Assembly (NCBI GenBank): GCA_950072105.1
Contig: CATMOE010000008.1
Location: 1 to 64,000, forward strand
Direction of reading: 5' to 3'
DNA from: an uncultured Dehalococcoidia bacterium
GTDB taxonomy: Bacteria; Chloroflexota; Dehalococcoidia; Lucifugimonadales; UBA3495
DNA length: 64,000 nucleotides
Shown: positions 1 to 64,000 of the stretch, piece by piece
How the letters are laid out: each line of letters starts with the position of its first letter
Position numbering within the stretch: the stretch's first letter is position 1
Program-made: the position numbers and the translations under genes
Notes under the pieces: model-generated
The model's input: the letters and a program-made list of their open reading frames with translations, nothing else
Told to the model about the DNA's origin: nothing
The model's database searches: none

Positions 1-147
1 GAGATGTTCCAACGGGAACAGCCAAGGGAACGACCAGCAGGGCAAGAAGTGGTTTTAATTCCCGGAGTCAACACAACGCCTCTGGCAGCGGAAGACTCTC
101 TTAATCTAGCCCCGTTATTGTTCAAATAACCGGGACCACCTCATGTT

Positions 148-222
148 TGGTCGGAGTGAGTGACTCAAACCACCGGTCTCTTCTTCCGGAACGAAGCACG
201 CTAGCCACTGCGCTACACCCCA
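148..222 (-). pseudogene. Degenerate tRNA with a tRNA-Pro-like body (pseudo-tRNA)
   Basis: Reverse complement TGGGGTGTAGCGCAGTGGCTAGCGTGCTTCGTTCCGGAAGAAGAGACCGGTGGTTTGAGTCACTCACTCCGACCA has an acceptor stem, D arm and CCA end. The T loop is TTTGAGT, the T stem is one base short, the anticodon stem has a G-A mismatch, and the anticodon reads CCG. Confidence 0.7.
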
Positions 223-755
223 ACATGCCGGGATTCACATTGTCCGATAGGGCTTACCAACCGCTGAGGATCCACATCTAAACCACGCTTTTCAACCAAG
301 CAATGGACCCGATTTGTATCCACTGAGATCCTTGGGAAGTTGGTTGCTGGGCGGTTGGACCCTACTCAGTCTCTCAATACCCAAGTATTGTTGGCTACCG
401 GCATCATCGTAATCGGGGTCGATGAATGGGTCGTTAAGCTAGCCAATGTCGCTTAGTAGACGGGGAGTTCGACTAGGGTCGGCTGTTCACTATTTAACAA
501 CGAAGGTGGTAGTTCGTATACCTGGCGTTCATCCATAGGCAGGGTCTAGTCCTTAGTAATCGGACGGGGGACCTAGTGAGAGTCCATCGATAGCGGAACA
601 GGGATTGGTGATGAAGGCCGCCACTCTCTTGCCACCGCAGATCTTCCGCAAGCGGCCCTACTGAGCCATGCTCTTCGCCTCCTAAATGACCGAGCCAGGC
701 GGCGATGTGGGTGTTTGCACGGATCGAATTAAACTATGTTATCTCAGATGAAATC

Positions 756-1127
756 ATGACATTCCGGCAACAGGCAATCGATCTCCTTGAGATGTACGCA
801 TCAGGGGAGGAGCAGCGCAATTATCAAAGGGATGTGCCGCACGTGCCCGTGCCGGTTGAACTTGTCTGTATGTGGTTCGACGACTTCTGGCACGTCGGGA
901 AGGAGCCACCTGTCGCCGCCTTCGCTGAGCAATGGAACGCCAGTATTGAGAGGTTCTGCCAGTGTTTCACCGCAGCGGAACTCGAGGCGTTGAAGGACTT
1001 CCACCAATTTTTCAGCACCCGAGCGGACGGCCTGCCGGAATCTGATCTAGAGCAGTTGCTCGGAAGCCCCGCTTGGCAAGAAGTCATGTGGAAGGCCCGG
1101 GAGACGTTAGAGGCATTCAAGAAGTAG
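756..1127 (+). CDS. Hypothetical acidic helical protein (possible orphan immunity-type protein)
   Basis: Open frame with protein-like composition. Start is uncertain (705 or 756). Confidence 0.6.
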   Translation: MTFRQQAIDLLEMYASGEEQRNYQRDVPHVPVPVELVCMWFDDFWHVGKEPPVAAFAEQWNASIERFCQCFTAAELEALKDFHQFFSTRADGLPESDLEQLLGSPAWQEVMWKARETLEAFKK

Positions 1128-1961
1128 TTGTAAAACCAGGTACCCACGCGGTACCTCCGGAGATAAAGGACCTCTGGACTAGGTGCCAAGAGATCAAATC
1201 TCAGCGCCGGAATATCGCGGCCGGCCGCCGACGCAGGCCTAACCGCCATTCCCCCTTTTCCCGCGGCTCACATGCCACCGGTGTGGTGATCCCTACCACG
1301 GCGAAGCGGTCCGCAAAGGTGAACAGATTGACCTTCGTCTACCTCACGATCGCCGAGGATCCCACCGGCAGTGTAACCCCAAGCTCCGTTCCCAGTCGGT
1401 ATCGGCTTTAGTGGATTAGATGGGCCAACGGGTTCTTCCCGATTTGAAACTCGACAACACGTGGAAAATCCGCGTCATTGCCGCTCCAAAGTGCCAAGAT
1501 CCTGAAGTCTCAGACCAAGAGCGGGGTCAGCAGGACCGATTGGGCTAGGCTATAGAAAGCCTAAGGAAGCAGCATCTATGTGGCGATCGATCCGACGAAA
1601 ATTACCGGCGGAAAAAAGGAGCCCTGGACCGACAGATGAAACTGGTAGCAAAGCCTGCACAGAATCCGGAGCATCACGATCGACGGCAAAAACTTCGTCA
1701 GCGTTGAGCCCAACCCGTCATACATCCCGTTATTCGCCGCCATGGTGACCGGACAAAAACTTGGGAATCGTGCGCTCAACTCTCCCCCGTCTCCACGAGG
1801 AACAACAGAATCAAGCCGCCTGACTGAGCCTATTAAGCCACGAATTGACACCAAGTATCACGATACCTGGCACTAATTTGTATGTCGGTGGCGATTGCTC
1901 AACCCAGGACGAACGAGAGGCGCTGACAGCTATTGGCATCAGGTACGACCAGTGATCTACC

Positions 1962-4412
1962 CTACGCCGTTTGGGCTGCCAGGACCTGCGTGGCCAAGAT
2001 CAGGCCGGAGTCATCGTCCGCGTCCACCACCACGTGGTCGCCTTCTTGGAACTCTCCAGAAAGTATCTTTTTGGAGAGTTGGTTCTCCAGGTGGCGCTGC
2101 ACGGCGCGGCGCAAGGGCCGGGCGCCAAAGTCTGGGTCGAAGCCTTCCTTGGCCAGCCAGAGGCCGGCGGCAGCCGTGAGTTCAAAGGTGATCTTCCGGT
2201 CCTGCAAACGCTGCTGCACATCTTTGACCATCAGGTCTACCACCTGGACGATCTGTTCCTGGGTCAATGGGTGAAATATTATGGTCTCGTCGATCCGGTT
2301 TAGAAATTCGGGGCGGAATGTCCGTTTCAAGGCCTCGTTCACCGAATCCCCCAAGCGTTGGTCCTCGGTGTCCTTTGCCCGGCTATCGGTGCGGAAGCCG
2401 AAGGGCTGCCGCCGCATGTTTTCGATGCCCAGGTTGCTGGTCATGATGATGACTGTGTTGCGGAAATCGACGGTGCGGCCGTGTCCGTCGGTAAGGCGTC
2501 CATCCTCTAGGATCTGTAAAAGGATGTTGAAGACATCCGGGTGGGCCTTTTCGATCTCGTCGAAGAGGACTACCCGGTAAGGGCGGCGCCGCACCGCCTC
2601 GGTGAGCTGCCCCGCCTCGTCGTAGCCCACATATCCCGGAGGCGCTCCAATGAGACGAGATACGCTGTGTTTTTCCATGTACTCCGACATGTCCACCCGT
2701 ATCATATTGCTCTCATCGTCGAAGAGGAACTCAGCCAGGGCTCTGGCTAGCTCGGTCTTGCCCACGCCCGTGGGGCCCAGGAAGATGAAGCTGCCAATGG
2801 GACGCTTTGGGTCGCTGATGCCCGACCGGGAACGGCGAATGGCTTCGGACACGGCATTAACCGCTTCTTCCTGGCCGATGATTCGCTGGTGCAGGCCTTC
2901 CTCCATATTAACCAACCGCTCCGCCTCGCCACCCAACAGCCGTCCGGTGGGGATACCGGTCCACTTGGATACAAGCTCGGCTATGTCAGATTCGTCCACC
3001 ACCATGTCGATGTCGCGTTCATCCAACAGCCTTTGCTTTTCCGCCTCGTATTCCTCCTCCAAGCGGAGGCGATCGGTGCGAATCTCGGCCGCCTGCTCGT
3101 ACTCGGAACGCTGGGCCGCCGCGTCCTCTTGGTCCGCTAATCGGCGGATATGCTCTTCAGACTTCTTTAGCTGCGAAGGAAAGCTTTCAGCGTCGATGCG
3201 TAGCTTGCTGGCCGCCTCGTCTATAAAGTCCACCGCCTTGTCAGGTAGATGGCGGTCCACGATGTACCGGTCGCTAAGGCGTGCTGCCGCTTCCAGAGCC
3301 GAATCGTTGATCTGGACCTTGTGGTGGGCTTCGTAGCGGGGCCGCAGGACTTGCAGAATTTCCACCGTCTCGTCCACTGTGGGCTCTTCCAAGTAGATCG
3401 GTTGGAAACGCCGTTCTAGGGCTGAGTCCTTCTCGATGTACCGCCGGTATTCGGCGGTGGTGGTGGCGCCGATACACTGCAACTCGCCCCTGGCCAAAGC
3501 GGGCTTGAGCAAGTTGCTGGCGTCGATACCGCCCTCGGCGGCCCCGGCTCCCACCATGGTGTGGATCTCATCCAGGAAGAGAATAACCTCTCCTTGGGCC
3601 TGCTTGACCTCGTCCATAACCGATTTGAGCCGCTCTTCAAACTCCCCACGGAACTTGGAGCCCGCCACCAGTCCGCCCATGTCCAGGGCCAACACCCGCC
3701 GGTTTTTCAGCGAGCTGGGCACGTCACCGGCCACTATGCGGGAGGCCAGCCCCTCGGCTATGGCCGTTTTACCCACGCCGGCTTCCCCGATGATGACCGG
3801 ATTGTTCTTTTTCCGGCGGCTCAACGTCTGCATCACCTGCCGGATCTCATCGTCCCGGCCCACGACCGGGTCTAGCTTGCCTTCCCGTGCCAGCTTGGTC
3901 AGGTCGATGGTGTATTTTTCCAAGGAACGATAGTGGCTCTCCGCTCGAGGGTCGTCCACTCGGTGGCCGCCTCGTACCGTCATCAAGGCTTGGTACACCT
4001 TTTCCTGGTCGATGCCGAATTCCTTGAGAATCGCGGCGGAATCGCCCTGAGTCTCCATGGTGGTGGCGATGAAAAGGTGCTCGGCGCCGATATATTCGTC
4101 CTTGAGCCTATCCGCCTCGCTCTTGGCGTTTTCCAACAACCGGGTTGCTCGGGGAGTCGCGTAGATCTGGGTGTTCTCAAAGGTCACTTTGGGGGCTTCC
4201 TCCAGCAGCTGATAGAGGCGGGCCTTAACCGCTTCGCTTTGAATGCCCAGTTCTGACAGAATGTTCTCCGGGATGCCTTGTTCCAGCTCCAGAAGGGCCG
4301 TTAGGACGTGCTCGACGTCCCATTGGGTATGCTGGTAGCGGCGCACCATATCCTGGGAGTTGTTCAAAACTTCTTGCGCTTGTTCAGTGAATTGTTCCGG
4401 TTTCAGTACCAT
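1962..4412 (-). CDS. clpC: ATP-dependent Clp ATPase/chaperone (ClpC/ClpB family)
   Basis: Clp N repeats, two Walker A motifs ([16 protein letters not shown]), [16 protein letters not shown] pore loop, short middle domain, 816 aa. Confidence 0.9.
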
Positions 4413-4423
4413 GGGATTGTCTC

Positions 4424-4783
4424 CTAGACTACTTGATTGGGTCCGCGCCGACGGTTGGATGGGCCGTTTCGGTCCCGCAGGCGGGTGACTTCATTGGTTA
4501 GGGTTTGGACGTCGGATTCCAATTGTTCGATGCGGTTCATCAGCTTTAGGGCCACTTCCGCCCCCGCCAAGTTGACGCCCATGTCCTCGGTGAGGGTTTT
4601 GATGCGATGTAGCCGTTCGATGTCGGCCATGGAGAAAAGCCTCTGCCTGCCTTCCGTCCTTGATGGCGAAATCAGGCTCACTTTCTCGTAGTAACGAAGA
4701 GTTTGGGCGTGAACTCCCACCATACGGGCGGCTACGCTGATGACGAAGCAAGGGTTTTCTCTGAATTGGTGTTCGGTGGCCAT
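4424..4783 (-). CDS. hspR: MerR-family heat-shock repressor HspR
   Basis: ISVAARMVGVHAQTLRYYE and GVNLAG motifs; lies between the J-domain gene and the clp gene. Confidence 0.85.
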   Translation of the reverse strand: MATEHQFRENPCFVISVAARMVGVHAQTLRYYEKVSLISPSRTEGRQRLFSMADIERLHRIKTLTEDMGVNLAGAEVALKLMNRIEQLESDVQTLTNEVTRLRDRNGPSNRRRGPNQVV

Positions 4784-4785
4784 TT

Positions 4786-5670
4786 TTAACTCCCCTTTCC
4801 GGCCCGCAATTCCTTAAAGCGAAGGAACAACTCTTGCTCCTCGGGGCTTAAGTCTGTGGGCAAAGTGACTTTGATGGTGGCGTACAGGTCTCCTTTGACA
4901 TCGGGCTCGTTAAGGACCGGCATCCCCTGTCCTGCCAAGCGGAACCGGCGGCCGTTTTGAGTCTCTGGTGGAATGGTGAGCGCCAGGCGTCCGGTCAAGG
5001 TGGTGACGGTCAAGTCGCTGCCCAAGACGGCGTCTTCCAACGGGGTCTCCACCTCGGTATATAAGTCCTTGCCTTGCCGCCGGAATCGCGGATGTTCTTT
5101 GATGGACACAACCAGGAAGAACTCTCCTTCCGAACCACCGTCGGGGGCGAAGTGGATCTTGGAGCCGTTGTCGACGCCCGCCGGGATCTTCACTTCCAAA
5201 CGGCGTCCGCCGGGCAACCCCACCAGCCGGATGGCCCCCTTGTGGGCTTCTTCCAGAGAGATCTCGGTAGGATATTCGGTGGGCGGTGGTTTTGTTGGCC
5301 GTGGAGCAGAATCACGTTGCCCCATGTCGTTAAACAGATTATCGAAAATGCTGCCGCCCATGCCGGAGAAAGAAACCGAGTCGTTGCCGGATTGACCCGA
5401 CCAGCGGAACCCGCCCCGGCGCCCCCGTGCCGCCTCCTCGATGCGTTCGGAGTTGGCCCAGTTGTCGCCGTGTCTATCGTACCGGCGGCGTTTGTCCTCG
5501 TCGGACAGAACGCTGTAAGCCTCGTTGATCTGCTTGAATTTTTCCTCCGACGTTTTCTCGCCACCGTTCACGTCGGGGTGGAATTGCCGGGCCATGCCCC
5601 GGTAAGCCTGCCGGATATCTTTCTGGCTGGCATTCCTGGGGACGCCTAATGTGTCATAGAAATCGGCCAT
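4786..5670 (-). CDS. Class B J-domain chaperone (CbpA/DnaJ-like, no zinc finger)
   Basis: HPD J-domain, G/F-rich region and DnaJ C-terminal domain; no CxxCxGxG repeats. Confidence 0.9.
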   Translation of the reverse strand: MADFYDTLGVPRNASQKDIRQAYRGMARQFHPDVNGGEKTSEEKFKQINEAYSVLSDEDKRRRYDRHGDNWANSERIEEAARGRRGGFRWSGQSGNDSVSFSGMGGSIFDNLFNDMGQRDSAPRPTKPPPTEYPTEISLEEAHKGAIRLVGLPGGRRLEVKIPAGVDNGSKIHFAPDGGSEGEFFLVVSIKEHPRFRRQGKDLYTEVETPLEDAVLGSDLTVTTLTGRLALTIPPETQNGRRFRLAGQGMPVLNEPDVKGDLYATIKVTLPTDLSPEEQELFLRFKELRAGKGS

Positions 5671-5697
5671 GGGAATGCTCCTGTGTTACTAGACGAC

Positions 5698-5727
5698 AGT
5701 ATAGCTAAATTGACCGAAACAGTCAAT
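5698..5727 (-). promoter_or_regulatory. Sigma70 promoter of the cbpA-hspR-clp operon with an overlapping inverted repeat
   Basis: TTGACT-17-TATACT on the minus strand; ATTGAC-N7-GTCAAT at 5709-5727. Confidence 0.7.
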
Positions 5728-5777
5728 GTATCTTCTTTAATGCCAATAATGTAAAAGATAAATATAGTATAAAGATA

Positions 5778-5807
5778 CTTGACAAGTAACACTCAAGTTT
5801 ATATACT
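5778..5807 (+). promoter_or_regulatory. Sigma70 promoter of hsp20 with a HAIR-like operator
   Basis: TTGACA-17-TATACT; CTTGACA-N6-ACTCAAG at 5778-5797 resembles HAIR (CTTGAGT-N7-ACTCAAG). Confidence 0.7.
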
Positions 5808-5887
5808 ACGGTTTGCAAGGTAACGGAGGGTATACAGACCTAGCCGGAGCCGAGATTCACTTAACTTCCTTAGGAGGAATGCAGAAA

Positions 5888-6367
5888 ATGTTACTACAGC
5901 GTTGGGACCCATTATTCGACTTCAGGCGAAGGCACTACACCACGGATCGTTTCGTGCGCGGATTTCCCCAGGCCGTGAATGGCGGGGAAACCAAGAGGTG
6001 GTCCATAGCCCTGGACGCCGTTGAGGAGGACGATAAACTGGTCGTTCGCGCCTCTTTGCCCGGAATCGCTCCGGAGGAGATTAAAGTAACCATCGAGGAC
6101 GGCGTGCTCACCATTGACGGTGAGACCAAGGTCGATGAGGAAGGAAAGGTAGGTAACTACCTGATCCGGGAGCGCCGCACCGGCTCGTTCCACCGCGCCG
6201 TGCGTCTACCCGACACGGTGGACGTCGATCAAGCCGAGACGAACTACGATGAGGGCATCCTCACCGTCGCCTTTCCCAAGGCTGAGTCCAAGCGTGCCAG
6301 ACAGCTAACCGTGACCAGCGGGAAGGCCGTAACCTCCGGCCAGGAGCCGAAGAGCGACAAGAAGTAA
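5888..6367 (+). CDS. Hsp20/alpha-crystallin small heat-shock protein
   Basis: LPG..PEEIKV, RERRTGSFHRAVRLP and YDEGILTVAFPK motifs; AGGAGG RBS at 5872-5877. Confidence 0.9.
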   Translation: MLLQRWDPLFDFRRRHYTTDRFVRGFPQAVNGGETKRWSIALDAVEEDDKLVVRASLPGIAPEEIKVTIEDGVLTIDGETKVDEEGKVGNYLIRERRTGSFHRAVRLPDTVDVDQAETNYDEGILTVAFPKAESKRARQLTVTSGKAVTSGQEPKSDKK

Positions 6368-6390
6368 TCCCCGCTCTTCCCCCTCCGGCG

Positions 6391-6435
6391 ATGGGGGAGC
6401 GCTCCGCACGTTGGGGCGTTCCCCCATTGTTTTTT
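6391..6435 (+). terminator. Intrinsic terminator after hsp20
   Basis: ATGGGGGAGCGCTCC/GGGGCGTTCCCCCAT stem followed by a T tract. Confidence 0.75.
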
Positions 6436-6471
6436 CGAAGGGTGGATCACTTAGATGCAGGAGGCAATCCA

Positions 6472-6690
6472 ATGGTAGCTCTAGACGTTAGACCCAAAGA
6501 CGAAGCAGAAATAAATTCAGAAGCAACCGAACCGGTGGACATGGCGATGGAAGAATCAAACGTGACGAATAATGGCGGGGGCGAGAATTCCACCTGGTCT
6601 TATTCGATGCCGTTTCCAGGCGTGCGCTATTACTCTTTCGACCGGCCGGATCCAGTCAAAACTCCGGGCGAGGCAGCCGCGGGGCACTGA
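6472..6690 (+). CDS. Small hypothetical protein (72 aa)
   Basis: Strong AGGAGG RBS 7 nt before the ATG. Confidence 0.55.
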   Translation: MVALDVRPKDEAEINSEATEPVDMAMEESNVTNNGGGENSTWSYSMPFPGVRYYSFDRPDPVKTPGEAAAGH

Positions 6691-6791
6691 TCTAAGAAGA
6701 GTTTGCGCGACTCTTAGCGCAAACCCTTATTGACACTGGGGCCGCCGGCTGACTTCTTGAGGGAAAGAATACCTGGGTGGCCGGGCCGCCC

Positions 6792-6825
6792 AAAAAATAG
6801 GAGGGGAGTGTTAACACTCCCCTCC
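6792..6825 (-). terminator. Intrinsic terminator (perfect 26-bp palindrome)
   Basis: GGAGGGGAGTGTTAACACTCCCCTCC at 6800-6825 with an A6 run at 6792-6797 (U tract on the minus strand). Confidence 0.7.
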
Positions 6826-6870
6826 ATTCATTTTCCTGGGGAACTCCGAAAGAGATAAATAAACCGCGGA

Positions 6871-7028
6871 GTCCCCCGTGAGGAAGGCGCCCTGGGGGTC
6901 GGGTGCCTACGCTTGGGGAGGCGGGGATACATACTAAGATGCCAGCCGGAGCAAGTCCGCTGTTCCACTCCTCCGACAGACTATACGGTTCCCGAAAGAA
7001 TATGGATTCGCGTACAGGGACGTAATTC
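6871..7028 (-). ncRNA. Candidate structured ncRNA, possibly 6S RNA
   Basis: Ends pair (GTCCCTGT/ACGGGGGAC) with nested pairs TCGGG/CCCGA and GGAGG/CCTCC. A downstream terminator is present and there is no credible ORF. Confidence 0.45.
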
Positions 7029-7092
7029 AACCAGTTTTAACTCTCACTACCATGATGCCCCGGTCCGTTCCCACCCATGCGGGGCCGAGCGG

Positions 7093-7121
7093 TTGAGTGT
7101 TGAACCCGTAGGTGCTAAAAT
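7093..7121 (+). promoter_or_regulatory. Promoter of tRNA-Asn
   Basis: TTGAGT-17-TAAAAT with an extended TG. Confidence 0.55.
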
Positions 7122-7164
7122 TCTATCAGCCACCTTATGGTGCGCTTTGTACCTGGCCTCACGT

Positions 7165-7239
7165 TCCCGAGTAGCTCAGCGGTAGAGCGGGCGGCTGTTA
7201 ACCGCTAGGTCCGAGGTTCGAATCCTCGCTCGGGAGCCA
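7165..7239 (+). tRNA. tRNA-Asn(GTT)
   Basis: Canonical cloverleaf TCCCGAG...CTCGGGA GCCA, anticodon loop CT-GTT-AA, GGTTCGAATCC. Confidence 0.97.
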
Positions 7240-7884
7240 AACAACCAAACCAATATCTAGTTAAATCCCGTCGTGCGACTCCTGGTTCTTTAAGCGTCGT
7301 TTCGCTTAGACTAGATACATCTTCAATTCATATTCAGACCGCTGATGTTTCGCGCCTCATAGAATCGTTGCGCAAAGCAGATCCGGAGCTGAACGGGCAT
7401 GGCCAGCCGGGTGAAGTCTGAACCGAATTGTAGATCACCACATCGCCGCGATGCAGTCGTATGGGCAGTCCATCGCGGTGTTCAATCCGATGGTTGGGAG
7501 TAAACGGGAAAGAATGGATTACAAATTGTTCGACGATCACACTAAGGAATTTCTTGGCTGGCTGCGGAACCAAGGATTCCCGGCGGCAGGTAATATCATT
7601 TCCTCGAAAGGGAGAAACCGGAAAGTAACGGACGTGGAAGTACAAAAAAACACCCAGACTCTCAGCGCGGCAATCGTATTCGCGCACGAGATCTAGGGTA
7701 AATATAACTGCGGCGAATACTTCCTAACGGCTGGTTTAGTCCAGCTACGACTATCATAGAGCATTCCATGGACAGTCGCGGAAATCATCTTTATTTCTCT
7801 AAAGTTGCGCTTGATGCCCAGACCCTTGCCATTCCCACGCCCACTCGATAGACTCGGCTCATAACAAAAAGGAGCCTTTGTCGA

Positions 7885-8886
7885 ATGGCAGAGCAGATCC
7901 ATCCCGATATCGTTGCCCGGACCGTTGGAAGAGAATCGGTGCTCACTGTGGTTGGCGCGGCACCGGATGCCAGGGGGCCGTGGTCGTTCATTACCGGTAT
8001 CCCGAACCCCGGCTTCGATATGGTTGGGCCTCCTGCCCAATACCTGTCGGTGGCGGCTTGGGCCGCTTGAACCGCGGTCACGGTGGTAGGCGTGGCCTAC
8101 CGTGGCAACATCGCCCTGGAAGACATCAAGGTCGATTTTGAGGTGGAAGCGGTTGAGCTTCCCAATGCGATCGGGTTTGGTGTTAGGGAACTGGTCACCC
8201 TGAAAGGCCGGATATCGGAGTCTGAGCGGGTCCGGCTTGAGCGGGCTTCCCGGTATTGCCCGGTCGGACAGGCTCTAACCAAGGGTTCCATGGAGATCGA
8301 AGATGAGATTCGATGGAGCAATGGGGAGGTGGCCTGGGCCTCTCCATTGCAGGATTCCCTTCCCCCTTTGGACGGTGCTCTACCCACCATACCCACTGGA
8401 TCCGTCCATGGCCGATACCTTCTGGACACCAAGGAGTACGACGACGAAGGGAAGATGGAGCACGAAGGCGAGGCCAAGATTTCCATTCAATGCCAAAACC
8501 TAACTCGGACAAGCCGCTGGACCATACTTGGCGGACATAGCTCCGAAGGCTGGGTACCGCCACCGTTTCCCTTGGGCCATGCTGGGTGGGCAGCGTCGAC
8601 CGTTTCTACTTTGAGCCGTCTGTTGCCCCAAGGGAGGGAAGACGCAGATGGCCTGAGTGTGGAGTTGTATTTGGCGGCCGGTCGCGGCGGCAGGGGGCAG
8701 TCCCAGTCCAACGCCGCCGAGGGTGTGGTGGCTCGCCGCGGGGTAACGCGCCGGATAATGGTGCCCGGAACTCCCAGTACCACCCCCATCGAGGCGGTCC
8801 AAGCGGCGCTTCAACGCGACCCGATAACACTGGCCTACCTGAACGGGGGCGTCCTTTTACATGACGATGTGGTGGTAGAGTCGTAG
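7885..8886 (+). CDS. Tandem OsmC-like domain protein, probable selenoprotein (UGA at 8068-8070, codon 62), 333 aa
   Basis: ORFs 7885-8070 and 8083-8886 are in the same frame. The TGA sits at the first catalytic Cys position (AAWAA-U-TAVT), the partner motif YCPVGQAL is present, and a hairpin follows. Confidence 0.8.
8076..8106 (+). promoter_or_regulatory. Candidate bacterial SECIS for the OsmC-like gene
   Basis: GGTAGG-CGTGG-CCTACC stem-loop at 8085-8101 on a GTCAC/GTGGC lower stem, just 3' of the UGA. Confidence 0.55.
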
Positions 8887-8915
8887 GGTCGGATCCGCGG
8901 GAATGGCCGCCCGGT

Positions 8916-9722
8916 CTACCCCTTCAAGAACTCAATGATGTTGTCGCATACCTCTTCGAACCGCTCCATCATCACGAGATGCCTGGCGCCTTTGATGACC
9001 ACCAACCGCCCGTTCTGAACGCCGTCCGCAATGCCCCGGCCGCCGATGCCTTGGGGGCCCGTGTCGACGGGGGAGTTGGCCGAGAACTCGCCGTTGATGA
9101 CCAGGGTTGGGGCGGTGATGTTAGGCAGGTCCGGCCCCAGGTCGATGTCGTCACAGGCTTCCGAGGTCGCGATATACGTCTCCGGGGAAATCTCGCAAAA
9201 CGTTGACCGCATCTGGTCCAGTAAAGGTCCAGCTTCGGGACTGTCCAGAAAGTTTGAGGTCAGCACCGCCTGGGCCGTCAGTTCGGCGACCGCGATCATG
9301 CCCACGTTGGCGGCCAGGGCTTTGGCGAGTTTGCGGTTAAGGCGAAGCGCCGTATCGTACTTGGCCACCACTCCCACCAGGGCCAATTTATTCACCCGCT
9401 CCGGGTGTTGCGCCGCGAATTGCAAGGCGACCAAGCCCCCGGTGGATGTCCCGTGCAGATGGGCTTGCGGGATATCCAGAATGTCCATCAGATCGCGCAG
9501 GTCGTTGGTCCAGTCCTGCACTTTGTATCCCGGCGGCGTTGGCGTGCTCTTTCCGGTGCCTACCAGATCGTAATCGATCACCCGGAAGTGACGGGACAGG
9601 ACCGGTGTGACCTTGGAGAAATTCTTCAATCCCAAAGCGCCGCCAGGGATCTGCACCAATGGCTCGCCTTCGCCGTTGATCTCGTACCAGATCCGTTTCT
9701 CGCCTAGATCGGCAAATGGCAT
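8916..9722 (-). CDS. Alpha/beta fold hydrolase
   Basis: GTSTGG nucleophile elbow and GARH catalytic His. Confidence 0.88.
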   Translation of the reverse strand: MPFADLGEKRIWYEINGEGEPLVQIPGGALGLKNFSKVTPVLSRHFRVIDYDLVGTGKSTPTPPGYKVQDWTNDLRDLMDILDIPQAHLHGTSTGGLVALQFAAQHPERVNKLALVGVVAKYDTALRLNRKLAKALAANVGMIAVAELTAQAVLTSNFLDSPEAGPLLDQMRSTFCEISPETYIATSEACDDIDLGPDLPNITAPTLVINGEFSANSPVDTGPQGIGGRGIADGVQNGRLVVIKGARHLVMMERFEEVCDNIIEFLKG

Positions 9723-9752
9723 ATCCGCCCCCTTTAAAGTGACTCTGGCAGG

Positions 9753-10295
9753 TTAACGCAAGAGTTCGGCAAATTCCCCTCGGACTTTTGCTACCTTCGG
9801 CCTGATCACGATCTGACAATACATCGCGTCGGGATTGTTCTTATAGAAATCTTTGTGGTCTTCCTCGGCCTCGTAGAAGGCTTCCAGGGGCACGACCTCG
9901 GTGACGATGGGGTTGCGCAATGAGCCGGAGGAACCCAGTTCCTTGATGTATGCTTCCGCCTGCTCTTTCTGGGCGTCGCCGGCATACAGGACCATCGAAC
10001 GATAGTGGGTACCCCTGTCAGCTCCTTGCTGGTTCAACGTGGTGGGGTCGTGGGTTTCGAAGAATACTTCGAGCAAGCGTTGATAGGGAATCTGATCCGA
10101 GTCGAACTGGATCCTTATCGCTTCCGCATGGCCGGTACTGTCGGTGCATACTTCTCGATACGTGGGGTTTTCCGTATGTCCACCCGCATAGCCTGGAACC
10201 ACCATCAGCACGCCTTTAAGTTGAGAAAAGACCGCTTCGGTGCACCAGAAGCATCCCCCCGCGAATACCGCGACCTCATGATTGTTGTCCGCCAT
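9753..10295 (-). CDS. msrA: Peptide-methionine (S)-S-oxide reductase
   Basis: GGCFWC, GHAE, HDPT and FYEAEEDH motifs. Confidence 0.95.
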   Translation of the reverse strand: MADNNHEVAVFAGGCFWCTEAVFSQLKGVLMVVPGYAGGHTENPTYREVCTDSTGHAEAIRIQFDSDQIPYQRLLEVFFETHDPTTLNQQGADRGTHYRSMVLYAGDAQKEQAEAYIKELGSSGSLRNPIVTEVVPLEAFYEAEEDHKDFYKNNPDAMYCQIVIRPKVAKVRGEFAELLR

Positions 10296-10466
10296 ATTTT
10301 TCCACCCGCTTTCCGACTATAAGATTTCCTGAAACCGAGTCTACTATAGACCATGGTGGTATGACCACACCTGGATGTAAGAGGAACCCGGTAGACAAGC
10401 CGCCCACCCCGACGTAACATGCCCCATGTTGGTGGCGGGGCGATTGACCCCAGGCGAGGTGATTTC

Positions 10467-11462
10467 ATGGAACGTATTGGGCTTTCATTTTCGGGTGGTC
10501 TAAATCCGCCGGATATCGTGGACTGTATCCAGCTTGCTGATGAGTTGGGCTATGAATCGGCGTGGATGGCCGAGGGGCATGGGGGCGATCAGTTCTCGAT
10601 TCTCACCGCCTGCGCTCTCAGGACCAAGAATATCTTGCTGGGCACCAGCATCACCAGCGTTTTCGTCCGCAGCGCCCCTACCATCGCAATGGCTGCGGCA
10701 TCGGTGGACCACTTTTCCCAGGGGAGGTTCGTGCTGGGACTGGGGACCAGCCACAAGGTTCAGGTTGAGCCGGAGCACGGGTTGGTGTTCGAAAAGGCGG
10801 TGCCTCGGTTGCGGGAGTGCGTTGAGATCGTTCGGGAGTTGCTGCAGAAGGGCGAGGTGTCCTATCAGGGCAGCGTCTACGACATAGAAAACTTCGACTT
10901 TTGGTTTGAGCCCTTGCGAAGGGAGATACCTATCTATGTGGCTGCCGTTTTCCCTAAAATGCTGGAGGTCTGCGGGGAGATCGCCCAAGGCGCACTGATG
11001 ACCTGGTGCACCCTGGAGCATGCCGCGACTGCGGCGTATCACGTGGCGGAGGGGGCGAAACGGGCCGGACGCGACCCCAGCGAGGTAGACGTGGCTACGC
11101 TGATGCCTTGCGCGGTGGGTAGCTCGGGCGAAGGGGCCATTGAAGGACTGAAGACCAACATCGCCAGGTACGCCGCCAAGTTCCCCAGGTACCGCAAATT
11201 GATGGAGGACGCCGGCTTTACCGAGGAACTCCAAGCGGTGCGCCGTGCCTGGAATGACGGCAATGAAGCGGAAGCCATATCATTGGTCCCCGACGAACTC
11301 GTCGACTCCATCGCGCTGGTGGGTAGCGCCGAACAAGCCAGGAGCCGGCTGGATGAGTATCGCCGTGCGGGAATCACTCAGCCGATCATTTCGCCCCGGG
11401 TTTCCGGAGAAAACTCCAAAGAAGAAGCGATGCAGATCATCCGGGCGTGCGCGCCTAGATAG
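10467..11462 (+). CDS. LLM-class flavin/F420-dependent oxidoreductase
   Basis: GYESAWMAE and GRFVLGLGTS luciferase-like motifs. Confidence 0.88.
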   Translation: MERIGLSFSGGLNPPDIVDCIQLADELGYESAWMAEGHGGDQFSILTACALRTKNILLGTSITSVFVRSAPTIAMAAASVDHFSQGRFVLGLGTSHKVQVEPEHGLVFEKAVPRLRECVEIVRELLQKGEVSYQGSVYDIENFDFWFEPLRREIPIYVAAVFPKMLEVCGEIAQGALMTWCTLEHAATAAYHVAEGAKRAGRDPSEVDVATLMPCAVGSSGEGAIEGLKTNIARYAAKFPRYRKLMEDAGFTEELQAVRRAWNDGNEAEAISLVPDELVDSIALVGSAEQARSRLDEYRRAGITQPIISPRVSGENSKEEAMQIIRACAPR

Positions 11463-11614
11463 AGGTTTGGCGATGTGGCGGTCTCAGAAAGCGTCGATCA
11501 TAGCCAGAGCGTTATCATCGTCGCCTGAGGGATATTTTTCGATCGATAAGTAGATCTGCGGGCAGCTCCACTGGATGTCTGGAGGGCCGACAGCTTTGAA
11601 AAGGCCGGTGATGA

Positions 11615-11971
11615 ATGGCGGTCGTAATATTTGATTCCGATTGCGCGGTGTGACAGGCGTTTAGGCGCTGGGTAGCGCATCGCGACAATTGCTCACGGAT
11701 CCGGTTCGTTGGTAATGAATGCAATGAGTCGGCCGAACTACTTCCTGATCTGTCAAAATTCGACCGCACGCACACGATCCACTGGATAGACGACGAAAGT
11801 GGTCACCGGCAGGGAGCGCGCGCCATCTTCACGATCGTCGGCGCAACGGAGAGCCGTCTCGGCCAGATCGCAAGACTCTTTGCCCGTTGGCCCCTATACG
11901 TCCTGGCGGAACCTTGGTACCGGATCTTCGCCCATCACAGAGGAAGATTCGCTCGATTCGCCGGGAAGTGA
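11615..11971 (+). CDS. DCC-family (DUF393) thiol-disulfide oxidoreductase, probable selenoprotein (CxxU, UGA at 11651-11653), 118 aa
   Basis: Manual translation MAVVIFDSDCAV-U-QAFRRWVAHRD...GARAIFTI...YRIFAHHRGRF matches the DCC pattern DxxCxxC...YxxxAxNR. Not present in the ORF track. Confidence 0.8.
11665..11678 (+). promoter_or_regulatory. Candidate SECIS for the DCC gene
   Basis: GCGCT-GGGT-AGCGC hairpin starting 11 nt after the UGA. Confidence 0.55.
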
Positions 11972-12072
11972 AGGCACCGCCAGAAGAGAGTATATTGCGG
12001 GTCGAACACAACTCTGAAGAATCTGGGCTTGGGATCGAAGCATGTTGAACAATCTGAAACGTAGAAGGCGCT

Positions 12073-12822
12073 ATGGGATTTAGAGTCACGACACTGAATC
12101 TGGAACAGGACCATAAACGGTGGGACGAGCGGCGGGAGTTGATCGTTGAGGAATTGGGCGGCTTGAAGCCCGATGTGTTTGCCATCAACGAGATCTGCCT
12201 TCCGCGGCAAACCGGCCGCTACCTCCAACATGCCGCTAAGGAACACTGCGGTCTCGAATATAATCTGATCCAGCAGTCGAAAGTTAACGGCCTCTCTGTT
12301 GTCGATGGAGAAGGTCTCTTGACCAGGTTCCCGGTAAGGGAAACGGCCAATCTGGACTATCGAGCCCGCGACGCCGTGGCCCTGGTCGCCCGGGTTGAGA
12401 TAGAAGACCGCCTAGTAGACCTCTACGTGACTCATCTCTACCGGTCTGAGGGGGAAGACTCCCTACGCCTGTATCAGGTGGAACAACTTCTTGATTGGGT
12501 AAGCTCTAGGAACGATGTCGACGCCCGTGTGGTCTGTGGTGATTTTAACGCAACCCTGGACATGGCCTCGGCTGCCTTGATGGCGGCCCATTTCAGGCCC
12601 ACCCAGACCGAGCCCACGGCATTCACCCCATTACAGGAAAAGAACGGGACATCATCCCACCCGAAGTGGGAGCGGTTCGACCGGTGCATCGACTACATCT
12701 GGGTTGCCGGTCCCCTTCGGGTGAAGGACAGCGGCGTGTGCTTCAACAAACCCAGCCCCGAGGACTATTCTCTATGGCCGTCCGACCACATGGGCGTTTG
12801 GGCGGATCTAGAGTTCGAGTAG
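12073..12822 (+). CDS. Endonuclease/exonuclease/phosphatase (EEP) family protein
   Basis: TLN, GDFN, IDYIW and SDH motifs. Confidence 0.88.
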   Translation: MGFRVTTLNLEQDHKRWDERRELIVEELGGLKPDVFAINEICLPRQTGRYLQHAAKEHCGLEYNLIQQSKVNGLSVVDGEGLLTRFPVRETANLDYRARDAVALVARVEIEDRLVDLYVTHLYRSEGEDSLRLYQVEQLLDWVSSRNDVDARVVCGDFNATLDMASAALMAAHFRPTQTEPTAFTPLQEKNGTSSHPKWERFDRCIDYIWVAGPLRVKDSGVCFNKPSPEDYSLWPSDHMGVWADLEFE

Positions 12823-12873
12823 AATTCGGCGGGAGACACCGGGGGAACAAACGTCTTCTACACCGGGTGAAAA

Positions 12874-13874
12874 ATGCCTAAGAGAGCAGCGCTGTTTTAT
12901 GACTATCCGATCAAGGACGGCGAGGTCTTTGGTCAAGGGCGAAGGCAGACCATCGAGAAGTTGACCGACCTCTATCCAGAGGTCATCAACGCGAAAAACT
13001 TTGACGAGCAAGTCTCCAGCCTGGCCGACGTGGAGGTTATCTTCGCTACTTGGGGAATGCCCCGTTTGACGGCCGAACAGCTTGGGAAGATGCCAAAACT
13101 TGAAGCGGTCTTCTACGCCGCCGGCAACGTGAGGGCCTTCGCTCAGCCGATAGTCGATCACGGCATCATGCTTGTCGGTGCTTGGGACATGAATGCGATT
13201 CCCGTGGCGGAGATGGCCCTGGCGCAGATTCTTCTTTCTTGCCGCGGGTATTACTGCGCGATACGTGATTATCACGAAACTCATGACCACGGCAAGGCCA
13301 AGACGTTCCATCGGCCGGGCGTCAACGGCGAAACGATAGGGCTTATCGGGATGGGCATGATCGGGGCGCGGTTGAGCGCCTTGCTCCAAGGCTTTAGCTT
13401 TCGGGTCATCGCGAACGACCCGTACCTTAGCGAGGAGCAAGCGGCGGAGCTTGGTGTGGAGATCGTTTCACTGGAAGAACTCTTTCGGCGGTCCTATATC
13501 GTAAGCAACCACATACCGGACCTACCGTCCACCAAAGAGGTCCTCACCGGGTCTTTGTTCGACAGCATGAGAGAGGGCGCCACCTTCATTAACACCGGCA
13601 GGGGCCTCAAGTGTCGGAAGCCGGCTTGATAGAAACCCTCAAGAATCGCCCGGACCTCACTGCCCTCCTCGACGTGACCTATCCGGAACCCCCAGACGCT
13701 GACTCCGAACTGTGGAAGCTGCCCAACGTTTGGATAAGCCCCCACATCGGTGGGTCCGTTGGGGACGAGGTGGTTAGGATGGCCGATTGTATGATCGAGG
13801 AATTTCAGGCTTGGGAGTCAGGCGAGCCGTTAAGATACAGGATAACGAAAGAAGTGCTTTCGACGATGGGGTAA
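12874..13874 (+). pseudogene. D-2-hydroxyacid dehydrogenase, frameshifted near 13605
   Basis: GxGxxG and INTGRG are in one frame; LDVTYPEP and SPHIGG are in another. One missing base would restore the frame. Confidence 0.85.
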
Positions 13875-13897
13875 GAGACTGGTTGGCGGGGCGCGGA

Positions 13898-14740
13898 CTA
13901 GATCAATTTGGCGCACTCGTCGATGATGGGCACCACGGTGTCACGCTCGGTCGAGGGCAACCCGAAGATGGCCCGGTCCACCCCTGCGGCCTTTAACCTG
14001 GCTATGGCATCTGGTTCCGGACGGGCCCCGAAGGTTGTGATGTTGATCGAGGCCGGGTCCCGCCCCGCCTCCTCGGCCTGCCTTCGCAGCAAGACTATCT
14101 TCTCTTGCAGGCTTGTTCCTTCGCTGGACCGGCCGCTGATGGGCATCCAGCCGTCACAGAACTCGACGACACGGTCGAAGGTGGTCGCCCCGTCGCCTCC
14201 CATCAGTATGGGTGGGTGAGGGCGTTGCACGGGTTTGGGATAAGCCCACATCTTGTCGAAGTTTACAAACTCACCATGGAATTCCGCCTCTTCCTGAGTC
14301 CAGATCTCCTTCATAGCCAGGATCCGTTCCCGGAGCAACCGCCAGCGGCTGCGGAACCTGGTGCCGTGATTCGCCATCTCCTCCCGGTTCCAGCCACCAC
14401 CGATACCGAAGATGAAACGTCCGCCTGACAACCGGTCTACGCTGGCGACTTCTTTCGCCAACATGATTGGGTCCCGCTCGATCACCAGGCAGATTCCGGT
14501 CCCTAGCTTCAGATCGGTGGTGACCGCGGCGGCGGCAGTCAGGGCCACGAAAGGATCATAGGTGTGCCAGTAGTCTTGAGGCAGGTCGCCTCCTCCCGGC
14601 CAAGGGCTGCTCCTCTCGGCTGGGATATGGGAGTGTTCCGGCACCCACATGGACTCGAACCCCCGGTCCTCCAACAAACGGGCCAGGTCGTCGGGCCGGA
14701 TCGAATAGTCGGTGGAGAACATCATCGCGCCAAAATCCAT
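13898..14740 (-). CDS. LLM-class (F420-dependent type) oxidoreductase
   Basis: WVPEHSHIP, DPFVAL and SGGRFIFGIGGGWNREE motifs. Confidence 0.88.
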   Translation of the reverse strand: MDFGAMMFSTDYSIRPDDLARLLEDRGFESMWVPEHSHIPAERSSPWPGGGDLPQDYWHTYDPFVALTAAAAVTTDLKLGTGICLVIERDPIMLAKEVASVDRLSGGRFIFGIGGGWNREEMANHGTRFRSRWRLLRERILAMKEIWTQEEAEFHGEFVNFDKMWAYPKPVQRPHPPILMGGDGATTFDRVVEFCDGWMPISGRSSEGTSLQEKIVLLRRQAEEAGRDPASINITTFGARPEPDAIARLKAAGVDRAIFGLPSTERDTVVPIIDECAKLI

Positions 14741-15082
14741 GGAAACCTCCGAAAGTTGTAGTCGGCAGTCGTTCGGCCATTGTAGCATCGCCGACCGCCG
14801 CTGACGTCCGCCGGCTTTACTTCGCGCGGCTACCGACCCGCCGTGGGGCGAATGGCGAGAGTTGGGCGAGGTCCATTCGGGCATTCGCTTAGGCTGATTT
14901 TACCCAAAAGCTGGATTCATCCATTTTAAAGATTCCGTTGGTGAGATTCCCTAAAACAGATGAACATCGGATAGTTTTCGTCTTTAGAGCGGTAGAATTC
15001 GAGTTGACATCGCAAGTTGTCTTTATATGTTGTTATAGAACATTAGGTGTGAACTTGGAGGCGCGGAGAGAACCTTTGTTAT

Positions 15083-16489
15083 ATGGCTGACTACGACTAT
15101 GACATGCTCGTTATCGGCTCCGGCCCGGCGGGCCAGCGGGCAGCTATTCAGGCGGCCAAGCTGGACAAGCGGGTGGCTATCGTCGAGCGAAACGAGACGG
15201 TCGGCGGGGCGGCGGTGAACGTGGGCACCATCCCCAGCAAGACGCTCCGGGAGGCAGTGCTGTACCTATCAGGGTACCGGGAGCGGGGGCTGTATGGTGA
15301 TGCCTACGTCGTTAAAAGGGATGTCCGGCTTGCGGACCTGCTTGTACGGACCGATTACGTCACTCGTCACGAAGTTGACGTTACCCTGAATCAGATATTG
15401 CGAAACCGGGTGGAGCTGCTGGCTGCGGAAGCCTCGTTTATCGACCCTCATTCACTCCATCTTATCTACAGCGACGGCAGAGGCCATCGTGACGTGACGG
15501 CCGACAAGATCGTAATCGCCACCGGTACGTCAGCCACCAGACCGGACAATATTCCCATCGACGGAATACAGATTTTCACCAGCGACGACATCTTGGATCT
15601 GGACCGTCTCCCTCGTACGCTCACCGTCGTTGGAGCTGGGGTCATCGGGTGCGAATTCACTAGTATCTTCGCCACCCTGGGAGTCCGGGTCACGTTGATA
15701 GATAAATACCCCCGAATGTTGACCTTCGTCGACTCGGAGATCGTGGAATCGCTGGTGTACCACATGCGGCAAAACCGCGTTATCCTCCGCTTAGGCGAGG
15801 AGGTCGAAAGTATCGAGGCGATAGACGACGGAAAAGGGGATAGGGTACGGATTCACCTGGCCAGCGGTAAGCAGATAGTTAGCGAGAAGGCCCTCTACAG
15901 TATCGGCCGTACCGGGTCGACGAACGGCCTTAACTTGCCTGCCGCGGGACTGGAACCGGATGACAGGGGCCGCATCAGCGTCAACGGCTTCTTTCAAACC
16001 GATACGCCGAATATTTACGCCGCCGGTGACGTAGTTGGCTTTCCCAGTCTGGCTTCTACTTCCATGGAACAGGGCCGGATCGCGGCTTGTCATGCCTTCA
16101 GCATTGAGACCAATCTAATGCCGGAACTCTTCCCCTACGGTATCTTTACAATACCGGAAATATCCACCGTCGGATTGAACGAAGAGGAGCTGACAAAGCA
16201 GGACGTTCCTTACGAGGTTGGCAAGGCCCAGTATCGGGAGATCGCACGCGGTCAGATTATCGGCGACCGCACTGGATTGCTCAAGTTAATTTTTCATCTT
16301 GAAACACACGCGCTCTTGGGCGTGCACATCATTGGCGAAGGCGCCAGCGAGCTGGTCCATATAGGTCAAGCCGTCCTGGCCTACGGTGGCAAGGTGGACT
16401 ACTTTTTAGACACGGTTTTTAACTATCCTACCCTTGCTGAATGTTACAAAACAGCGGCCTTCGACGGGATTAATCGGCTTTCCGTCTGA
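15083..16489 (+). CDS. sthA: Soluble pyridine nucleotide transhydrogenase
   Basis: GSGPAG, GTIPSKTLRE, LASTSMEQGR and FNYPTLAECYK motifs. Confidence 0.92.
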   Translation: MADYDYDMLVIGSGPAGQRAAIQAAKLDKRVAIVERNETVGGAAVNVGTIPSKTLREAVLYLSGYRERGLYGDAYVVKRDVRLADLLVRTDYVTRHEVDVTLNQILRNRVELLAAEASFIDPHSLHLIYSDGRGHRDVTADKIVIATGTSATRPDNIPIDGIQIFTSDDILDLDRLPRTLTVVGAGVIGCEFTSIFATLGVRVTLIDKYPRMLTFVDSEIVESLVYHMRQNRVILRLGEEVESIEAIDDGKGDRVRIHLASGKQIVSEKALYSIGRTGSTNGLNLPAAGLEPDDRGRISVNGFFQTDTPNIYAAGDVVGFPSLASTSMEQGRIAACHAFSIETNLMPELFPYGIFTIPEISTVGLNEEELTKQDVPYEVGKAQYREIARGQIIGDRTGLLKLIFHLETHALLGVHIIGEGASELVHIGQAVLAYGGKVDYFLDTVFNYPTLAECYKTAAFDGINRLSV

Positions 16490-16674
16490 AGGTTTCCCGG
16501 GAGCCTTGTTCCGGGGGCGCACTGGACTGCCAGGACACTTCCTCCAGATCCGGCTTTACCCTATTTAGCATCTTCTGGTCGAACCTCTCTTCCACCGTTG
16601 CTGACAACGCCGTTTTGCTATCCGAACGTCTATTGGCCGCGAAGTAGGGAAATGTCGAGGTTCTGATCGGCGGG

Positions 16675-16718
16675 TTGACAACCCGTCGATCGGCCCCTAT
16701 ATTTAACCAAATGGTTAA
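16675..16718 (+). promoter_or_regulatory. Promoter and palindromic operator of the ArsR-SRPBCC operon
   Basis: TTGACA-17-TATATT; TTAACCA-AA-TGGTTAA overlaps the ATG at 16711. Confidence 0.7.
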
Positions 16719-17094
16719 GTATTTAAACAATACCCTTGACGCGACATTCGGCGCGCTTGCCGACCCGACCCGGCGGTCGATCCTAGAGCGCTTGATCGGG
16801 GGAGAGTCCTCGGTAACTTCCCTGGCCGAGCCCTTCGACATGTCTCTTCCCGCCGTGTCGAAACATCTCCGAGTGCTGGAAAAGGCGGGCCTTTTGACTC
16901 AAGAGAAGGATGGCCGGGTACGCCGGTGCCGGATGGACGCCGGCCCCATGAAGGAGGCCTCCGATTGGGTCGGCCGGTACCGGATTGTTTGGGAAGAGCA
17001 ACTCGATTCACTGGCCGACTGTATCGAGCAGATGCAAAGCGAAGAAAAGGAAAAGGAGGACCACCCAGATGACGCAGCGAGAAACGGTATCTGA
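16711..17094 (+). CDS. ArsR/SmtB-family regulator
   Basis: FGALADPTRRSIL and SLPAVSKHLRVLE motifs. Confidence 0.9.
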   Translation: MVKYLNNTLDATFGALADPTRRSILERLIGGESSVTSLAEPFDMSLPAVSKHLRVLEKAGLLTQEKDGRVRRCRMDAGPMKEASDWVGRYRIVWEEQLDSLADCIEQMQSEEKEKEDHPDDAARNGI

Positions 17095-17566
17095 GACGAT
17101 TCTGCAGATCAGCAGGACCTTTAACGCTCCAAGAGAGCTGGTATTTCAAGCCTGGACCCAACCGGAAAGTTTGTCCCGTTGGTGGGCCGCCGGACCCGGC
17201 TTCACTACGCCGATCGCCGAAGTAGACCTTAGGGTCGGAGGCAAATACCGGTTGGGGATGTTAGCTCCCGATCAAGACCAGCCATACGTCGTTGGCGGCG
17301 TATACAAGGAAGTGGTGCATCCCGAGAAGTTGGTCTATACCTGGAATTGGGAGTCTCACGGACAAGGAGACGACTCTGGGTCCGAGCCGGAACGAGAATC
17401 GGCTATGGGCGGTGGGGAAACCCTGGTCACGGTGCTTTTTCACGACGCCGGCGATAAAACTGAGGTCGTGCTAACCCACGAATTCTTCGCCGACGCTCAC
17501 ATGCGCGATGAGCACAACCAAGGCTGGAACGGTTGTCTGGAGAATCTGGCCAAATTGGTGGAGTAG
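17069..17566 (+). CDS. SRPBCC/AHSA1 domain protein
   Basis: RTFNAPRELVFQAWT, DLRVGGKY and HNQGW motifs; AGGAGG RBS. Confidence 0.88.
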   Translation: MTQRETVSETILQISRTFNAPRELVFQAWTQPESLSRWWAAGPGFTTPIAEVDLRVGGKYRLGMLAPDQDQPYVVGGVYKEVVHPEKLVYTWNWESHGQGDDSGSEPERESAMGGGETLVTVLFHDAGDKTEVVLTHEFFADAHMRDEHNQGWNGCLENLAKLVE

Positions 17567-17629
17567 TTCACCTATTCGTGCGGGAGCCCGGTCCACTGTA
17601 ACCCGGCCGGGTCCCATTGGAGATGACCA

Positions 17630-18031
17630 ATGGTAATTACCAAGACCATCGAACAAACGGTAACCATCAAAGCCAATCCCCATGATGTTTATGAGGCGCT
17701 GATGGACTCAGAAAAACACTCCCAATTCACCGGGGCTCCGGCTGACATCAGCCGGGAGATCGGTGGCTCGTTCACTGCCTACGGCGGCGCCCTTTCCGGT
17801 ACCACCACTGAGTTAATACCGGATGCCAAGATCGTTCAGGCTTGGCGCGGGTCGGATGAGGGATGGCCGCCTGACCATTACTCTGAAGCGACCTTCGCTC
17901 TTGAGGAAGTTGACGGGGAGACTCGATTGACCTTTGTCTAAACCGGCGTTCCGGAGGCCAGTTACGAGGACATTTCTCAAGGCTGGCAGACCTACTACTG
18001 GACGAAACTGAAGGCCTTTCTGGAGTCCTGA
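17630..18031 (+). pseudogene. Second SRPBCC/AHSA1 protein with an internal TAA at 17939-17941
   Basis: The frame continues after the stop as TGVPEASYEDISQGWQTYYWTKLKAFLES. Confidence 0.8.
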
Positions 18032-18118
18032 CTCCGGAAACTCGCACGCCTTCCCACGCTCTGAAACGGATCAAGCCTCCTGCCGCATGCATCCAAGCCG
18101 GCGGCAGGAGGTCATGAT

Positions 18119-19132
18119 TTAACCCCTCGTTTGACTGGGCTTTCGGGCGGTTACGATGCTGCTTCCGCTGGAAGTCACCACCCGCTCAACATCCACCAAT
18201 CCCGCCTCGGTCAGCCAATCCCGGTATTCTCCTTCGGTATAGGACTGACCCCCGTCGTAGATATTCAGGAAGTTCAGGCTGGATGCCACGGCCTCTGGGG
18301 GTGAAAGCCGCGATTCGTCTAGAACCGCGCCCAGGATGTAAACCGTGCCGCCCGGTTCGGTAACTCGATGGATATTCGCCAACGCCCGGCGAGCCTGGTC
18401 AGGGTTAAGGACTTGAATGAAGCTCTTCATGATGACGGCGTCATAAGAGCCGTCCAAGGTCCCCTCTACGAGATCGGCGGTCACCACTTGGACCCGCTCT
18501 GAGAAACCGGCCTCCCTGACGGAGCGTTTTGTGATCGGCGTCATCGCCGGAAGGTCCGCTATCGTTGCCCGGATATGTGGTTGAGCCTCCACCTCGGCGA
18601 AGGACATGCCGCCGGTGCCGCCGCCAACGTCCATCAAGTTGCGATGGTTAGAAAATTCGAACCTGGCCACCAGGTCCCGCCCCGCGTTAAGCGTTTCTTG
18701 ATGCATGCCCATGGCAAATACTTCAAGTTCATCTTCGCCGATGTCGGAGAAGTCGAGCTTGGCTTGAGCTTCGCCCTCCAATATCGACTCGGCCGTGTGG
18801 AGGATCGACTTCCAACGGCGAGCCATGTTGGCGTGGCGATGCCCAATGTAATCAGGCTTTCCTGTGACCAGGAAATGGGCCGATTCGGCTGTGTTGGCGA
18901 ACCAGTCTCCATCCACTGTTAGGAGGTTTGCTGATACCAGGGCGTAGAGCAGCGGCTTCAGTTTGGCCGAGTCGACTTCGATAGCCTGGGCGATCTCTTC
19001 TGCGGTCATCGGTCCGCGTTCCAGAGGAGTAAACAGGTCAAGCTGCATCCCCGCCAGCATGGCCAGGGCGGGATAAGCGCCGTCGGCGATGCGGTTAATG
19101 GTCTCCGGGCCGGCATTCATGGTGGTGGACAT
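18119..19132 (-). CDS. SAM-dependent O-methyltransferase with dimerisation domain
   Basis: N-terminal winged helix and DVGGGTG SAM motif. Confidence 0.88.
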   Translation of the reverse strand: MSTTMNAGPETINRIADGAYPALAMLAGMQLDLFTPLERGPMTAEEIAQAIEVDSAKLKPLLYALVSANLLTVDGDWFANTAESAHFLVTGKPDYIGHRHANMARRWKSILHTAESILEGEAQAKLDFSDIGEDELEVFAMGMHQETLNAGRDLVARFEFSNHRNLMDVGGGTGGMSFAEVEAQPHIRATIADLPAMTPITKRSVREAGFSERVQVVTADLVEGTLDGSYDAVIMKSFIQVLNPDQARRALANIHRVTEPGGTVYILGAVLDESRLSPPEAVASSLNFLNIYDGGQSYTEGEYRDWLTEAGLVDVERVVTSSGSSIVTARKPSQTRG

Positions 19133-19191
19133 AGTTATCTCCTTAATTTCTCGTTTATCGCGAAGAGACCGGTTGGCGCCGAGCCCGAGTT

Positions 19192-19446
19192 CTAGTCACA
19201 GCAACTAGGGGGGAAGTAGTAGTCTGGGATGTCTTCTAAGTTCGTATAGTTATCTGCTGGGCCAAAAACCCGTTCGACGAAACGCGAGATGAGCGTTGCA
19301 ACCGCGAAGAAAAGCCCGTCGGCCAATATGGGGATCTCAATGGAGTCGACGGCTGCTACTACTTCGTCAGCATCTTGTTGGCTGGTGACCCTTAGATCCT
19401 CGATTGCCGGGATTCCAAAAATATTGTTGACTGTTAGTGTTGTCAT
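19192..19446 (-). CDS. Small hypothetical protein ending PPSCCD
   Basis: 84-aa ORF with GGAG RBS, co-oriented upstream of the methyltransferase. Confidence 0.6.
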   Translation of the reverse strand: MTTLTVNNIFGIPAIEDLRVTSQQDADEVVAAVDSIEIPILADGLFFAVATLISRFVERVFGPADNYTNLEDIPDYYFPPSCCD

Positions 19447-19565
19447 TTTCTCGTCTCCCCGTTTTGTTTAACTTGCTTGTTCAGCATGTTAGACAGGGAG
19501 GCGAAGGACGACATCGTAAGGAGTTCCCAACTTCAAAATTCGGAAGAAGCAGGGTTTGGGGAGTC

Positions 19566-19629
19566 GCATGGGAACAACTGACAAGCCGTCAAGAAAGACC
19601 GGAGAGGCGGCATGGGAACAATGTCCCAT
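19566..19629. promoter_or_regulatory. Repeated candidate regulator binding box
   Basis: GCATGGGAACAA at 19566 and 19610 (44 bp apart); the second copy forms ATGGGA-N6-TCCCAT. Confidence 0.55.
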
Positions 19630-19695
19630 ATCACTCGGGATTGGGGAGGCTGGGACCGCTGAGACGATGGACGCTGACGGGACTGGGGCGGGTAT

Positions 19696-22658
19696 CTACC
19701 AGGACACCAGGCCTTGCCGGGCTGCGTAGGCTGCCGCTTCCGTGCGGTTGGCGGCGCCTGTTTTGGTGAGGATGCTGGTGACGTGGTGGGCCACGGTGCG
19801 GAGGCTTATGACCAGTTCTTCGGCGACCTCCCGGTTGTTCCTGCCCAGGGCCAGGAGCCGCAGGACCTCAACCTCCCGCTGGGTCAGTCCGGCGGGGTAG
19901 GTGGACGGGGCCGCCGGTTGAGTTTCGATCGCTTGCCGGCGGGACTGCGCTCGCTCCATCAAAGGCGGCATACCCAACTCTGTAGAGATAGCCACCGATT
20001 CGTCCAGGAGAACGGCTGCCCTCTCGCGGTCACCGGGTCCGCCTCGTTGACATAACGCGTCGGCGTAGTCGCAGCAGGTCCAGGCCAACTCGGGACGGTA
20101 GTCTGTTTTGCGGCAGCAGTCCAGAGCCTCCTCAAAGTGTCCGGCTGCCACGTCCAGATTGCCCATGGTTTGGGCCAGGAGTCCCAACCGGCGTTGCACG
20201 CTGGCCATGTCCAAGACTATCAGGAACGTGTCCCTCACCTCGTATAGCGCAGCATATTGCTCCGCCGCGGCATCAACATCCCCTCGCTGCACGGCCATCA
20301 TCCCTAAGCCTACCCTGGCGGCTAGGGTGAAACGGGGGATGTCGAAAGGGGACGAAAGAATAATACCAGCGGCGGCTTCAGCGGCCTCGAAGCGGTCCGT
20401 GACGCCGGTGATCCGGGCTACTGACGCAATCACCAATGCCGCAACGGCAAATGGCTGGGGAGTCACGGAGGCGCTTTGATTCATTGCCTGGATCAGTGTT
20501 TCCAGGTAGGTTGATCCCTGCTCGAAGTTGCCAATCTCAAATTCCAACTGGGCCCGGCAACCAAGGAGTTGCGGGAACGTTTGACCAACTTCCAATCCGC
20601 GATCACTAAGCGCGCGGGCGGCAGTCCAATCGCCTCGGCGGTAGGCAGATATCACATTGGCATAGAAAGCTCTTGCCCGCTGCCTCCGAGGAACACGCTC
20701 AACTGAGACCAACATGGCCTCTGCATGCCGCCGGGCGCCATCAAAGTCACCCATGGCCCTAAGAGATTCAAAGGCGGAAAGCCTCGCCCAGTTATCGGCT
20801 TCAGGATTTTCTCCTTGGGTTAACAGAGAAATGGCTTGCAGGCTTTTCTCTAGGCTCTCCTCCCAGTGAATTACGTCCGACTCCACATGGGAAGCCATAC
20901 TCAAAGTTTGCGCTTCCAAAGCCGTGTTACCCTCAAGCCGGGCGATGGCAATGGCCCGGTCGAAGGATTCAACAGCGCCGGTGTAGTCGGCCGTTTCGTG
21001 ATAGATATCAAAGGCGTAATGGCACAGAAGCTGTCCTGCCGATATGGAGTCCTTAGGCACAAGACTTAAGGCACGGGCGCGGACCTGGTGTTGCAATCCT
21101 CCGCTTAGTGCCAAGCCGGAAAAGTGTTGGAGCAGGCGATGGCCACCGCCTGCTCCACATTCCCCGCATCAACATAAAAATCAAAGGCGCTCTTCATGTT
21201 GGAATACGCCTCGATTCTGGTCTGGTTGTCTAGCATCGCTGCCTGGGAGCGGCCTAACCCGAACAGGAGCGCCGCTGAGTCGTCATCCACCGGCTGTCCT
21301 TCCTTGGCAGCCAGCGCACGATCGAATACAAATAGAGCTTCCTCCCAAGCGTACGCGGCCAAAGCCTGCTCCCCGGCGGCAAGGGAATAACGCACCAACT
21401 TTTCGGTGCCCAGCACCGGCTCGGCCTCAGCGAAATGGTGGGCCAGCTCGGCGGCATGGGTTTCAACTTCGGCGCCATACAGCTCTTCCAATGCCACGCC
21501 GATCCTGGCGTGCAGACGCACTTGCCGGGCGGCAGATATCTCGCTGACCAACGTCTCTTGTATCAAAGCATGTTGAAATTGAAACCGCTCTGCTCCCATG
21601 CGGACCTCTTCTAGAACTCCTGCTTTAAGAGCTTCATCCAGCAATTCCAACAATTGATCTTCGCTAAAATCACTGCTCAATTCCTCAAGCAGATCAAGAT
21701 TGAACTGTCTACCAACCACTGCGGCAGTCGTAAGTACACGGTTGCACTCGCTGGACAACCGGTTCAGCCGCCTGCCTATCGCGTCCCGGATGCCTTCTGG
21801 AACCATTGCGGCCCAGCCTGGGTCCGTGGCCACTTCTCCCTGGCTGAGCAACCGTACTATTTCGTTAACGAACAGCGGGTTTCCTTCGGTGCGCCGGTGC
21901 ACCAAGTCCAAAGCGTTATCGGGTAGAGCAACTCCGGCGCTGAGCTCGGCAAATTCGCTCACTTCCTGCTGCGTTAAGCCACCAAGCTGGATCCGTCGGA
22001 ACAGTTGCTCGCGCATGAGGCTGCCCAACGTCTGCGATAATGGGTGCTGCCGCGACACCTCTACGTCACGGTAGGTACCCACCAGCAGCAGGTTGCTAGC
22101 CGCCATGCCACGAGCCAGGAATTCCAGCAAAAGCAGAGAGGCGTGGTCGCCCCAATGCAAGTCGTCCAGGACGATTACCAGCGGTTGAGACTGGGAGGCA
22201 TTTTTCAAGAAGGTGGTGACGGAGTCGAAGAGACGGAACCGGGCCGGCTCGGGCTCCAACGCAGGCGGGTCTGTAAGATCGGGCAGCTTTTCCCGTAAGC
22301 CGGGAATCAATTCAGCGATGTGGGACGCGCCGGGTCCCATCGCCGAACTTAGCTGGTCAGGGTCTTGTTCGCTGATGAAAGAGCCGATGGACTGGATCCA
22401 CCGCCAGTAGGGGGGCGCCCCCTCTTCTTCGTAGCACCGGCCCCAAAGGACTCGGGCTCCTTGGGTTTCGGCGTAGGTAGTCAACTCTTGGGCTGTTCGA
22501 GTTTTGCCGATGCCCGGCTCACCCACCAGCATCACCATTTGCCCGCGCCCGGCCAGGGATTCTTCCAAGGCCGCCCTTAGCTCACCCATCTCTCTCTGCC
22601 GGCCAACGAAGACGCCGGAGGAGGCACGGGAACTTGATTGAGACGAAGGCTGTGACAT
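19696..22658 (-). pseudogene. Large ATP-binding LuxR-family regulator (AAA + TPR + HTH), frameshifted near 21120
   Basis: FVGR, GEPGIGKT and LDDLHW in 21105-22658; LuxR HTH (LTQREVEVLRLLALG) in 19696-21114. One extra T in a T4 run would join them. Confidence 0.85.
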
Positions 22659-22796
22659 GGGGCCAGTATAGTTGGAATGGATAGAGGGTTCCAGTGCCGG
22701 TGTGTATTGGTCATCCTACCTAAGGCCGTGTCTGCTTAGATTCGATTTGGAATATAATTTGTCTTGAAAACTGGGAGTGCCCTAAGAACGAATAGA

Positions 22797-23261
22797 GTGG
22801 ATTGGGAAGAATTCAAACGCGCTGATCCAGAATTAACGGCCTTGGGCGAAGAGCGCATGGAGGCAACCGGGTTGGTGCTATTGGGTACCCTGAGAAAAAA
22901 CGGTTTCCCGCGCATCTCGCCGGTGGAACCGCTCTTGACTATGGGGCGTCTCTACCTGGGGATGATGTGGCAGTCGCGCAAGGCGCTGGACCTTCTGCGC
23001 GATCCACGGTGCACCGTGCACAGCACGGTTTCGGACCGGCACGGCAGTGAGGGAGGGTTTAAGCTGTATGGACGTGGTCTGGAGATCCGGGATCTGGAAG
23101 AGCGGCGTCTCTACAGTGAGGCGCTTCATGAGAAGATCGGATTCAAGCCGGAAGAGCCGGAGTTCCACCTGTTCGCGGTTGACATCGAGAGCGCGGCTTA
23201 CGCTGTGATCAGAGATGGGGAGTGGTTCCGTCGGATTTGGAATGCCGCCGGTCGCGGCTGA
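22797..23261 (+). CDS. Pyridoxamine 5'-phosphate oxidase-like (split barrel) protein
   Basis: LGTLRKNGFPRISP and KALDLLRDPRC motifs. Confidence 0.8.
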   Translation: MDWEEFKRADPELTALGEERMEATGLVLLGTLRKNGFPRISPVEPLLTMGRLYLGMMWQSRKALDLLRDPRCTVHSTVSDRHGSEGGFKLYGRGLEIRDLEERRLYSEALHEKIGFKPEEPEFHLFAVDIESAAYAVIRDGEWFRRIWNAAGRG

Positions 23262-23393
23262 GAATGTGGGCAGATCGGCGAGTGCTGTTAGGTTGAAGGA
23301 GCAGCCGGACTGGTAAATGGACCGTGCCGGGGGAAGGGGAATCACCCCGGCACGGGAGAATGTAGTCTTCGTTCGGACCTAGGCAAAGATTTC

Positions 23394-23657
23394 TTATACC
23401 GTTCCATTCACATGGCCGTTGGTAGCCTCGGCCAACACGGGTTGATTTTCCTTGCTCTGTCTCCGGGAGCGCATGGCGTCTACGTAACCGGCGGCCTTGT
23501 CGCGAATCCCGTCGGCCTTGTTGCGAAGCTCGTCGGCTCGGGCCGCCACGATCTGCCGAGACTGTTTACCGGGTTTGGGCGCGAATAATAGGCCGGCAAC
23601 CGCGCCCAAAGCGGCGCCAGCGATAAGACCTGTGACCAACTTGTTTGTGTTAACCAT
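23394..23657 (-). CDS. YtxH domain protein
   Basis: GLIAGAALGAVAGLLFAPKPGKQSR; AGGAGG RBS. Confidence 0.88.
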   Translation of the reverse strand: MVNTNKLVTGLIAGAALGAVAGLLFAPKPGKQSRQIVAARADELRNKADGIRDKAAGYVDAMRSRRQSKENQPVLAEATNGHVNGTV

Positions 23658-23726
23658 TGTCGTTCCTCCTGTATCTTGTTCCGTTCGGCTGCTCTAACTT
23701 GTAAACCTATTAAACGATACCCAGCG

Positions 23727-23770
23727 TTACCGGGGAATTACTGTTGAATTACCGGCTTATTACCGGGGAG
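23727..23770. repeat. Four 11-bp-phased direct repeats upstream of ytxH
   Basis: TTACCGGGGAA/TTACTGTTGAA/TTACCGGCTTA/TTACCGGGGAG. Confidence 0.65.
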
Positions 23771-24058
23771 TGATTCCGGGCGCGGACGTACGAGCCCAGT
23801 AATACCATGCGAGATAGATAACCAAAGGAAACCAGGTTACTTAAATCCTGGTTAGACGCGGGTATTGTGGGAGTGGAGTCTGGGATTTGAGGAATGCCTT
23901 AATATGCGGGATTTTAAGACGCACCTCCGGACCGACCTGATCTGCCGAGAGGGTGGCCTGGATGGCGTGGGACTAGGATGGATTGTCTGAGGCGAAAATG
24001 CACCGATGGCTACATCAGGCTGGGTGGCAAGGTCTAGGACACGGAAAAGACGCTCGCT

Positions 24059-24826
24059 CTACTTGTCCCGGTATCCCCTGGGGGTTGCCATGTGCCCCTG
24101 CAGCAGGTAGGTGGTGGAGTTTCCGATGACCACGGTGGTGACCATGTTGATGTCCTCGGCGATCCCTTCCAGCCCTTCCAGGTCGGTGATAGTCACCTGT
24201 TGCCCCGGCCGAAAAGCGTCCTTGACGACGCCGACTGGGGTTTTACCAGAGCGATGCTCAAGAAGTATGCGCCGGGCCTCCATCAGTTGCCATTGGCGGG
24301 TCCGGCTTCGGGGGTTGTATAGGGCGACGACGAAATCTCCCTGGGCTGCCGCCTTCAGCCGTTGTTCGATGGCCGTCCATGGGGTCAGCAGGTCGCTGAG
24401 ACTGATGGCGCAGAAGTCCTGCATCAAGGGCGCGCCCAGCAAGGCGGCGGCGGCCTGCATGGCGGAGATGCCGGGCACCGTTTCCACTTGAGGGTTGATC
24501 CCGTCCCAATCCAAACCATTTAGCACTTGGAACACCGGGCCGGACATGCCGTAGATGCCGGCGTCTCCCGAAGACACCACCGACACCACCCGACCCGCGT
24601 AAGCCAACTCCACGGCCTTGGACGCCCGCTCAATCTCCTGGCCCAATTCCATGGAGACGAGTTCCTTGCCAGCTAGCAAGTCTCCGGCCTGTTCGATATA
24701 CGCACGGAACCCGACAACGACGTCCGATTCCTCCAGGGCCGACATGGCCGCACCCGTCAAGTACTCAGCCTCGCCGGGTCCTAGGCCAACAAGAAACAGC
24801 TTGCCTTGTTTGTTGTCGTTAGCCAC
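24059..24826 (-). CDS. cbiH: Cobalt-precorrin-3B C17-methyltransferase
   Basis: VGLGPG, SSGDAGIYGM, DFCAISLSDLLTPW, YNPRS and TPRGY motifs. Confidence 0.92.
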   Translation of the reverse strand: MANDNKQGKLFLVGLGPGEAEYLTGAAMSALEESDVVVGFRAYIEQAGDLLAGKELVSMELGQEIERASKAVELAYAGRVVSVVSSGDAGIYGMSGPVFQVLNGLDWDGINPQVETVPGISAMQAAAALLGAPLMQDFCAISLSDLLTPWTAIEQRLKAAAQGDFVVALYNPRSRTRQWQLMEARRILLEHRSGKTPVGVVKDAFRPGQQVTITDLEGLEGIAEDINMVTTVVIGNSTTYLLQGHMATPRGYRDK

Positions 24827-25241
24827 AGAGACACAGAGGCACGGAGGGTTTAGAAGATGAGCCGTTTGATGCCATTTGTTAGCAACCTTGAGTTAAAGTT
24901 CATTAAGAGACCAATTTTCTTGCCGGTGATCTTTAGGTAGGTTAACACTTGGGCCTCGAAGAGGGGATCGTGACGTTCGACACTTTTAATTTCCACCACC
25001 ACCGTATCTTCCACGACGAGTTCGATCCGGTAATCACCAATCTGTTCCCCTTTGTAGGTGAGTGGTATCGGCACCTGTCGTTGATACTGAAGCCCTTGGA
25101 GACCCAACTCGACACATAGGGCTGCCTCGTAGGCGCTCTCGAGAAGTCCCGGCCCCAAATGCCGGTGCACTTCTATCCCACAACCTATGATCCTTTCCGT
25201 AATTTTATTTAACTCTGTGATCTCTGTGTTTCTGTGGCTAA
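24819..25241. mobile_element. Inverted-repeat-bounded GxxExxY cassette (putative minimal mobile element)
   Basis: TTAGCCACAGAGACACAGAG (24819-24838) matches the reverse complement of 25222-25241 (TTAGCCACAGAAACACAGAG) at 19/20 positions. Confidence 0.65.
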
Positions 25242-25245
25242 TCAA
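24850..25245 (-). CDS. GxxExxY family protein (PD-(D/E)XK fold)
   Basis: VHRHLGPGLLESAYE, VVEIKS, AQVLTYLK and GLLMNF motifs. Confidence 0.92.
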   Translation of the reverse strand: MISHRNTEITELNKITERIIGCGIEVHRHLGPGLLESAYEAALCVELGLQGLQYQRQVPIPLTYKGEQIGDYRIELVVEDTVVVEIKSVERHDPLFEAQVLTYLKITGKKIGLLMNFNSRLLTNGIKRLIF

Positions 25246-26375
25246 GACTTATCAGCGCCGTAGAACATTCGGGCAACGGCGACGGTTGCGCGGTCGGTTT
25301 TGGTTTTGGTGACTAATAGTTCGGTTGCGGATGAAGCCAATAGGGCGGCGGGTTCGCATACGCCCCAGATTCCCAACAATCTGTGAGGTTCTGGGGAGGG
25401 TGTTGGACCCAGTTCAGAGCCTTCAGGAGGGAACATGGAGTTCAGATCTGATTCGCCGTAGCAGTGGACCGGCACTTGGAGCTTGGCCGCCATCTGTCCG
25501 ATGCCTACTTCGTCGCGCTTTAACTCGGCGGTGGCGATGCAGTTGATGCTGGCCTTAGCCAGGTTGTTATCGCGGAATGTAGTGTCGATCAGGTGCTCTA
25601 GATGTTCCATGGGGACGCCACGGCGGCACCCCAGGCCAACCGCCAAGCTACGAGGCCGATATACCACGACGAATTTGCCGGGCAAGGCATCGGAATAGGT
25701 CTTTTCGCTGGAATGATCCTGGGCCGCCAGGTCGGTGATTACCAGCGCGGCGGCGCATGGGGATTCAGCCAAAGACTGTAAAGATCGGTACACCTCGACG
25801 TTGTCTGGCAACGGCTGGCCGGAAGGCCACCAGCCGGTCTCCCCGGCCTCCTGATATATACCCACCGGCTCTCCGTTTATGGAGATGGCGCTGGCTCTTG
25901 TGACAGTCAGCGGGTCCGCTTCTATCTGCCAGCCGAATTCCTGACCAAGTAAGTCCACGGCCAGGCGTCCGGTCACGTGGGATGCCGAGGTTACGACGGG
26001 AGAAGCGTCCAGGATGGAGGCTACTTCTTGAGCCAGCTTGTCAGCCCCGCCCAGGTGTCCCGAAAGCAGGCTCACGGCGAACCGCCCGGCGTCGTCGACG
26101 CAAACAACGGCAGGGTCACGGTGCTTGTGATCTAGGCATGGCGCCAGCAGCCTGACCGCTGCCCCCACGGGCATGAAAAGCACTAATCGCCGGCACTCTT
26201 GGAAAACACTTTGAACCAGAGGGCGGGCCGGCAGGTCGAAAGCTACTGCGTTATCTTCCTCAACCAAAAAGCGCCGGTCCAGATAAAGGGTCGAGCCGCC
26301 GCCCAATTCGGTGGCAACCCTACGGGCCAGCTCTGCGCCGTTGCGGGAAATAGCGACGATGGCGGTATCGGTCAT
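25242..26375 (-). CDS. cbiG: Cobalt-precorrin-5A hydrolase
   Basis: KHRDPAVV, SLLSGHLGGA, GLGCRRG and GVCEPAAL motifs. Confidence 0.9.
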   Translation of the reverse strand: MTDTAIVAISRNGAELARRVATELGGGSTLYLDRRFLVEEDNAVAFDLPARPLVQSVFQECRRLVLFMPVGAAVRLLAPCLDHKHRDPAVVCVDDAGRFAVSLLSGHLGGADKLAQEVASILDASPVVTSASHVTGRLAVDLLGQEFGWQIEADPLTVTRASAISINGEPVGIYQEAGETGWWPSGQPLPDNVEVYRSLQSLAESPCAAALVITDLAAQDHSSEKTYSDALPGKFVVVYRPRSLAVGLGCRRGVPMEHLEHLIDTTFRDNNLAKASINCIATAELKRDEVGIGQMAAKLQVPVHCYGESDLNSMFPPEGSELGPTPSPEPHRLLGIWGVCEPAALLASSATELLVTKTKTDRATVAVARMFYGADKS

Positions 26376-26385
26376 GGCCTGGTGT

Positions 26386-27234
26386 TCACTGCCCGCCGCC
26401 GCTGGAGCCCTCCTCCACATCGGAAGACTCCGCCTCGGCCCGGCGGTAGAGGTGGGTGTAGTCGCTGGCATAGAGGTGGGACGACGAGACGCCGTTGGCC
26501 GCAGTGGGGACGTGATGAAGCAGGGCCGGGTCCATCGCTTCGCCAACCATGATTAGAGCCTGCAAGGTGATCTTGGCATCCCTGACCTTGGCGGCAATGT
26601 CGCTAAGGGTGCCCCGAATAATCTTTTCGTCCGGCCAACCCACCCGGTAGACAACAGCCACCGGAGTGGATTCAGTGTAACCCGCTTCTAATAACTGGCG
26701 CACCACGGTGAACATCCGCGTGATACTTAAAAATATGACTAGCGTGGAACCATGAGCCGCCAGGTCTTTCAGTTGTTCTCCGGGTGGCATGGAGACACGG
26801 CCTTGTGCCCGGGTCATGATCACCGTCTGGGACCCGCCGGGTATGGTCAATTCGACTTTCAGCCGGGCGGCCGCCGCGAAGGCCGCGCTTACCCCCGGTA
26901 TGATTTCGTAATCTACCTGGGCCTCTTCCAAGATTCGCATCTGTTCCAGGACGGCCCCGTAGATTGAAGGGTCGCCGCTCTGGATGCGAGCCACGGTCTT
27001 CCCCTGGCGAACCGATTCCAATGTCAACTCCATGATTTCGCTCAGGTTCAGAGTCTTGCTGCCATGGACCTCGGCGCCGGGCTTGGCGAAATCCACGATG
27101 GAAGGATGGACCAGGGAGTCGGCGTATATGATTACATCGGCGGACTCGATCACCGATTTGGCTTTTAACGTCAACAACTCCGGGTCGCCGGGGCCGCCGC
27201 CAACTATATATACCTTGCCTTGGCTTTGAGCCAT
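26386..27234 (-). CDS. cbiF: Cobalt-precorrin-4 C11-methyltransferase
   Basis: YADSLV, SGDPSIYGA, ELTIPGGSQTVI and SHLY motifs. Confidence 0.92.
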   Translation of the reverse strand: MAQSQGKVYIVGGGPGDPELLTLKAKSVIESADVIIYADSLVHPSIVDFAKPGAEVHGSKTLNLSEIMELTLESVRQGKTVARIQSGDPSIYGAVLEQMRILEEAQVDYEIIPGVSAAFAAAARLKVELTIPGGSQTVIMTRAQGRVSMPPGEQLKDLAAHGSTLVIFLSITRMFTVVRQLLEAGYTESTPVAVVYRVGWPDEKIIRGTLSDIAAKVRDAKITLQALIMVGEAMDPALLHHVPTAANGVSSSHLYASDYTHLYRRAEAESSDVEEGSSGGGQ

Positions 27235-27238
27235 TCTT

Positions 27239-27964
27239 TTACCTCTTGATTATCAGAAGGGAGAAATAGTCCAGGTCTTCCTCGGAGAGCGTGCTAAGGT
27301 CCCTGACCACCTCTTCCCGGGCGGTGCTGGCACGGCGTACGTATATGCCCTTTCCGGCCAAGCCCAGTTGCTCCAGATTAGCCAGCGCTTGTAGCAGGGT
27401 GCGGTTAACCTTCATGAGGATGATGGTGTCGTAGTTGGCGATGGCTTCGGATAGGTCGTCGATCCCGTAGACGGCGGGCAGGATCACCAATCTCTGGCCG
27501 TGGGTGACCAGGGGAACTCCGGCGCTGGCTGCCGCCGCCATGACGGAGGACACGCCGGGAATGATCTCCACGGTAACCTCAGGGTATCCCGACTTGATGC
27601 TGTCCAACACGTAAGAAAAGGTGCTGTACAGCATGGGATCGCCTTCGGTGATAAACGCCACGTCCTTTCCTTGTTTGAGGTGGCCACCGATGGTGTCGGC
27701 GGCGTTCCGCCAGACCGCCGCGGCTCCCGCTTCGTCGTCGATGGGGAACGGAATCCGGATGATTTCCTGTTTTTTCTCGTCCAGGTAATCCCGCACGATG
27801 TCCAAGGCATAGCTTTCCTGGCTGGACTCCGAGCGAGGTGTACATATCACCGGCACCTCTTGGAGAACCCGTAGGGCTTTCAACGTGAGCAACTCCGGGT
27901 CGCCGGGACCCACGCCCACTCCGTAGAAGCGCCCGAAGTTGGTGCTATTTCCCGTCGTGCTCAT
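27239..27964 (-). CDS. cbiL: Cobalt-precorrin-2 C20-methyltransferase
   Basis: GVGVGPGDPELLTLKA, EGDPMLYSTF and YFSL motifs. Confidence 0.92.
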   Translation of the reverse strand: MSTTGNSTNFGRFYGVGVGPGDPELLTLKALRVLQEVPVICTPRSESSQESYALDIVRDYLDEKKQEIIRIPFPIDDEAGAAAVWRNAADTIGGHLKQGKDVAFITEGDPMLYSTFSYVLDSIKSGYPEVTVEIIPGVSSVMAAAASAGVPLVTHGQRLVILPAVYGIDDLSEAIANYDTIILMKVNRTLLQALANLEQLGLAGKGIYVRRASTAREEVVRDLSTLSEEDLDYFSLLIIKR

Positions 27965-27968
27965 CGAG

Positions 27969-28583
27969 CTATCCTTCTCGCCGGGCGGTCACCACGAAGA
28001 CCGGGTTAAGGGCCTCCAAACGGACCGTCCCGTCGGGCATATCTTTTCCTCTGGACGAGTTCACCATAACCATGTCGGCAACAAAACCCGACGACTTGAA
28101 GCGTTGGTATACTTCATTTGTGCGTTCCAAGGCAGCCAGGTTAACCACGATGCGGCCGCCTGCTCGCAGCCGCTTTATCGCCACGTCTAATATCTCCGCC
28201 AGGCTTCCGCCGCTGCCTCCCACGAACACCGCGTCTGGGTCAGGCAATTCCACCAGTGCGTCCGGCGCTTCTCCGGCGATGATATGAACGTTCTTTGAGC
28301 CCCACTGCTCCACGTTACGCCGGAGCAGCGGCAAGCTCTCTTCGTCACGCTCCACGGCGTAGACAGTGCCTTCCCGGGCGATTATAGACGCTTCGACAGA
28401 GATAGACCCGGTGCCGGCTCCGATGTCCCAAACCACGCTGCCGGGCCGGAGACCCAGGGAATAGAGGCTGACCGCGCGCACTTCCCGCTTGGTGATCTGC
28501 CCCTGCAGCGGGCGCCGTTGCTCGAAAGCATCGTCGGGAAGGCCCAATGCCCGTTGCGAAGCCGCCTGCAATTTCTCAACCAT
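27969..28583 (-). CDS. cbiT: Cobalt-precorrin-6B C15-methyltransferase (decarboxylating)
   Basis: ITKREVRAVSL, WDIGAGTGSISVE, FVGGSG and NPV motifs. Confidence 0.9.
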   Translation of the reverse strand: MVEKLQAASQRALGLPDDAFEQRRPLQGQITKREVRAVSLYSLGLRPGSVVWDIGAGTGSISVEASIIAREGTVYAVERDEESLPLLRRNVEQWGSKNVHIIAGEAPDALVELPDPDAVFVGGSGGSLAEILDVAIKRLRAGGRIVVNLAALERTNEVYQRFKSSGFVADMVMVNSSRGKDMPDGTVRLEALNPVFVVTARREG

Positions 28584-29787
28584 TGGTCTGGCTTCCGGCG
28601 GTGGCGATCAGCGGAAGGCCCTGGGGCGACGTGGAAGCCTGGCCCAAGAGTGCGCCGTCGAAATCGAAGCACAGGCTATCGACGATGAGTTTATTGGCGT
28701 CGTCGCCAAGTAGCTTATGGCTTTCTTCGCAGACCATCTCGCACATCAAGGTAAATACCGAGTTCAGACCGTTGGCCAGCGCAAGTTCCTGAAAGTGGCG
28801 GGCGCTGGCGGCTTGGCGTATCTCTTCTTGAACCTCATCGGTCGCACCGCATTGGGAGGCCAGGGCAGCCAGGAAGGTGGTGTCCACCCGGTTCCCGGCC
28901 ACGTGGGTCACGAAGTATCCTTGAGCCATTTTTGAGAGTTTGCCGACCATTCCAGCGTGGGTTGCCCGTTGGACGTTACGCATGACGCAACGTTTCAACG
29001 ACGGTCCGCTGAAGATGCCGGCCTCGATGTAAGCCATGTCCGGCAGGTCCAATACTTTTTTGGTGAAGATCTCGCTCTGCGTGCCGGTGGAAAGCACCAA
29101 GTGGGACAAGTCGTTGGTCGCCGCTACGTCTATGGCCATGTTCGCGCTGGCCCGCCATGCCGCGGTGGAAAAGGGCTGGACCACGCCGGTGCTGCCCAGG
29201 ATGGATATCCCTCCCAGGATTCCCAGGCGTGAGTTGGTGGTCTTTTCCGCGATCTCTTCGCCGTTGGGAACGGAGATCTCCACGACTAAGCCGGTTTCGG
29301 ACGGAAGGCCGTGGGTCGTGGCCGCTTCGTTCACAGAGTCGATTATCATGCGCCGGGGCACCCGGGTGACGGCCGGTTCGCCTACCTCGATCCCGACACC
29401 TGGGCGGGTCACTGTTCCCACGCCGATACCCCCGGCGATCCGTACTTTATCAGCGAAGTTTGGGTCCCTGTAGACCGTGACGCATATCTCCGCACCGTGG
29501 GTGACGTCCGGATCGTCGCCGCCGTCCTTGATGACCGAGCAGGTCACTTTGCTTCCATCATCCGAGGTCTGGCATCGGTGAATCTCGAAGGTGACCGATC
29601 TGCCTACCGGCAACTGAATCGTTGATTGGCCAACCGATTCCCCGGTGAGCAGGGATTGAGTGGCGGCCTTGGCCGCAGCTGCCGCGCATGACCCGGTGGT
29701 ATACCCGGTGCGCAGTCCCCCTCGCTTAACCGTTTGCCTGCTGTAGTCGCTTTCCGGCCTTTGGTCCGGATTCGGCTTGTCAACCAT
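28576..29787 (-). CDS. cbiD: Cobalt-precorrin-5B C1-methyltransferase
   Basis: LRTGYTTGSCAAAA, KDGGDDPDVTHG and RLGILGGISILG motifs. Confidence 0.95.
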   Translation of the reverse strand: MVDKPNPDQRPESDYSRQTVKRGGLRTGYTTGSCAAAAAKAATQSLLTGESVGQSTIQLPVGRSVTFEIHRCQTSDDGSKVTCSVIKDGGDDPDVTHGAEICVTVYRDPNFADKVRIAGGIGVGTVTRPGVGIEVGEPAVTRVPRRMIIDSVNEAATTHGLPSETGLVVEISVPNGEEIAEKTTNSRLGILGGISILGSTGVVQPFSTAAWRASANMAIDVAATNDLSHLVLSTGTQSEIFTKKVLDLPDMAYIEAGIFSGPSLKRCVMRNVQRATHAGMVGKLSKMAQGYFVTHVAGNRVDTTFLAALASQCGATDEVQEEIRQAASARHFQELALANGLNSVFTLMCEMVCEESHKLLGDDANKLIVDSLCFDFDGALLGQASTSPQGLPLIATAGSQTNG

Positions 29788-29820
29788 CGTGTTTTATCCG
29801 GTCACATGCTGGCGAGAGCA

Positions 29821-30744
29821 CTAGCCCTCCACCCGGTCCCATACTTGGCGTATCCGGTCAGCGGCCACCGCCACGATCCGGTCGTCAACGCCCAGAGGCG
29901 GCGTTACCGACAGAGATACGGTTGGGTGACTTTGAGCTATCCGGTCCATGCCCCCCAGAATGTTTCTCTTGAGGATTAGCCCGGGGAAAAACAGATAGGG
30001 AACGACCACGATACGCGCGACTCCCCGCTCCTCCACCAATCTCGTAGCGGCATCGTCCACCGTTGGGTCACCGTAGTGGGACTGGGCCACCGCAACAGCA
30101 TAGCCCAAACCAAGACGATTCTCTACCATGCGCCCCAAGTCCTGGAACCAGAGGCAATCGTCGTACTGGTTCTTGGTGCCTGCCTTGACCACAAGCACCC
30201 CGGTAGGACCTCCTTCCTTATTCGTAGGAGATTCTGTTTCGTTGGACAGGCCCAGACTTTGTACACGCTCCACTATGATCTCCGCCATGCGGGGATCAGG
30301 GCCCAACGATTCAGCCAGGTATAATCCCAACGAAGGCAGTTTCGCGCGTAACTCGTCCAGGATCTCGTCCATCTCCAAGGTGACATGCTTTCCCTGACCC
30401 AGCAGGTACGGGATGACCACCACCCGTTCCAGTCCCTGGTCCGCCATATTGTGGATGGACTGGTCTGGATGCGGTTCGATGAACTCCAAGCAAGAAAGCT
30501 CCACCTCGGCCCGTTGGCCGCCCAATGAGGATTGGAGGCGGTCTGCCGCATCCCTTAATCCCAATGGGGTGCTTGGACAATCCAGGCACCATGGGGGCCG
30601 TTCGTGTCCGGTCCCTCGCCAGGAACAGGAACACTCATCGGGGCTGGCGCCGCGCTGGCTGCCGTGGGCCACGAAAACAACACCCCACCGGCCGCCGCCG
30701 TTTTCGTCATTGCTACTGTCAGACATCTCCGGTCGTCCGGTCAT
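29821..30744 (-). CDS. cbiX: Two-domain CbiX/SirB-type chelatase
   Basis: AHGS, LEFIEP, PYLLGQGKH, second-domain VPYLFFPG and PLGVD; lies in the cbi operon. Confidence 0.85.
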   Translation of the reverse strand: MTGRPEMSDSSNDENGGGRWGVVFVAHGSQRGASPDECSCSWRGTGHERPPWCLDCPSTPLGLRDAADRLQSSLGGQRAEVELSCLEFIEPHPDQSIHNMADQGLERVVVIPYLLGQGKHVTLEMDEILDELRAKLPSLGLYLAESLGPDPRMAEIIVERVQSLGLSNETESPTNKEGGPTGVLVVKAGTKNQYDDCLWFQDLGRMVENRLGLGYAVAVAQSHYGDPTVDDAATRLVEERGVARIVVVPYLFFPGLILKRNILGGMDRIAQSHPTVSLSVTPPLGVDDRIVAVAADRIRQVWDRVEG

Positions 30745-31391
30745 GATGACGCCTTTTGGTCTATCAGCGACAGCAGGGCGTTGACGGTGGCCGCGGCGGC
30801 CGAGCTGCCGCCACGCCTTCCGTGCACGGTGATATAGGGGATGGGACCGGCGGCCAGTTCTTCCTTAGACTCGGCGCAGGCCACGAATCCCACGGGCATA
30901 CCGATGATTAATTTTGGCAAGGCTTTCCCTTCTTGAATCAAGTCCAGCAATGCTAACAAGGCGGTGGGGGCATTGCCAACGGCCACGACTGATCCGTTCA
31001 GATAGGGAGCTAATTCCCGAATGGCCGCAACCGAACGGGTGGTTCCCTCGCTTTGGGCGCGGGCCGCGACTTCCGGGGTGTCTATGCGGCATTGGGTGGC
31101 GACTTGATGGCTTTTGAGCAAGGCTTTGGATATTCCCATCTCCACCATCCGCACATCGGTAACGACCACGGCCCCGTCCCGAAGAGCGCCGATACCCAGG
31201 TCCACCGCTCCTGGGCTGAAGGACACGTCCAATGCTATCTGAGGGTCCCCTTCGGCCCGGACGATTCGGCTAACGACGTAGCGCTCGTTGCCGCTTAACG
31301 AGAGAGAGCCGGGCAGGGAAGCCTCCACCATTTTCAGGCTTTCCCGGTCGATCTCGTCCGGCAGCAAAGCGTATTTTTCAACCAGTGACAT
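30741..31391 (-). CDS. cbiC: Precorrin-8X methylmutase
   Basis: GNAPTAL, PVGFV, ESK and GRRGGS motifs. Confidence 0.93.
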   Translation of the reverse strand: MSLVEKYALLPDEIDRESLKMVEASLPGSLSLSGNERYVVSRIVRAEGDPQIALDVSFSPGAVDLGIGALRDGAVVVTDVRMVEMGISKALLKSHQVATQCRIDTPEVAARAQSEGTTRSVAAIRELAPYLNGSVVAVGNAPTALLALLDLIQEGKALPKLIIGMPVGFVACAESKEELAAGPIPYITVHGRRGGSSAAAATVNALLSLIDQKASS

Positions 31392-31455
31392 ATCAGTTAC
31401 TCAGACTCCGGCCGGGGTTTGAATACTAGGAGCCTCCGGCGATGCCAGGAAGGCA

Positions 31456-32739
31456 TCAACACTCCTCGGCCCCCAATTTAAAAATCTCCCGGGCCATGCG
31501 GAGGTCGCTGGGGCTTCGATGCTCCTTGAGGTAAACGGTGGGACCATGGAGAATCTTCTTGACGATAGCCTGGGTCATCGCCTCCAGGGTTGCGGTGTCA
31601 TCCGGGGATAGATCTGGGTTCATCTTCCGCAGGGTTTTTTTGAGTTCCTGCGCTCTGATGGTTTCAGCTTTGTCCCGTAGCGCGATCACCGTGGGAAGGG
31701 CTTGTTGGGCAAGGCGCCACTGAAGGAAACCTTCGGTCTCCTTGATGATCAACTCCTCCGCCTGCTCGGCTTCGTTGGCGGCGGCGATCCGGCGGGCTTC
31801 AGATACCCTGTCCAGGTCGTCCACGTCGTGAAGAAAAACGTTATCGACCAAGCCCGCTGCCGGGTCTATGTCTCTGGGTACAGCGATGTCTATCAGAAAC
31901 ATGGGCCGGTCAGGCCGGGAGGCCATGGCGTTACTGACCAGATCCGCGCCCAAGATGTATTCCGGCGAACCGGTACAGGCGACCACAAGATCGCTTTCCC
32001 GGAGGGCATCGGGCATTTCTGGAAGTGGCACGGCATGCCCGGACAGGGTCTTGGCCAGTTCCACCGCCCGATGATGGGTACGGTTAACCACGGTGATGTC
32101 CGACACGCCGGAAGAGCGCAATCCCATCGCTGCCAGGCCTCCGGCTTCTCCCGTGCCCAACACCATGGCGCTCAATCCGGTCAGATCTCCTAAGTCGCCC
32201 ACGGCCAATTCCACGCAGGCCTGGCTGACGGACATGGCATGCCGGCCGATGCCGGACTCCCGGCGTACCTTGCGTCCCACCCGTAGGGCTTGTTGGAAGA
32301 GTTGATACAACGGCCCGGTCACGGTTTCGCCGCGTACGGCCGTGTCAAAAGCTTCCCGCACCTGCCCGATTATCTGGTCTTCGCCCAACATCATCGAATC
32401 CAGGCTGGAGGCCACTCGAAAAAGGTGGCTGACGCACTCCCGTCCGCGATGAAGATAGAGGTATCTTTCGACGTCCACCAGCCGGATGTGGAAACAATCG
32501 ACCAAAAACTCTTTTATATTTTTCTCGCCTTCGCCCCATCCGGCAGACGAGTCCGACCCTTCTTGGGGATCCAAGGCGTAAAATTCGGAGCGGTTGCAGG
32601 TGGACAGGATGACGCCGGGCATTCCGTAAGCCGCCATGGTTGTCAAAGCGGAAGGAAGTTGCTCCGAATTCAGCGTTATCTTTTCCCGCACCTCCAGCGG
32701 CGCGGTACGGTGGTTCAATCCTACGACCAGGAATTCCAA
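31456..32739 (-). CDS. hemA: Glutamyl-tRNA reductase
   Basis: GLNHRTAP, STCNRSE, GEDQIIGQV and DIAVPRD motifs. Confidence 0.95.
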   Translation of the reverse strand: MEFLVVGLNHRTAPLEVREKITLNSEQLPSALTTMAAYGMPGVILSTCNRSEFYALDPQEGSDSSAGWGEGEKNIKEFLVDCFHIRLVDVERYLYLHRGRECVSHLFRVASSLDSMMLGEDQIIGQVREAFDTAVRGETVTGPLYQLFQQALRVGRKVRRESGIGRHAMSVSQACVELAVGDLGDLTGLSAMVLGTGEAGGLAAMGLRSSGVSDITVVNRTHHRAVELAKTLSGHAVPLPEMPDALRESDLVVACTGSPEYILGADLVSNAMASRPDRPMFLIDIAVPRDIDPAAGLVDNVFLHDVDDLDRVSEARRIAAANEAEQAEELIIKETEGFLQWRLAQQALPTVIALRDKAETIRAQELKKTLRKMNPDLSPDDTATLEAMTQAIVKKILHGPTVYLKEHRSPSDLRMAREIFKLGAEEC

Positions 32740-32809
32740 ATAATACTCCCTAGCTTGCCTCAACAAGAGTCCCTAGATGTGCCATTGTTCAGAGTTAAGG
32801 GCCGTTTGG

Positions 32810-32838
32810 AGTGTATTCTCGCGGCTATGCACTGTCAA
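32810..32838 (-). promoter_or_regulatory. Sigma70 promoter of the hemA-cbi operon
   Basis: TTGACA-17-TACACT on the minus strand. Confidence 0.65.
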
Positions 32839-32891
32839 CGCTGGACGCCTGGCGGTGGGGTCGCCGAAACCGAATTACATAGGCATGTGGT

Positions 32892-34286
32892 CTAGTCATC
32901 CGCCGGTGTTGAGGACAGACTTGGTGTCGGCACTACCTCGGCTTCGGCGGATTCCGGCGGTTGCAGTTGGGTCCCCAGATTTCGCACTTTGCTGTTGAGC
33001 AGACCCGGACCAATGGCGAAGGCTGCCACGAACAGCCCTCCGATCGCGATGGCGAAGGGCACCGTGATAAAGCTGAAGCCGGCCAGGGCGCTGGCCTGCA
33101 TTCCTCCCAGGGGCATTATGCTCCAGGTCATTCCGTAGAACCCCATCACCCTCCCGCGCATCCGGTCTGGCACCAGCATCTGAAGAGAACTTTGGATGGA
33201 GATCATATAGCCGGAGTTGCAGGCGCCCATGACGAACAATATGGCCATCACCACGTAGAGAGACCCGATAAACTGGGCGGCCATGGCGAAGGTGGCCACC
33301 AGCAATCCGAAAGCCACGGCGCCGCCGATGATAAATGGGCCCTTGTTCACCACATTGCCGCGGGCCCCGAACCAAATGGTGGTGAGCAGCGCGCCGATTC
33401 CACCGACGCCCAACATCAGCCCTTGTCCCCGGGCGCCCACGTCCAGGATATCCACCGCGAAGACAGGCATGAGCATGATATAGGCCATGCCGAAGAAGCT
33501 GTTGAAGAAGGTCATGCTGATGAGGAAAGAGAATATGGAATTGCGCTTTATGAAGCGGAGACCCTCCAGCATGTCCTGGGCGGCGTTGCCCCGGGAACCC
33601 CGGGGAATCGGCGGTACCTGGAGGAAGAACATGACTACCGACATCGTCAAGAACCCGGCCCCGGCTATAAAGAAGGCGGCTTCGGTGTTGATGAAGTCGA
33701 TGATGAATCCGGCTATGGCTGGGGCGATGATCCGGGTGCTCTGCCAGATGACGGAGTTCATGGCCACCGCGCTCATCATGACCTTGCGATCTATCAGGTG
33801 AGGGTAGATGGCCTGACGAGCCGGAGTATCGAAAGCCTCCACGGCGCCGGCCAGAAAAGCGATCGCCAGAATGTGCCACGGCTGCACGACATCTAATAGG
33901 GTGAGTATCGCCAGTAGAAAAATCAGGCCGGCAGTGGTGGCCTGAGTGCATACGATCAGCAGGCGCTTGTCCAGTTTGTCGGCGAATACGCCGCCAAAGA
34001 GGTTGAAGAACATACCGGGGAGGGCGTTGGCGACGCCCGCATACCCCAAGAACCAAGGCGAGTCGGTGATGAGGTAGATCAGCCAGAGTTGGCCGACACG
34101 GAACATCTGGTAACCGCTAACCGCCGCCAACATCCCGAGCCAGTAGGCCCGGTATTTGGGGTATTGCAGCGCCGGAGGTAAGAAGGATTTCGCAAACCCC
34201 CGTCTCCGGCGGCGGAATGCGGGTCCCATGGCGACGGCCATGAAGACGACGCCAAAGGCCAGAATCACCAGGCCGATGAAGGTCAT
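32892..34286 (-). CDS. MFS transporter with an extra N-terminal TM segment
   Basis: GGVFADKLDKR motif A, PDRMRGRV, and about 12 hydrophobic segments. Confidence 0.9.
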   Translation of the reverse strand: MTFIGLVILAFGVVFMAVAMGPAFRRRRRGFAKSFLPPALQYPKYRAYWLGMLAAVSGYQMFRVGQLWLIYLITDSPWFLGYAGVANALPGMFFNLFGGVFADKLDKRLLIVCTQATTAGLIFLLAILTLLDVVQPWHILAIAFLAGAVEAFDTPARQAIYPHLIDRKVMMSAVAMNSVIWQSTRIIAPAIAGFIIDFINTEAAFFIAGAGFLTMSVVMFFLQVPPIPRGSRGNAAQDMLEGLRFIKRNSIFSFLISMTFFNSFFGMAYIMLMPVFAVDILDVGARGQGLMLGVGGIGALLTTIWFGARGNVVNKGPFIIGGAVAFGLLVATFAMAAQFIGSLYVVMAILFVMGACNSGYMISIQSSLQMLVPDRMRGRVMGFYGMTWSIMPLGGMQASALAGFSFITVPFAIAIGGLFVAAFAIGPGLLNSKVRNLGTQLQPPESAEAEVVPTPSLSSTPADD

Positions 34287-34448
34287 GATGCGGGTGCGGA
34301 AGTTAACAGACCCGGTAGGATCATCCCGCGCCGATAGACCACTGGAGAGGGGACTATTTGTAGATCGGAGAGATGTCCCGGATCAGCGTTAACGCCGTGA
34401 TCAGATAAATACGTGCTTTTCCTCGATTGGCCAGGCCGTGGGTGAGTT

Positions 34449-34703
34449 TTAAACCTTGGCGGCCGGCTTATCCCGCTGGACCAGCATACCTTCCAGGATT
34501 CGCTCAAGAGCCATGGTATGGCTGCACACGCCCCTGGTGTCGAAATAGTGGCACTGACAGTCCCATCCGGCTTCGTCGTAGGTGATCTGATAAGTATTGT
34601 GGTTACCATCGAAGCTCGCCTGCAGAGTGGTGATCGTCACCCGCTCCTTCTGCTCGGCGTAGGTCCTGGACTTCTCGATCTTGCTCACTATGCTGGAGTC
34701 CAT
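34449..34703 (-). CDS. Small SWIM zinc-finger protein
   Basis: CQC...CSH; GGAGGT RBS. Confidence 0.75.
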   Translation of the reverse strand: MDSSIVSKIEKSRTYAEQKERVTITTLQASFDGNHNTYQITYDEAGWDCQCHYFDTRGVCSHTMALERILEGMLVQRDKPAAKV

Positions 34704-34859
34704 TGTCACCTCCGAACCATTTATGATTATGGGCCGTGAGATGGGCCGCCGCCCTTAAACCCCGATTGTACTATCCACCCTTATTGTAGTCGTTATGACC
34801 GGATAAATTCAAATTTTGATTCAGGCGTTGCGAGCGCGGAAAATATTCAGAGCGTTCGA

Positions 34860-34888
34860 TTGACGCTATTTGGCCCTTGGCATACAAT
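34860..34888 (+). promoter_or_regulatory. Promoter of alaS
   Basis: TTGACG-17-TACAAT. Confidence 0.6.
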
Positions 34889-34938
34889 TTCAACCACTTC
34901 AACGCGTCCCGTAATCTCAGTAAAGCGAGTCTAGAAAC

Positions 34939-37908
34939 ATGACCGGCGACGAGATCAGGAACCTATTTACCCGCTTCTTTCAAGACCGAGGCCACTTGGC
35001 CATGCCCAGCGCCTCGCTGATCCCCTCTGGAGACCCAACCTTGCTGTTTACCAGCGCCGGTATGGTCCCCTTCAAGCCCTATTTTACCGGGGAGCAGACG
35101 CCGCCCAGCATCAGGATGACTAGCAGCCAGAAGAGCTTCCGTACCACCGACATCGACGAGGTGGGCGACCACAAACACCTGACCTTTTTCGAGATGCTGG
35201 GCAACTTCAGCATCGGCGACTACTTCAAAGAGGGCGCAATTGGCTTCGCTTGGGAGTTGGTAACCAAGGAGTTTGGCCTGGACCCGGAGCGGATCTTCGT
35301 TACTATCCATCTGGATGACGACGACGCCTACCAGATCTGGCGGGATCAGGTGGGAGTCCCAGAGGAGCGCATCTACCGGTACGGCGACAGCGACAACTGG
35401 TGGGGACCCGCGGGCAACGAGGGCGCCACCGGTCCTTGTTCTGAGATCCATTATGACGGCGGACGTGACAAGGGTTGCCAGGATATGGTCACACCGGATG
35501 TCTTGACGGCCATTCTGCGGGAAGACCGGGATGCCGGCGCCAAGGCGGGTTTTCCGGATGTCCCCGGCTGCCACCCCAACTGCAACTGCGAGCGTTTCGT
35601 GGAGCTATGGAACCTGGTGTTCATGCAGTATTACCAGGACACCCAGGGCGTCCGCGAACCCCTGCCCGCTCCCAGCGTCGACACCGGAATGGGTCTGGAA
35701 CGGGCGGCGGTCATTCTCCAGGGCAAGTCCAACATCTACGAGACAGATCTCTTCGTGCCAATCATCGAGAAGGCCTGTCAGCTAACCGGCAAGACTTACG
35801 GGCAGGACCAGCAAACCGACTACGCCCTGCGGGTTGTGGCTGAACATGCCAGGTCCGCCGCATTTCTGATCGGCGACGGTGTCTCTCCCGGAAATGAGGG
35901 GCGAGGCTACGTCCTGCGCCGGATCATCCGCCGGGCCATCCGCCACGGACGTCAGTTGGGCGTGGCCGAGCTTTTCCTAGCCGAAGTCACCGAAGTAGTG
36001 CTAGGCCACTTCAGCCACGTTTATCATGAACTGGAAGAGAACCATGACTTCATTTTGCGGGTGATCCGCTCGGAGGAGGAGCGATTCGGGCGTACCTTCG
36101 AGCAGGGCAACGGTATCCTCCGCGGCTTATTCAAGCTTAGGGAGGCCGCGATCCCTATTCTGATTCAAGCCAAGAGCGATGCGGCCCAAGCAAGTGCTTT
36201 GATTACCACATTGACAGCGGCATCGTCGATCTCCGGCGATGCGGACGAATCCATTGGAGTAGACCTGGCGGTCAACTCTCTCGCTCAACGTCTGGCCGGC
36301 ACCGATCGTGGCCAGATAAATGAATCCTTGGATGAGTGGTCCGGCCGGATCAGCGGCATTGAAACGTTCATCTTGTATGCCACCCACGGCTTTCCTCCGG
36401 AACTCACCGCTGAGATCGCCCGGGAGCAAGGGCTGGAAGTGGACATGGACGGCTTCCAGCGCGAAATGGAAGTCCACGAAGAGCAGTCCAAGTCCGACCG
36501 GGCCTTCACCGGCAGTATGGAAATGCTGTCGGCCTATGAAGACTTGGGCTTGGGGGCAACGCCCTTCGTCGGATACGACGGATTGAGCCAAGAATCAACT
36601 TTGGCCGCCATTTTGGTGGGTCCTTCGACAGGCTCAGGACGAACGGAGGCGGAAGGTTCAGGACGAACGGAACCAGAGGAGCCAGGACAGATGGAACCGT
36701 CGAGCCATGCCACCCAAGGCCAGCGGGTCGAGGTGGTCCTTGCGGAGACGCCGTTCTACGCCGAGGGCGGCGGCCAGCTCGGCGACCAGGGAACGATCAC
36801 CGGTCCAAACGGGGTAGTACGGGTTGAGGACACTCAGAGCCCGGTTGCCGGTCTCATCGTCCACCGGGGCGTAGTGGAGCAGGGAGACATTTCCCTGGGG
36901 GACCAGGTAACCGCCCAAGTTGACATAATCCGCCGATTGGACGCATCCCGAAACCACAGCGGCACCCATCTGCTGCATGCTAGCCTGCGGTCGGTGCTGG
37001 GCGCCCACGTGCACCAGGCCGGTTCCCTGGTTGATCCAGACCGCCTCCGCTTCGACTTCAGCCACGTCACCGCCCTGTCTCCCCAGGAGATATTGTCGGT
37101 GCAGGCCTTGTCCAACGAAAAGGTGCGGGAAAATCTGCTGGTATCAACCCAAGAGACCACTTACGCCGAGGCGGTGCGCCAGGGAGCCCTGGCCTTTTTT
37201 GGCGACAAGTATGGCGACGTGGTCCGCATGGTCAGCATGTCCAACGGCGAGGCTTTCAGCGTTGAATTATGTGGTGGTACCCACGTTTCTGCCACCGGCC
37301 AGGTGGGTACCCTGTTCGTGCTGGGCGAGTCCTCTATAGGAGGCGGGATGCGCCGCATAGAGGCGGTCACCGGGCGGGCTGCCGAGGAGTTGTTTATCCA
37401 GCAGGCTGCGAAGCTGGAGGCGCTCTCCCAGAGATTGCAGACTCCCGTGGCCGACTTGGAAGAGCGGCTGGATAGTTTCATAAGCGATACCGAAGACCTG
37501 AGACGCCGGTTGGCGGCTCTGGAAAGGTCGACCCTGCGGTCCGAGGCCGAGGAGATACTCGGCCGGGTGGTGGATGTTGACGGGGTAAAAGTCGTGGCGG
37601 CCCGGACATCGGCGCCCGGTCCCGAAGCCATGCGTGAGATGGGAGACTTTTTGAAAGCCAAGCTATCCAGCGTCGTGGTAATGTTGGGATCGGTGGTGGA
37701 CGGTAGCCCCATTTTGATCGCCATGGTTACCCCGGATCTGGTGGACAAGGGTTTGCACGCCGGGAACTTGGCTCGGGACACCGCCAAGGTTGTGGGCGGA
37801 GGAGGCGGGGGCCGTCCGGACATGGCTCAGGCTGGCGGACGAGACGCGGGCAAGCTGGATGAGGCTCTGTCTGGGGTCCCTGAGTTGGTGAGGCAGAGCC
37901 TGTCCTGA
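34939..37908 (+). CDS. alaS: Alanine--tRNA ligase (unusually long, 989 aa)
   Basis: TFFEMLGNFS, DTGMGLER, HSGTH, ELCGGTH and GGGGGRPDMAQAG motifs. Confidence 0.97.
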   Translation: MTGDEIRNLFTRFFQDRGHLAMPSASLIPSGDPTLLFTSAGMVPFKPYFTGEQTPPSIRMTSSQKSFRTTDIDEVGDHKHLTFFEMLGNFSIGDYFKEGAIGFAWELVTKEFGLDPERIFVTIHLDDDDAYQIWRDQVGVPEERIYRYGDSDNWWGPAGNEGATGPCSEIHYDGGRDKGCQDMVTPDVLTAILREDRDAGAKAGFPDVPGCHPNCNCERFVELWNLVFMQYYQDTQGVREPLPAPSVDTGMGLERAAVILQGKSNIYETDLFVPIIEKACQLTGKTYGQDQQTDYALRVVAEHARSAAFLIGDGVSPGNEGRGYVLRRIIRRAIRHGRQLGVAELFLAEVTEVVLGHFSHVYHELEENHDFILRVIRSEEERFGRTFEQGNGILRGLFKLREAAIPILIQAKSDAAQASALITTLTAASSISGDADESIGVDLAVNSLAQRLAGTDRGQINESLDEWSGRISGIETFILYATHGFPPELTAEIAREQGLEVDMDGFQREMEVHEEQSKSDRAFTGSMEMLSAYEDLGLGATPFVGYDGLSQESTLAAILVGPSTGSGRTEAEGSGRTEPEEPGQMEPSSHATQGQRVEVVLAETPFYAEGGGQLGDQGTITGPNGVVRVEDTQSPVAGLIVHRGVVEQGDISLGDQVTAQVDIIRRLDASRNHSGTHLLHASLRSVLGAHVHQAGSLVDPDRLRFDFSHVTALSPQEILSVQALSNEKVRENLLVSTQETTYAEAVRQGALAFFGDKYGDVVRMVSMSNGEAFSVELCGGTHVSATGQVGTLFVLGESSIGGGMRRIEAVTGRAAEELFIQQAAKLEALSQRLQTPVADLEERLDSFISDTEDLRRRLAALERSTLRSEAEEILGRVVDVDGVKVVAARTSAPGPEAMREMGDFLKAKLSSVVVMLGSVVDGSPILIAMVTPDLVDKGLHAGNLARDTAKVVGGGGGGRPDMAQAGGRDAGKLDEALSGVPELVRQSLS
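36621..36695 (+). repeat. In-frame repeat insertion in alaS (three units, 24-nt period)
   Basis: CCTTCGACAGGCTCAGGACGAACGGA, AGGTTCAGGACGAACGGA, GGAGCCAGGACAGATGGA. Confidence 0.7.
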
Positions 37909-37945
37909 GTTTGACAATGGAGCTGAGACGCTGAGACTGCTGGCT

Positions 37946-38344
37946 TTGGACCTGGGAGAGAAACGTATCGGACTGGCGGTAAGCGACCCTGAAGGGAGGC
38001 TGACCCTGCCGGCGGGACACCTTCAGCGTACCAAGCTGGTTGAGGATGTGCGCCGGGTGTTGGAAGCGGCCGGGGAGCGAAGGGTAGAGGGATTGGTGGT
38101 GGGCATTCCTTATAGCATTAACGGCGAAACCGGCCCTCAGGCAAAACGGGCCCTGGTTTTCGTGAGGGCTCTCCGGAAACAAACCTCCCTGCCGGTGCAC
38201 GAAACCGACGAGCGGTACACCTCGGTGGAAGCCGAGGCGCTGATGCGGGAGGCGGGCCACCAGCCCTCCAGGGACCGCGCCGCCGTGGACGAAGCCTCGG
38301 CAGTTTTGATTCTACAGCGGTTTTTGGACGCGCGGACCGGCTGA
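37946..38344 (+). CDS. ruvX: RuvX/YqgF pre-16S rRNA nuclease
   Basis: DLGEKRIGLAVSD, DERYTS and DEASAVLILQ motifs. The true start is probably a few codons upstream. Confidence 0.9.
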   Translation: MDLGEKRIGLAVSDPEGRLTLPAGHLQRTKLVEDVRRVLEAAGERRVEGLVVGIPYSINGETGPQAKRALVFVRALRKQTSLPVHETDERYTSVEAEALMREAGHQPSRDRAAVDEASAVLILQRFLDARTG

Positions 38345-38355
38345 TGACATTGTAC

Positions 38356-38384
38356 GTAGGGGCGGGTTTAAAACCCGCCCCTAC
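38356..38384. repeat. GTAG-type REP-like palindrome
   Basis: GTAGGGGCGGGTTTAAAACCCGCCCCTAC between convergent genes. Confidence 0.75.
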
Positions 38385-38416
38385 AGCTACCTGAGATCTT
38401 TGGTCAATCCTATTAA

Positions 38417-39193
38417 CTAGTCCAGATAGGTTCGGTCGAAGTCTTCGGACAACAGATCCATCGCGTCCATGTCCCAGTCGAAGGAAAGCACCACCGAGCG
38501 GTCGGACGTCGCGGACAGCAGGCGCTTCCCATTCTTGGCCACCACGCTCTCGGCCTCCCGGTAGTCCAACTCCTCCGGCTCTTCCCCGGTGCGGTTGCAC
38601 ACCATTATCGGCAAACCGGTATCCAAGGAACGCTGCTCCCACTCGCCGTCGGGTCCGCAGCGGCCCGGACCCCACGACACAGGGGATACCAACAGCTCGG
38701 CGCCGTTGTCTTTCAACGCCTGAGCAACTTCGTTCTTGTAGGCGTCGGCGCAGATCAGGATCCCTGCCTGCACCCCACCGCATTCCACGGGTACGATCTT
38801 CGTGCCGGCGGTGGACCAAGACTCGGCGCCGCCCAGGGCTTTAATCTTGCTGTGCTTGCCGACGATATGGCCTTCTTGGTTGATAACGAACACCGTGTTG
38901 TACAGCTTGTCGGTTGCGGGGTCACGTTCGGGATGGGACAGGAAGACCGAAACGTTCCGTTTCTTGACCAACTTGCAGAATTCCTCCATCCAGGGACCTG
39001 GCTGGGGGGTGATCCAGTCGGTGCCGATCTGCTTCATGAACAGGTAACCGGGTATGCATAGCTCGGGGGTAATCACCCAGTCGGCCCCATCGTCGGCGGC
39101 CACATTAACCGCGCGCTCCACCAGCCGGCGGTTGTGTTCAATGTCGCATGTGACCGGGGCTAGGTGTAGAAATGAAACCCGCAGCTTTCGCAT
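38417..39193 (-). CDS. Carbon-nitrogen hydrolase (nitrilase superfamily)
   Basis: E-K-C triad in PEL, HSK and ICAD. Confidence 0.88.
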   Translation of the reverse strand: MRKLRVSFLHLAPVTCDIEHNRRLVERAVNVAADDGADWVITPELCIPGYLFMKQIGTDWITPQPGPWMEEFCKLVKKRNVSVFLSHPERDPATDKLYNTVFVINQEGHIVGKHSKIKALGGAESWSTAGTKIVPVECGGVQAGILICADAYKNEVAQALKDNGAELLVSPVSWGPGRCGPDGEWEQRSLDTGLPIMVCNRTGEEPEELDYREAESVVAKNGKRLLSATSDRSVVLSFDWDMDAMDLLSEDFDRTYLD

Positions 39194-39399
39194 ACTTTCC
39201 TTTTGTGTATCCGGAGGATGGAGAGTACCCGTTTGGGTGATCTCCCATCGCCGGGTTGCACCTGTATGGTTGACGGCAATTATAGCACCAGCTAGTTTTA
39301 GCCCGGAAGCCGTATTGGGTTTACTTGACGCATGGAGGCGGGGGCGGGAGAATAGAAAAGCGCATCTCCATAGATCGCCGTCTCCGGCGAACAGCGCGT

Positions 39400-39473
39400 T
39401 GCCCGGTGGTGTAGTGGTAGCACATCAGCCTTTGGAGCTGAGGGCCCTGGTTCGAGCCCAGGCCGGGTAGCCA
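39400..39473 (+). tRNA. tRNA-Gln(TTG)
   Basis: TGCCCGG/CCGGGTA acceptor stem, TCAGC-CT-TTG-GA-GCTGA anticodon arm, GGTTCGAGCCC, CCA. Confidence 0.96.
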
Positions 39474-39541
39474 GCATTCCCCTCTATATAGGGCACAGCG
39501 CTTGTGTCTGACCCATTTTTTACTGAGTGCAGGAGACTCCA

Positions 39542-39988
39542 TTGGCGAAATCCAAAGCCAAAACCGTTGACGAGTACTTGGCTGAACTTCCGGAAGACCG
39601 GCGTGCCGAAATCGCCATCGTCCGAAAAGTCATACTGGCCAACTTGCCCGACGGTTATCAGGAAATGATGCAGTTTGGCATGATTGGGTACGTCGTCCCT
39701 TTGGAGCGTTATCCGGTGACCTATAACGGTCAGCCCCTGATGTTTGCCGCCTTAGCTTCTCAGAAGAACTATATGTCGTTGTACCTCATGAACATATGCA
39801 GTGACGAGGCAGTAGAAAAGTGGTTCGTTGAGGGGTATAAGGCCAGCGGGAAAAAATTGGACATGGGTAAGGCTTGTGTCCGGTTTAAGAGTCTGCAAGA
39901 CCTACCGATCGACCTGGTCGGAGAAGCCATAGCCCTTACTCCGGTAGCCGGCTTCATAGAACGGTACGAGCTGTGCCGGAAGAGATAG
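39542..39988 (+). CDS. DUF1801-like protein
   Basis: TVDEYLAELP, LASQKNYMSLYL and DMGKACVRFK motifs. Confidence 0.8.
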   Translation: MAKSKAKTVDEYLAELPEDRRAEIAIVRKVILANLPDGYQEMMQFGMIGYVVPLERYPVTYNGQPLMFAALASQKNYMSLYLMNICSDEAVEKWFVEGYKASGKKLDMGKACVRFKSLQDLPIDLVGEAIALTPVAGFIERYELCRKR

Positions 39989-40039
39989 GACACTTCGATG
40001 ATCCGTAGACGTTCACTGCATCTGGAACCTAACCTTCAA

Positions 40040-40449
40040 TCAATCCCGCACATCGTGCCTGGTCAAAAGTCCCTGCCAGTCAAGGATGCGCTGGTCGGAG
40101 GTCGGTAGGTTTGGCCTCTAAGCAGGGCCGTTGCCGTAATGATACGGTCGGCTGAGTCTCATGGGAGACCTTCGAGTTCCGGTGCTAGAATCCCGATCTC
40201 ACCAGTCAGTGGTATCTCCCCTATGCCTAATCCAAGGGTATTTTGACGCCATGCGCTGTTGGAATAATCCAATATGAGCCGTCCTTGTCTGGTGAGTAAC
40301 GCGATTTCCCAGAAGGAGATTGCTGAAACGAAGAGCAGGTTGTCTCGCAGGGCTTGATCGGCGATGTCGCGGCTGGCCGGACCAAGACGTTGGTCGCCGT
40401 TCATGGCCCAAATACGGATGTTGGTATCCAGAAGAATGGGACTACCCAT
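40040..40449 (-). pseudogene. vapC: VapC/PIN toxin pseudogene (internal TGA plus frameshift)
   Basis: LLDTN and SAISFWEI, then *DSADRIITATA, then TSDQRILDW in another frame. Confidence 0.8.
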
Positions 40450-40701
40450 TCTCAGCTTTTCATTCTTCTCTAATGACTATAGTCATGACCATAGAAACAT
40501 ATCAGCATTTACGGATTGACCCAGATTGATGACTTATTCAAGACTGTCGAGGGTTCGCTTGCTTCTCTTGCGGCTCTTTTGATGGTCGGTATTTGACCGC
40601 CTGTCCCTTGGACGGGTATATTATCCTGCGACAACAATTCCGGCCCGGGAACGTGCCATGATAACTAGGTGTGATGGTAATCTGATGACGCAAGGTCGGT
40701 T

Positions 40702-41403
40702 GTGTACGCGCTGATTCTAGCCGGCGGCAAAGGCGAAAGGCTCAGACCTTTGACCGATACGCTTCCCAAACCCATGGTGCCGGTGTGTGGAAAACCCATA
40801 CTTTGGCATCAAGTTCAGTGGCTTAAAGAAGCCGGGGTGACCGACGTGGTCTTTTTGGCGGGTTACCGCTGGGAAGCGATCCAGGATTATTTTGGAGACG
40901 GTCAAGCTTTTGGCATCAGAGCCCATTACAGTGTGGAAGACTCGCCGTTGGGCCGGGGTGGGGCCATCCGGAACGGATTTCCTCTCGTACCTGAAGAGGA
41001 GGATCTGGTAGTGGTCCTTAACGGCGACGTGATAACCCAGGAGCCTTTCGGTTCGCTATCACGGCGTCATGAGGAAAGGAAATCGGCCAATCCGTCCCAC
41101 TTGGCAACAATCATGGTGGTGCCCTTCGTCAGTCCCTACGGGCTGGTGGACATGAATCCTGATGACGACGTGATCGGGTTTCGAGAGAAAGTGCCGATGC
41201 CTTACTGGATCAACGCCGGCGTTTATCTATTTGAACGGCGCATGGCTTTGGAGATGCCCGAGTTGGGAGACCATGAGACGGAGACTTTCCCTAGGCTGGC
41301 CCAGGAGGGCAAACTTTCCGCGGTGAAATCCCAGGTCTTCTGGCACAGCGTGGACTCATTCAAGGATCTGCGGGAAGTGGAAGAACATCTGGGGAGCCAA
41401 TAA
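40702..41403 (+). CDS. Sugar-phosphate nucleotidyltransferase family protein
   Basis: LAGGKGERLRPLT..PKPM, NGD and INAGVY motifs. Confidence 0.9.
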   Translation: MYALILAGGKGERLRPLTDTLPKPMVPVCGKPILWHQVQWLKEAGVTDVVFLAGYRWEAIQDYFGDGQAFGIRAHYSVEDSPLGRGGAIRNGFPLVPEEEDLVVVLNGDVITQEPFGSLSRRHEERKSANPSHLATIMVVPFVSPYGLVDMNPDDDVIGFREKVPMPYWINAGVYLFERRMALEMPELGDHETETFPRLAQEGKLSAVKSQVFWHSVDSFKDLREVEEHLGSQ

Positions 41404-41457
41404 TCTGGATATCCGTGTGGAGCTCAATCTTCGACGGGGTGGCGAAAGCCGACGTCT

Positions 41458-42426
41458 ATGACTCAGAGAGAAACCGCAAACCCTACAGCCGCCGGCGGCA
41501 TCGCGCAAGCGGTCGCCAGCGTTAAAGAAAATATCGAAAAAGTCTTGGTGGGGAAAGGCGGGGTCATAGAACTGACCCTAGCTGCCGTTCTCAGCAGTGG
41601 CCACATTCTGATTGAAGACGTGCCTGGTATCGGCAAGACTACACTGGCCCGAGCATTGGCCAGTTCTCTAGATTGCACCTTCCATCGGATCCAGTTCACC
41701 CCCGATCTGATGCCGTCAGACATCACCGGCATCAACTTTTACAACCAGAAAAGCGGCGACTTTGAGTTTCGGCCCGGGCCCATAATCGCCCAAGTGGTGC
41801 TGGCGGACGAAATCAACCGCGCCACACCCCGCACCCAGTCGGCGCTTTTGGAGGCCATGGGCGAGCGTCAGTTGACGGTAGATGACGTTACCATTACCCT
41901 GCCCGTTCCCTTCCTGGTGATCGCGACTCAAAATCCCATCGAGTTGGAAGGGACATTCCCTTTGCCTGAAGCCCAATTAGACCGGTTTTTGTTGCGCCTG
42001 AGATTGGGCTACCCCACAGAGGACGAAGAAGAGGCAATGTTGACTCGGTTCCAGACTGACGACCCGCTGAAGGACCTCGCAGCGGTGCTCGGGGCCTCAG
42101 ACATTGCCTCACTGCAGGACGCCGTCCGGGAAGTCCATTTCGACCCCGTGCTGCGAAATTATTTGGTCCAATTGGTACAGGCCACCCGAAGCCATGGGGA
42201 CGTGGAATTGGGCGCCAGCCCTCGGGCCACGATGGGCCTCTACCGGTGCAGCCAAGCCTTGGCGGCGATCCGGGGGAGGGATTACGTGACCCCCGACGAT
42301 CTGAAAACCCTGGCCCCCTTGGCTCTAGCCCACAGAATGATTCTTAAGTCCCAGGCCCGGCTGCGGGAGCGTACGCCGGAGAGCATCATCGACGAGATTC
42401 TGGCCCAGGTACAAGTGCCCGTATAG
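41458..42426 (+). CDS. MoxR-family AAA+ ATPase
   Basis: EDVPGIGKT, RIQFTPDL, ADEINR, ATQNP and LPEAQLDRF motifs. Confidence 0.95.
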   Translation: MTQRETANPTAAGGIAQAVASVKENIEKVLVGKGGVIELTLAAVLSSGHILIEDVPGIGKTTLARALASSLDCTFHRIQFTPDLMPSDITGINFYNQKSGDFEFRPGPIIAQVVLADEINRATPRTQSALLEAMGERQLTVDDVTITLPVPFLVIATQNPIELEGTFPLPEAQLDRFLLRLRLGYPTEDEEEAMLTRFQTDDPLKDLAAVLGASDIASLQDAVREVHFDPVLRNYLVQLVQATRSHGDVELGASPRATMGLYRCSQALAAIRGRDYVTPDDLKTLAPLALAHRMILKSQARLRERTPESIIDEILAQVQVPV

Positions 42427-42444
42427 GGGCCTAAACGACCGATC

Positions 42445-43665
42445 ATGCTCAACGAAGTTTGGCTCCTAGTTAGCTTGGTCATCTTGTTTATCGGCTTGGT
42501 GGCCAGCCAAGGACTCCTATTGGTTCTTGGGGCTCTTAGCCTGATTGTCTCTTTAGTGGCCAAGTATTGGGACCGTTTTGCCTTCCAGAAAGTAACCCAC
42601 TTTCGAACCCTCTCTAACAACCGGGCCTTTGTTGGTGATTCCGTGGAATACGTAATCACCCTTTCCAATGAAAAAGTGCTTCCTTTGATCTGGTTAGATA
42701 TTCAGGACGCATTTCCGGAAGGTTTGGAATTGCCCGGCGGCAATCTGCGTGGCAGCGGCGCCGAAGTGACGAGACAACACTGCATCACCACCTCTTTGCT
42801 TCCTTATCAAAAAGTCTCCTGGAAGTATAAGATCAAATGCACCGCCCGAGGATACCACCGCATCGGGCCGGTCCGATTGCGCAGTGGGGATATCTTTGGA
42901 TTCAGCTCCGCGGAGATCCACTATCCGAAAGTGGAACACCTGCTGGTGTATCCCAGGATCGTCGATCTGGGCGCATTGATCTTACCGGAGCAACATCCGC
43001 TGGGTGAAAGCAAGTCGTGGAAACCAGTCGTTCAAGACACCACGCGGTTCCTACGGCAGCGAGATTACAATCCCATAGACCCAATGAAACATATCGACTG
43101 GAAGGCGTCAGCCCGGAGGCAGCGTCTACAGACCAAGGTCTTTGAACCGGTGGTTTCTTTGAACGTTCTGATCGCGCTGAACGCGGCCACCAGCGAATTC
43201 GCGTGGCAGGGGAGTAACCGGCGCTTTTTTGAGCGGGCGGTGACGGCGGCGGCGTCAGTAGCAAACGATGCGGCCCTAAGCGGCTACAGCTTTGGCCTGG
43301 TCAGCAATGCGGTGGCCAGCTACTCAGGTAAATGGCTTAGCGTTCCCATGGGGGCGTCTTCCACCCAGCTCTCCTTGGTCCTGGAATCCTTGGCGATGGC
43401 TGGGCCGTATGTGGTAACTCCTCTGACCGAAGTGTTGCGTGGCGAGCGAGCTTCGCTACCCGCCGGAACGACGGTGGTGGTGGTCACTTCAATATTGACT
43501 CAGGTCATGGCGACGGAAATAGCCTATATCAAGGAGAGCGGGTATCAGGTCCGGGTGCTTTACACCGGCGACCAGGCCCCGTCAGTAGAATTGCCCGGCG
43601 TACCGGTGGTACGTCTGGGGAGAGTTTTAGACGCTCAGGTGGAAGATGAACCAGCTATGGCGTAA
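42445..43665 (+). CDS. DUF58 domain protein
   Basis: RDY..DPMKHIDWKASAR; typical MoxR neighbour. Confidence 0.88.
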   Translation: MLNEVWLLVSLVILFIGLVASQGLLLVLGALSLIVSLVAKYWDRFAFQKVTHFRTLSNNRAFVGDSVEYVITLSNEKVLPLIWLDIQDAFPEGLELPGGNLRGSGAEVTRQHCITTSLLPYQKVSWKYKIKCTARGYHRIGPVRLRSGDIFGFSSAEIHYPKVEHLLVYPRIVDLGALILPEQHPLGESKSWKPVVQDTTRFLRQRDYNPIDPMKHIDWKASARRQRLQTKVFEPVVSLNVLIALNAATSEFAWQGSNRRFFERAVTAAASVANDAALSGYSFGLVSNAVASYSGKWLSVPMGASSTQLSLVLESLAMAGPYVVTPLTEVLRGERASLPAGTTVVVVTSILTQVMATEIAYIKESGYQVRVLYTGDQAPSVELPGVPVVRLGRVLDAQVEDEPAMA

Positions 43666-45073
43666 CAGCGCCGTCACTGGCGTCGGGCTATTCCTAGAGT
43701 CTTGCGCTTTTTACCTGGTGATCAAATTGATCAGCGCCGGCCTGGGTCAATCGATGGCAGCGCTGCCGATCTGGTTGGTCGTAGTTGCCATCCTTTGGGC
43801 CTACGTGCTTTCTTCGTACGTACAAACAATGAAGTTCACGTCCAATCTTCGTGGCCTGGTTGGATTGGGCATCTCGGGGCTGTCTATATTGGTATTGGCT
43901 CATCTACACACCGGCATGGGAGTATTGCCGGTGGGAGCGTTCATCGGTTCCAATTTCGATACCATCGCGCGACAGGTATTAGTTTTCGCTTTCTTGGTCC
44001 TCTTGTGGTGGCGAGGCACCACCATCGCTCAAGATGAAGTAACGCTGGATACGGTTAGGGCCTCGTTCCAGTGGGGATTGATGGTCCTCTTCGCGGCCGT
44101 ACTGATAGATACCGTGGCCGAAGCCGACTTGGTCAACGGATTCCTGGTGATCGGATACTTTGGTGTTGGCCTGGTTGGCATGGCCCTGGCGAGGTTTTCT
44201 TCCGAGGCCGGTGATTCCCAGATCATGTCTTTCGAATGGTGGATGCCCATCACCGTCAGCGTTGGCGCGGTGCTCATCCTTGGGATGGTCATCAGCGGAA
44301 TCGGCTTGGGGGGTCTCGACGACGTAACCCGGGCGATCTTAAAGTTAGTCGGAAACATCGGTTTTTGGATGATAAAACCGCTGCTTCTTGGATTGGGCTA
44401 CATCGCCGGGGTATTGGTGGCTGTGGGCAACTGGTTGTCCAGTATGTTCGGAGGAGGCGACCTCAGCGGACTTGCCAGAGCACAGGAACAGATCCGCCAA
44501 TTCCACGATACCATGCAACAAGAAGCCGGCGATGACGGACCACCTGGGGCGTTGATTTTTCTGATCAAGTTTTTGGGATTTACCGTTGGGATCTCATTGG
44601 CGGCCTGGATCATTTACCGGATATTTAGGTTTCGCCGCCTGCACCAAGGCACCGGCGTTGTTGAGGAAACCCGTGAGTCTTTATTCAGCTGGAGCCAGGC
44701 TAACCAGGACCTTTCATCGCTCATCAGCGCCTGGTGGAACAAGTGGACGTCGGGAGGACCTGGCAAGAAGGCGATCGCCCAGCCGCGCGACCCTCGCGAG
44801 GTTTATCACGCGCTGCTGGACCTGTCGGCTGAGTCCGGGCGGCCAAGAGAAGAGTGGCAAACTCCCAGGGAGCACGAAGGCACCTTAGATGGATTGTTCC
44901 CCTCAGAGCCGGTAGATCGAATCGTCGATGGATTTCAGCACGTTTATTATGGGGAAGCTGAAGCTACAACGCCGGAGATCGAAGGGTTGCAGTCCGATTG
45001 GACCGCCATCAACGAACATCTTGCGGAGCTTAATCGCCAGAAGGAAGAGAAAGACGGCCACACGGGCGAGTAG
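43646..45073 (+). CDS. Multi-pass membrane protein with a DUF4129-like C-terminus
   Basis: Many TM segments; QTPREH...YYG C-terminal motif. Confidence 0.75.
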   Translation: MNQLWRNSAVTGVGLFLESCAFYLVIKLISAGLGQSMAALPIWLVVVAILWAYVLSSYVQTMKFTSNLRGLVGLGISGLSILVLAHLHTGMGVLPVGAFIGSNFDTIARQVLVFAFLVLLWWRGTTIAQDEVTLDTVRASFQWGLMVLFAAVLIDTVAEADLVNGFLVIGYFGVGLVGMALARFSSEAGDSQIMSFEWWMPITVSVGAVLILGMVISGIGLGGLDDVTRAILKLVGNIGFWMIKPLLLGLGYIAGVLVAVGNWLSSMFGGGDLSGLARAQEQIRQFHDTMQQEAGDDGPPGALIFLIKFLGFTVGISLAAWIIYRIFRFRRLHQGTGVVEETRESLFSWSQANQDLSSLISAWWNKWTSGGPGKKAIAQPRDPREVYHALLDLSAESGRPREEWQTPREHEGTLDGLFPSEPVDRIVDGFQHVYYGEAEATTPEIEGLQSDWTAINEHLAELNRQKEEKDGHTGE

Positions 45074-45074
45074 G

Positions 45075-45977
45075 CTATAGAAAGCGGGGAATCACCTCCC
45101 GGGCGATGGTCTCCATCAAACGGGTTATCGTGTCCACGTCCCCGGTGTTGAGCGCCAAGACGACGTGCTGGACGCCGGCAGTCTCATAGGCGGCTAGCGA
45201 GGCGGCAATTGCGTCTGGATCATCGCCGGATATGCGCGCCCGGCCGGCGGACCGGCTGCTGGACGGTCCGCCGTGAGCCTCCACCTCTATTCGCAAAGAC
45301 ATGGCCAGCGATTCCGGCGCTCTGCCGGCCGCGGTTGCCATCTCCTCAATCTCACGGCGGCCTATGCTGAATTCCTCCGGACTAAGGCCGGTAGGGTGCC
45401 AACCGTCTCCCCGAAGCGCGGCCCGCCGCATAGCCCCAGGGCTGGAGCCGCCGATCCACAAAGGGATATGAGGTTTCTGAACCGGTTTGGGCGAAAATAG
45501 TAGATCGGTGAACTTCCAGCGGCGGCTCTCGTAGGTGGGGCTGGGGCTAGTCCATAGCTCCTTCATGATGGCGATGCATTCGTTGGTCAGAGATGCCCGG
45601 TCCCGCATGGAGATGCCCAGGGCGTCGAACTCTTCGGTCATGGCCCCAACACCCACACCCAGGATGACTCTCCCGCCGGAGATCTGGTCCAAGCTGGCGG
45701 CGTATTTCGCCAACTCCACCGGGTTGTGGTAGGGCAATACCAGGACGGATGTGCCCAACATGACCCGTTTGGTGGTGGCGGCGAGATAGGAAAGAGTGGA
45801 CATTGGATGGTAGTAGGGTTTGCCCTCCAGCCGCTCCCGGATGTACCCAGTATTGAAGAGGTGGTCCATGACCCAGACAGAGTCATAGCCCAATTCCTCG
45901 GCCAACGGGCCAAAATCCAGCACCTGCTGAGGGTCCTCGATGCCCCAATTGTTGGGTATGGTGACGCCGAATTTCAC
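45075..45977 (-). CDS. LLM-class (F420-dependent type) oxidoreductase
   Basis: GYDSVWVMDH, SGGRVILGVGVG and GDGWHP motifs. Confidence 0.88.
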   Translation of the reverse strand: MKFGVTIPNNWGIEDPQQVLDFGPLAEELGYDSVWVMDHLFNTGYIRERLEGKPYYHPMSTLSYLAATTKRVMLGTSVLVLPYHNPVELAKYAASLDQISGGRVILGVGVGAMTEEFDALGISMRDRASLTNECIAIMKELWTSPSPTYESRRWKFTDLLFSPKPVQKPHIPLWIGGSSPGAMRRAALRGDGWHPTGLSPEEFSIGRREIEEMATAAGRAPESLAMSLRIEVEAHGGPSSSRSAGRARISGDDPDAIAASLAAYETAGVQHVVLALNTGDVDTITRLMETIAREVIPRFL

Positions 45978-46009
45978 GATTCCTCTGCAACTTGCCCGTG
46001 GGCGAATTC

Positions 46010-46104
46010 CGTCAGCGGTCAGCCGTCAGCTAAGGCCCGTTGTCCACCGGGAGCCCATTGCTGCTTGGTGTTTGCTGAAAGCTGATTGCTGATGGCCGAT
46101 GGCT
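46010..46104. repeat. Inverted heptamer arrays (MITE-like)
   Basis: Three nnTCAGC units at 46010-46030 face four GCTGAnn-type units at 46074-46101. Confidence 0.6.
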
Positions 46105-46578
46105 TTATCCGGTGTTGATCGCCTGCACCAGACGGGCTGTTTCGATAGCCGCGACCGCGGCGTTGCTGCCCAGATTACCCGACTTACCCCCGGCACGGTT
46201 CAAGGCCTGTTCCATGTTTTCGGTGGTGAGTACGCCGAATATCGTCGGCACCCCCGTGTCCACCCCGACCTGCCCGATACCACGGGACGCATGACCGGCG
46301 ACCATGTCATAGTGGCCGGTTTCGCCTCGAATCACGGCTCCCAAACAGATTATCGAGTCGTACCTGCCAGTATCGGCCAGATTCTTCGCGGCCACCGGCA
46401 ACTCGAACGCTCCCGGAACCCAAACGATGCTGATGTCGTTGTCGCTTACGCCGTAACGTGATAACGTCCCAATCGCTCCATCCATCAGTGGCCGCGTCAC
46501 CAATTCGTTGAAGCGGGCTACAACCACCGCCACCCTTAAACCTTGGCCGTTCATGTCTCCACTTAGCTCTTTGGGCAA
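46105..46578 (-). CDS. ribH: 6,7-dimethyl-8-ribityllumazine synthase
   Basis: [20 protein letters not shown] and FGVLT motifs. Confidence 0.96.
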
Positions 46579-46608
46579 GACATTTCTCCTGGTCTGAATT
46601 GGCTATCG

Positions 46609-47319
46609 CTAGCCGGTGGTTCCATCGGCGGTCACGGGCTCCGGGCGCACCCCCGCCTCTAGCACCTTTTCCAACAGTTGTGGCTCGGATAGGGGTCCGG
46701 ACAACCGGATGTGCTCGTTGATCACGGTTACAGGCACTGAGCGCACCCCGTAATTTCGGGCTAGCAACGGAAACTCTTGGATCTCCACCACGTCGGCGGC
46801 GACCAACGGGTTCTCGATGGCCAGAGCGTGGGCCAAACAGGCCAAGCCCGGACAATCGGCGCTGGCGGGTGTTACGAACACTTGAATGTGGACCTTCTGG
46901 GTGAGCTTCCGCAGCTTTTTCCGGGTGTCCATGCTCAGAGGGCTGACACTTCGGGATATGGTCTTGATATCGGCTACCATGGCGGCCATACCGTATCCCA
47001 TAGGCGCGCCGTAAAACTTAACTCGGGACGACCCGTCCGTGCTGATGACAATGGCCGGAATACGGGTTACGCCTTGGTCCTGGGCAACTTGGGGGTCGTT
47101 GTAGAAATCGACCGTTTCAAGATCGATCTTGGGTGTCAGCGCGGCCAACTCCTCCAACAGTTGTAGGGTTTGTGGGCAGCGGGGACACTCCCGGCCCGGA
47201 ATCGTTATCACGGACGGTTTCTGGGTAAACAGGCGAATCTGGACCTGCGCTTTCAGGTCTTTTCTAAAGGTCCGCTTTAACTGGGACCTATCTTGGTCGG
47301 AAATCATCGGTTTTTGCAT
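46609..47319 (-). CDS. Two-domain protein disulfide oxidoreductase (AhpF N-terminal/PDO-like)
   Basis: N-terminal CPRC, C-terminal SADC and VRSVP. Confidence 0.82.
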   Translation of the reverse strand: MQKPMISDQDRSQLKRTFRKDLKAQVQIRLFTQKPSVITIPGRECPRCPQTLQLLEELAALTPKIDLETVDFYNDPQVAQDQGVTRIPAIVISTDGSSRVKFYGAPMGYGMAAMVADIKTISRSVSPLSMDTRKKLRKLTQKVHIQVFVTPASADCPGLACLAHALAIENPLVAADVVEIQEFPLLARNYGVRSVPVTVINEHIRLSGPLSEPQLLEKVLEAGVRPEPVTADGTTG

Positions 47320-47439
47320 GGTTAAGTCGCTCTCCATGCTGGGGTGCTTGGGGCCTAAACCGGGAGTATCCGGTGCAGTTTGTAGCCGGGCCCAACGGCC
47401 AGTCTCGAACGATTACCAGTGTACACGCGAAGCTAGACG

Positions 47440-48051
47440 TTATCCACCCTGATCCAACTCGCGGCGGATGGTGAACATTCTTTGGAAAAGCGTGAAGCAG
47501 GAAACCGCGGCAATGAGGAGGAGGACCCAAAAGATCTGTCCTATCAGCAAGCCGATGCCCAGAAGGATAACCCGTTCGGTACGGGTCATTAATCCGGACC
47601 TGGAGAAAACGCCCAATCCCTCTCCGCGGGCCCGTAGATAGCTGACCCCTTGGGAGAAGATCAGCGCTAGAAATAACACGATAATGAATACTAGGAGGTA
47701 TGATTCGTCGAAGTTTGCCCCAAGGGCGTAGAACGCCAACCCCACGAACAGGGCGGCTTCTCCCAGACGGTCAAAGACGGAGTCAAGAAGGGCGCCGAAT
47801 GGGCTAACCTTGCCGGTAAGGCGGGCTAATGCCCCGTCCATCAGGTCTAGACCGCTGCCCAGGAGAAAGACGATGCCTCCAGCCAGCAGCCAGCCAGAAC
47901 CGACGAGATATGCCGCCACGACGGTAAACCCAAAACCGATGAGCGTCACTGCGTTGGGGGTCAGCTTTAATGCTCTGAGGAATCGGGCGCCGGGCAGCTC
48001 AACGTATTGAAGTATGGCCTCTCTTATCTGCTCTCTTCCTGGTACGGCCAT
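47440..48051 (-). CDS. CDP-alcohol phosphatidyltransferase (phosphatidylinositol-phosphate synthase-like)
   Basis: TPNAVT, DLMDGALAR..FGALLDSVFDR and SYLRARGE motifs. Confidence 0.88.
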   Translation of the reverse strand: MAVPGREQIREAILQYVELPGARFLRALKLTPNAVTLIGFGFTVVAAYLVGSGWLLAGGIVFLLGSGLDLMDGALARLTGKVSPFGALLDSVFDRLGEAALFVGLAFYALGANFDESYLLVFIIVLFLALIFSQGVSYLRARGEGLGVFSRSGLMTRTERVILLGIGLLIGQIFWVLLLIAAVSCFTLFQRMFTIRRELDQGG

Positions 48052-49165
48052 TGGCTAAACTCATACAGTCTTTATAATAATCTTCCACCTGGGCGGCGAC
48101 CCGGTCCCACCGGTATTGCTCAACTGTTTGGCGGCCCTGGGACCCCAGTTTATTACGCAATTGGGGGTCACGAATCAGCGTACCCAGCGCTTGGGCCAGG
48201 CCTTCTATGTCTTTGCGGGGAAATAACAGGCACTCCTGGCCGTGGGTAACGATACCGGCGTACCCTTCGATGTCGGAAGCGACCACCGGCTTTCCCGCGG
48301 CCATGGCCTCCAGCAGCACAATGCCGAAGCTTTCCGCGCCGGTGGCCGGCGAACAGAATATGTCGGCGCTGGCGTAGTAACGAGGCAGGTCTTCATAGGG
48401 AACCGAGCCGGTAAATACCACGTCGTTCAGGCCCCGGCCACCAAGTATGCTGTGGGATTCCTTATCTGGGGAGCCGGGACCCACAACCAATAGCCTAATG
48501 TCCGGCAGGTCCCATTTCAGGCGGCTGAAGGCTTCCAGCAGGTACCTCAGCCCTTTGCGCTTCTCAAGACGTCCGACGAACAAGATGTTGATCTTGCCGT
48601 CCTGGTATTCAGGCCACGGCGCCGCCTTAGTTGAGAAGTGGTCCAGGTCTATCCCATTGGGGATGATTTTGTAATTTCCGGGAAACGCGCTGCTTACATA
48701 ACGTAGCGCGGCGGGGGAGACGGCGATACCTCCGTCCAAACGCTGGTGCCATCGCTTGATGAGGGGATGGCTGAGGTGGTACAGGTGGCTGTGCTTATAG
48801 GAGGCGTGAAAGGTGCCTATGTTGACCGCGTCGGAAAATTCCAGAACGCAAAGGGGCAATATGGGCGCCATCGGCTCGTGGAGATGGACGATATCGAAGG
48901 CCTCCCGCTGCAAAAGGGCCCGGACCTTGGGGTACAACCACCAAGAAAGGGAAACCCGGGCGGTGGATCCGCCGCTGGGCAGCGGAACCGACCTGCCCAG
49001 TGCGACGAACGGTTCGTCGTTTTCATTTTGACGGGATGGCGAGTGGGGTGCCAGGACCTGAACTTCATGGCCGTTCCGGCCCAACTCCCGGGCTAGTTGG
49101 GTGACGTGGGCAGTTACCCCACCGGGCCAGGTGAAATCGTAGGGTGAAACCATGGCGATTTTCAC
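47999..49165 (-). CDS. GT4 glycosyltransferase, PimA-like
   Basis: MVSPY...GGV..H, HLHEP, TFH and ESFGIVLLEAMAAG motifs. Confidence 0.85.
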   Translation of the reverse strand: MKIAMVSPYDFTWPGGVTAHVTQLARELGRNGHEVQVLAPHSPSRQNENDEPFVALGRSVPLPSGGSTARVSLSWWLYPKVRALLQREAFDIVHLHEPMAPILPLCVLEFSDAVNIGTFHASYKHSHLYHLSHPLIKRWHQRLDGGIAVSPAALRYVSSAFPGNYKIIPNGIDLDHFSTKAAPWPEYQDGKINILFVGRLEKRKGLRYLLEAFSRLKWDLPDIRLLVVGPGSPDKESHSILGGRGLNDVVFTGSVPYEDLPRYYASADIFCSPATGAESFGIVLLEAMAAGKPVVASDIEGYAGIVTHGQECLLFPRKDIEGLAQALGTLIRDPQLRNKLGSQGRQTVEQYRWDRVAAQVEDYYKDCMSLANGRTRKRADKRGHTSIR

Positions 49166-49208
49166 GCAGTCCCTCCAGATAGCGGCCGAGAGGCAACCCG
49201 TATCCGGG

Positions 49209-50300
49209 CTATTCTGATTCGCCTACGGCGCCCGGGTTTTCGATGAAGTCTTCCACCATCTTCCTCGCAACATCGTCGGTAAATTGGTCCGGTGGCGATT
49301 TCATAAAGTACGCGCTGGGGCCTTGGAGGGCTCCGCTGATGCCCCGGTCAAGGGCCAACTTGGCGCAGCGTACCGCATCGACAACGACGCCTGCTGAGTT
49401 GGGGCTATCCCAGACTTCCAGCTTGACTTCCATGTTGATCGGCGCACCGCCGAAAGAGCGCCCCTCAATACGGATGTGGCACCATTTGCGGTCTTGGAGC
49501 CATGGTACATGGTCGCTGGGACCGACATGGATATCATCGGGGTCGATTCCCTCGTCCATCTGGGAGGTAACCGCGCTGGTTTTGGAGATTCTCTTGGAGA
49601 CGGTCCGTTCCCGTTCCAGCAGGTTTAGGAAGTCGGTATTTCCGCCGAAGTTCAACTGATAGGTGTTCACGATCTTCACACCCCGGTCTTCAAACAAGCG
49701 GGTGAGCACCCGGTGGGTAATGGTCGCGCCCAATTGGGACTTGATATCGTCGCCTACTATGGGCACTCCGCGCTCCTCAAATCGCTTGCTCCAGTATTCC
49801 TCTTTGGCGATGAAAACCGGGATGCAGTTGACCATGGCGCACCTGGCTTCCAGGATCTGCTCCACGTACCATTTGGTGGCCATTTCGCTGCCCACAGGCA
49901 GGTAGTTGATCACCACGTCCACTTCTCGCTCTTTAAGGATGGCGGTAATGTTGGCGGTGGAGTGGGAGGATTTTTTCACCAGGTGGGATACGTATTTGCC
50001 GATGCCGTCGTGGGTCATGCCCCTTTCCACTGGAACGCCCATGTGGGGCACGTCCGCAAACTTCAAGGTGTTGTTGGGTTCAGTGAATATGGCTTCGGAA
50101 ACGTCCTTGCCGACCTTGTTCTGATCGATATCGAAAGCAGCCACCACTTCGATGTCTTCGATCCGGTAGTCGCCTATCTTGACGTGCATGATGCCCGGGA
50201 CTTCGGAATCCTCGGGTAGCTCTACGTACTCGTGAATACCCTGCACGAATGAAGAGGCGCAATTTCCTACGCCAATGATGGCGACTTTGATTTTCCCCAC
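49209..50300 (-). CDS. ino1: Inositol-3-phosphate synthase
   Basis: [28 protein letters not shown] and YFMKSPP motifs. Confidence 0.95.
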
Positions 50301-50437
50301 GATTTGGGCTCCTTTATGACCTTTACCCGTGCTTCACCGCACTGGGATCGGGCGGGTGAATTTTAGCAAGTTCCACTGGGCGCTACAAGAGGCTGGCTGG
50401 CGGGTTTTCTCTGAATATCCGCCATTAGGGTGCTACA

Positions 50438-51124
50438 TCAGGCGGCAGGAGGGAAGAATCGGAAGATTGCTGTCCGGTCGTCGTGCCTAAAGCGTCTCCC
50501 CAATTGCTCTGGCACCCCGCCTTTACCAAGGCGGCCTTCCACGACCTCATTCGTTTTCTCCGCCGCGTCGCTGGCAGAAGGAGCGGCGCGGATGATGTCT
50601 GACAACTCCTCTACTAGCATATTGTCGGTCACTCCGTCGGTGGCCAGCACCAGTCGTGTGCCGGGTTCCACCGGAAGCTCGGCGCGGGCCAAGTTTGTGA
50701 GGGTTTCGTTGGCCCCGATCGCTTTGGCCACCCCCACGTGCAGGAAACCGCCCATCCGGCCTGAGATCTGCCGGATGGAGTCACCGATAATGTGGAAGAC
50801 CGGGCTATCCCCGGCGCTGATCACGTGCAGCTTGTCGTCTTGGTACAGAACGATCGATACGGTGGTCAACAAGAACCTTCCACCGCCGACCTCGTAAAAC
50901 TCCTGGTTGACCGCCTCAAGGGCGGCGACGATGTCCTCGGGCGATTTGATAGTTGCCGCGGATAGGGCGTCCACCACCGACTGGCTGGCCTCCTCCCCGC
51001 CATGGCCGGTGACGCCGTCCATCACGCAATCCATGAAAGAATTATCGCCCAGGTCACGGAGCAGAAAGTTATCTTCTCCGTGAGATGAGTTATCTTGGAA
51101 TGTAGCTACTGTGCTACTGAGCAT
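50438..51124 (-). CDS. PP2C-family phosphatase
   Basis: ED, DGVTGHGG, GDS, TDGV and DDRT motifs. Confidence 0.85.
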   Translation of the reverse strand: MLSSTVATFQDNSSHGEDNFLLRDLGDNSFMDCVMDGVTGHGGEEASQSVVDALSAATIKSPEDIVAALEAVNQEFYEVGGGRFLLTTVSIVLYQDDKLHVISAGDSPVFHIIGDSIRQISGRMGGFLHVGVAKAIGANETLTNLARAELPVEPGTRLVLATDGVTDNMLVEELSDIIRAAPSASDAAEKTNEVVEGRLGKGGVPEQLGRRFRHDDRTAIFRFFPPAA

Positions 51125-51168
51125 GTTCCTTGTCCTTCATTGTTTCTATACGGATTTGGCTGTCGGGA

Positions 51169-52239
51169 TCAGCGGTCGAAAGCCGCTAATTCGACTTCGG
51201 CGTCGAAAAGGTATTTGTTCCAGTGGTCTTCTTTAAGCCAGTTTAGCGCCTCTCCCCATGCCAGGCGCATCTTATCCATGCCCTCCAGATCCTCGTCTCG
51301 TTGATCAACTGCCGTCAGGTAGGAGTTCAAGTCCTGGCAGAAGCCGGCAAGGTCGGTATATGAGCGGTCGTGAACCCTGGCTATCATGTCCAGGGCAGCG
51401 GTTCGCACCGGCTCGTCCGTTTCGCCGAAAGCTGCGGCCATCTCGTCCAATTCCTCTAGGAAGTTGACCACCGGACGTTGACCGTAGGGTTCCCGGTAGT
51501 CCGCCGCATCCTCAGGATGCGTTTTGGGAGTGGCGTAAAATTTCAGCATTTCTAGACAGAAGTCGTGAATGTCCCTGGGCGGCCTACCCCGGCGGTCCGG
51601 CTCTCCATCCAAGGAAACCAGGTCACCACAATCGACGACGGTTATATGGCCGGTTAATGGCTGGTAAAAAAGGTTTTGTGGGCGAAGGTCCAGCAAAATA
51701 TAGCCGATCTGGATAAAAGATTCTTCCAACGTCAGTAATTGTTCGTGAACGGCGAATGGGGCGCGGTCCGGTGGGCGCAGCAATGGGTGTAAGGCGAACA
51801 GGTTCTGGCCTACACCGGTTGGGACTCCCGTGATGCGGGCTCTCATGTCCCCCACCATCAAAGGTATGCCTTTGGCTCGTTCTTCTACGATAACCCGGTA
51901 TTCCTGCCCCAAGGAGTCGCCGTAGAACTGGTCGTGGATCGCTCGTTCCGTATATCCAACCATGGGCACTAAATTTTCGTTGGTCTGGCCGATCTGCTCT
52001 AGGACTTGAAGTGTACGATCGGTGCGCGCTTCGGTGCTGACGTGCATTCCCCGGCTTATCATCTGGGGTACGGGCCTCTTCAAAACCACCTGTTTGCCGG
52101 TTTCCTGGTCCAGCGCCGCTCGGACTTCATAGTCGGCGCCGGTACCCAAGATACCAGAGGTCTGGAAGCGGTCAAGGTCGACTTTTTGCATCAACATACG
52201 TCCGATCGCCAATCGCCCCATCACCGCGCCAAGAGCCAT
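51169..52239 (-). CDS. Divergent protein-kinase-like protein
   Basis: GTGADYEV, VVLKR, LLDLRPQN and VVDCG motifs; start is uncertain. Confidence 0.65.
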   Translation of the reverse strand: MALGAVMGRLAIGRMLMQKVDLDRFQTSGILGTGADYEVRAALDQETGKQVVLKRPVPQMISRGMHVSTEARTDRTLQVLEQIGQTNENLVPMVGYTERAIHDQFYGDSLGQEYRVIVEERAKGIPLMVGDMRARITGVPTGVGQNLFALHPLLRPPDRAPFAVHEQLLTLEESFIQIGYILLDLRPQNLFYQPLTGHITVVDCGDLVSLDGEPDRRGRPPRDIHDFCLEMLKFYATPKTHPEDAADYREPYGQRPVVNFLEELDEMAAAFGETDEPVRTAALDMIARVHDRSYTDLAGFCQDLNSYLTAVDQRDEDLEGMDKMRLAWGEALNWLKEDHWNKYLFDAEVELAAFDR

Positions 52240-52391
52240 TTCGCCAGCTTCGGCGGTGGCTGTTTCACAACCTGCGAGGACAGACCGATGGTACCCCCTC
52301 GTAGGGCAAAATGCAATAAATCAGACTGATTTCCCAAGGCTGCTCCTTTCCGTGGATCGATGCGCCGGTAAGGCGCTTGGTGAGCATGGAC

Positions 52392-53285
52392 CTAGGTTAT
52401 GGGGCTGCGATATACCAGAGTTACCCATTCTTCCTGATGCCACTCTTTGATATAGGTAAAGCCCAGATCCAATAGGACGGTTTCCACATCTTGGCGCTGA
52501 GACTCCATCAACCCGGAAGCTATCAGATGTCCACCGGCGATTAACGTAGGCAGGATATGAGGCGCGCGCTCCCCGACGGCACGGGCGGAAATGTTGGCGA
52601 CCGCAACATCGAACTGCCCATTTCCCGCCAAAGGATGAGGCACCGACCCCTGAGTCAACGCCACTAATTTCTGCACCCGGGTGCGGCGAAAGTTTTGCCG
52701 CGCGGCTCGCACCGCTTGAGGGTCGATGTCCAAGGCGACCACTCGCGATGCCCCTAGTTTGGCGGCGGTGATGGCGAGGATTCCGGAGCCGGTTCCCACG
52801 TCTAGGACGGCCATGCCGGGCTTCACAATATCTTCCAGTGCCTCCAAACAGGTATGGGTGGTGGGGTGATAGCCTGTGCCAAAGGCCATTCCGGGGTCCA
52901 GTTCAATCAATACGTCGCCGGGACCTTCTTCGTAGTCTATCCACGTGGGCTTTATCACCAAGTGACGGCCCACTCTAAGCAGATCAAAGTGGGACCGCCA
53001 TTCGCTTTCCCAGTCTTGCTCCTCGGGCAAGGGGGTGATGGTCAAGTCTTCCATGGGCTCAAGAATGGCGACCAACCTCAGCCCCACCTCGATGCGGGCC
53101 AAACGTTGACGGGAATTGGCCGGCAGATAGGTCCGCATCAAAACCAGGTCCGAGGCGTCTCGTTCCTGCCCCCGTTCCCGTACTCTTTCCATCGAAAGGC
53201 CACGGCCGTAGCGGCCGAACAAATACGAAACCGGTTCCACGTATTCGTATGGCACTCGAATGCTAAGCTCTTGCCAGGACATCAA
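52392..53285 (-). CDS. prmA: Ribosomal protein L11 methyltransferase
   Basis: DPGMAFGTGYHPTT and DVGTGSGILA motifs; follows dnaJ. Confidence 0.95.
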   Translation of the reverse strand: MMSWQELSIRVPYEYVEPVSYLFGRYGRGLSMERVRERGQERDASDLVLMRTYLPANSRQRLARIEVGLRLVAILEPMEDLTITPLPEEQDWESEWRSHFDLLRVGRHLVIKPTWIDYEEGPGDVLIELDPGMAFGTGYHPTTHTCLEALEDIVKPGMAVLDVGTGSGILAITAAKLGASRVVALDIDPQAVRAARQNFRRTRVQKLVALTQGSVPHPLAGNGQFDVAVANISARAVGERAPHILPTLIAGGHLIASGLMESQRQDVETVLLDLGFTYIKEWHQEEWVTLVYRSPIT

Positions 53286-53365
53286 CTCTCCGAAAAAAAC
53301 CCGGGCGGCAAAGCAACCCGAGCGTCTGGGTCTAAAACTTGCGGGTCAAGGCTACGTTCTAATGC

Positions 53366-54526
53366 CTAGCCCAAGACTTCCTTGATCCGCTCGAATATTC
53401 CCTTGTCGCTATCGTCATCTGATCCCTGGTCCACGCCGCCGGAGTCGTTGCCGCTTTGGCTGGAGTTGAGGGAACGGGCCAACTCCTCCAGCAATCTGCG
53501 TTGTTCCGGATCCAGCGCTTGGGGAACTTGCAGGTTCACCAATACTCGCAGGTCTCCGCGGCGGTTACCGTGCAGGTGAGGAACACCTTTACCCCGTATT
53601 CGGAATTCGGTGCCCGGTTGAGTCCCTTGGGGGACCTTGATCTTTTCGGTGCTCCCGTCCAGGGTGGGCACTTCTTTTTCCACGCCCAAGGCGGCTTCCG
53701 CCACGTTGACCGGGAGATAATACAACAGGTCATTGCCATCCCGGTCGAACTGTTTGTGGTCCCGTACATCAAGATGTATGTAAAGGTTGCCCGCAGGTCC
53801 GCCACCCCGCCCCACGTCCCCTTCGCCGGTAAGACGTACCTGCATCCCAGCCTCTACTCCCGCCGGGATGGTGACGGATATCTTCCGCTTACGGCGGTCT
53901 ATGCCGGAGGCTCGGCAAGCGGTACAGGGAGTTTTTATGACCTTTCCAGAACCTCGGCAGGCTGGACAGGCGCTAACCTGGGCGAATTGGCCGAAGATAC
54001 TTCTCTGGGACCGCCGAACCTGCCCACTGCCCCGACAGGTGGTGCAGGAGCTTATTTCCGAGCCGGGTTCGTTGCCTTCGCCCGAGCAGTGTTGACACGG
54101 TTCCTGACGGGTAATCTCCACCTCACGTTCGGTGCCGAAGACGGCTTCGTGGAACTCAAGGACAACCCTTTGTTGAAGGTCTTCGCCGCGCTGAGCCTGA
54201 CGCTCTCGCCGCCCGGAGACATCACCGAAGAATGAATCGAAAATGTCTCCGAAACCACCGAACACGTCGAAGCCGTCGAAGGGCCGGTCTTGACCGCCGT
54301 TGGAGCCAACCCCGGGGCGTCCGAAACGATCGTATTGGGCCCGCTTCTTGGGGTCGGAGAGTACTTGATAAGCTTCGTTGATCTCCTTGAATTTATCTTC
54401 CGCGCCTTCGCTCTTGTTCCGGTCTGGATGAAACTCCATGGCCTTTTTGCGAAAGGCTCGTCGAATCTCCTCTTCATTGTCGGTTCTGGCTACTCCCAGA
54501 GCCTCATAGAAGTCCTTATCGGCCAT
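53366..54526 (-). CDS. dnaJ: Chaperone DnaJ
   Basis: HPD J-domain and four CxxCxGxG-type repeats. Confidence 0.96.
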   Translation of the reverse strand: MADKDFYEALGVARTDNEEEIRRAFRKKAMEFHPDRNKSEGAEDKFKEINEAYQVLSDPKKRAQYDRFGRPGVGSNGGQDRPFDGFDVFGGFGDIFDSFFGDVSGRRERQAQRGEDLQQRVVLEFHEAVFGTEREVEITRQEPCQHCSGEGNEPGSEISSCTTCRGSGQVRRSQRSIFGQFAQVSACPACRGSGKVIKTPCTACRASGIDRRKRKISVTIPAGVEAGMQVRLTGEGDVGRGGGPAGNLYIHLDVRDHKQFDRDGNDLLYYLPVNVAEAALGVEKEVPTLDGSTEKIKVPQGTQPGTEFRIRGKGVPHLHGNRRGDLRVLVNLQVPQALDPEQRRLLEELARSLNSSQSGNDSGGVDQGSDDDSDKGIFERIKEVLG

Positions 54527-54730
54527 GCAATGTCACCTACTGTGGCTAACTTCATTGGATATAGTCTGGTTCATTATAGTGCAGCCAGGCGGCACGCTCA
54601 ATAGCGCGAACTACCCGGTAATGCCTTTTAATCGCCGAATTTAGGCTGTTGAACCGGTAGCCACCGAAGCGGTAGTCGTTGCAATGGCCGTAGATGAGCG
54701 AAAATGGCGTGTCGAAATGATCACCTCTCC

Positions 54731-54759
54731 TTGACACCGGTGACCCTCATCGTTAGCAT
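54731..54759 (+). promoter_or_regulatory. Promoter of rny
   Basis: TTGACA-17-TAGCAT. Confidence 0.55.
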
Positions 54760-54821
54760 GTAAGTTTAAGTGTGGTAACCAATTTACTCAGTATAATCGA
54801 CGGATAAGGAGAGGTGATAAG

Positions 54822-56354
54822 GTGCTAACTACAACTGTCATCATAGTCCTGGCCGTCCTTGCGGTTGCTGGGTTTGGGGTATCTGCATGGTTGACCCTCA
54901 GATCAAAGTTTGACGGTACAAAGGTAGACAACGCCAGGGAGAGAGCTGAAACCATAGTAACGCAGGCGGAGGAGGAGCAGCGTAAGCTCCTTCTTGCTGC
55001 TCAGGAAGACGTCCTTAAACTTCGCACCGAAGGTGAGAACGAAGTTAAAGAACAGCGCCAGGAGCTAAACCGGCAAGAACGCCGGTTCTTCCAACGGGAA
55101 GAGCAACTGGAGCGGAAGACTGAAAACCTGGATCGGTTGCAAGATGAGCTTAGCGGCAAAGAAGCCGAGGTCAAACAGACCTTGGTTGAGGCCGAAGAGA
55201 TCAAAGGTAAACAACAGGAAGCTCTCGAAAGCGTAGCCGGTCTAAATGTAGCCGACGCACGGCAGATAGTCGTTAAGCGGGGCGAGGAAGAAGCCCAGCA
55301 CGATCTGTCCCGCCGGTACTATGAGCTGGAAAAAGAACACAAGGCGAGAGCGGACGATAACGCCCGCAAGATCATTACCCTGGCGATTAACCGTCTAGCA
55401 ACGGATGTTGTTTCTGAGGCAACAACCTCGGTAGTATCCCTGCCCAACGATGAGATGAAAGGACGTCTCATAGGCCGAGAAGGGCGAAACATACGTACTT
55501 TGGAGGCCCTGACTGGCGTCGATGTGATCATCGACGATACCCCGGAAGTAGTGACGATTTCCTGCTTCGACCCCGTCCGGCGGGAGATCGCGCGTTTGTC
55601 ATTAGAGAAACTTATCTCGGATGGGCGCATTCAACCCGCCCGGATCGAAGACGTGGTACTGCGTGCCCAAAAAGATATTGAGCAGACCATCTGGAAAGCC
55701 GGGGAGCAAGCCACCTTCGATGTTGGAATAAGCGGTCTGGATACGGAGCTTATCAGGCTCTTGGGGCATCTCAAATACCGTTATAGCTACGGTGAAAACG
55801 TATTGAAGCACTCTGTGGAGGTTGCTCTACTGTCGGGTATGCTGGCTGCTGAAGCCGGCGCCAACGTAGAAGTAGCCAAAATGGGTGGGTTACTACACGA
55901 CATCGGCAAAGCCCTAACCCATGAAATCTCCGGGCCCCATGCTGAAATAGGCGCGGAGATCGCTCAGAAGCATGGTATCAACTATAGCTCCTACCGAGGG
56001 ATTCTCGAGCATCACGACGACGAGCACGAGACTATCGAGTCTTTCTTGGTGGCTAGCGCCGACGCGATTAGCGCATCCCGGCCTGGGGCTCGCAAAGAGT
56101 CCTTGGAACTCTATGTTAAGCGGCTTAAGGACTTGGAACAGGCCGCCGCCGGCTTTAGCGGTGTAGAGCGGGTATTTGCGATTCAAGCCGGTCGTGAGGT
56201 AAGGGTTATGGTGAAGCCGGAAGACATGGACGACGTCGAGTCAGCCTCGCTGGCCCGCAACATAGCCCGTAAGGTAGAGGAAGACCTGGTCTTTCCCGGG
56301 CAGATCAAGGTAACGGTTATCCGGGAGACCCGCAACGTGGAATTCGCTAGGTAG
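54822..56354 (+). CDS. rny: Ribonuclease Y
   Basis: N-terminal TM, coiled coil, KH domain (GRLIGREGRNIR), HD domain and ISASRPGAR. Confidence 0.96.
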   Translation: MLTTTVIIVLAVLAVAGFGVSAWLTLRSKFDGTKVDNARERAETIVTQAEEEQRKLLLAAQEDVLKLRTEGENEVKEQRQELNRQERRFFQREEQLERKTENLDRLQDELSGKEAEVKQTLVEAEEIKGKQQEALESVAGLNVADARQIVVKRGEEEAQHDLSRRYYELEKEHKARADDNARKIITLAINRLATDVVSEATTSVVSLPNDEMKGRLIGREGRNIRTLEALTGVDVIIDDTPEVVTISCFDPVRREIARLSLEKLISDGRIQPARIEDVVLRAQKDIEQTIWKAGEQATFDVGISGLDTELIRLLGHLKYRYSYGENVLKHSVEVALLSGMLAAEAGANVEVAKMGGLLHDIGKALTHEISGPHAEIGAEIAQKHGINYSSYRGILEHHDDEHETIESFLVASADAISASRPGARKESLELYVKRLKDLEQAAAGFSGVERVFAIQAGREVRVMVKPEDMDDVESASLARNIARKVEEDLVFPGQIKVTVIRETRNVEFAR

Positions 56355-56422
56355 ACGACGATTTCGCCAGTGGTGAAAGCGTCGCGGTAGGCAACCAACC
56401 TAACGGTCCAGGTAGACTTGGA

Positions 56423-56458
56423 TGAGGGGACCCAAGAACCGAAACTTGGGTCCCCTCA
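56423..56458. other. Perfect 14-bp intercistronic stem-loop
   Basis: TGAGGGGACCCAAG-N8-CTTGGGTCCCCTCA; no U tract. Confidence 0.6.
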
Positions 56459-56536
56459 AGCTGTGTGAATGATTGGAATTCCAGGCTAGTTTCCAGCCCA
56501 GCTTCCAGATTGGACATCTCCAGGGGGAAATCGGTT

Positions 56537-57307
56537 TTGCGTATCCTTATGATTGGGGACATAATCGGCAAACCCGGTAGGCGGGCGGTGCGAAGTATCG
56601 TGGGGGACCTACGCCGGGAACATAGCATCGACATGGTGATTGCCAACGGAGAAAACGTGGCCGGGGGATTCGGAATCACATTGGACACGGCCTATGAACT
56701 GTTGGAAAGCGGTGTCGATGTCATCACCTCAGGGAATCACATCTGGGACCAGAAGGAAATAATCCCTCACCTGGATGAGGGTTTGCCCATTCTACGTCCG
56801 GCCAACTATCCTGACGCTCCGGGCCGGGGTTACTTGATCCAAGAAGACGTCATGGTTATGAACCTGATGGGCCGGGTCTTCATGCCTGCCTTGGACTGCC
56901 CATTTCGTACCGCCAGCCGGTTGCTGAAAGAATCCGGTAGGGAAGACGTTCCCGGGGTTATCATCGTCGACTTCCACGCCGAGGCCACATCAGAGAAGCA
57001 AGCGATGGGTTGGTATTTAGACGGCCGGGTTAGCGCGGTGTTGGGTACCCATACCCACGTGGGGACGGTGGACGGCCGAATCATGCCCAAAGGGACCGCA
57101 TATCTGTCCGATGTGGGAATGACCGGCCCGGTGGAATCTGTGATAGGTAGCGAACCGGAGGCCGTTCTCACCCGTTTCCTCACTGGCATGCCCCACCGGC
57201 TGGCCGTAGCCGGCGGCCCGGTGAAGATGAACTCGGTCCTGCTGGATATTGACACTGAAACTGGAAAGGCGCGATCTATCGAGCGCCTGGACATTATGGA
57301 GAGCTAA
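56537..57307 (+). CDS. ymdB: YmdB-family metallophosphoesterase
   Basis: GDIIG, NGEN, GNH, DFHAEATSEK and GTHTHV motifs. Confidence 0.92.
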   Translation: MRILMIGDIIGKPGRRAVRSIVGDLRREHSIDMVIANGENVAGGFGITLDTAYELLESGVDVITSGNHIWDQKEIIPHLDEGLPILRPANYPDAPGRGYLIQEDVMVMNLMGRVFMPALDCPFRTASRLLKESGREDVPGVIIVDFHAEATSEKQAMGWYLDGRVSAVLGTHTHVGTVDGRIMPKGTAYLSDVGMTGPVESVIGSEPEAVLTRFLTGMPHRLAVAGGPVKMNSVLLDIDTETGKARSIERLDIMES

Positions 57308-57308
57308 A

Positions 57309-58181
57309 ATGAGTGCCCTGGTTGACTTGCACCTTCACACTACCGCTTCAGACGGCCGGTTGTCTCCGGCTGAACTGGTCCGGCTTTTGGCTAAGCAAGG
57401 ATTGAAGCAGGTGGCCATATCGGACCACGATACCACCGAAGGGCTGGAAGAAGCCTTCGCCGCGGCGAAGGAATTTCCGGACATGCGGATAATTCCCGCC
57501 ATTGAGTTAAGCACGGATATCCCCGGCGATGAAGTCCATATGCTCGGCTACTTCCTCCGGTATGAAGATGAAGAGCTACAAACAATCTTGCGCCAATTTC
57601 GGGCGGGCCGTTTGGAGCGAGGCCGGATGATTGTCGAAAAATTGGCCACTCTGGGCATCCATGTCGAATGGGAGAGAGTTCAGGAGATCGCCGGGGAAGG
57701 GGCGGTAGGGCGCCCCCATATCGCCCTTGCGATGGTGGAAAAAGGTTACTGCAAAGAACCTAAAGACGCCTTCCCGGAATACCTGGGACGCAACGGTCTG
57801 GCCTACGTGGAGCGGTCTAAGATGACGCCACCGGAAGCGGTGGAGATGCTGATACGGTTTGGAGCGGTACCGGTGCTAGCTCACCCAGCTTACCTGGTGA
57901 ACATGGAGTCGACGATCGCCGAGTTAGCCGAAGCGGGCATCGTGGGCCTGGAGGTCTATTACGCGCAATTCAGCCCGGAAACGGTGGAACAACTTGCCCG
58001 ATTGGCATCTCAACATGGGCTGATCCCTTGTGGTGGCAGTGATTATCATGGCCTGGGGAACGAAGGAGAGCCACTCCCCGGCACATTAGGACCGCCTTTG
58101 GAGACTGTGGAACTACTGGAGCAAGCGGCGGAAAAGATCGCCGCGGCCGTCGGAAGACAGGCGCGAGTCAGCGCACAATGA
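57309..58181 (+). CDS. PHP domain phosphoesterase
   Basis: DLHLHTTASDG, SDHD, AHP and GGSDYHG motifs. Confidence 0.9.
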   Translation: MSALVDLHLHTTASDGRLSPAELVRLLAKQGLKQVAISDHDTTEGLEEAFAAAKEFPDMRIIPAIELSTDIPGDEVHMLGYFLRYEDEELQTILRQFRAGRLERGRMIVEKLATLGIHVEWERVQEIAGEGAVGRPHIALAMVEKGYCKEPKDAFPEYLGRNGLAYVERSKMTPPEAVEMLIRFGAVPVLAHPAYLVNMESTIAELAEAGIVGLEVYYAQFSPETVEQLARLASQHGLIPCGGSDYHGLGNEGEPLPGTLGPPLETVELLEQAAEKIAAAVGRQARVSAQ

Positions 58182-58903
58182 TGCCGATGGAATTATTAGG
58201 TCTATACGCCTTTTCCTATCTATTAGGTTCAATTCCCACCGCTTATCTGGTCGGCAGGCTGGTCAAGCATGTGGATATCCGCGACTATGGCAGCGGCAAC
58301 GTGGGCGGATCTAACTTATCGCACCACGTTGGCAAAAGATGGACTGTGCCTCAATGCCTATTGGACGTTGTGGTCAAAGGATCTGTTCCAATATGGATCG
58401 GGCTGTATGGTCTGGGGCTCGACCCGACAGCGCCGTTGCTGGTGGTAGTGCCCCTGCTGGCCGTCCTAGGGCACAACTGGAGTATCTACTTGAAATTCCA
58501 GGGCGGCCGCGGCATCGCCGTGGTTTTTGGCACCCTTCTAGCATTGGCCCCGCTGCTGTTGGCGGCGTTTGCCATGGTTGCGCTAGTTGGCTGGGTAATG
58601 ACCAGAAGCGCCGGGGTTTGGGTATTGATCTCTTTGCTACTGTTGCCCTTGTGGGTAATGCTAATGCCCACATGGGCTGTTTTGGGTGGCGACCGGTTAG
58701 TGATAGGTTGGTTTTGCGGTGGGTTGGTGGGGCTGATTGTTCTGAAGCGGTTGGTATCTAATTGGACTCCCCTTTACAAAGGACTACCCAGAAAAAAGGT
58801 TTTGTTTAATCGACTTTTTCGGGACCGGGATATTGACGACCGGAACGAGTGGGTCTCGGTCGGGGGCATCGAGACTCAATCGGAGCGGCCGACCGAAGGC
58901 TAG
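58178..58903 (+). CDS. plsY: Glycerol-3-phosphate acyltransferase, PlsY family
   Basis: YLLGSIP, GSGNVG and GHNWS..FQGGRG motifs. Confidence 0.85.
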   Translation: MMPMELLGLYAFSYLLGSIPTAYLVGRLVKHVDIRDYGSGNVGGSNLSHHVGKRWTVPQCLLDVVVKGSVPIWIGLYGLGLDPTAPLLVVVPLLAVLGHNWSIYLKFQGGRGIAVVFGTLLALAPLLLAAFAMVALVGWVMTRSAGVWVLISLLLLPLWVMLMPTWAVLGGDRLVIGWFCGGLVGLIVLKRLVSNWTPLYKGLPRKKVLFNRLFRDRDIDDRNEWVSVGGIETQSERPTEG

Positions 58904-58934
58904 CATCAGGCGAATGGGATATTGTTGAATCAAC

Positions 58935-59465
58935 ATGACCATGAATCAATCACAACAAGAGGAATTGATCCTAGGATCGGTTAACTACTGCTACCGGCAT
59001 CCCGATGTCGAGACTGGGTTGTCATGCAGCCAGTGCGCAAAGTCCGTCTGTATCGACTGCATGGTTCAGGCCCCGGTTGGGATCCGTTGCCGCGAGTGCG
59101 GCAAAGCAGTCAAGATGCCGACCTATGACATTTCACGCGGTTACTACGCGCGGGCCGCCGGAGTGGGTGCGGGGGTGGCGATCGGCGGTGGCCTGATGTG
59201 GGCGCTAGTCAATTTTGTCAACTTCAACTTCTTCGGCCTCCCATACCTAGCGTCTCTGATCGGCCTGGGTATCGGCTACGGTGCGGGAGAGTTGATCAGC
59301 AGGTCGGTCAACGGTAAACGAGGCTCCGGCCTGGCTTGGATATCCGCTTGCTCAGTGATTGGAGCGTTCTTGGTAAGTTGGCAAACCGTCCCGTTCTCAT
59401 TGGGTATTTTCGGTTTGCTCCTCATCGGTTTCGGCGTCTACACTGCCGTTCAGAGGGTCCGATAA
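58935..59465 (+). CDS. B-box-like zinc-finger membrane protein
   Basis: CYRHP..CSQC..C..C..CREC followed by TM helices. Confidence 0.75.
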   Translation: MTMNQSQQEELILGSVNYCYRHPDVETGLSCSQCAKSVCIDCMVQAPVGIRCRECGKAVKMPTYDISRGYYARAAGVGAGVAIGGGLMWALVNFVNFNFFGLPYLASLIGLGIGYGAGELISRSVNGKRGSGLAWISACSVIGAFLVSWQTVPFSLGIFGLLLIGFGVYTAVQRVR

Positions 59466-59990
59466 CTCCTGCCATAGGGTCCGGACCGTCTCCGTGATAA
59501 CCCCTCCATCGAAACCGCGGCGCTGCAAGAGGGACCAAAGGCGTCGCCGGAACTGAGAGAACTCCCCACGTGCCAACCGCATGGCCAAGCTAAGGCCGGC
59601 ACGGTAGGCGTTCCCAGGCCCGTCGAAATTCTCCAAAGCCTCCCTGATCGTTTCCTCCGGAACTCCCTTACCCAATAGCTCCTGGCGCAACAATCTCTGT
59701 CCTCTTGGACGCCGCCGCTCCCGGCTGCTGCGCCACTGGCGGGCGAACGCGGCGTCGTCCAGGTAGCCTTGTTCTGTGAGGGCGGTGATTACGCGGTCGA
59801 TGACCTGGGAGTCGTAACGTGGAGTCAGGCGGCGCCGTACTTCGGCCTCGCTGCGCCCCCGATAACCAAGGAGGCGGAAAGCGGCGCTCCTAGCGGCCAG
59901 ATAGTCGGAGTTCCGCTCTGAAGCGCCATCAGGTGGGCTGGGTGCTTGAGACTTTCCAACCTGTCCAGGACCCCAATCAGAGTTGGTCAT
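59397..59990 (-). CDS. recX: Regulatory protein RecX
   Basis: RSEAEVRRRL, GYLDDAAFA and LQRRGF motifs; downstream of recA. Confidence 0.9.
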   Translation of the reverse strand: MTNSDWGPGQVGKSQAPSPPDGASERNSDYLAARSAAFRLLGYRGRSEAEVRRRLTPRYDSQVIDRVITALTEQGYLDDAAFARQWRSSRERRRPRGQRLLRQELLGKGVPEETIREALENFDGPGNAYRAGLSLAMRLARGEFSQFRRRLWSLLQRRGFDGGVITETVRTLWQELSDPLNGSVDAETDEEQTENTQ

Positions 59991-60005
59991 TAATAAACCT
60001 AAGAA

Positions 60006-60042
60006 GCCCCTTCGCTAGACAGTCGTTGTTCAGCGAAGGGGC
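60006..60042 (-). terminator. Stem-loop between recA and recX
   Basis: GCCCCTTCGCT/AGCGAAGGGGC 11-bp stem. Confidence 0.55.
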
Positions 60043-60071
60043 CCGCACAGAATCTTCGTGGGCAGGAGATT

Positions 60072-61178
60072 TTATTCCTCTTTCTCCGGTTCCGTAACAT
60101 TCGGGATGGCGTATTCGTTGCCGGTTGCTGACGATGCCGCCTCGTCGGCGGGGGCTTGCTCCGCCGGGCTTTCTTCCGGCTTAGCGGTAGTATCGCGGAT
60201 CCTAGCTTCGAGGGAATCAGCGATTTCCGGGTGTTGCGTCAAGAATTCCTTGGAGTTCTCCCGGCCCTGGCCCAATCGAGTTTCCCCGTAGGAGTAGAAG
60301 GCGCCCGATTTCTTGATAATGCCTTGGGCGGTCCCCAACTCCAAGAGGTCGCCCATCCGGCTGATGCCCTGGTTGAACATAATGTCGAACTCGGCAACGC
60401 GGAACGGAGCTGCTATCTTGTTTTTGACGATGCGGGCCCGTACCCGGTTGCCTATTATCTCGGACCCTTGTTTGATGGACTCCACCCGCCGAAGATCGAT
60501 ACGGACTGAGCTGTAAAACTTGAGAGCACGTCCTCCAGGGGTGACTTCTGGGTTCCCGTAGGAAACGCCGATCTTTTCACGTAGTTGGTTGATGAAGATC
60601 ACGGCGGTGTGGGAGCGGTGGATCGCCGAGGTCAACTTACGAAGTGCCTGGGACATCAGCCGGGCTTGTAGTCCCATGTGTGAGTCGCCCATGTCCCCTT
60701 CGATTTCTGCCTGGGGCACTAAAGCGGCCACGCTGTCGATGATGATTGAGTCGATGGCGCCGCTGCGGACCAATTGCTCGGTGATGTCCAGCGCCTGCTC
60801 GGCGCTATCCGGTTGGGCGATGAGCAGGCTTTCCACGTTCAGGCCGCAATGTTCGGCATAGACTGGGTCCATGGCGTGTTCCACGTCTATATAGGCGGCA
60901 AGCCCCCCCAATTTTTGTGTTTCGGCCATTATGTGGATGGCCAGCGTGGACTTGCCCGTCGACTCTGCTCCGAAGATTTCGGTTACCCGGCCACGTGGAA
61001 TACCTCCGGCGCCCAGCGCCACGTCAAGGGCCAGGGATCCAGTTGGAATCACTTCGGTTGCTAGCCGCTGGGCCGCTTCGCCCAAGCGCATCACGGCGCC
61101 TTTGCCGTAGTCTTTTTCGATGTGGGCTAGAGCGATGTCGAGAGCTGCTTGTTTGTCTTTGTCGTTGTTTGTAGCCAT
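60072..61178 (-). CDS. recA: Recombinase RecA
   Basis: [22 protein letters not shown] and [12 protein letters not shown] motifs. Confidence 0.98.
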
Positions 61179-61214
61179 CTTCCCTCCATCCTGCCTGGAA
61201 TACTGGCGCATGTT

Positions 61215-61228
61215 AGCACGGGCGTTCT
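61215..61228 (-). promoter_or_regulatory. LexA (SOS) box upstream of recA
   Basis: AGAAC-GCCC-GTGCT, one mismatch to AGAAC-N4-GTTCT, overlapping an extended -10 (TGCTAACAT). Confidence 0.65.
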
Positions 61229-61334
61229 AATACCTACAAGGTTCAAATGTCATAGTGTTTTGGAGGAGGATTATTTTGCTTGAATGCCAACTTTGATAGT
61301 TGGATCTGATGCTTCCGGGCCAACCGGTCCGAGA

Positions 61335-61574
61335 CTAGAACTCTCAATTCCCGCCTTTGAAGCCGATTGTCGCTTCACCGTTCTCAACGATCACGGGAGT
61401 GACTCTTTCGCCGCCGGTTAGGCTGAGCAGGTCGTCGATCTTGTCCCTTTCCTTGGAAACATCTATTTCCACAAAAGATACACCGCGGTGCCGATAGTCC
61501 ATCTTGGCTGCTGACGAGTAGGCGCAATCTGGGTGGGTATAGATAGTAACGGTAGTTTCGCTGGATTGGGTCAC
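61335..61574 (-). CDS. Glutaredoxin-like protein with C-terminal U-E-F-stop, probable selenoprotein (UGA at 61344-61346), 79 aa
   Basis: CAYS and VTPVIV..IGF glutaredoxin fold; ends TGA GAG TTC TAG; AAGGGAG RBS before the GTG. Confidence 0.72.
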
Positions 61575-61767
61575 GTTAGACTCCCTTGAAATCAGATTGG
61601 GTATGGTCTTATTGTAAGGTCGCACGCCCGGATGTTCAACGAGATAATCTGCCGATGGTCCTGAATTTCGTGGTATGCTTTTTTGGAGCTACTTTAGAGA
61701 AGCTTCAACTCCCTCCGGCCAATCTTCCGGCTCTTATACAGGGCCGGAAGGGCCACATTGAGCGATT

Positions 61768-62946
61768 ATGCCATCCACCGACCGATTGCTAGCCGAACTT
61801 GGCGAGTTGCTGACGGAAAATGCCATCGGCGTGGGGCGTTTGACTCCCAGACCCAGGGGCGGAAGATTGACTGGGGATCCGAGGCGGGTTCTGGAACAGA
61901 CGTTGGCCCTCCTTGAAAACACCCCCTCTTCTCGGGGCTGCTTGGTCTACGGCAATGGTTGCTTTGCCGTGGGGCGATATACCGATGCGGCCGCGGTTTA
62001 TCAAGGCATCTTGACGGTCCAGTCAGATGACCTAGACGCTAGGTTTAATCTGGGCCTGACCCATCTCCGGCTTAAGGATCCCGGGCGGGCGGTGGAGAAC
62101 CTAAATCTGGTTCTTGCCCAGGATCCTTCAATGGCCGAAGCTCACTATCAACTGGGAAACGCCTACGACGATATGGGCGAAGGGGAATCGGCTCTGGCAG
62201 GGTACGACCAAGCCAAAGCATTGCAACCCGGCTACCTTCAGGCCATCTACAACAAGGGCGTGTCTCTGGCCAAGCTGGGGCGGCACCATGAAGCAGTGGC
62301 GGAGTTCGACCAAGCGGTTGCCCTCCGGCCAGGTTTGTCCAACGCCTACATGAACCGGGGGGCCTCCCTGGACGAGCTGGGGCGGCATCAAGACGCGATC
62401 AACGACTACACCGTGGCTATCGAATGCAATCCCGAAAACGCCGACGCCTATTTCAATCGGGCCCGAACCAATTATTACTTGGAAAATATGGAGGACACCA
62501 TTGAGGATTATTCCAAGGTGCTGAGCCTCACTCCCGATGACGCGGAAGCCTACAACAACCGTGGTTTGGCCTTCGACGCCTTGGGCGATTATGACCTGGC
62601 TTTGGAGGATTACGGTAGGGCCGTAACCTTGCGGCCAGATTTCGCTGAGTCACTAAGCAATAGAGGAGCGGCTTCGGAGGCCCTGGGGAAAACGGAGGAG
62701 GCGCTGGACGACTACCTGGCGGCTTTAACAGCGGCGCCCAACTTCGCGGCCGCTCATTACAATGCCGCCAGGCTATACGCTCGATTAAGGGATGTCGATC
62801 AATGCCTTCCCCATTTGGAAAAAGCGATGCGGCTGGTCCCGGAACTGCGCTCGGATGCAGACGAAGATGACGAATTGGGCTGGGTCTTGAAGCTACGCCA
62901 GCTTAAGCAAGAGCGGGGAAGGGGTACCGGAGAAGCCGGCGCCTAG
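61768..62946 (+). CDS. Tetratricopeptide repeat protein
   Basis: About 9-10 tandem 34-aa TPR units (AYxNRG pattern). Confidence 0.9.
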   Translation: MPSTDRLLAELGELLTENAIGVGRLTPRPRGGRLTGDPRRVLEQTLALLENTPSSRGCLVYGNGCFAVGRYTDAAAVYQGILTVQSDDLDARFNLGLTHLRLKDPGRAVENLNLVLAQDPSMAEAHYQLGNAYDDMGEGESALAGYDQAKALQPGYLQAIYNKGVSLAKLGRHHEAVAEFDQAVALRPGLSNAYMNRGASLDELGRHQDAINDYTVAIECNPENADAYFNRARTNYYLENMEDTIEDYSKVLSLTPDDAEAYNNRGLAFDALGDYDLALEDYGRAVTLRPDFAESLSNRGAASEALGKTEEALDDYLAALTAAPNFAAAHYNAARLYARLRDVDQCLPHLEKAMRLVPELRSDADEDDELGWVLKLRQLKQERGRGTGEAGA

Positions 62947-63653
62947 CGGTTCTCCGGCGCGACCGGACCCAGGTCTGGATCCGCATCCAGGTCGGGTTCC
63001 AACTCCAGGTCGAGGAGGATCTCTTCCTCTCCTGGAAGGCTCAGTCTGCGCCGGCGGGCAATGTTACTGCGGATGAGGACCAATCCGGCCAGAACGGTCA
63101 GTCCCAATACCAGATCGCGGTCAATCTGATAGTAAAAGCTCAGAGCGGTCAAGAAGACGTAGCAGGCAGCGATTCCCCAAGATGAACGCCAGATCGATCT
63201 CCGCATCAGAAGAATCACCGCTACCCCGATAGCCACACCCAGTGGAGCCAAGCTCGGCATAAGAGCCAGAGTTATGCCCATGAGGGAAGCCATCCCGTCT
63301 CCGCCGCGAAACCCGGCGAACAAGGATTTCCAGTGGCCGATGATCGCGGCTGCCCCCACCAATAAAATCAGGAGACTAGGAACGTCCAGCAAATGGGCGA
63401 TAATGATTGCGGCCGAACCTTTGGCCACATCCCCGATAAACACCACCGAGCCTGTACGGTGGCCGACGTTCCAGAATACGTTGGCTGTACCGGCCTCGTT
63501 GCTGCCGGTGGAGAATATGTCCACTCCCCGCAACCGCGCCGCGATCAGCGCGAAGGGGATTGAGCCTAAAAGATAGCCGACCAGAACGGCGGCGATAACT
63601 TTTTGAATTACTACGTAGTCTATGGGCACTGACCTACCATCACCTGGATGCAA
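62943..63653 (-). CDS. plsY: Second PlsY-family acyltransferase
   Basis: YLLGSIP, GSNEAGTAN, DVAKG and GHW..FRGGDG motifs. Confidence 0.82.
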   Translation of the reverse strand: MHPGDGRSVPIDYVVIQKVIAAVLVGYLLGSIPFALIAARLRGVDIFSTGSNEAGTANVFWNVGHRTGSVVFIGDVAKGSAAIIIAHLLDVPSLLILLVGAAAIIGHWKSLFAGFRGGDGMASLMGITLALMPSLAPLGVAIGVAVILLMRRSIWRSSWGIAACYVFLTALSFYYQIDRDLVLGLTVLAGLVLIRSNIARRRRLSLPGEEEILLDLELEPDLDADPDLGPVAPENR

Positions 63654-63829
63654 AGTCGGCTGGAACTAGTGTGATCCTTACTTAGATAATACAGCAGCCA
63701 AGCCTCAAGGGGAATAGCAATGGCCTCGAATCCGGCTTCCATTCTGACCACGGCATGTTCGATTATGGTCCAATTCGCCAAGTAAGATTGTGGCCAATCA
63801 CAATGGCCCTAAGGCTCCGAATAAATGCA

Positions 63830-63857
63830 AAGGCCTCGGGGATTTCCCCGAGGCCTT
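63830..63857 (-). terminator. Probable terminator of a minus-strand gene lying mostly outside the window
   Basis: AAGGCCTCGGGGA/TCCCCGAGGCCTT stem. Confidence 0.55.
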
Positions 63858-64000
63858 CGGTTGCTGCCGCAGACTGTTCGGCTGGTAGGGGCAATTACCG
63901 GCCGTCTCCGCCTAACGGAAGCTGGGCGCCCTTATGTAGGAAACTTTACTCTGATTCGCCGGTGATTGGGTGGAAGTTCTCTTCCGCCATGCCGAAGGAA

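Follow-up and report, generated by a model that had tools for sequence, protein, structure and literature searches.

A predicted selenocysteine-containing form of the DCC1-like oxidoreductase family in Chloroflexota

Results and discussion

A DCC1-like gene with an in-frame TGA

The DNA analysed here (the window) is a stretch of 64,000 nucleotides from an uncultured Dehalococcoidia bacterium (assembly GCA_950072105.1, contig CATMOE010000008.1). The gap between the genes for a luciferase-like monooxygenase (10419-11462) and an endonuclease/exonuclease/phosphatase (12073-12822) holds a predicted gene of the DCC1-like family (Table 1). An earlier note on this DNA had described its frame, and our inspection confirmed it throughout: an ATG at 11615, an in-frame TGA as codon 13, 105 further sense codons and an end at 11971, in a gene that is indeed absent from the list of open reading frames at 80 aa. 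Two in-frame TGA codons directly precede ATG 11615, which is therefore the only possible start. No clear ribosome-binding site was recognized by eye upstream of 11615, and no sigma-70-like promoter was found directly upstream of the gene.

Table 1. Features of the DCC1-like gene in the window and of the paired paralogs of genome G324
Feature	Coordinates	Strand	Remarks
DCC1-like (DUF393/YuxK) thiol-disulfide oxidoreductase gene, predicted	11615..11971	+	118 aa on read-through; motif D7xxC10xxU13
Predicted selenocysteine codon TGA, second Cys of DxxCxxC	11651..11653	+	aligned to Cys (CxxC homologs) and to TGA (13 distinct orthologs)
Predicted bacterial SECIS upper stem-loop	11665..11678	+	5-bp stem, GGGU loop; conserved in orthologs
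Terminal TGA, taken as true stop	11969..11971	+	same end residue in homologs P0003, P0006-P0008
G324 DCC paralogs	L058:7815-8168 and L058:4095-4448	-	one CxxC, one UxxC

The assignment to DCC/DUF393, for which the note had proposed an HMM check, was borne out by a Pfam search, in which the read-through protein matched PF04134 (DCC1-like) across the UGA with 56.6 bits (E 7.7e-15; curated cut-off 27.8 bits), from residue 4 to 113 and over model positions 1-111 of 113. The DxxCxxC motif of the family is present, as D7xxC10xx(TGA)13, only if the UGA is decoded. In our alignment (A3) the second motif column is invariant as C/U, as are Y102, A106 and R109, and the late YxxxAxNR-like motif that had been pointed out, YRIFAHHR, sits at residues 102-109.

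The TGA at 11651-11653 is no assembly error. At this codon no alternative letter occurs in one RNA-library contig or in two DNA runs, each of which had been flagged as potentially the source of this DNA (the fourth run was without coverage of it), and four metagenome contigs with 80-98% identity agree. RNA-library contigs span part of the gene, a type of contig that cannot show transcription. Upstream of the gene, both DNA runs show one extra T behind position 11534, which is probably a one-base error or a variant in the window.

Conservation of the UGA in orthologs

The TGA was found at the same codon in 13 distinct CxxU rows of the alignment, down to about 30% identity, including metagenome contigs L062-L065 (syntenic or near-identical) and eight distant genes at about 30-39%. 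Among these orthologs is that of Ca. Lucifugimonas marina JH545 (L073), described in the available text of PMC10444878 as a cultured SAR202 strain, whose genome contains selA and selB; L059 and L073 encode an identical protein and were counted once. The CxxU rows group with four Cys rows in a clade of 17 rows (support 99/98). Two of the four Cys rows stem from genomes retaining the Sec machinery and one from a genome that is 95% complete (G118) and yielded neither selA nor selB nor selD; the Cys row P0009, known from protein and not from DNA, is nearly identical to L064. Thus the codon, which according to the earlier note might have been peculiar to this assembly, is kept in distant orthologs and alternates with Cys codons. 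In addition, all four close database homologs (75-90% identical) start after the UGA, as would be usual when a gene caller stops at a Sec codon.

Within the subclade of the window gene, dN/dS was about 0.2-0.4, and between L070 and L071/L072 about 0.1, indicating purifying selection both before and after the UGA. The four closest Lucifugimonas-like copies gave about 0.5-1.3, values based on only 4-8 changes, with nonsynonymous exceeding synonymous ones.

The named close homologs belong to Dehalococcoidia/Chloroflexota, and the sequencing runs containing the stretch are mostly marine. In a search with the single protein, 60 relatives yielded only two distant Cys homologs and 35 further genomes of the host's family did not yield the gene; likewise, a pattern scan of genome contigs with the single protein gave no match, and its alignment-based repeat succeeded. 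In the congener G002 (L105), 8 bases join the flanking genes where the window has about 580 (11472-12050). The DCC gene is therefore dispensable, being unfound in the 35 family genomes and cleanly missing from G002.

Selenocysteine machinery of the host genome

Lack of the Sec machinery, which the earlier note had named as decisive against its proposal, does not apply to this host: tRNA-Sec (selC, 66.4 bits), selA (550), selB (352) and selD (385) were all detected, and selD carries an in-frame TGA of its own. A genome-wide screen gave 48 Sec candidates backed by paralogs, an uncurated list that likely contains false entries and was used for hairpin geometry only. A G-loop hairpin of -5 kcal/mol or lower follows the TGA in 37 of these candidates, compared with 6.7% of 549 ordinary TGA stops. 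From the candidates and this enrichment, the host is taken to be a selenoprotein-rich organism, in agreement with the report from BSepDB, in the part of PMC13326102 consulted, that two Dehalococcoidia are among the ten genomes richest in selenoproteins.

Roughly a dozen U-G-S/G-C paralogs are also part of the large selenoproteome of the host, as are several UxxC genes of Trx-, DsbA- or Prx-like type. Unassigned paralog pairs with a shared TGA include C44:23779 (-) and C74:10536 (+), with SILF-U-EMTQ; C3:29687 (+) and C124:2655 (-), with WKRR-U-PLYG; and C3:19397 (-) and C19:15301 (-), with ASGD-U. Some of these pairs may represent further unlisted selenoprotein families.

Insertion of Trp or Cys at the UGA, through a variant code or leaky read-through, would also restore the frame of the DCC gene. 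Nothing points to it directly; the nearest observation is a Trp at the position of the window gene's terminal TGA in L064, P0002 and P0009, whose proteins run on. This reading is highly improbable, given that 549 long frames of the host genome end at TGA, that the UGA is confined to conserved Cys columns, and that a tRNA-Sec is encoded.

The SECIS hairpin and its conservation

According to the accessible text of PMC13188914, the bSECIS model comprises a loop of 3-9 nt with a G in its first two bases, a stem of 4-16 bp, a spacing of 16-37 nt from the UGA and an energy of -7.5 kcal/mol or lower. The hairpin GCGCT-GGGT-AGCGC starts 11 nt after the UGA of the window gene and fits this geometry (4-nt loop beginning with GG, 5 bp), its GGGU loop lying 16 nt after the UGA, at the lower bound. 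Folded alone as a 31-mer it has an energy of -7.4 kcal/mol, just short of the limit of -7.5, and over 50 nt the value is -10.9 kcal/mol. Position and sequence were as the earlier note had given them, but the hairpin had been slightly over-weighted there, as on its own it is no better than chance: 156 of 200 shuffles of the 50 nt were as good (z 0.79), and 15-39% of synonymous recodings matched it.

Its evidential weight comes instead from the homologs. In eight orthologs the hairpin was matched by only 1-8% of synonymous recodings; that of JH545 (L073) reaches -14.9 kcal/mol (z -3.3), and L071 and L065 have z of about -1.2. The 5-bp stem and loop are unaltered in L062 and L063, and a synonymous compensatory change of a stem pair, from C-G to U-A, was found in L071/L072. 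Two subclades have stem registers offset by one base, with the loop G-U fixed at +22/+23. When pairs were counted over nine downstream regions under one structure, none of 500 shuffles was as good, a result that is suggestive only, as the single structure mixes the two stem registers.

A larger comparison applied a common rule, which asks for an energy of -6 kcal/mol or better and for a G loop located at +19 to +23, counted from the second motif codon. Of the Sec-type genes, 23 of 25 had such a hairpin, compared with 1 of 39 among the Cys-type genes. Because the first Cys controls (L080, L081, L083) were AT-rich, the count was repeated at a GC content of 50% or more, with 21 of 23 Sec-type and 1 of 18 Cys-type genes. 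The loop window had been picked after the first genes, so that new loci from family f99 served as a check, which gave 34 of 44 Sec-type and none of nine Cys-type genes, related genes not being independent. A hairpin fitting the rule was missing from two UxxC genes (L058, L087) and from ten of the 44 f99 genes.

Codons for Trp-Val (TGG GTN), located six to seven residues beyond the motif, write the SECIS loop. The distance of this loop in UxxU genes is about 30 nt to the first UGA and 21 nt to the second, each within the allowed range, so a single hairpin likely serves both codons. All 12 CxxU genes of f99 and eight genes on the Lucifugimonas side encode W-V-Q-R, in which the Gln-Arg codons form the 3' arm, and this Gln was found in none of the nine f99 Cys genes. 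The RNA hairpin thus appears to constrain the protein sequence of CxxU genes.

The modest hairpin of the window gene raises the question of whether this copy, in a true selenoprotein family, is decaying or poorly decoded, with a weak SECIS and a mostly truncated product. Its stem of 5 bp compares with 7 bp in the sister copies L064/L065, its score in a dicodon model of its own genome is only 0.15 (barely coding; selD, 26.8), the gene is absent from the same site in G002, and the Cys form P0009 is close by. Against decay, the frame is intact and free of indels, dN/dS to L063-L065 is below 0.5, stem and loop are identical in L062 and L063, and loop, stem and spacing lie within the model, with -10.9 kcal/mol over 50 nt. 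We consider decay of the window copy unlikely, and a functional Sec codon the preferred reading.

Sec and Cys forms across Chloroflexota

DNA-level sampling of DCC genes covered Chloroflexota. A DCC match was found in 124 of 301 genomes of an order sample, three of the matches containing a TGA, in every case at a motif cysteine, and in 125 of 401 genomes of a phylum sample. There, 15 other stop-containing matches comprised 11 with a motif TGA (6 UxxU, 3 UxxC and 2 CxxU), one with a terminal stop and three mid-gene breaks. Of 121 genomes in family f99, 87 gave a match, a tally in which three unpublished genomes are counted that contributed no fetched locus. The fetched loci were further stop-containing ones (n = 56, excluding one TAA row and the stop-free rows) and consisted of 44 Sec-type genes (19 UxxU, 13 UxxC and 12 CxxU), nine CxxC genes with a terminal stop and three unparsed loci. 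The CxxU form proposed in the earlier note therefore holds, and its account of the range was too narrow, UxxC and UxxU forms existing as well.

These samples bear on whether the gene could be a pseudogene whose TGA arose by nonsense mutation or by an error in sequencing. Broken DCC genes do exist, as the three mid-gene breaks by TGA or TAA among the 15 matches illustrate, and a single change converts TGC or TGT to TGA. Nevertheless, the same TGA recurs in the 13 orthologs to about 30% identity; in the 55 further Sec-type genes from the phylum sample and f99 the motif cysteine codons are replaced by TGA only, never by TAA or TAG; and purifying selection acts downstream of the UGA, which is coupled to the Sec machinery and the hairpin. 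For the family, the conserved TGA and the TGA-only pattern refute a pseudogene or error, and for the window gene this origin has a negligible probability.

Among 20 carrier genomes tested, a set that excludes the 44 f99 carriers, selB was above the cut-off in 19. In the exception, G675 (UxxU), neither selA nor selB was found, yet tRNA-Sec and a UGA-containing selD are present; its congeners carry selA next to selB, so that a single gap in the assembly would account for the absence of both.

A protein search with a wider alignment returned 1634 matches. The motif is absent in 99 of the best 120, and nearly all of these begin just behind it, so that such motif-less database records likely arise through truncation at the UGA. 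Named matches of the wider profile include Ca. Dormibacteraceae and one Gemmatimonadales record.

On a tree of 48 rows, which left out 17 mostly distant outgroup rows, the Sec/Cys label needs 10 changes, six of them forced by well-supported branches. Chloroflexota DCC proteins would accordingly have undergone several switches, from Cys to Sec or from Sec to Cys, at one motif position or at both. One genome (G324) contains two DCC paralogs that are separated by 3.7 kb and share their upstream sequence (Table 1). Its UxxC copy is without the usual hairpin and may either have gained Sec recently or be a pseudogene.

Gene neighbourhood

The window neighbours of the DCC gene include msrA and an OsmC-like gene (7885-8886, +) with its own in-frame TGA (8068-8070). 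The latter TGA lies in a UxxT context with a 9-bp G-loop hairpin, and read-through lifts the PF02566 score from 18.5 to 36 bits. OsmC-like UxxT proteins are already a listed selenoprotein family; in the window gene an additional C-terminal half, about 190 aa long, has no Pfam match. On the same strand, a 2-hydroxyacid dehydrogenase gene (12874-13874) is split into frames of 251 and 87 aa where L063/L064 have a single ORF of 333 aa, from which comparison the split is read as a frameshift or assembly error near 13610.

Elsewhere, DCC genes have neighbours linked to light damage: at L059 (1560-2471 and 7511-8440) genes for a pyrimidine-dimer glycosylase, an SRPBCC-like protein and a B12-binding/HTH regulator, and at L081 (75-3043) genes for a photolyase, an SRPBCC-like protein and an SDR. 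A DUF393 gene co-transcribed with heliorhodopsin is mentioned in the consulted part of a preprint (10.1101/2021.02.01.429150). No partner, reductase or other neighbour was conserved across clades in the neighbourhoods read. An oxidative-stress role would fit these neighbours only loosely, and a photo-oxidative role may be taken as a lead.

Predicted fold and function

In the AlphaFold model of the read-through protein (pLDDT 80.6), the motif follows strand 1 and precedes helix 1, lying where the helix starts. The nearest solved structures are Trx/Grx/GST-N domains, with weak similarity in Foldseek (best E 0.13, none at 0.001) and a middling one in a VIA structure comparison (best Z 6.3, rmsd 2.6 over 70 residues).

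The conserved UGA, its alternation with Cys and the presence of the Sec machinery support the claim of the earlier note that the UGA specifies Sec as the second residue of CxxC. We are confident that the codon at 11651-11653 encodes Sec, giving a predicted Cys10-x-x-Sec13 dithiol/disulfide oxidoreductase. SelB-tRNA(Sec) would bind the GGGU-loop hairpin 16 nt downstream and insert Sec at the UGA. In thioredoxin chemistry the first motif residue attacks and the second resolves; by this rule Cys10 would attack and Sec13 would resolve or activate, with the enzyme cycling through a Cys10-Sec13 selenenylsulfide. The enzyme might reduce protein disulfides, by analogy to Arabidopsis DCC1 and its partner, and act in oxidative-stress defence or thiol repair. 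For Arabidopsis DCC1, reduction of a complex I subunit and a limiting effect on ROS have been reported (review PMC7598583, as far as its text was available), and by this analogy the most likely function is that of a protein-disulfide reductase in oxidative-stress defence. As TGG GTN codons supply the SECIS loop, switches between Cys and Sec would be cheap.

Alternatively, Sec could be inserted in a CxxU motif that serves for binding of a metal or metalloid or for redox sensing and does not catalyse disulfide exchange. The literature searched contained no activity of a bacterial DCC protein, and the neighbourhoods read contained no conserved partner or reductase gene, both of which would suit such a role. 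The fold of the model, nearest to Trx/Grx domains and with its motif where helix 1 starts, and the reduction of a protein partner reported for Arabidopsis DCC1 in the text seen of PMC7598583 argue for the oxidoreductase, and we regard metal binding or sensing as rather doubtful, if slightly less so than decay of the window copy.

Significance

With a somewhat better than even chance, these genes make up an undescribed and abundant Chloroflexota family in which CxxC, CxxU, UxxC and UxxU forms arose by independent switches around one Trp-Val hairpin, with the UxxU forms acting as diselenide oxidoreductases. If so, the hairpin even selects protein sequence, W-V-Q-R being convergent in two distant CxxU clades, and the four-state series is a ready-made test of selenium at the attacking versus the resolving position. 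Near relatives carry all four motifs on one scaffold, so the question of why, and at which position, some thiol oxidoreductases use Sec can be addressed by a comparison among natural proteins. Sec insertion can be tested directly, since the cultured strain JH545 carries the CxxU form. DCC would add a family to the bacterial selenoproteome, and many of its database records would be without the active site, as in the 99 of the best 120 profile matches likely truncated at the UGA. The surprise is limited, as reports of new bacterial selenoprotein families appear fairly regularly.

Comparison with known systems

The Sec form of DCC was not found in the literature and databases searched. The whole 119-entry table of prokaryotic selenoprotein families in PMC13188914 (2026), the part of that source that also covers the families of Haft and Tolstoy 2025, has no DCC, DUF393 or PF04134 entry, and NCBIfam release 20 contains no DCC model (best match E 0.11 for five proteins). 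No papers pairing selenoprotein with DCC, DUF393 or DCC1-like were found, subscription journals being outside the scope, and searches on SAR202 and selenocysteine returned only unrelated papers. The terms DCC and DUF393 are absent from the portions available of PMC12013277, PMC13326102, PMC13745706, PMC5029168, PMC2398784 and 10.1101/2022.07.06.499078. The family is thus probably uncatalogued; the BSepDB website, RefSeq Sec annotations or supplements could hold an entry.

Judged by its sequence, the window protein is a DCC member with the computable features of a selenoprotein, apart from the borderline hairpin energy. It resembles DCC/DUF393/YuxK proteins (PF04134, e.g., Arabidopsis DCC1) in its Pfam match, the position of DxxCxxC and Y102/A106/R109, and differs from them in having TGA as its second Cys codon, relatives being UxxC or UxxU. 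The hairpin shares with the bSECIS consensus (Figure 2 legend of PMC13188914, as seen in the text available) a G-first loop of 4 nt, a 5-bp stem and the 16-nt spacing, but its energy is borderline and the stem registers of the subclades are shifted by one base.

The Trx, Grx, DsbA-like, Prx-like, SelW-like and AhpD-like selenoproteins (Table 1 of PMC13188914, in the text available) offer the closest parallel, with Sec replacing a Cys of a CxxC-type motif, a SECIS behind the UGA and Cys homologs; they belong to Pfam families other than PF04134 of DCC. UxxU occurs in three entries of that table, none of which combines CxxU, UxxC and UxxU, and the consulted text of PMC2398784 describes a single Trx-like family with both CxxU and UxxC and a Prx-like family with UxxU.

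Follow-up and report, generated by a model that had tools for sequence, protein, structure and literature searches.

A GxxExxY nuclease gene between inverted arms at the cbiG/cbiH junction of a Dehalococcoidia bacterium: a likely long-resident cassette, possibly of a repeat-plus-nuclease class of its own

Introduction

Between cbiG and cbiH of an uncultured Dehalococcoidia bacterium lies a gene of the GxxExxY family bounded by two inverted repeats (arms), and the cassette formed by gene and arms is likely an old, vertically inherited resident of this junction. It was analysed in a stretch of 64,000 nucleotides (the window, to which plain coordinates refer) of the source genome, G000; the samples containing this DNA are marine and vent samples. 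According to the reading that we favour, to which slightly less than an even chance is given, the cassette is an old copy of a widespread element, whose nuclease would cut at or near its own arms, while host recombination would copy or swap the arm-bounded units. What is new at this locus is its dated history, the swapping of alleles, the apparently derived capture of a start codon and an Asp-to-Glu change in the protein (D75E). The last of these, as well as a population of gene-less hairpins, had been missed in an earlier note on this DNA, with which several of the results below are compared.

Architecture of the cassette

The stop codon of cbiG (25242..26375, minus strand; start set at the ATG after cbiF, the mechanical ORF extending to 26546), which carries three CbiG Pfam domains, abuts the left arm (25213..25241, minus strand), composed of a TTAGC head and three CACAGAG-type units, with the core at 25222-25241. 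The first base of the left arm directly follows the cbiG TGA, and the arm codes for the first residues of the GxxExxY protein (ISHRNTE), as the earlier note described, the abutment itself being lineage-specific. The GxxExxY gene (24850..25245, minus strand; 131 aa) starts with a TTG that overlaps the cbiG TGA, and its product reaches 144.9 bits with TIGR04256 (cut-off 35) and 140 bits with PF13366 (cut-off 22). The right arm (24819..24846, plus strand; core 24819-24838) is inverted with respect to the left one and holds the GTG (24826-24824, minus strand) of cbiH/cobJ, the precorrin-3B C17-methyltransferase gene (24059..24826, minus strand; TIGR01466, 300.9 bits, cut-off 246). The open frame of cbiH comprises 277 aa and the 22 in-frame codons upstream of the GTG include no ATG, GTG or TTG, so that the codon in the right arm is the only canonical start which keeps a complete CbiH N-terminus, in agreement with the earlier claim.

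The arm cores (24819-24838 and 25222-25241) are complementary at 19/20 positions, with 383 nt between them. Such a pair is unique within 1 kb spacing in the window, and 10 shuffles gave 0 pairs; complementarity and profile scores thus bear out the 20-bp inverted arms around a GxxExxY gene reported before. The approximately three CACAGAG-like units per arm are also seen, the third one being looser and reaching about 24846 and 25213. Profile matches within the cassette are limited to PF13366 and TIGR04256, i.e., no transposase gene is found inside. A sigma-70 promoter scan gave 0 sites, and the cassette has no Rfam match. The Rfam search of 20000-40000 returned only a tRNA gene, at 39400-39470 (RF00005, 61.7 bits). 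Four TTACCGG-type words at 11-nt spacing (23727-23774), upstream of a YtxH-like gene, are possibly a regulator binding array.

History of the cbiG/cbiH junction

The model derived from the earlier note is one of recent and precise insertion, in which the element would have entered a TGATG stop/start overlap and donated the cbiH start on arrival; the note suggested that alignment of cbiG-cbiH junctions would reveal the empty site. The arithmetic of the deletion product is right, but among 141 cbiH loci (111 distinct 60-nt ends) gathered from genomes and metagenomes the TGATG empty site was found in none; 14 loci of other lineages show TAATG near the start. Arms are present at every one of the 11 distinct junctions whose CbiH is at least 77% identical, and the overall count of distinct armed junctions is 18, leaving out L020 and L144 (misplaced anchors) as well as L015 and L195 (weak). 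In most other, more distant lineages the junction is short and arm-free.

The divergence of the gene argues in the same direction. Between L001 and L076 its dS is 1.02 (0.65-1.89), as compared with 1.23 for cbiG and 0.82 for cbiH; the gene diverges in step with its neighbours and the copy is therefore considered old at this junction. The dN/dS ratio of the same pair, 0.061 (0.028-0.110), indicates purifying selection, hence the gene has been kept by selection on the protein; for L001 and L075 dN/dS is 0.15. The proposal of a transposase-free mobile unit thus stands as far as gene and arms forming a unit with no transposase inside is concerned, whereas a clean recent insertion does not agree with a dS that matches the neighbours.

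At this junction the gene has been repeatedly broken, internally deleted or replaced by gene-less alleles. It is intact in G000, L065, L075, L076, L003 and L109, broken by an internal stop in L066 and L067, and reduced to internally deleted remnants in L008, L011, L085, L086, L103 and L129 (detected by protein match in all of these except L103), while L002, L068-L074 and L077 are gene-less hairpins. A gene remnant in the hairpin interior is significant for L002/L072 (3' end, z 3.9-4.7) and L073 (5' end, z 3.0), and not significant for L068, L071 and L077. On trees of cbiH and cbiG, including a quick tree from which 20 duplicate or short rows were removed first, full and hairpin alleles are interleaved; for both genes AU tests reject full alleles as one clade and hairpins as one clade (p 3e-4 or less). 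For a single origin of the junction copies the AU test gave p 0.15-0.16, which neither establishes such an origin nor rejects it. The cbiH genes of L003 (full) and L077 (hairpin; one short metagenome contig) are 97.3% identical, yet the entire junction differs. L068, of a type found in four contigs, resembles G000 in 28/30 bases on each flank, with an ACC left arm and a different interior. The tracts of such allele swaps extend no further than about 30 nt from the arms.

A nuclease gene at a fixed intergenic site, gene-free alleles in relatives, the interleaving on both flanking trees and the narrow limits of the swap tracts would also suit a free-standing homing endonuclease, which cuts alleles without the gene so that break repair copies the cassette in, the hairpins being a decayed, resistant stage. 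We find this explanation rather improbable. In the pair L001-L075 the gene dS is 0.34 against 0.26 and 0.18 in the flanks; the gene has thus diverged no less than they have, and nothing in these values points to a homing sweep. Moreover, a protein of 131 aa probably has little room for a long recognition site, and two observations described further below, i.e., relatives of the gene at unrelated junctions and hairpins dispersed over the genome, also speak against homing, the latter being left unexplained by it.

Several further features were recorded. An arm is duplicated in tandem together with part of the gene end in L003 (left arm) and in L109, L129 and L086 (right arm and 3' end), which suggests recombination or slippage at the arms. 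In L066, L076, L003, L147 and L148 the left arm gives the upstream gene its stop or last codons. In distant relatives the cbiG/cbiH junction is occupied by other hairpin families, CAGGAT-type in L190 (G049) and GTCATTCC..GGAATC type in L056 (G110). No excision was seen among assembled contigs, and two joints are accounted for otherwise: the joint 24838-25222 (X10, X15, X18) is the C61 hairpin locus instead, and that at 24841-25270 in X15 (30 nt side) possibly stems from a hairpin allele of a relative. Raw reads have no bearing on excision, as X22 yielded 16, all of them off the cassette, and X23 yielded none.

The cbiH start codon and the transcript

In L002, L072, L073, L074 and L077 a purine-rich spacer follows the right arm and cbiH has its own ATG-G(C/T)T-AAC 15-20 nt past it; spacer and start are similar in L008, L085 and L103, which are remnant alleles of distant lineages. 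Aligned with these, the G000 junction appears to lack about 21 nt that would separate the end of the arm from this look-alike start. Because spacer and own ATG are common to close and distant alleles, the arm-borne cbiH start likely results from a later fusion, and the fused state is, from the aligned alleles, likely the derived one. The start codon was then probably not donated on arrival, in disagreement with the earlier note, which was right that the target resembles the element's own end, as the native cbiH start of the sister alleles does. This resemblance, the fused start in 7/7 close full-length or stop-broken alleles, and a possible independent arrival that replaced the spacer in the G010 lineage (AU p 0.15 for one origin) are the points in favour of recent insertion. 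Given the missing empty site, a dS about 1 and the common spacer, that model is the least probable of those considered and is already largely refuted.

An arm-borne GTG is present also in L003, L011 and L129, each with a different N-terminus, which implies that such a start likely arose more than once. It occurs in stop-broken or gene-less alleles too (L066/67, L068-71, L011, L129), so that translation of cbiH cannot depend strictly on the nuclease ORF. Programmed frameshifting as a way of reading on from cbiG into the nuclease gene was dropped as well, the frame offset differing between L001 and L076. Three intact genes (L075, L076, L003) have no ATG, GTG or TTG ahead of the conserved first helix, yet two of them were measured under purifying selection; all three have an in-frame ATC in the left arm, and our guess is that they use a rare start with an arm-supplied ribosome site.

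When naked RNA was folded, the fused cbiH start was buried in an arm-arm stem (P unpaired 0.0), as opposed to 0.43-0.97 for separate starts, and the predicted arm-arm pairing had P of at least 0.96 at 18/20 positions. The left arm matches the right arm of its own locus at 18.0/24 positions on average versus 17.0/24 across loci, a difference reached in 1% of permutations of rows that are related to one another. Both results, together with the mostly co-oriented placement of cassettes in operons and the splicing endonucleases among the structural matches (see below), are in line with an element acting at RNA level, whose arms would pair in the transcript, where RNase III or GxxExxY itself would cut them, with either release in the manner of an intervening sequence or segmental mRNA stability being under selection. 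RNA-library contigs of three studies cross the arms, and one covers the whole cassette (DNA carry-over being possible); these contigs, the lack of an Rfam match and the fact that an RNA-level element offers no route between junctions and phyla make this alternative, in our opinion, even less probable than homing.

Arm sites elsewhere in the genome and in relatives

A genome scan for further CACAGAG-type copies, which the earlier note had suggested, was productive. A degenerate arm pattern built from the copies gave 17 exact matches in G000 and 0 in two Markov simulations, and an independent pattern search gave 18 matches and 0 with a reversed control. The gene-less sites comprise 17 two-armed ones and one single arm. 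The two-armed sites are mostly 53-97 nt long with AT-rich loops (one has 188 nt), and the hairpins are 46-86% alike. By mechanical ORFs, the gene-less sites lie at gene boundaries, often 3-50 nt past a stop. Their arms are direct repeats of the unit with a TTAGCC or TTCACC head, and folding pairs arm with arm. G000 has also a second GxxExxY gene, 55% identical to the first, with related ACC-type arms, between neighbours that we take to be nuoF and nuoG.

Eight other G000 sites were compared with the orthologous sites of five relatives. At the C101 site G000 has a hairpin and G002 a full gene; at the nuo site G000 and G054 have the full gene, G001 and G002 have a hairpin, and G010 has neither. 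At a given site the two arms change together between GCC and ACC type, and unrelated hairpin families sit at two of the compared sites. Since G002 has arm-family elements at 7/8 of the tested sites, most hairpins are considered old. The one exact empty site (C61 in G001) likely reflects a loss by way of 3-nt microhomology, because G002 and G010 retain the hairpin. Neither near-identical dispersed copies nor filled/empty pairs from recent jumps were found among the hairpins compared, and this lack of recent transposition in the genomes compared weighs against the reading that we favour. In four genomes of another genus and in G097, 14/16 fetched hairpins were 75-76 nt long; their identity is 68-89% and their flanks are unlike, a pattern that fits the copying, long ago, of a unit lacking the gene. 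The 75-nt hairpins of this other genus (L296-L311) are often nested in an outer inverted repeat of CAATCGCATTTTGAGG type.

No target-site duplication was detected at 14 G000 hairpins (mean direct repeat 2.14 nt vs 2.20 in shuffled pairs), and at 16 other hairpins direct repeats were absent or 2-3 nt long, although old age could have erased such duplications. The Y1 transposase (PF01797) was found in 0/6 genomes, i.e., G000 (92% complete), G001, G002 and three others. The hairpin type does not always fit the resident gene, which again weighs against our main reading: in G054 the gene is ACC-armed, yet 38/43 arm matches are of GCC type. Furthermore, G001, G015, G046 and G082 contain arms with no TIGR04256 match at E<=1e-20.

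Other repeats of G000 were noted alongside. Both of its DUF559 genes, C94:3471-3797 (L320) and C1:176582-176896 (L321), are flanked by inverted copies of a CCCCC..CCT..AGGGGG hairpin, which has 163 loose-pattern matches in G000 (a count made with no control) and takes the place of the CACAGAG hairpin at one G010 site. DUF559 genes with these arms look like a second system of nuclease and arms that runs in parallel. G000 also contains 92 matches to a third repeat word, TTCGACARGCTCA, whose hairpin fills the C29 site in G002; a short GIY-YIG gene at C38:565-780 is not flanked by this word.

The GxxExxY family

The earlier note had also suggested a search of other GxxExxY genes for inverted arms. 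Such arms were found at 35/49 loci versus 0/47 displaced controls, and at 32/39 further loci versus 0/35, the remaining 14/49 and 7/39 loci lying below the arm threshold; these sets, selected for similarity to the query, contain the present locus as well as a few duplicates and are non-independent. On a quick protein tree GCC-, ACC/TTAC-, CAGGAT- and CGAAT-type arms fall on separate clades, with automatic arm labels that are wrong for some rows (the G000 copy, L032, is GCC). The GCC clade unites this copy with genes of Acidobacteriota, Verrucomicrobiota, Ignavibacteriota and Marinimicrobia at unrelated, co-oriented operon junctions, where the neighbours, judged by eye, are carrier protein/ligase, efflux adaptor/ABC, gltB/gltD and carA genes. 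As this clade spans phyla at unrelated junctions, gene and arms have travelled together for long periods, and the insertion at other gene junctions expected by the earlier note is found in several phyla. Sequence comparison therefore supports mobility of gene and arms at the level of the family. Relatives 69-70% identical occupy unrelated junctions, and cassettes are mostly co-oriented with host operons.

The GxxExxY family is very large (8000/8000 scored candidates passed). In the host family the gene is present in 98/200 genomes, in 1-4 copies each, and no close subfamily member outside G000 was found in a phylum search of 401 genomes. On vectors the gene is rare, with 0/50,697 phage records, 8/72,556 plasmid records and 2 viral contigs.

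One may ask whether the gene is only a passenger, i.e., whether the arms are a REP-like family that is spread by another factor and kept as mRNA hairpins, GxxExxY being a captured repair or defence nuclease which is useful to the host and does not act on the arms. Strong purifying selection at a fixed site, the low copy number, the rarity on plasmids and phages, other hairpin families at the same junctions in relatives and arm-rich genomes with no detected cognate gene all agree with this explanation; linkage alone can suffice for the congruence of protein and arms. We consider it unlikely, albeit the strongest of the alternatives, because most GxxExxY genes are armed in many phyla and the arm type tracks the protein clade, no Y1 transposase was found in the six genomes searched, and the gene has been lost repeatedly in sister lineages. 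In addition, PADLOC returned no defence model beyond weak Cas4 matches (best E 0.006).

The GxxExxY protein

The predicted structure (pLDDT 90.7) has a minimal PD-(D/E)XK fold and Pfam agrees, which confirms the fold named in the earlier note. The top VIA and Foldseek matches are PD-(D/E)XK folds (Z 6.8-7.8, best Foldseek E 0.012), one of the best being Cas4 SSO0001 (Z 7.7, rmsd 4.2, 100 aligned). AddA, lambda-type exonucleases, restriction enzymes and Hjc are likewise among the best, all with moderate scores, and splicing endonucleases match the same fold at Z 5.2-5.9. All Z values are below 8, no Foldseek match reached E<=0.001 and a sequence search of PDB gave 0 matches. Across 90 sequences there is no variation at E40, K87, Q99 and Y103, and hardly any at D75 and E85. 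The QxxxY motif is, as we take it, the mark of the RecB/Cas4 lineage, and a catalytic role of E40, D75, E85-x-K87 and Q99-x-x-x-Y103 is presumed by extension from the PD-(D/E)XK superfamily. We infer that the protein is a RecB/Cas4-lineage nuclease with these residues in its putative active site.

The G000 copy retains E40, E85, K87, Q99 and Y103, and has Glu75 in place of Asp. Among the 100 scored homologues (of 120 proteins), 90 have Asp75, and the 10 with Glu75 are all near-identical to G000. The G000 copy may be weakened by the D75E change.

A model of arm-bounded mobility

A role of the nuclease in driving the mobility of the arms is proposed here. In this mechanism the protein would recognise the units of 8-9 nt, probably in an extruded form, either hairpin or cruciform, and a cut at the arm end would prime repair synthesis or strand exchange. 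Rarely, the unit would enter a new junction; more commonly, one arm-bounded unit would be converted to another at an occupied site. Neither repair-based insertion nor conversion would leave a target duplication. One or two gene copies per genome could serve the hairpins in trans, as RAYT does for REPINs. The arm-borne cbiH start would have come later, when the 21 nt separating the end of the arm from the similar native start were lost, and ribosomes translating cbiG and the nuclease gene would open the stem formed by the arms, which is predicted to hide this start. The cassette may thus be tolerated because it is read within the operon message, translation melting the stem.

A broader proposal can be made, of which we are more doubtful than of the reading given at the outset: GxxExxY genes may be the engines of undescribed transposase-free mobile DNA, characterised by a Cas4/RecB-like nuclease, clade-specific arm codes, a hairpin population, a parallel DUF559 system and stop/start capture. 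If this were true, a nuclease of about 130 residues would recognise its own arms and insert or gene-convert units without target duplication, and a resident arm could take over the stop or start of a neighbour, thus joining an essential operon.

Comparison with known systems

REPIN-RAYT is the system that the cassette resembles. REPINs are extragenic inverted doublets with a variable spacer, as are the 17 two-armed G000 sites, and in both cases a low-copy, long-resident nuclease gene, rare on plasmids and phages, is tied to the repeat (bioRxiv 10.1101/2021.07.10.451892). However, RAYT is an HUH/Y1 enzyme and the cassette enzyme is of PD-(D/E)XK type; the cassette gene lies inside one arm pair and decays to a hairpin; and the arms are tandem 8-9 nt units, not self-palindromic REPs, with no GTAG/CGTC-type tag. 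Furthermore, the cassette is present at many sites across phyla, whereas RAYTs hold one site and seldom move (bioRxiv 10.1101/2021.07.10.451892). The cassette is therefore not a member of this system, as enzyme class and arm structure differ.

GTAG/CGTC REP superfamilies are presented as extragenic hairpins beside genes whose termini often give the flanking ORF its TAG stop (PMC3733652). The arm head of the cassette likewise supplies a stop in L003, L076, L147 and L148, but the arms have no GTAG or CGTC tag, and the string CACAGAG is absent from the main text of that paper, to which the search was confined. With IS elements and MITEs the cassette shares a gene between terminal inverted repeats and gene-less derivatives with the same ends. 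It differs from them in having no DDE or other known transposase, no target duplication above chance and no near-identical copies, and membership fails on these three points; moreover, it has long been vertically resident under purifying selection.

The seg/mob free-standing homing endonucleases of T4-like phages are GIY-YIG/HNH enzymes; each is encoded by a lone gene between conserved genes of the same transcript, and stop/start overlaps and weak signals for translation are found there too (PMC2988022). The resemblance is one of position only, since the GxxExxY gene is arm-bounded, its family occupies many unrelated junctions and gene-less hairpins are abundant. In a superfamily review the same family is a single table entry (PDDEXK_3 / GxxExxY), with function 'Unknown' and 'multiple transfers', and flanking repeats, hairpins or a mobility unit are not mentioned in that entry (PMC3424549). 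In the searched literature, a body that leaves out most subscription papers and supplements, no description of the gene-plus-arms unit was found; 'GxxExxY' occurs in passing mentions only among the matches listed, and 'TIGR04256' in none. The cassette is of a repeat-plus-nuclease kind and possibly forms a class of its own.

Concluding remarks

This locus presents a life history that includes long residence under selection, repeated decay, allele swapping and the capture of the cbiH start. Because the arms give a concrete candidate substrate, the function of GxxExxY is now directly testable. If GxxExxY mobilises its arms, it would constitute a REPIN/RAYT-like system built on a different enzyme class, and it would be a source of many intergenic hairpins that are so far unexplained.
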